Source: Asterionella formosa
Lineage: Eukaryota
Assembly: GCA_002256025.1 (NCBI GenBank)
Contig: NKIB01012981.1
Location: 46,399 to 66,398 of the forward strand
Direction: 5' to 3'
DNA: 20,000 bases
Shown: positions 1 through 20,000 of the stretch, piece after piece
Layout of the letters: each line of letters opens with the position of its first letter
Numbering within the stretch: the first letter of the stretch is position 1
Notes under the pieces: model-generated
The model's input: the letters and a program-made list of their open reading frames with translations, nothing else
Told to the model about the DNA's origin: nothing
Database searches by the model: none
Program-made: the position numbers and the translations under genes

Positions 1-1443
1 ATCCGACGTGAACGTGTCATGAAGCGTTTACTGGGCGAAATCGAGGAAGACACTAAGAAACGAAGAGAGCGGGCGAAGGATATATTGGGGAAGCTTCCTG
101 ACATTCCATCTCAATCTACTGAGTCTATTGCAAAGGCGCTCAAGGCTGCCCAAGAAGATGTCAAGAAGATACGTCGTCAGCAACTTGGCAAACCTGATGT
201 TGACAATGTCGACGAAACTGGGAGCTTTACCTCAACTCCCAAGCTCAAGTCTAGCGCGGACAAAGCTCGTGAGGCTGCAGCTGCCGAGGCTGCTGGAGGC
301 CGACCTCGCCTTCCCGGGGATAAGGATGTCACCCGCGGAGAGCTGGGATCATTGAAAATTGAGTCCTCGTCTACGACCACAACTGGTCCACTTACAGTTG
401 AAGTCACTTCTACCTACAACAAGGAACAGTCCGACCCTCCAATGCGCAAACACTGCTTCCAATATACGATCAGAATCACCAACAACTCTGCTACCGACAC
501 AATTCAGTTGCTCGGACGTCGTTTCGAAATTCAGACTGTCGGAAGCAGTATGAAAGATGTTGTACAGGGCGAAGGAGTCACTGGCCGTCAACCTATTTTG
601 AAGCCCGGTGAGGTGTTTGAATACACTTCTACTGCTCCTTTGAGCGTGAGGCCAATTGGAACCACTATTATTGCTGCTCGAATGAGTGGTGAGTACCGCT
701 ACATTGCCTTGAACCCTGGACAGGAAACTGCTACTCCCGACCAGATTGAAAAAGGCGGTGATGTCACTGCCGCATTGGGCATGTTCCACTTTATCTTTCC
801 TGAATCCCAACAAGTCACTCCATTCAAGCGAGCCGACGAAGAAGACGATGATGACGACGAAGACGATGATGATGACGTGTCTGTGAAACCAACTGCTGGT
901 GTTCCTTCTCGTCCTGCCCCGAAGACTCCAACCGCTGTACCAGCATCATCTCTTCCTGGAGATGAGGACATGAAGACGGGAGATATCACTTCTGTGCTCA
1001 ATGATTCCTCTGACAGCATGACTGAAAATGTCCGTGTGCAAGTTTCTTCGTCGTACCGACCAGAAAGGTCCGATGCTGGAATGGAGAAGCATTGCTTTGC
1101 TTACAACATTCGCATCACCAATGAGTCGAAGGATAGCATCCAACTTGTCTCGCGCCGTTTCGAAATTCAGACTATTGGAAGTGTTAACAAGGACGTGGTG
1201 CAAGGACCTGGTGTCACAGGCCGACAGCCAATACTTAAACCTGGAGAGAGCTTTGAGTATACGAGCACCGCACCGTTGAGCGTGCGACCAATGGTGGAAA
1301 AGACCCCAGTCGTTGCACGGATGCAAGGAGAATATAACTTCGTTGTGATGGGTGCCGATGGTCAGACTCCAATCAGTTCGTCGCCTCTTCAGGCAAAATT
1401 GGGCACATTTCACTTTATCCTCCCTGCCCTTGATATTGCGTAA
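1..1443 (+). CDS. Tandem ApaG (DUF525)-domain protein, probably 5'-partial
   Basis: Frame 1 is open from base 1 (first ATG at 19) to TAA at 1441-1443. It has two copies of the ApaG signature (F-x-Y-x-I-R-I-T-N ... V-Q-G-x-G-V-T-G-R-Q-P-I-L-K-P-G-E-x-F-E-Y-T-S) at about nt 310-800 and 952-1425, joined by a poly-Asp/Pro-rich linker. The N-terminus is charged and helical-looking. Confidence 0.9.
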   Translation: MRRERVMKRLLGEIEEDTKKRRERAKDILGKLPDIPSQSTESIAKALKAAQEDVKKIRRQQLGKPDVDNVDETGSFTSTPKLKSSADKAREAAAAEAAGGRPRLPGDKDVTRGELGSLKIESSSTTTTGPLTVEVTSTYNKEQSDPPMRKHCFQYTIRITNNSATDTIQLLGRRFEIQTVGSSMKDVVQGEGVTGRQPILKPGEVFEYTSTAPLSVRPIGTTIIAARMSGEYRYIALNPGQETATPDQIEKGGDVTAALGMFHFIFPESQQVTPFKRADEEDDDDDEDDDDDVSVKPTAGVPSRPAPKTPTAVPASSLPGDEDMKTGDITSVLNDSSDSMTENVRVQVSSSYRPERSDAGMEKHCFAYNIRITNESKDSIQLVSRRFEIQTIGSVNKDVVQGPGVTGRQPILKPGESFEYTSTAPLSVRPMVEKTPVVARMQGEYNFVVMGADGQTPISSSPLQAKLGTFHFILPALDIA

Positions 1444-1532
1444 AAGCGACCGTTTCACTCTCATTTCCGCGCTAGGTCAGTGGTTACTTTGACTCCGGAG
1501 AAACAAGCTAATGAACATCACTTGAAAGCCGG

Positions 1533-1866
1533 TCGATTTGAATAGTTTGAACATAGCATATAGTAGTTGATACAAAAACGATTTGTGCTCATGAGTGAAT
1601 GCGATGTTTCTAATATGGCTTTGAGACTTGCATTCAGTCAATTGTATTTTCCTCAGTAAAGTAAACAAAAGGGTAAGGCAGTGAGCAACCCCATTAGGCT
1701 CGATTTGAATAGTTTGAACATAGAATATAGTAGTTGATAGAACAACGATTTGTGCTCATGAGTGAATGCGAAGTTTCTAAGATGGCTTTGAGACTTGCAA
1801 TTAGTCTATTGTATTTTCCTCAGTAAAGTAAACAAGAGGGTAAGACAGTGAGCAACCCCATAAGGC
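1533..1866. repeat. Tandem duplication, 2 x 167 bp, ~93% identical
   Basis: Copies at 1533-1699 and 1700-1866 both start TCGATTTGAATAGTTTGAACATAG and end GTGAGCAACCCCAT(T/A)AGGC. Manual alignment gives 11 substitutions and no indels. Confidence 0.97.
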
Positions 1867-2413
1867 TCAATTTTATGAAAGAACCGGTAACGACATTATG
1901 AATTTTCGATTCATGATCCGAAGTGATTCTTTGTGATTCACATGTGTAAATTTCTAGTATAGTTCTTGAGCTACGTTTCATCATCGGGAATACTCTTCAA
2001 ACTTGAGACGGACGGTTGACAAGTCGTGAGCCTAAACAATTACATGTTTGCACATTGCAGTCTCAATGTGTGATTTAAAGGTTACCCCATCTATTTAGGA
2101 TGTCGAGGGAGGTTATAAAATGGAAACCGTAATACAGGTCGACGCATATCCATTCCAGCACATGTCCAGCTAATAGTCGATTCTGCCATTTCAATCAGGA
2201 TTGGAAATCATTCCAGTGATTGCCTCTTACACTCCCATCGGCAGTTTTCAAAACTGCTGCGTGGTAAGGTAAGGGTTCATATCAATCATTTTTGTTCAAG
2301 ATATTAACTATTTTCTTGATTTCAGAGTTGCGAGTAAGAATGCGAGCATACATATTCACAACTCACCACATCAGCAGTTTCCAAAAATGCTATGGGTATA
2401 AGTCACGCGACAA

Positions 2414-3888
2414 TCATTCTCTTGCTAACAAAACATCCGCCATGAGGCCTTTCAAAATATCCTTACTCGTCGACTTGCAAGAATGTCCCTTCGTGCATTG
2501 TCCTTTCAAGTTGTCTGCGGCAATTAATTTAAGATTGTGCCTGATATAATTGCGGACTCCTTTTGCCTTTTCCATGGACACAAAGAATACTTCTTCGACA
2601 CCCTTCCAGATTTCGTTTTGCACATTTGCTTGAAATTCGGCCTTTTTATAAACATCTCGTTTTCCATGATTTCCAATTATAACGTTTGCCATACCTGCCG
2701 ACGTTGGTGTTCGCGCACGAATAGCACCAGGCATCAACTCCCGAAAGCGCCGCAAACAATGATCATCCACATCATTGTTGCATGTGGCTAGCACCTTGTG
2801 CAAATTCTGATGCGTTCCCCTGGGTAAATCATCTCGATTGACCTCTTTTCCATACACCATGGTCAAACCTGGAGTTACGCAACAAGCACTCCTTACCCCA
2901 ACCCAAAAGCCCGCGGCAACGTCAGCTGTCGATTGGAATGGTGAACTATATTGCCATTCCATGTGATTGAACAAACACCAAATCGTCCAAGAAAACGGAT
3001 CAATAATGTGTTCGATTGCCTTCGCTTGAATGTACTCTACAAAGCTAGTGTGCAAGCCATCGTCCCCGTCAAGGCGAGTTTCCAGGACTATGCGACTTTG
3101 AGCAGCATCATGTAGTTGTTGCAAAAGGTGCAAGTCTCCGCTCCACAAGGAATCAATAGTGATATCTTCAATTGCCAGTGCATGACGAAAACCCTCTGGG
3201 TTTTCATTAGAAGCCACAAGCAAGTAGTTGGGATGACCCTTGAGCAGGTCAAGTAATGGTTCTTTTACCCGTTGGTCCAAATCTGGATCTGTCCGAATGA
3301 TCCAGATAAATTCTTGTGATGTTTGCTTCACAATTGATGGTAGACAAAAGTATTCAAAGATTTTCAGGCGAGCCAAACCTAAATCGACCAATTGAGGTTG
3401 GTGTTGCATGAATCTGCGAAGATAAATATTCACAAGGAGAAAAAATGAGGACGGATACGGTGACGAACATGTGAGAGTCAAAATACTAGTCAATGTAACA
3501 ATGTGTACGTGCACATAATTGTTCACACAATAACCTACCTTGTTTGAATGACGTGAACAAGGTCTGACTGGCTCCAGGTCGAAAGCAGCAAACTGAACGA
3601 ATTCAAGTCATCTGTTACCAGCGAAGGCTTGACTGATGGTTGCCTTGGCGCAACTAGTATACTAAAAGTTGAAATGATAGCCCCAAAGAAAAGTGTACAT
3701 GCGAAGCAAAAAATCAAAGTCTCTTGGGACGTGTGTCCCCGCGAGCGCCTTCGTTTTGTCCGATCAGGAGATTGGGAAGCGGTAGGCGATGATGCTGGAG
3801 TTGAAGTCCTGCTCGACTGAGGCGATCGTCGAAGCAGCTTTACCAAAACAGAATGGGCCGAATTTGAAGGGTAAGGCAGTGACTTCAT
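2414..3888 (-). CDS. Type II membrane glycosyltransferase-like protein (putative rhamnosyltransferase, PF11316-like); exons 3888-3539 and 3413-2414
   Basis: A 125-bp intron (3538-3414; donor AG|GTAGGT, acceptor TCTTCGCAG|A) joins ..HVIQT-R-FMQHQ.. in frame. Exon 1 encodes a hydrophobic TM segment (LIFCFACTLFFGAIISTFSILV). Exon 2 has RL-x-IFE-x-FCLPSI-x-x-QT-x-QEF-x-WII and TRLDGDD (DxD-type) motifs typical of this GT-A-like family. The start ATG at 3888 is inferred. Confidence 0.8.
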
Positions 3889-4689
3889 ACTATGCCCATA
3901 CCACAGGGTGGCACCAATTTGCAACTAGGGTTAATCGCTGGATTTGGCAAGGATCGAACAGTAATTTTTGTCGTTGAAAGAACGGAAATGTGGTGGACAA
4001 CTTTTCGATCATTGTGAATCAATGTTGAACGTCTTTGGTTTCGGAGGGAAGTCGGAATTGTTTCGCCACATAATACTTAAAATCTACTGAGAATTGGTTG
4101 GAACGTGGACGTGAAAGGTCGCCAAGGTGTGCGAGCCGGCTTGTCGATATGATAATGGCATGCTCCAATCACACAAATATTGCATGTATGTGTACATTTA
4201 TTCATTTTTGATTGTGACAAAAAAGCAAACATTGATGAATTCTACATACCGGTATATTGTATATAAATCTATCTACCCTGCATATTTAGTACCGGTAGAT
4301 GTGTTGGTGTGGTCATCGGGGGATGCAAAATGATCGAACGCCTCTTGTTCTAGATTTATATTACATACAATGACGCACGCACATCTACGGCATCCATATC
4401 TATTGCATAAATGATCTTCCACAATACTACATATTACAGTGCCGGCATATGTTCCGGTACTCAATGTTTAGCAGAATTAAATCCGATCATCATTAATATA
4501 TTCTGACAAAATCCCTGTTTGTTATAATCTAGTACCAGGTACTCCGAGTATCTGGTATGCACACTAATTGGCAACATCCTTGAGGTAAATGAAAGCTGTA
4601 GAGGGCAAACAGGTACATTACCCGACTTTCCCTTCGGCTTCATTTTTGTTATCGATGCCATAATTGTCGAGAAATCCTAAGGAAGTCCA

Positions 4690-5181
4690 TGTTGGTATTG
4701 ACGCTTGACATTACTGCTCCTATTTGTTTCTCTCTGTTTTAAGAGGCCCGATGGTGCGAATGTCAGGTTTTCCGGGTTCTGTCGCGCCACATTTGGATTG
4801 TTCGAGTTTGATCAGATGAGACTACATAGTATTTGCTGTTTGCGTTTTTTGTGGCTGAGAAGGGGTCCATGCTTGGCGATGGATCTGGATAAGTCTTCAG
4901 TCTACCGGGCTAAGGTTCATGGCAGTGTTGGTTTCGCTGTTCTGCACTGTCTGTTGGAGCTTGGTTAAGGTATATATGTAAATATTGTTCTGGTCGTTGT
5001 TAGCTGTTGGCTCTTCCATGTTTGGGCAATGAGTAACTCATTGAATAACTACCGGTTTGTTTATCTTTCTACCTCACAATAATAATATAGACTGCTTTAT
5101 TCAGTTAAGTGTGTCCTAGTTATTTTTCAAACTACTGTTATCTACTTCGATTTCAGTTGGGTTTCCCAAATTGACACAACA
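4690..5181. mobile_element. Possible solo LTR or LTR remnant (~490 bp)
   Basis: Begins TGTTG and ends CAACA (5-bp inverted TG..CA termini). It is G/T-skewed, has a TATA-like TATATATGTAAATA at ~4971 and a T-rich 3' part. No target-site duplication is visible (GTCCA vs GAAGC). Confidence 0.3.
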
Positions 5182-5650
5182 GAAGCTGCTAGCCTAATAC
5201 CGGGGTCGTTGTGAATGCATTATCTCGGTATATGCACAAAAATAATTGTGCACCTCCATCAGCACTGCACTCCCGAGGTTTTAGGGCAAGTTTAGTAAGC
5301 AAATCAAACAGCATGTTGGCCATTCTCATCAAACATACTGAACGGTGCCAAACGAGCCAATATTCTTGGATTTTCAGCAGCAGAGGCATTTTCTACTAAT
5401 TAGTGAACGAATGGTTGGGAAACCAAGCGAACTTCAAGGAACTTAAGGCAGGAAGTGATTAGAATAGAAAGAGAAAATCAATTACAGATAAAACGACTGG
5501 CAAAAAGCCTACCGGTTTGCCGTTGACAACTGTGAAGAATAAATCGGCAATAAATAAAGTAAACCATTACCACATGTACATGCCTATGATGCAGTCATAC
5601 AACTTCCCAAAAAATTTCCCTCTCCCTGAAAAGCAAGTATTCATGCGATT

Positions 5651-8600
5651 TTAGGCTGGACTGAGTACCTCATGTTCCTCCTGGATAGATGATTTATCTC
5701 CTTCGTCACTCTGATCAGACTCCTCGTCCAGGGGAGCAGCAAGCACCTTGCGTTTTCGATTAGCACCACTTAATATAGACGCATTGGTTGCGACATCACC
5801 TGTCGCCTCTTCTTCTGACTGAAGATTGGCAATAAAGTGAAGTGCATCCTTTTTGGATAAATGATGCAGCGATGAATGCTTCTGCTGCAAGGAGATGCCG
5901 AAGCAACGATCAGCTACCGATACCAACTCTGGTCTGAATGTGGAGACGATGAATTGAGTGGGGTTGTCGACATTGTGTGCCTGTTTCTGAATTAAAGCAC
6001 TGACAGCAGCGCGATAAGTTGAGTCTAGGGCTTGATCCAACTCATCAAACAGGTAGAATGGTGCTGGGTCGCATCTCTGAATACTGAAAATAAGAGCCAT
6101 TGCAACCAATGCCTTCTGTCCACCGGAGAGCTGAGACATGAGGTAATTCTCACCGATCGCAGAAAATCTGACCTTCACCTCTACACCTCGGTAAAGGCTA
6201 ACTTTGGGATTGCTGGGGTCGACTGGTTGCTTCGTCACCTTCGTGCTATCTTCCGAGTCCTGAGAGCTAGTTACTTCGCCATCAGTCTCTTCCGAGTCAT
6301 CCATCGCTGTGCGCAAGACCAGTTCGCCAGCACCGTTTGGACAGAGCTCCTTGAACACTTCTTGGAAATGAGAACTAACACCCCTAAAAGTACGGTTAAT
6401 AGCCTCATCCTTCTGGCGGTCGAGACTCTCGATCAGTTCTTCCACCTTCTTTGCACCTTGGTCCAACTCTTCCTTGCGAGTCAAGAGAACTTCGCGCTGC
6501 TCATTGAAATTTACGTACTGATCATAGGCTTTTTTGTTGACATGGGAATACTTCTTGAGTTTCTTGTTTACTTTCTCTAACTCGCGCATCAATGCTGAGA
6601 GGGATAGGCTAGTGTATTTAGCCAGTTCAGCTGGGGGCGGTAAGGATCCGAGCTCTTGAATTTTCCTCATGTACAGCTCACGATTTGAAACTGTCATTGT
6701 ACGCTTGTTCATGAGACGGTCGGATTTTTCCTCAGCGTCACGGAGGCGCCGTGTGATCTCAACGTCTTCTGCCTTGAATTGTTCAATCTTGTTAGAATGT
6801 TGTAGGACCTCATTGTTGAGCGCTACGTCAGTCTTTCGAAGTTCTGCCAATCGAGCTTCAATCTCGTCATTTATTCGAATTGCATCGTCAAGTTCACGTC
6901 GGCGTAGCTCAAGATCCTCGAGTCGCTGTGCTTGCATGGCCATGGAAGAAATTCCAACAAGACTAATACGGCGATTGGTGACATCGTCTATTCCCTCTTG
7001 CAAGAGTTCCTCACGACGCTTGAGAAGGTTATCGTTCAAGAGACTGTCGAGGCGCTGTCGGTCAACACTGAGTTTGCCAACAAAGTCATTTTGAGCATCG
7101 ATTTCAGCAGCAAGTTCGACTTGAACAGTCTTCAGTCTAGCCAACAAAACTCGTTCTTCCTCTGAAAGGGAGGAGGCCAGCTGAGTCTCTTTTTCGGCCT
7201 CTAGACGCTCAATCTCGCTACCAAGACTTGCGATATCGTGTTCAAGGGCCGGGATTATTGTCTTCTCAATCGTTTCCGTATTCTTCTTTTTGGCTTCAGT
7301 GCGAACGCGAAGCCGTGCAGTCTCCGCTTCGATTGAAGTAAGCATGTGGTTCAGGTCACCATGCTTTGCTTCCAATCGCTGCAAATCAGCCACAAGGTTG
7401 GTAGCAGCTTGGTCAACAGATTGTGCTTTACGATTGACTTCACTGTGGTCCGCATCGGCCTTTGCTAATTCTCGTTGCGAAGCCTTGTGCTGCAAATGAG
7501 CACGAAGTCGACTCCTCTGCTGGTCGACATAGCCACCTGTCAATGCCCCCTTACGACTGCAAAGATCGCCCTCCAACGTTATAGCGTCCATGTTGCATTT
7601 TGCACTCCATGTGGAGGCTGCGTCAACGTTGCGAGCAAGAAGCTTCTTACCAAAGACATGCTGCATGGCCCTTGCAACGTTGGCCTCATACTTGATGCAC
7701 TGGGAAAGCAAAGGCTTGACATCAGCGCTTTCCGGATAGTCGGCATGCTCAATTCGTAGTCGGTTGAGAGGAAGAAATGTAACACGGCCAAGTCTTTCAG
7801 TCTCCAATCGTTTCATCAATCGTGCAGCAGTTGCGTCTGTATCCACAATGACGTGGAAGAGAGCATTTTGAGCCGCGACTTCCACTGCGCTCTGAAATTT
7901 TGGATCAACAAGTTCCATGTTATCAATGAGCATGCCGAAGTATTGTTCCCCAATGACAAGACGCTCCTGTTGTACAATATTGCTCAGGGCTTGCAACCCC
8001 ATTGAGGTGGCCCGAGGCATAGATTTGCGAACATCAGCGAGAGATCGCTGCGTATTCTCTCTGGCTTCCTTGACCTTCTCCGATAGTTCATCGCATTTGC
8101 GCCATTGTTCTTTTCGACTGTCAAGAAGCTCCAAACGTTCGCGTTTCTTCTCCTCAATGGCTCGAAATAACGCCTTCAGGGTTTCCACTTTCTTGGTGAG
8201 ATTTGAATTCTGCAGCTCAAATTCATTTGTTTCCTCGACTATCGAGCGACGCAGGTTTGAGAGCGAATCGCGCTGTTCATTGAGCTCGCCCTCCTTGTCG
8301 GATCTGGCAGACTGGAGCTCCTTGATGTGAGAGGCAAGGTAAGCATCACGGTCTTTCTTGCTTGAAAATTGTCGTCCACGACCTTGCTTGGCGTAAAGAC
8401 CTTCCATTTTCTTCTTGGCTTCGTCGTTCTCGTTGTTCAATCGAGTAAGTGATTCCACGGCGGAATCATATTTGGGCCCGATGTCCTCCATCAAGTCCTT
8501 CTGAGCCTTTGCAATCTTCTTGTCGATGAGCTGAATCTCGCGCTCATTCGCCTTTTGAATTTCTTCTCCAGTCTTGACAGACTCCTCGATTTCCTTGCAT

Positions 8601-9790
8601 TCCAATTGCAACTTTGTTCGTAGAGTTACTGCAGCTGTCTTGTCCGCCTCCAAACCAGTCATATTTAGGCGGTATCGTCGCAGGGCATTTTGCTTCGACT
8701 TTCGTTGGGCTTCTTCCGTACGAATTGCGTCGTGTGTTGCCCGAGCCTGGTCATGTATTTCACTGGTAGTCTCGGTTTCGTTTGTCCGCTCGTGTTCAAT
8801 AATGTCCAGCGTCTCTCGCGCTTTGCGGAGTTCCTTGTCGTAGAGAGTATACTCCATTGCACGTCGTTCGCGATCCAGCTTTTGGTATTGCGTGAGTTCT
8901 TCTTTTTCACCCCGAAGTTCTGTAAGACGCTCCTCAATTGTATCGAGAATATCGTTGATTTTTTCAATGGACGACTTGTTCTCCTCCATCTTTTGAAGTG
9001 ACTCTTTTTTTTTCTCGTCATAAACCGTTGTTCCGGCAACTTCTTTGAAGAGGCGAAGGCGTTCGGCGTCATTCATGGTACAGAGTGCATTCACCTTACC
9101 TTGCTGCACAATGTAATACGGATTTGACTTGGAGAAGCCAGCCCCTTCTAGGAGTGACATAATTTCATTCTTATTGGCGCGCTTTCGCTGCAAAAAGAAC
9201 TCATCCTTCTTGTGTCCGACTGTTCGTCGCAAGACAACTTCATCCGAGTTTTCAAGGGAAAATCTGTTGTCTGAGTTGTCAAAGACAATTTCTACAAAGG
9301 CATTAACCGCAGTCGATCCGGAACCTTCGTGAAGGAGAGCTTGACGTTCTTCCTGATGGCGGCGGGACACGAGGAGTCAGTTTACAATGGAACCACTTTT
9401 GCTGTGGGAACGGCGATGTTGGCGGCAAATTCTTCGATATAATCTCAGAAATATCGTGTGAACTTTCCGGGTCGATTTTAGTCTTCCTCCTTCGTTTCGA
9501 ATGATTATTCTGTCCCGGTTTTGTATCGAACACTAATCACGAGGCAAACGCATCGACGACGGACTTGTAACATTCTGAAAACATAGCCATGGTTGCTCGT
9601 AGAATCTACGTACCGTGCGTAGTGTAAAGAACCGCGGACTCAAGAGTGCGAATTGGACGGCATCAAAGAGGTTTGATTTTCCAGATCCATTTCTTCCGAC
9701 GACGGTGTTTGTTCCGGGAGAGAAGGGGTGAATCTCTGGCTGCTGTTTAAATGAACGAAAGTTCGAGATGGTGATTTGCTTAATGTGCAT
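5651..9790 (-). CDS. SMC3: Structural maintenance of chromosomes protein 3 (cohesin subunit), ~1292 aa; exons 9790-9614 and 9352-5651
   Basis: Exon 1 reads MHIKQITISNFRSF... with Walker A GRNGSGKS. A 261-bp intron (9613-9353; GTACGT...ACTGAC...CATCAG) gives LRT-EERQALLHEG, diagnostic of SMC3. Also present: Eco1-target di-lysine context VGHKKDEF, Q-loop NPYYIVQQG, hinge GRVTFLPLNR and KGALTGG, signature LSGGQ, Walker B/D-loop FYLFDELDQALD. An alternative in-frame ATG lies at 9823. Confidence 0.97.
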
Positions 9791-9864
9791 TGGAGTGGAT
9801 GATTGATGATTTGTGCCTATCATTTAGAAATTAACCAAATGCATGTATGATTTTGTTTTTCTGC

Positions 9865-10155
9865 TACCAGGTACCGTACCAGGTACCGGTCTAATTGAGA
9901 TATTCACAGTACAGATACATAGGTGGTACCTGGTACCCTGGTACTGGTACTATGATCGAAGTGAGGAGGAGCCTATCACAGCGATGGCGCGCCATTCTTT
10001 GTCGGATCTACTATACCAGTACAGAGTGAACTACAAGGGTTACCACTGAGTATTATTATCGGTATGAACTTCTTGCCATGTAGCTAGCTGCCTTTTTGTC
10101 TGACAATTTTGAGGATCATTACGTCGACATCACCAAGGTAAATAAGTACCTGGTA
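9865..10155. promoter_or_regulatory. SMC3 upstream region: TACCWGGTA palindrome cluster and E2F-like palindrome ATGGCGCGCCAT (9984-9995)
   Basis: TACCAGGTA at 9865 and 9877, TACCTGGTA at 9927 and 10147. A perfect 12-bp palindrome with a GGCGCGCC core lies ~195 bp upstream of the ATG. Regulatory function is inferred from position only. Confidence 0.45.
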
Positions 10156-11139
10156 CATACGTGCCCTGCAGATATGTATCGGTAAAGCCACTGGTACTAA
10201 GTCTTTCCATCAAAGAACATACCAGTGCACGCTCGATTTTCGTGATATATGGGGCGAGCAACACCGGATAGGTTGGTACATAACATTTTCAACATGAATT
10301 CTTGTGTTTGGTCCTCCGATTGGTCCCCTCTCTCCCTCAGTTAAGTAGAATTGCTACTTAACCTCCTGAACATAAAATCAATTTTAATCCACATGACCCT
10401 GTTCATTCAATCAAAAAACCCAAACTTAGCTACCTGGGTCAAAACCCAGCACTTTAGGTGAAGGGTGAAGTTGTTGCGTCAGTTGTTAAGAAGGGTAGTT
10501 TACGTGCAAATAAATAAGACAAGAATATAGGAACCGACTAGTCTTATACTCCTCTGTCAATTTCAGACAGACAGCATTCATATTTGCTCTACTTATGACG
10601 ATATCCCCCTACCTGTCAGGGGTCTCTGGTGATGTAATATACTATTGCTTGATTTCAGAAGATTAAGTGCTGAGGCAGCCAAGCTTGCAACATGTGGCAT
10701 GTTTGTGAAGAGAATTTCCTTTATAGTGGCAATCACCTGATCACAATTATGTTTCTGCGGCTGCCCAGTCATATTTCTGCAGGAAAGCAAGGCAGATTTG
10801 TCACCATCCTCTAAATATTAGCATTGTTTTCAGTTGCCCTATGATGTAGATCCGTTTCTACTGGTAGCGGATTTTTTCCGGCTAGACTGAATTCAGTCGA
10901 ATATAATGGATTCAGTCTGTATTTTCAATCCATTGTCCCTTGTTCAATTCATCAAATATTTCATTTCTGAAAAGATTATCTGTATTTGCAGAGCAACTGT
11001 GGTAGGTTTCTGACTGGAGGAAGTATGCATAGGAATAAGTTTCTAGGTTTAAAATAAATTCAGTTACATAAAAAGCCTGTCTACCAAGATTATTGCAAAA
11101 TATCTGTGTGGCAAACCTGTAACCCATGGTGAGCTGCTC

Positions 11140-11409
11140 AGATGGATTGAATTATGGTGCAATGAAAATGGTGGAGGGAAACATGCGCCTTGATCATGAA
11201 TCCCAAAAGAGATTACATATACTGAGGTTTTCAACAGCAACTACAAATTTCGACATGCTGTTGATGACCATAGTAATGCAAAGCGGCATTCCTCAATCAG
11301 TTTGAAGGTGCTGGTATGGGCTATGAAATGGTGGCCAAATAAAATTTTAGCATTCCTCTTTTCAGTCACCGATGTTAATGCCATGCTGGCATATGACCAC
11401 TACTTGTAA
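11140..11409 (+). mobile_element. piggyBac-type transposase (DDE_Tnp_1_7) C-terminal relic
   Basis: 11209-11409 translates as EITYTEVFNSNYKFRHAVDDHSNAKRHSSISLKVLVWAMKWWPNKILAFLFSVTDVNAMLAYDHYL*. This matches the piggyBac third-Asp region (Y..RHAVDxxN..R ... KWW.++F..+..+...NA..+Y). An upstream NYGAM segment is in another frame. It is not in the ORF track. Confidence 0.8.
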
Positions 11410-12125
11410 GGAGGAGTTGTGAATTGTGGAATTTTTCATGTTGTGACTGGTACACAACTAAATATTAGTAGATCAAATTTCAATTCTTCTTCGTTAATAT
11501 GTAATCGGGGGCAAAGGTACCAGGTAATATTCATAGATGTATCTGAAGCTAAAGGAAATAACATTTAGGTTTCAAATATTGAGCCTCAAAGAGAGACTGA
11601 AATCAGCCTAATGAGCTGGAAAGAACCAGGTACATAATCTAATACATTTTCTCATCATCTACAATATACCCTGTTAAGTTCTCTACTGTCCACTGTATGG
11701 TGACGAGAATCCAAAAAACTAGACCCACCTTGTTTTTCAGTGCAATGGCCGACATCAAGCTGTTGTCAACTGGCATGTTTGCACCTGTCCAGTCTCCGTA
11801 CTAACTAATGTCTTGCAACTAAAATTGTTCTGTGCATACATGAAAGGACGAAAACATCGAATTGCGATTCTTTGAAAGCAATGTAACCCCCTGTATCGAC
11901 GAATGATATTTGTTTTATTCAGGAATTTAAATTTTTTCTTGCAGTCACCAGGACATTGATAGTAAAGAGAGGAATTGTGCCTCGGGTCTGATGTCGCAGG
12001 AGATGAAACGATGAATATCTGGACTCAGGCCAATGTATGTGTGACCAGAATCAATGAAGAAAGAGAGGGTAAATTTCTCAGCAAAGAGAAATTTGATCAA
12101 AGGTTCTGACGCAAGTGTTGGTGCA

Positions 12126-12986
12126 TCAGGTTTCTTGCAAATTGCATCGGATGCGCCTACCGAAGGATATCTTTTCAGGCACTGAGAGTACAGCTTTCGA
12201 TGAAAATGTTTCAGTCAAATCATCAACACTGTCAGTAGTATCATGAAGAAAGGCACATTTGCTGCCTCTAAAGCATCCTCCACTGGAACGAAAAAATCTG
12301 CAAGTAGTGATGGCTCGTTTTTCTTTCTGGTGCTGTCGTCGTCCCTGTTTCTTGGCTTCCTTGGATGGATCCGGCTCCATATTCATCCTTTGATCGTTGT
12401 CTACAGCAACATGCCGTGAATGTTTTTCAATCCATTTCATCTTTGCTGAATTTTTTTCTTTCTTCCTCGAATGAAACCTAAACCACTTGGGGTAATCATG
12501 AGCTTGCATAAGATGATAATGCCGCTCCTTGTCGCTCCCAAATCGACCCAGACAAGTCGTCACCAAGCATTTATAGCTACCTTGGTTACGCTCGAGAGAT
12601 GCTGCGAAAAAAGAATCATGCCTTTCTTCCAAATGGAAATCCAGCAGTCGATCGCATGGAAATATTTCGTGACAAATGTGACATTGAAAGACATGGGTAG
12701 TTTCGTAGTGTAATTCCCAGGCCGCCATGGACTGCAACACCGAGGAACAAAGCGGGCACCGATATTGTGGAGTTTTTTCACGACTTTCGTGATCAATTTC
12801 GTCGCTGATATCACTGTGTCCCATCAATTCATTATTTTCAGTGACAACAATGGCAATGGTTGCATCATCCTTGTGTGCAAGTCGGTCTCCCGGTAAAAAG
12901 AAGGCATCATTCATTTTTCTGCGTTTTCGAGTACATGGCGGATCGACTTTCCGTCCTCCCATGGAAGTACTTATGGTGGATTCCAT
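12126..12986 (-). CDS. ZNF511-like C2H2 zinc-finger protein with a C-terminal CCCH finger
   Basis: Three C2H2 fingers: CPLC..HYETTH, CHIC..FP..RLLDFHLEERHDSFF, YKCLVTTC..F..R..HL...HDYPKWFRF. The terminal VPEKISFGRR fits the ZNF511-family layout. An added C-x8-C-x5-C-x3-H finger (CRFFRSSGGCFRGSKCAFLH) is present. Start is uncertain: ATG 12986 chosen, frame open to 13106. Confidence 0.8.
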   Translation of the reverse strand: MESTISTSMGGRKVDPPCTRKRRKMNDAFFLPGDRLAHKDDATIAIVVTENNELMGHSDISDEIDHESREKTPQYRCPLCSSVLQSMAAWELHYETTHVFQCHICHEIFPCDRLLDFHLEERHDSFFAASLERNQGSYKCLVTTCLGRFGSDKERHYHLMQAHDYPKWFRFHSRKKEKNSAKMKWIEKHSRHVAVDNDQRMNMEPDPSKEAKKQGRRQHQKEKRAITTCRFFRSSGGCFRGSKCAFLHDTTDSVDDLTETFSSKAVLSVPEKISFGRRIRCNLQET

Positions 12987-13736
12987 GGTGCTTTGTTGAA
13001 GATCACAAGAGGCCGAGCCCACTGCAATGCTTTGAGCAACTGTGCAACCATGACATGAGAATAATATATTGGTGTGGTATATTTTTGCTCCGTGCGCATG
13101 AATCACGACGACAAGAAATCATCATAGGAAGAAAACTTTTCGACGCGTGACCGAGAGTCACGGTATATCATTACGGACTCCGGAGTACAAATTTACTGTA
13201 GCTATTTATTTCAAAAACACTACCGGAAGGATGGCTTGCTCAACTGGTTCATCAGTTACCAAGTCCTACCGGGATGTACCGTTAGTCGTATTCTGAAAAT
13301 CCGAGTCGTGTTCAGTGACTTATGCAACAAATCGTCATCGATCAATAACAGGATATGTTTCTTAAAAAGAATAAATGACATCGAACTCTGGCCTGTCTTA
13401 CCGGTTCATGGCAGGCATGAAACGAGTCATCGGGAGTGAGTTGAAGCTGAAGTACCCTAGGTCGTAGGTACCAGTACCAGGAACCTGGCACAGAATGTAG
13501 GGTGTACGACCACATACCGGTATACCGGAATGAGGATGTCCAGCAGCATACGACTTTCACCAATCATCACTCTATTGTTGATTGTTTGGGACATCCTGAC
13601 TCATTTCGTCGAACCAGCTTTGTCTGTGCTCCTCGTGTCTCGCGAAGTCTTTCACTGCGTCTCATTGGCTACTTTTCAAACTAAGAAGGAAACAATAGGA
13701 TAAAATTCCATCATTGTGAAGAATATAAGCCGAGAC

Positions 13737-14261
13737 ATGACGCAGGCATTTCAACGCGAAAAGGTCCCGGAAAATAAGGAGTTCCGAATGTCCACGAGAG
13801 AGAACTCCGAATACAAATGGAAAACAGGCAAAGTGGTTGGCGCTTTTGAAGTGTCAAGCCATCCCACCTTGGATCTCTTGGAGCCACTTAAACCGATGCT
13901 CGCATCGGCTCAGTATGCGGAAAAATGGTTAGAAGCTCAAGAATTGTGGAAATCTATGCATTTGCGAAAGTCATTCGTGGAGGCTGCAAAATCGGTTCCA
14001 GCTAAGACTTGCTGCTGCGGAATGATTACAGATGATAAGGAAACAATGAATGATATGGTACCATTTTTGAACAATACATGGGCCAAGGAGGCGAATAAAA
14101 AACTTGAAGACAAGGGGCTTTATGTGGACACCTATCTTTGGCGTTGGAGCAATATCTCGGGGGAGGCAAATACGATAATTATGCTTATTAGGTTCCACGA
14201 AATTCAAAACGATCCAGAAAAACTTAACAATGCTGTCGGATATTTAGGTGATTCGAGATAA
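13737..14261 (+). CDS. Hypothetical protein, 174 aa, CCCG motif; paralog of 17708-18223
   Basis: Clean ATG-to-TAA ORF. About 58 identities over ~143 aligned residues (~40%, manual) with the ORF at 17708. Confidence 0.85.
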   Translation: MTQAFQREKVPENKEFRMSTRENSEYKWKTGKVVGAFEVSSHPTLDLLEPLKPMLASAQYAEKWLEAQELWKSMHLRKSFVEAAKSVPAKTCCCGMITDDKETMNDMVPFLNNTWAKEANKKLEDKGLYVDTYLWRWSNISGEANTIIMLIRFHEIQNDPEKLNNAVGYLGDSR

Positions 14262-15196
14262 AGTGAATGGTCATGGATATCAGTCTGATATCATGGCCTG
14301 TCAAGTGCATATTTCTGTGGTGGCCTTTTCTCATACTCAATCAGCTCATTCCATATTGCTAAGTCCCTTCTATTATTGAGGCAGCATTGCTATCAGTATG
14401 ACCAAAAATTATGGAACACTATAGTTCTTTCAATGAGTTGATTAAAGCAGTTTCAATTGACTTTGAACAAATCTACTTCAAGCAATATCTTGCTCAAATT
14501 AATCTGTTTTGCTTAAAGTAATAAAGTCTTTTTTGTAGTCACATACCAGTGATTACTTGTGCATGATACATTAGTCATATTTATAAAATGCACTACCTGA
14601 TACTGATGGTCTAGACTACTTCGCAGGTTTGCCTACATCTATAGTCTACCTACCAGCCAGCCTAGAGTGTATAGGATCTGGCGAAAAACTAAGGCTAGAA
14701 ATTTCGGGGGAAATCACTTCATGAGAAGTTATATACTGATGCTATTTAAAGGTTACCTATGTATCTAAATTGCCTTCAGAGCTAGCCGACATTGAGCAAG
14801 CAATCATTGTCCAAGAAATCAGCAAAATCGGCTTTTTCAACTGTCTCCAAAACATCGGAATCAGAATCACTTAGTGCCGAAACATTATCATCCAAATAGG
14901 AGTCTTGTGATTCAATTTTAAGTCGCCAAACCTCCTGTACAAAAAACTCCATTGTAAGTGGCTGCATGCTGCATTATTTATATGCTGATTAGTTTTTGAG
15001 AATTACTTACCTCCAACCCAAGACCGCAGTTACCGAAATTTTTTTCTACCAATACTCTTACTCCAGGGAGTGAACACCAACACATCTTCCACTGCCCCAC
15101 CTCACTATGGTCCGTGGAGCGCAATAGCGCCAAATCTAGAAATAGGCTAGGATAATGGCGCTATAAAAATGATTGATATGTATAAGAATTACTTAC

Positions 15197-15587
15197 CTCC
15201 ATTTGATTGGCCTGGTCTGTGAGATCTTGCAAAACCATGCCGGCCACACTGGATACACATGTAACATTTTCTTGGGTGGCTGCTTGCCAGCACTACACGC
15301 ATACCAGTAGAATGCAGTTTGCCTTGAAAGAATGGGCAGAGTGTGTTGCTTTTCCTTTGATGATCATTTCTGCTCCAATGTTTGCATTTTTCATTTCTCG
15401 TTATGTCTTCTCTTGCCGCTGCCTCATGAATTTCTGTTAGCTAGCGCCACATCTGAGCCAAAAGTTTACCTGATTTGTTGTCTTTTACGCGCAATTTCCA
15501 ATGATTTTAAAATTTCTCAAATGGAATCATGTCATTGAAAATTGGCTCATTAAAAATTCTTAGTTCCTCCAGGGAATTTCGGCAACC
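15197..15587 (-). pseudogene. Decayed exon with a degenerate zinc-knuckle (probably transposon-derived)
   Basis: Bounded by acceptor-like TTGCTTAG and donor GGAG|GTAAGT. It reads GCRNSLEELRIFNEPIFNDMIPFEKF*NHWKLRVKDNKSGKLLAQMWR*LTEIHEAAAREDITRNEKCKHWSRNDHQRKSNTLCPF, with two in-frame stops and a C-x2-(W)-x4-H-x7-C motif. Confidence 0.45.
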
Positions 15588-15759
15588 CTAAGCAATATAT
15601 ATATTTCCTTGAGAATGACAGAAATGAATACATTTCAGTGTTTAGTTGTACTAATCGATCGAACCTAGTGAAATGGAGGTTCAAGGCAGTTTTTAACCAG
15701 GTACTGGTTGTGTATACTGGTGCATATACAAATGATACCACGGAATTAAACAAGCGAAA

Positions 15760-16560
15760 ACTAATTTGGGGTTAGCTGACAGATTATGTAAAAAATCAAT
15801 TCTACTTGAGTCAAGCTTTGTTTGACAAAGTATCGCCATGACAAAGAATAATAATTCACATGGAAAGAGAAATTCAATTTGGATCCAATGAGTATTCAAT
15901 CGAAAACAAACAGTTTGGTCAGGTTTGTGTCGACTTGTTCGAAAAGTGCCTACAAACAGTTTGTTGTACAGGATAATATATCATTATATGATGAATACTA
16001 GTGATGATTTCAATGGAAAGCAAAAATCGAGTTGGGTATACTGAAAGTTGAACCAAATAATATAATTTCTGTGTTGACTAGGTTGAAAACAGCTTTGTTG
16101 TGTTGGATAATCAAAGGGTCATATCATGAAAGATAATGATTTTATTCAAAGTGAGACTCGGTTTGGGTCTGCTGAGAGTTGAACCCAATGAGACAATTAT
16201 ATTTTCCTCGAATAATTAAAACTGCGAAAATGTTGTTTTGAGCACAATGAAAGACTTGCCTACAAATAGGTGAATACGAATGGGCCATAAAACATACTAT
16301 CCTTTTTGATTTGTAAGGTAGCTAATTTCATCTTCATGACGAAGTTTATTAGTTCATGAATTTGAAACCGAGATATGGTGTTGGTCCACTGACAGCCAGT
16401 TCAACTCAAGAAATATAATACAATTTGAGTTTATCCACTTGTCAAAACGAAAACCAACATAGCTGGTATTGAGATTTTGAGTCTATAATCATAACAAAGT
16501 AGATTAACACATGTGGAGAGTGAAAATGTATTCGGGTTGCTGATAGATTCATTAAAATCA
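15760..16560. repeat. Highly decayed array of ~131-133-bp units
   Basis: 15955-16087 aligns with 16088-16220 (AACAG.TTTGTTGT..GGATAAT..ATAT.ATGAA..TTGGGT.T.CTGA.AGTTGAACC.AAT). Related cores occur at ~15765, ~16380 and ~16531, and TGCCTACAAA at 15947 and 16257. Confidence 0.6.
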
Positions 16561-16969
16561 AATTCTAATTGAGTGGAGTTTTGTTCAAAGAAGAAGGGAA
16601 CAAAGTTAGAACAATAAGCTGTCAAACATGCATTAAACATGGTTGTACTGAGTATAGTCAAGTTCTGTGGGCATGAAAGAGGAAGGAAGGGAAAGATTTG
16701 TGAGAAAAGGAAATAATATAGTAGTAGCAAATCAAAAAATAAAGATAAAGAATAGTAAACATTTATTTTAATATTTTCAAAGATCATGCTTTACTACTTA
16801 TCTTGCTTAGCTTGTGCATTTCAACCTGCATCAACTATTCAATGACTTCCTGCAAGCAGGCGTACCGAGCGCAATAAGCATTCGCCAAAAAAATGATTAA
16901 TGTGGGCAGCCATCAAGTCTTGCAGCAATGAAATGATGGAGCAACGGCGCCATGGTGTGTAAGTGTGTT

Positions 16970-17130
16970 AATCGTGATGTATGTCTCAAAATTCTTTCAA
17001 ACACACTTGAACTCACGAAAAACTTATCCGTGTACACAAGAAAGGATTCCATAAATTAATTTAGCTTTTCGTGGGACGCTACCGTACTACGTTCTTACCA
17101 GGCAGCTACAGGACAATCGTACGAGAGAAC
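16970..17130 (+). mobile_element. Possible frameshifted PIF/Harbinger transposase relic
   Basis: Allowing frameshifts it reads ..TKTY-RVHKKGFHKLI*L..ATVLR-FLPGSYRTI. This resembles the Harbinger F..xYRM....F..L and LRFLAGGSY motifs, and the FEKTYRMSHRAFKKL segment of the ORF at 19345. Confidence 0.3.
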
Positions 17131-17707
17131 GCCGTGAAGGTGATCTTCACCATAACTTCAACCGAAAATCATTAGCTTCACCGTGTTCGTCTTGATGATT
17201 AACAGCTTGAACATTTTCTCAAATACCGGACGATTGTCCGGTGGAGGTACCTTATACACAGAATCCTAGTACTTTGTCCTGTAGAACTGAAGTGATGGGA
17301 AATTAATTTCTAATGATGCATGCCTATGTTCCCAGTACAGAATTGCAAGTACAACCTGGTACCAGGTACCATAACATGGAACAGGTACCTTTTTTACCAG
17401 GGACCACATTCCGTTAAGCAATTCATAGTAGACCTCATACATAGTCTACCATCTACCAACGGTGATAACGTAATATATATATACCATCTGGTATACCGGT
17501 ACCGGTATATGCGTACTATTATTATACATTTCATATCCATTTATATGTGAAGCTTGTTCCTTTCTGTCCTGTCGCTCGCATGTGCAGAATCATACGTAGT
17601 TTCAATAATGTACCAGTAATCTCAATCAATACTGACACAATCCTGAATTCTCAAACAGCTGAGACCGGAAATTGTTCACCTTTGCCAACGAACAAGACGA
17701 CGACAAG

Positions 17708-18223
17708 ATGACAAAGCCCACGTCAACGCCACACATAAACAGCAATCCATTTGCGCCCGAAGAAGAAGCTGAAGATGCGGCGCATCGGAAGGCAACAAGA
17801 GGCAGGTTCGACCATTTGTGGCGAACAAGCGACGTGATTGGAGTTCTCGAAGTTTGTTTTGAACCAGCATTCAACCTTGATGCACCATTGAACCCTGTGT
17901 TGAGTGATTCAAAACATGAGCACAAGTGGCACGATGTGAAAGACTTGTGGCGACATATGAAATTGCGAAGATCTTTTGTTACAGCTGCAAAAGCTATTCC
18001 ACCTGAGAAATGCTTCTGTGGATTGTTCACTGACGATGACAAAACTGCGCAAAAGCTGGTTGCAGAATTGAATGAAAGCTGGGTCAAGGAGGTGAACAAG
18101 GAACTCCAAGAAAATGGTATCTTTTTGGATTTCTTTCTTTGGACTTGCCCAACCAGCAAAGATGAAAAGGAGATCTCGAACATTATGTTGATTCGGTTTC
18201 ACGAACTTAATGGAACAATGTAA
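17708..18223 (+). CDS. Hypothetical protein, 171 aa, CFCG motif; paralog of 13737-14261
   Basis: Clean ORF. Shares KW..LW..M.LR.SFV.AAK..P...CxCG..TDD..T....V..LN..W.KE.NK.L...G...D..LW and IMLIRFHE with the upstream paralog. Confidence 0.85.
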   Translation: MTKPTSTPHINSNPFAPEEEAEDAAHRKATRGRFDHLWRTSDVIGVLEVCFEPAFNLDAPLNPVLSDSKHEHKWHDVKDLWRHMKLRRSFVTAAKAIPPEKCFCGLFTDDDKTAQKLVAELNESWVKEVNKELQENGIFLDFFLWTCPTSKDEKEISNIMLIRFHELNGTM

Positions 18224-19344
18224 CTCACGAACCAGAAGCATTTTTAAAGTGGATATGAAGCGATTGGAATCAACGTACACTTTATGAATTGAAACGTCTC
18301 TGAAGCACAAGCCCTTATGGTATATGATTGACGCCTGTTTAACATCGTGGGAACGTTGAAGTCTCAGATTGCAGTCCTTTTGTAGTCTAGATGGATCAAC
18401 TTATTTGTATTGAATGCTAGTTCAACTCTAGTACCACAGGTCATATGTTTATACGCTTCAACGTCGCCTTTGATTCGTGAATACTGCTGATGCAGAAGAT
18501 GCCCTCAATGACATCCCGATCTGTTCGCTGTTGAGAAGCTAGATAATGTTGGCAATACACAGATGCATTGTAAATAATTGTGCATGCAGTAACGCATTCG
18601 GACTGGTACCAGGTACCTGATATCGTAGCATTCCGGTATGTTGATAAGAAGCAAAGAAATTTCCGGTTTACGTTCATAGCATCATCTCCGTATACCCTTA
18701 TGTAAAAATCGTTTGGCTTTCAGCGAGCCAAGAAGATCGAAAAGCCCTCTCCGAGATATAGCGGTGGTTACTACGTCCCCGATACCATGTACCGGTACAA
18801 CCCAAAGATTGCGCCCCTGTACATAGGTATATTATTTATATATTCAAGAGCATGTTGTGTCCCGCGGGATCGAAATTTAAAAATTTGATTGCGACTACGA
18901 CAGCCTTATTACATGGTCCCCCCTCGGACCAGCATCGGTGGTGCTTGGAACCAGGTATCAGGTACTAGGCCACTCACTGACCGGGCATTCAGGATATGAG
19001 CACGATCTCTGATACAATGTGATGATACTGGGACTATGGCATGTCTAAAAGGGTCGTTCTTATCATTTTTTTTCGTGTATCACGGAATTTGAATTTTTTT
19101 GAAAATGTATCAGCAACGGTAATTCGATTTGAACTGAATTTCATTCATTCCAAAAGTGTCACTGTATCACTGATTTGTGATCACATTGTATCATGGAGTA
19201 ACATGAATCTTCAACGGCAACTGGCTGGCGAAGATCATGTGTATATCCCTCCGGAATATAATGATGGTCTTGATATCAAGCAACAACAAAATATAATTAC
19301 CGGGAAACTAAATATAATATTAAAAACACACATTTGCATGAATC

Positions 19345-19713
19345 ATGTCGTCGCCATTTGATTTACTTGATGATAATGATGATGACAGAAGTGATCTTGA
19401 TTTCTTCTTCCTCTGTCATTTAGCTAAGGAAGCAGAGGAAAAAGAACACTCATCCAAACGACAAAGGCGACGCTGTAAACGGCAGCTTCAGTCATCTGAA
19501 CGACGACGACAACGAAGGCACAAGTGGCACCATGAAAGAATCTCCTGGCAATCACATGTCGAGAAACTCAATCACGAGATTGCTTTCGAGAAGACATACA
19601 GAATGTCACACAGAGCATTCAAAAAACTCACCTCCATGCTGGAAATTCAGATTGCAGGGAATTATTCCAAATGTGGCACTTCTGAGCCCATAATTCCCGA
19701 AATTGCGTCTTAG
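19345..19713 (+). mobile_element. Truncated PIF/Harbinger (HARBI1-like) transposase, N-terminal part only
   Basis: An acidic N-terminus and Arg-rich stretch are followed by ERISWQSHVEKL..FEKTYRMSHRAFKKLTSML..IIPE, the typical Harbinger N-terminal motif order. The ORF stops before the DDE core; a +1 shift after IPE gives LRL. Confidence 0.7.
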
Positions 19714-20000
19714 TCCTGCTGAAGACTGAAGCACTTGAAGTTTCACTGCATATACTCGTTCAAAACACTCTAATGCATTTGCCATTTGTACCATAGAAGA
19801 GGAATGATGGGACAAATTGGATGAGGTAGATGAACATTTTCCTTTCTTCGAGCCAACAGTCTTTGATGATAAGGATGAAGATTTGGCACTATCAGTACTT
19901 TCACGGAATGATGATTTTGGAAGCAATGGAACAGCGAAATTGAGAAGGTGAGGAACTTGGCACAACCATAAATGGTAGTAATATATATAAGGTCGGCTTC

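Follow-up and report, generated by a model that had tools for sequence, protein, structure and literature searches.

TACC(W)GGTA words are enriched in upstream non-coding DNA of a diatom and match promoter motifs listed for Fistulifera solaris

Introduction

Among general promoter and insulator palindromes are the Drosophila DRE, bound by DREF, and the sites of yeast general regulatory factors such as Reb1. Words of this type are short and partly palindromic, and they cluster in DNA poor in nucleosomes, upstream of many housekeeping genes and in some cases at 3' ends. HIP1 of cyanobacteria is a short, perfect, strongly over-represented palindrome with a methylase-type core that is abundant inside genes too.

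Diatom promoters are poorly understood. A full-text literature search found no general promoter word for diatoms other than those in one unexplained supplementary list for Fistulifera solaris. This list was obtained with DREME from the 500 nt upstream of genes and includes MCCTGGTA (6.9e-99), CCWGGTA, and ACCTGGTA, together with CWGGTAS, TACHRGTA, RGTACY, and CGGTACY (PMC5935921, supplementary Table S4). The listed motifs are biased to one subgenome and are given no matching plant factor there; for the other main F. solaris motif, the gene copy bearing it tended toward higher expression (PMC5935921). As far as these motifs are concerned, the report is a list that describes neither the anatomy of palindromes or arrays nor a mechanism and does not compare coding with non-coding DNA. 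F. solaris is a marine raphid pennate, and the SMC3 protein encoded in the DNA studied here shows no more than 54-58% identity to the raphid pennate SMC3 proteins with which it was compared.

Here, we analyzed a stretch of 20 kb of diatom DNA (hereafter, the window) in which related words fill the upstream DNA of every gene. Density, arrays, and solo half-sites are described for this window, unlike in the F. solaris list. The presence of the words upstream of every gene, their recurrence in a distant diatom, and their difference between two subgenomes within one nucleus (PMC5935921) point to one of two things: a major signal for promoters or chromatin that has gone unrecognized, or the trace left by a rapid mutational process acting across the genome. 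Either outcome would be useful for diatom promoter design and genome annotation. We tentatively prefer to read the sites as clusters at which a general protein of promoters or chromatin is predicted to bind, and we set this reading against its alternatives below.

Results and Discussion

Enrichment of TACC(W)GGTA words in the window

Enrichment of the TACC(W)GGTA family was confirmed. Exact search located eight copies of TACCWGGTA (positions 4533, 9865, 9877, 9927, 10147, 11518, 17360, and 18607) and six of TACCGGTA (4247, 4290, 13515, 17494, 17500, and 18790). All 14 perfect palindromes thus lie where an initial annotation of the window had placed them, and its estimate that fewer than one would be expected also holds (~0.1). 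Dinucleotide shuffling gave means of 0.03 for TACCWGGTA and 0.07 for TACCGGTA, and the observed count of either word was matched in none of 200 shuffles. Under Markov models of orders 1 to 4, which are conservative because they were trained on the window itself, expectations were 0.06, 0.14, 0.31, and 0.74 for TACCWGGTA and 0.07, 0.17, 0.58, and 1.90 for TACCGGTA.

A k-mer scan of the window made without prior choice of word, against an order-2 background, ranked the TACC(W)GGTA family first at every word length. The top-ranked words were CCGGTA (27 versus 4.6 expected), ACCGGTA (17 versus 1.4), and ACCAGGTA (11 versus 0.6, counted with TACCTGGT); CCWGGTA/TACCWGG occurs 25 times. GGTACC, present 14 times, is shared between overlapping copies, as previously noted. 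The word set matches the F. solaris list (CCWGGTA, ACCTGGTA, TACHRGTA, and CGGTACY), with TACHRGTA covering TACCGGTA, TACCAGTA, and TACTGGTA of the window (PMC5935921, Table S4). The observation is genuine and its novelty partial, as the words are already among F. solaris promoter motifs. Members of the family are listed in Table 1; repeat-rich regions near them span 14675-17342 and 18677-20000.

Table 1. Clusters, arrays, and solo half-sites of the TACC(W)GGTA family (positions in the window)
Feature	Position	Strand	Details
Cluster upstream of glycosyltransferase gene	4247..4541	.	Gene on minus strand, likely ATG near 3888; TACCGGTA at 4247 and 4290, CCGGTA at 4454, TACCAGGTA at 4533
Four same-strand solo TACCGG	4903..5515	+	At 4903, 5050, 5198, and 5510; gaps of 147, 148, and 312 nt; 5510 within SMC3 3' UTR (RNA contig cover)
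Array, TACCAGGTACCG x2 + TACCGGT	9865..9890	.	75-100 nt upstream of SMC3 ATG (9790, minus strand); 60 nt past furthest RNA contig end (9805)
Array, GGTACC-TGGTACC-CTGGTAC-TGGTAC	9925..9950	.	Units between TA: CCTGG, CCCTGG, CTGG
Scattered members	10014..10437	.	TACCAGTA at 10014, TACCTGGTA at 10147, TACCTGG at 10431
GGTACCAGGTA and AACCAGGTAC	11516..11633	.	GGTACCAGGTA at 11516-11526; AACCAGGTAC at 11624-11633, where matches to eight DNA contigs of a repeated element break off (11627) and an RNA contig of the zinc-finger gene ends (11629)
Cluster between divergent zinc-finger gene and paralog 1	13221..13528	.	Inside RNA contig 13212-14534; TACCGG at 13221, 13267, and 13399; array GGTACCAGTACCAGGAACCTGG at 13467-13488; TACCGGTATACCGG at 13515-13528
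Solo TACCAGG and TACCGG	17096..17229	+	At 17096 and 17224, respectively; edge of high-copy repeat
Array, CCTGGTACCAGGTACC	17355..17401	.	CCTGGTACCAGGTACC at 17355-17370, GGTACC at 17384, TACCAGG at 17395; 307-353 nt upstream of paralog 2 ATG (17708)
Perfect 18-nt palindrome TATACCGGTACCGGTATA	17492..17509	.	Two overlapping TACCGGTA; ~200 nt upstream of paralog 2 ATG
Array, CTGGTACCAGGTACCTG + CCGGTA	18603..18638	.	CTGGTACCAGGTACCTG at 18603-18619, CCGGTA at 18633; inside RNA contigs continuing from paralog 2
TACCATGTACCGGTAC	18781..18799	.	Includes TACCGGTA at 18790; inside RNA contig
ACCAGGTATCAGGTAC	18950..18965	.	Immediately precedes start of multi-copy element, ~18968

Half-sites, palindromes, and arrays

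The repeat unit is the half-site TACC(W)GG, with ACC(W)GGT as its core, and the palindromes are overlapping inverted half-sites. Palindromy goes beyond chance, since TACCGG continues as TA in 6 of 17 cases and TACCWGG in 8 of 12. Single sites and solo half-sites make up most of the family, and 15 TACCGG/CCGGTA matches are solo, with no second TA. The near-matches that the initial annotation had reported at 5050, 5510, 11625, 13469-13488, 15696, and 18950 proved to be genuine half-sites or arrays. Short (GGTACCW)n arrays number four in the window. Tandem Repeats Finder reported periods of 12, 7, and 8 at 9865-9888 and 9924-9950; arrays reach at most 3.9 copies (about four units), and long head-to-tail arrays of one unit were not seen. 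The strand of half-sites shows no consistent relation to gene strand. GTAC was rejected as the true core, because the only enriched NGTACN hexamers are GGTACC, AGTACC, and GGTACA, with the remaining hexamers at chance.

Among one-mismatch variants, the core is retained and changes fall at outer positions, mostly as transversions (AACCGGTA and TACCGGAA, four copies each; TACCGGGA, three copies), as is typical of a degenerate binding motif. Variants at inner positions mostly occur zero or one time, with the exception of TACCGATA (three copies).

The main alternative to a protein-binding element is an origin of the words as by-products of transposition or double-strand-break repair, which we regard as possible though rather unlikely. 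The proposed source is a TA-targeting cut-and-paste transposon of the Tc1/mariner type with ends CC(W)...(W)GG, whose remnants would be TA-CCGG-TA and TA-CCWGG-TA. Excision from GG-TA-CC would leave two new GGTACC sites and thereby lengthen arrays, and gathering in open promoter or linker DNA would account for their location. The spectrum of TA-X-TA words in the window is dominated by CCWGG, CCGG, and CCAG, all far above expectation (TA-CCWGG-TA, 8 versus 0.06; TA-CCGG-TA, 6 versus 0.07; TA-CCAG-TA, 6 versus 0.28). Each array can be read as TA alternating with spacer units in which a prefix and a suffix of CCAGG/CCTGG are joined (CCWGG, CCGG, CCG, CCAG/CTGG, CCCTGG, CCA, CCATG, and CCATCTGG). 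Likeness to Tc1/mariner footprints extends to the TA-bounded remnants of a few nucleotides from both element ends and to the unrelated flanks. Word enrichment that varies by lineage and by subgenome, and the common decay variants, also fit this origin.

Three boundaries of repeated elements adjoin arrays (11627, ~17342-17354, and ~18968); however, the three elements seem to belong to different families, and this would instead indicate a general hotspot for insertion. No TA-flanked element with matching ends was found in the 20-kb window. The units are 4-5 nt here, and the 5-nt unit exceeds the 2-4 bp quoted for Tc1/mariner footprints (PMC7913693). The 15 solo half-sites and the transversions among outer variants also speak against excision, and the number of excisions implied per genome would be enormous. 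To our knowledge, no footprint load comes near the number of sites seen here or their grouping into arrays upstream of every gene. Cryptons were rejected as a source, as the termini described for them are unlike the TACC(W)GGTA word (PMC3212892).

Distribution in coding and non-coding DNA

As the initial annotation had noticed, coding sequences (CDS) are free of perfect sites: the 9108 nt taken as CDS here contain 0 of the 14, and 1 of 52 half-site matches. Half-site counts in CDS are at chance (1 versus ~1 and 0 versus ~1 expected), whereas non-coding DNA holds 26 versus 1.8-4.5 and 25 versus 1.6-2.9 expected, a 6- to 15-fold surplus that amounts to one half-site match per ~210 nt. A surplus confined to non-coding DNA argues against any process altering all DNA alike, since such a process would raise counts in CDS too.

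Half-site density is 12.3/kb in 5' flanks and 3.2/kb in 3' flanks, and clusters number 18 and 9, respectively (p = 0.018). Each of the four 5' intergenic regions, which together serve five genes, carries four to five clusters, and the window thereby shares the upstream enrichment of the F. solaris motif family. The gap at 1444-2413 is indeed without perfect copies, with one half-site at 1884. The earlier description of the sites as promoter-side stands as a 5' bias and fails as a rule, some sites being in transcribed leaders or tails. Other contigs of the lake sequencing runs that carry the host diatom had only the arrays in common with the window, which suggests that TACC(W)GGTA words are dispersed genome-wide in this diatom. 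DNA runs among them contained up to 92% of the words sampled from the 10-kb stretch used as query.

These distributions bear on a HIP1-like origin, in which methylation or mismatch repair drives an iterated palindrome and a Dcm- or HpaII-like methyltransferase or a Vsr-like bias maintains the cores. The cores are CCWGG and CCGG, and TACCAGTA, which a CpG transition in TACCGGTA would produce, equals perfect TACCGGTA in frequency (6 versus 0.26 expected), a surplus that suggests decay and is compatible with methylated CpG. However, a genome-wide repair bias should act at synonymous sites too, and CDS show no surplus; the enrichment is 5'-biased; and bare CCGG (47 in the window) and CCWGG (36) are mostly outside the family, which places the specificity in the TA..TA frame. 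Chance-level counts in CDS, a eukaryotic host, a variant spacer of 0 or 1 nt, and the 5' bias all distinguish the family from HIP1. The HIP1/methylase analogy of the initial annotation finds no support in coding DNA, and we consider such an origin very unlikely.

RNA contigs from metatranscriptomes were compared with the sites, and window parts without RNA contig cover were not used as evidence. RNA contigs span cluster 13221-13528, with its five sense-strand half-sites, and the sites at 18607, 18790, and 5510, and RNA contigs from elsewhere end in arrays. This would be expected of a UTR signal acting at the RNA level in stability, localization, or 3'-end formation. However, RNA contigs do not reach the best arrays, those upstream of SMC3 and paralog 2; contig ends are no proof of transcript ends; and the word, a DNA palindrome, takes no consistent strand relative to the gene. 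By eye, 2 of ~10 non-coding RNA contig ends fell within 12 nt of a half-site, no more than chance would give. Scans of the window yielded nothing at gathering score in Rfam and no tRNA. A role in RNA appears highly improbable.

Flanking sequence, paralogs, and relatives

Copies of the word share at most 15 nt of sequence (15 nt in five copies), apart from one pair of 38 nt at 71%. Reading inward from opposed half-sites, identities averaged 6.0/20 in 82 near pairs and 5.9/20 in 560 far pairs; candidate terminal repeats in the window are thus no more alike than random pairs. The family resembles MITEs in being dispersed, short, non-coding, and gene-proximal and differs from them in having no conserved body and, apart from the word itself, no terminal inverted repeats. 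A single MITE or other repeat family, present as copies or fragments, or slippage of a microsatellite with a 7-nt unit would fit the periods of 12, 7, and 8 and the repeat-rich DNA close by. Against this stand the unrelated flanks, the arrays of no more than about four units, the predominance of single members, and the poverty of the repeat interior (one half-site match in the 2.3 kb from 14675 to 17000). The copies do not map inside one MITE or transposon family; had they all done so, the proposal of the initial annotation would by its own account have been refuted. We give a repeat origin very little credence. The open reading frame that had been called Harbinger gave no Pfam match at E up to 1 and is described here only as a multi-copy element.

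The two old paralogs have 60% DNA identity in CDS, and their upstream DNA is otherwise not alignable; arrays are nonetheless retained in both, 200-350 nt upstream of the ATG. Their upstream alignment alone is not significant (blastn E = 1.3).

A metagenome scan with SMC3 retrieved 25 loci, the best with 58-60% identity. Perfect sites were found in four of them (L018/L019, 2+2; L021, 1+2; L023, 1+1), and some of these sites lie within ORFs of at least 100 aa (two of three in L021 and two of four in L018). With so few loci, and some sites inside ORFs, the exact word gains little backing across species from the SMC3 loci. TACC(W)GGTA words are not conserved where other diatoms have the orthologous SMC3 promoter; a GC-rich palindrome recurs there. 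Within the strain sets L018/L019 and L021/L022/L023, sequences are 2-10 substitutions apart with no indels and are too nearly identical to be informative on array stability. For runs X2 and X8, at about 1-2% divergence, none of the differences listed falls at arrays (206 substitutions and 31 indels are outside the list). A three-unit array had three matches in viral contigs, by eye in coding DNA of unrelated contigs, which we treated as chance. Six related strings were all absent from the main text of a paper on Phytophthora factor specificities (PMC11267843).

A predicted promoter or chromatin element

In the reading that we tentatively prefer, the sites would be homotypic clusters of a short cis-element, genome-wide in the host diatom and recognized by a sequence-specific, probably dimeric DNA-binding protein. 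The bound protein would mark non-coding DNA close to most genes, chiefly on their upstream side, and the element would act as a general promoter or chromatin organizer and not as a gene-specific switch. Binding by a protein is inferred, as are any consequences for transcription or nucleosomes. In favor of this reading are the surplus limited to non-coding DNA, the 5' bias, the palindromy, the variation at outer positions, the unrelated flanks, the recurrence of the words in F. solaris, and the arrays retained upstream of both paralogs. The genome-wide promoter element proposed in the initial annotation gains from the 5' bias in the window and from the F. solaris precedent (PMC5935921).

Several features sit less easily with a binding element. 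One half-site per ~210 nt of non-coding DNA is a very high density for a factor site, and members occur in transcribed leaders and tails; the words are also not conserved at the SMC3 promoter of other diatoms, and the surplus of TACCAGTA suggests decay. Density and overlapping arrays exceed those known for DRE/Reb1-type elements. With an array period of 5-8 nt, neighboring sites overlap and could not all be occupied at once. The two subgenomes in one F. solaris nucleus differ in the enriched word (PMC5935921), which looks like lineage history rather than regulatory need.

A combination of mutational origin and later use is also conceivable, although we think it unlikely. Diatom genomes would carry lineage-specific TA-framed palindromes, written by self-propagating transposon insertion and excision and then co-opted as promoter-marking arrays. 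The window and one F. solaris subgenome would have TACC(W)GGTA as their word, with different TA..TA words in the second subgenome and in other environmental diatoms. Such words would be written into nucleosome-linker or promoter DNA, each GG-TA-CC excision making two new targets. If true, a mutational mechanism would make promoter elements genome-wide, diverging between sister genomes.

As a hint only, the bins having been chosen post hoc, clusters in the window were found ~145 nt apart in 24 pairs, versus 13.9 expected (p about 0.01).

Over-representation of a palindromic word family

A pattern search of the window found eight copies of TACCWGGTA (at 4533, 9865, 9877, 9927, 10147, 11518, 17360, and 18607) and six of TACCGGTA (at 4247, 4290, 13515, 17494, 17500, and 18790), in exact agreement with the coordinates of the initial annotation. 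Dinucleotide shuffles gave means of 0.03 and 0.07 copies, respectively, and the observed counts were reached in none of 200. Markov models (orders 1-4), conservative in that they were trained on the window itself, gave expected counts of 0.06-0.74 for the 9-mer and 0.07-1.9 for the 8-mer. When every 6-, 7-, and 8-mer of the window was scored in an unbiased way against the order-2 model, this family of TACC-GGTA palindromes, with or without a middle A/T, came first at each length. Enriched members included CCGGTA/TACCGG (27 copies versus 4.6 expected), CTGGTA (32 versus 9.0), ACCGGTA (17 versus 1.4), ACCAGGTA (11 versus 0.6), and TACCGGTA (6 versus 0.17). The surplus is real and strong, and had been rightly described.

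Host, genes, and repeats

The long minus-strand ORF encodes SMC3 (Pfam SMC_N plus hinge), and its best named relatives are from diatoms (Odontella, 67%; Thalassiosira-type species, about 59-63%). The sequencing runs in which the stretch occurs carry the labels freshwater, lake water, or algae. Two regions were classified as high-copy repeats because of their DNA depth in sequencing run X2. The multi-copy element ORF, which had been labelled Harbinger, has no Pfam hit. No Rfam families or tRNAs were found in the window.

Genes and high-copy repeats of the window
Feature	Position	Strand	Remarks
ApaG-domain protein	1-1443	+	
Glycosyltransferase	2414 to about 3888	-	
SMC3	5651-9351 and 9613-9790	-	Intron 9352-9612 confirmed by RNA contigs; RNA contig span 5379-9805
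C2H2/CCCH zinc-finger protein	12126-12986	-	RNA contig span 11629-12960
Unknown protein, paralog 1	13737-14261	+	No Pfam family; deep RNA contig cover, span 13212-14534
High-copy repeat	14675-17342		DNA depth 10 to 75 x single-copy level (run X2)
Unknown protein, paralog 2	17708-18223	+	No Pfam family; deep RNA contig cover, span 17718-18897
High-copy repeat	18677-20000		DNA depth >50 x single-copy level (run X2)
Multi-copy element ORF	from 19342 (19342-19713)	+	

A variant represented by both RNA and DNA contigs lacks 15829-16536, and the second high-copy repeat begins at ~18968, immediately past an array of the words. A moderately repeated stretch (~10966-11630) includes the decayed tail of a piggyBac-type transposase (Pfam DDE_Tnp_1_7, sub-threshold at E = 0.022); the match of eight DNA contigs ends at 11627, within AACCAGGTAC. 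The 187 nt at 4797-4983 are missing from X2 and X8 DNA contigs, in which seven letters are common at the joint; this is an indel by which strains differ. Between the converging 3' ends of the ApaG-domain and glycosyltransferase genes lies a tandem duplication (1533-1866; 167-nt unit, 93% identity).

Distribution of the words

Matches to the half-site TACC(W)GG in CDS (9108 nt) numbered 1 and 0 against about 1 and 1 expected, and the words are thus neither enriched nor depleted there. The non-coding DNA (10892 nt) had 26 versus 1.8-4.5 and 25 versus 1.6-2.9 expected. A HIP1-like origin driven by a methylase, one possibility raised in the initial annotation, is therefore very improbable, since it would be expected to enrich coding DNA, where the words are at chance.

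The four 5' intergenic regions, each taken to at most 750 nt, contained 35 matches in 18 clusters (12.3 per kb), versus 12 matches in nine clusters (3.2 per kb) in five 3' flanks (binomial p = 2e-5 for matches and 0.018 for clusters). The repeat interior (14675-17000) had one match. Upstream of SMC3, the arrays start 75 nt from the ATG, 60 nt past the furthest RNA contig end. Some sites lie in RNA-covered leaders or tails: the cluster at 13221-13528 is within an RNA contig starting at 13212, RNA running on from paralog 2 contains sites 18607 and 18790, and the SMC3 3' UTR contains site 5510. The term promoter-side, by which the words had been described, thus expresses a true bias and not a rule.

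Anatomy of the sites

The recurring unit is the half-site (TACCGG, n = 17; CCGGTA, n = 10; TACCWGG, n = 12; CCWGGTA, n = 13), and inverted half-sites that overlap form the perfect palindromes. One such palindrome, at 17492-17509, is 18 nt long. GGTACC, found 13 times in non-coding DNA versus 1.1 expected, recurs every 5-8 nt in four short arrays (9865-9890, 9925-9950, 17355-17370, and 18603-18619). GTAC was ruled out as the core, its enrichment being limited to GGTACC, AGTACC, and GGTACA. The commonest one-mismatch variant of TACCGGTA was the CpG-transition product TACCAGTA/TACTGGTA (6 copies versus 0.26 in shuffles), followed by the outer-position variants AACCGGTA (4), TACCGGAA (4), and TACCGGGA (3); inner-position variants mostly had 0-1 copies each, with three of TACCGATA.

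All arrays can alternatively be parsed as TA dinucleotides with CCWGG, CCGG, CCG, CCAG/CTGG, or CCCTGG between them. Among all TA-X-TA words, CCWGG (8 versus 0.06 expected), CCGG (6 versus 0.07), and CCAG/CTGG (6 versus 0.28) were three of the four most enriched X.

Published precedent and a putative cis-element

A full-text literature search found no main-text description of the word in diatoms. DREME had been applied to 500-nt upstream regions of homoeologous genes in Fistulifera solaris, a diatom with two subgenomes, and Table S4 of that study lists as Fso_l-biased MCCTGGTA (6.9e-99), CCWGGTA (3.7e-95), TACHRGTA (4.3e-75), ACCTGGTA, CWGGTAS, RGTACY, CGGTACY, and AGGGTACS, with a transcription factor matched to none of these listed motifs (PMC5935921). 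In the other subgenome the bias is towards TABASTA-type words, and the TABASTA-carrying homoeolog tends, according to the authors, towards higher expression (PMC5935921). Going by Table S4, the word family has therefore already been recorded, uncharacterised, as a promoter motif in a distant diatom, a precedent for the promoter-side element, and its abundance is unequal between two genomes now in one nucleus.

We tentatively interpret the words as a putative cis-element of a general promoter or chromatin factor. A recognised element is favoured because the surplus ends at coding DNA, because it is 5'-biased and occurs at every gene, and because the variant spectrum resembles a core with soft edges. 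The ubiquity of the words points to a general factor over a specific regulator. The promoter-side reading of the initial annotation thus finds partial support.

Dispersal and relatives

When the window was compared with contigs from four runs (two DNA, two RNA), several contigs matched an array alone and then continued into unrelated sequence, with loose ends at 4550, 9890, 9944, 17354 (eight contigs), and 17371. Five X2 contigs link array to array across 18-38 unrelated letters, at depths (18.7-36.5) near the 36.4 of the single-copy contig over 2047-10966. These depths are a hint, not proof, of many such clusters in the same genome; the array matches are short, of 90% likeness, and metagenomic, and could stem from other organisms.

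Scanning metagenomes with SMC3 yielded 25 diatom loci, none closer than 58-60%. Perfect sites occurred in 4 of the 25, and half of these sites lay within long ORFs. The SMC3 upstream regions of these loci did not share the arrays; two lineages instead had GTAC-rich runs in SMC3 intron 1. A GC-rich palindrome, TGGCGCGCCA (9985-9994), which we take to resemble an E2F-type cell-cycle site, is located some 200 nt 5' of the SMC3 start codon, and similar GCGC-centred words are upstream of SMC3 in four other diatom loci (L001, L003, L011, and L015). Conservation at the orthologous promoter was seen for this palindrome but not for the TACC..GGTA arrays.

Paralogs 1 and 2 share 60% identity in CDS DNA. 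Each retains arrays 200-350 nt upstream of its start codon, and the upstream DNA of the two aligns around the arrays only (blastn E = 1.3, alone not significant).

Unbiased ranking in other diatom contigs returned top words of their own with a similar flavour (TACTACTA in locus L018, 24 versus 0.7 expected; CTAGCTA in L021/L023, 14-18 versus 0.7-0.9). A 260-nt block in L018 (17162-17423), nearly all TAC/GTA/CTAG words, lies between divergent ORFs, in a stretch without an ORF of at least 120 aa and upstream of a plus-strand ORF starting at 17615. Built from another word, this block may correspond to the arrays.

Transposon excision as a possible source of the words

A mutational origin, with excision remnants of a TA-targeting transposon as its natural model, fits several facts: the arrays are TA-framed with variable units, CpG-decay variants occur, repeat boundaries adjoin arrays in three places (11627, about 17342-17354, and about 18968), orthologous conservation is missing, and word abundance, as recorded in Table S4, is unequal between the F. 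solaris subgenomes. However, no parent element was seen in the window, the units are 4-5 nt against the 2-4 bp given for Tc1/mariner excision footprints (PMC7913693), a second TA is absent from many half-sites, and the required load would be extreme. We consider this origin less likely than the cis-element reading, although the two are not exclusive.

A single transposon family was ruled out as the source of the sites, since shared sequence is short and near pairs resemble distant pairs. The largest repeat family covering sites spans 15 nt in five copies, and a single pair has 38 nt in common, at 71%. Compared over 20 nt inward, opposed half-sites separated by 40-3000 nt gave no signal of terminal inverted repeats (mean identities 6.0/20 for 82 near pairs versus 5.9/20 for 560 distant pairs); with 12/20, the best of the near pairs is at chance level for 82 tests. 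CAGTACAG occurs three times on one strand (9907, 10017, and 17333), each copy adjoining an array upstream of SMC3 or paralog 2, and the 38 nt at 9900-9937 and 17326-17363, in these two unrelated promoters, are 71% alike.
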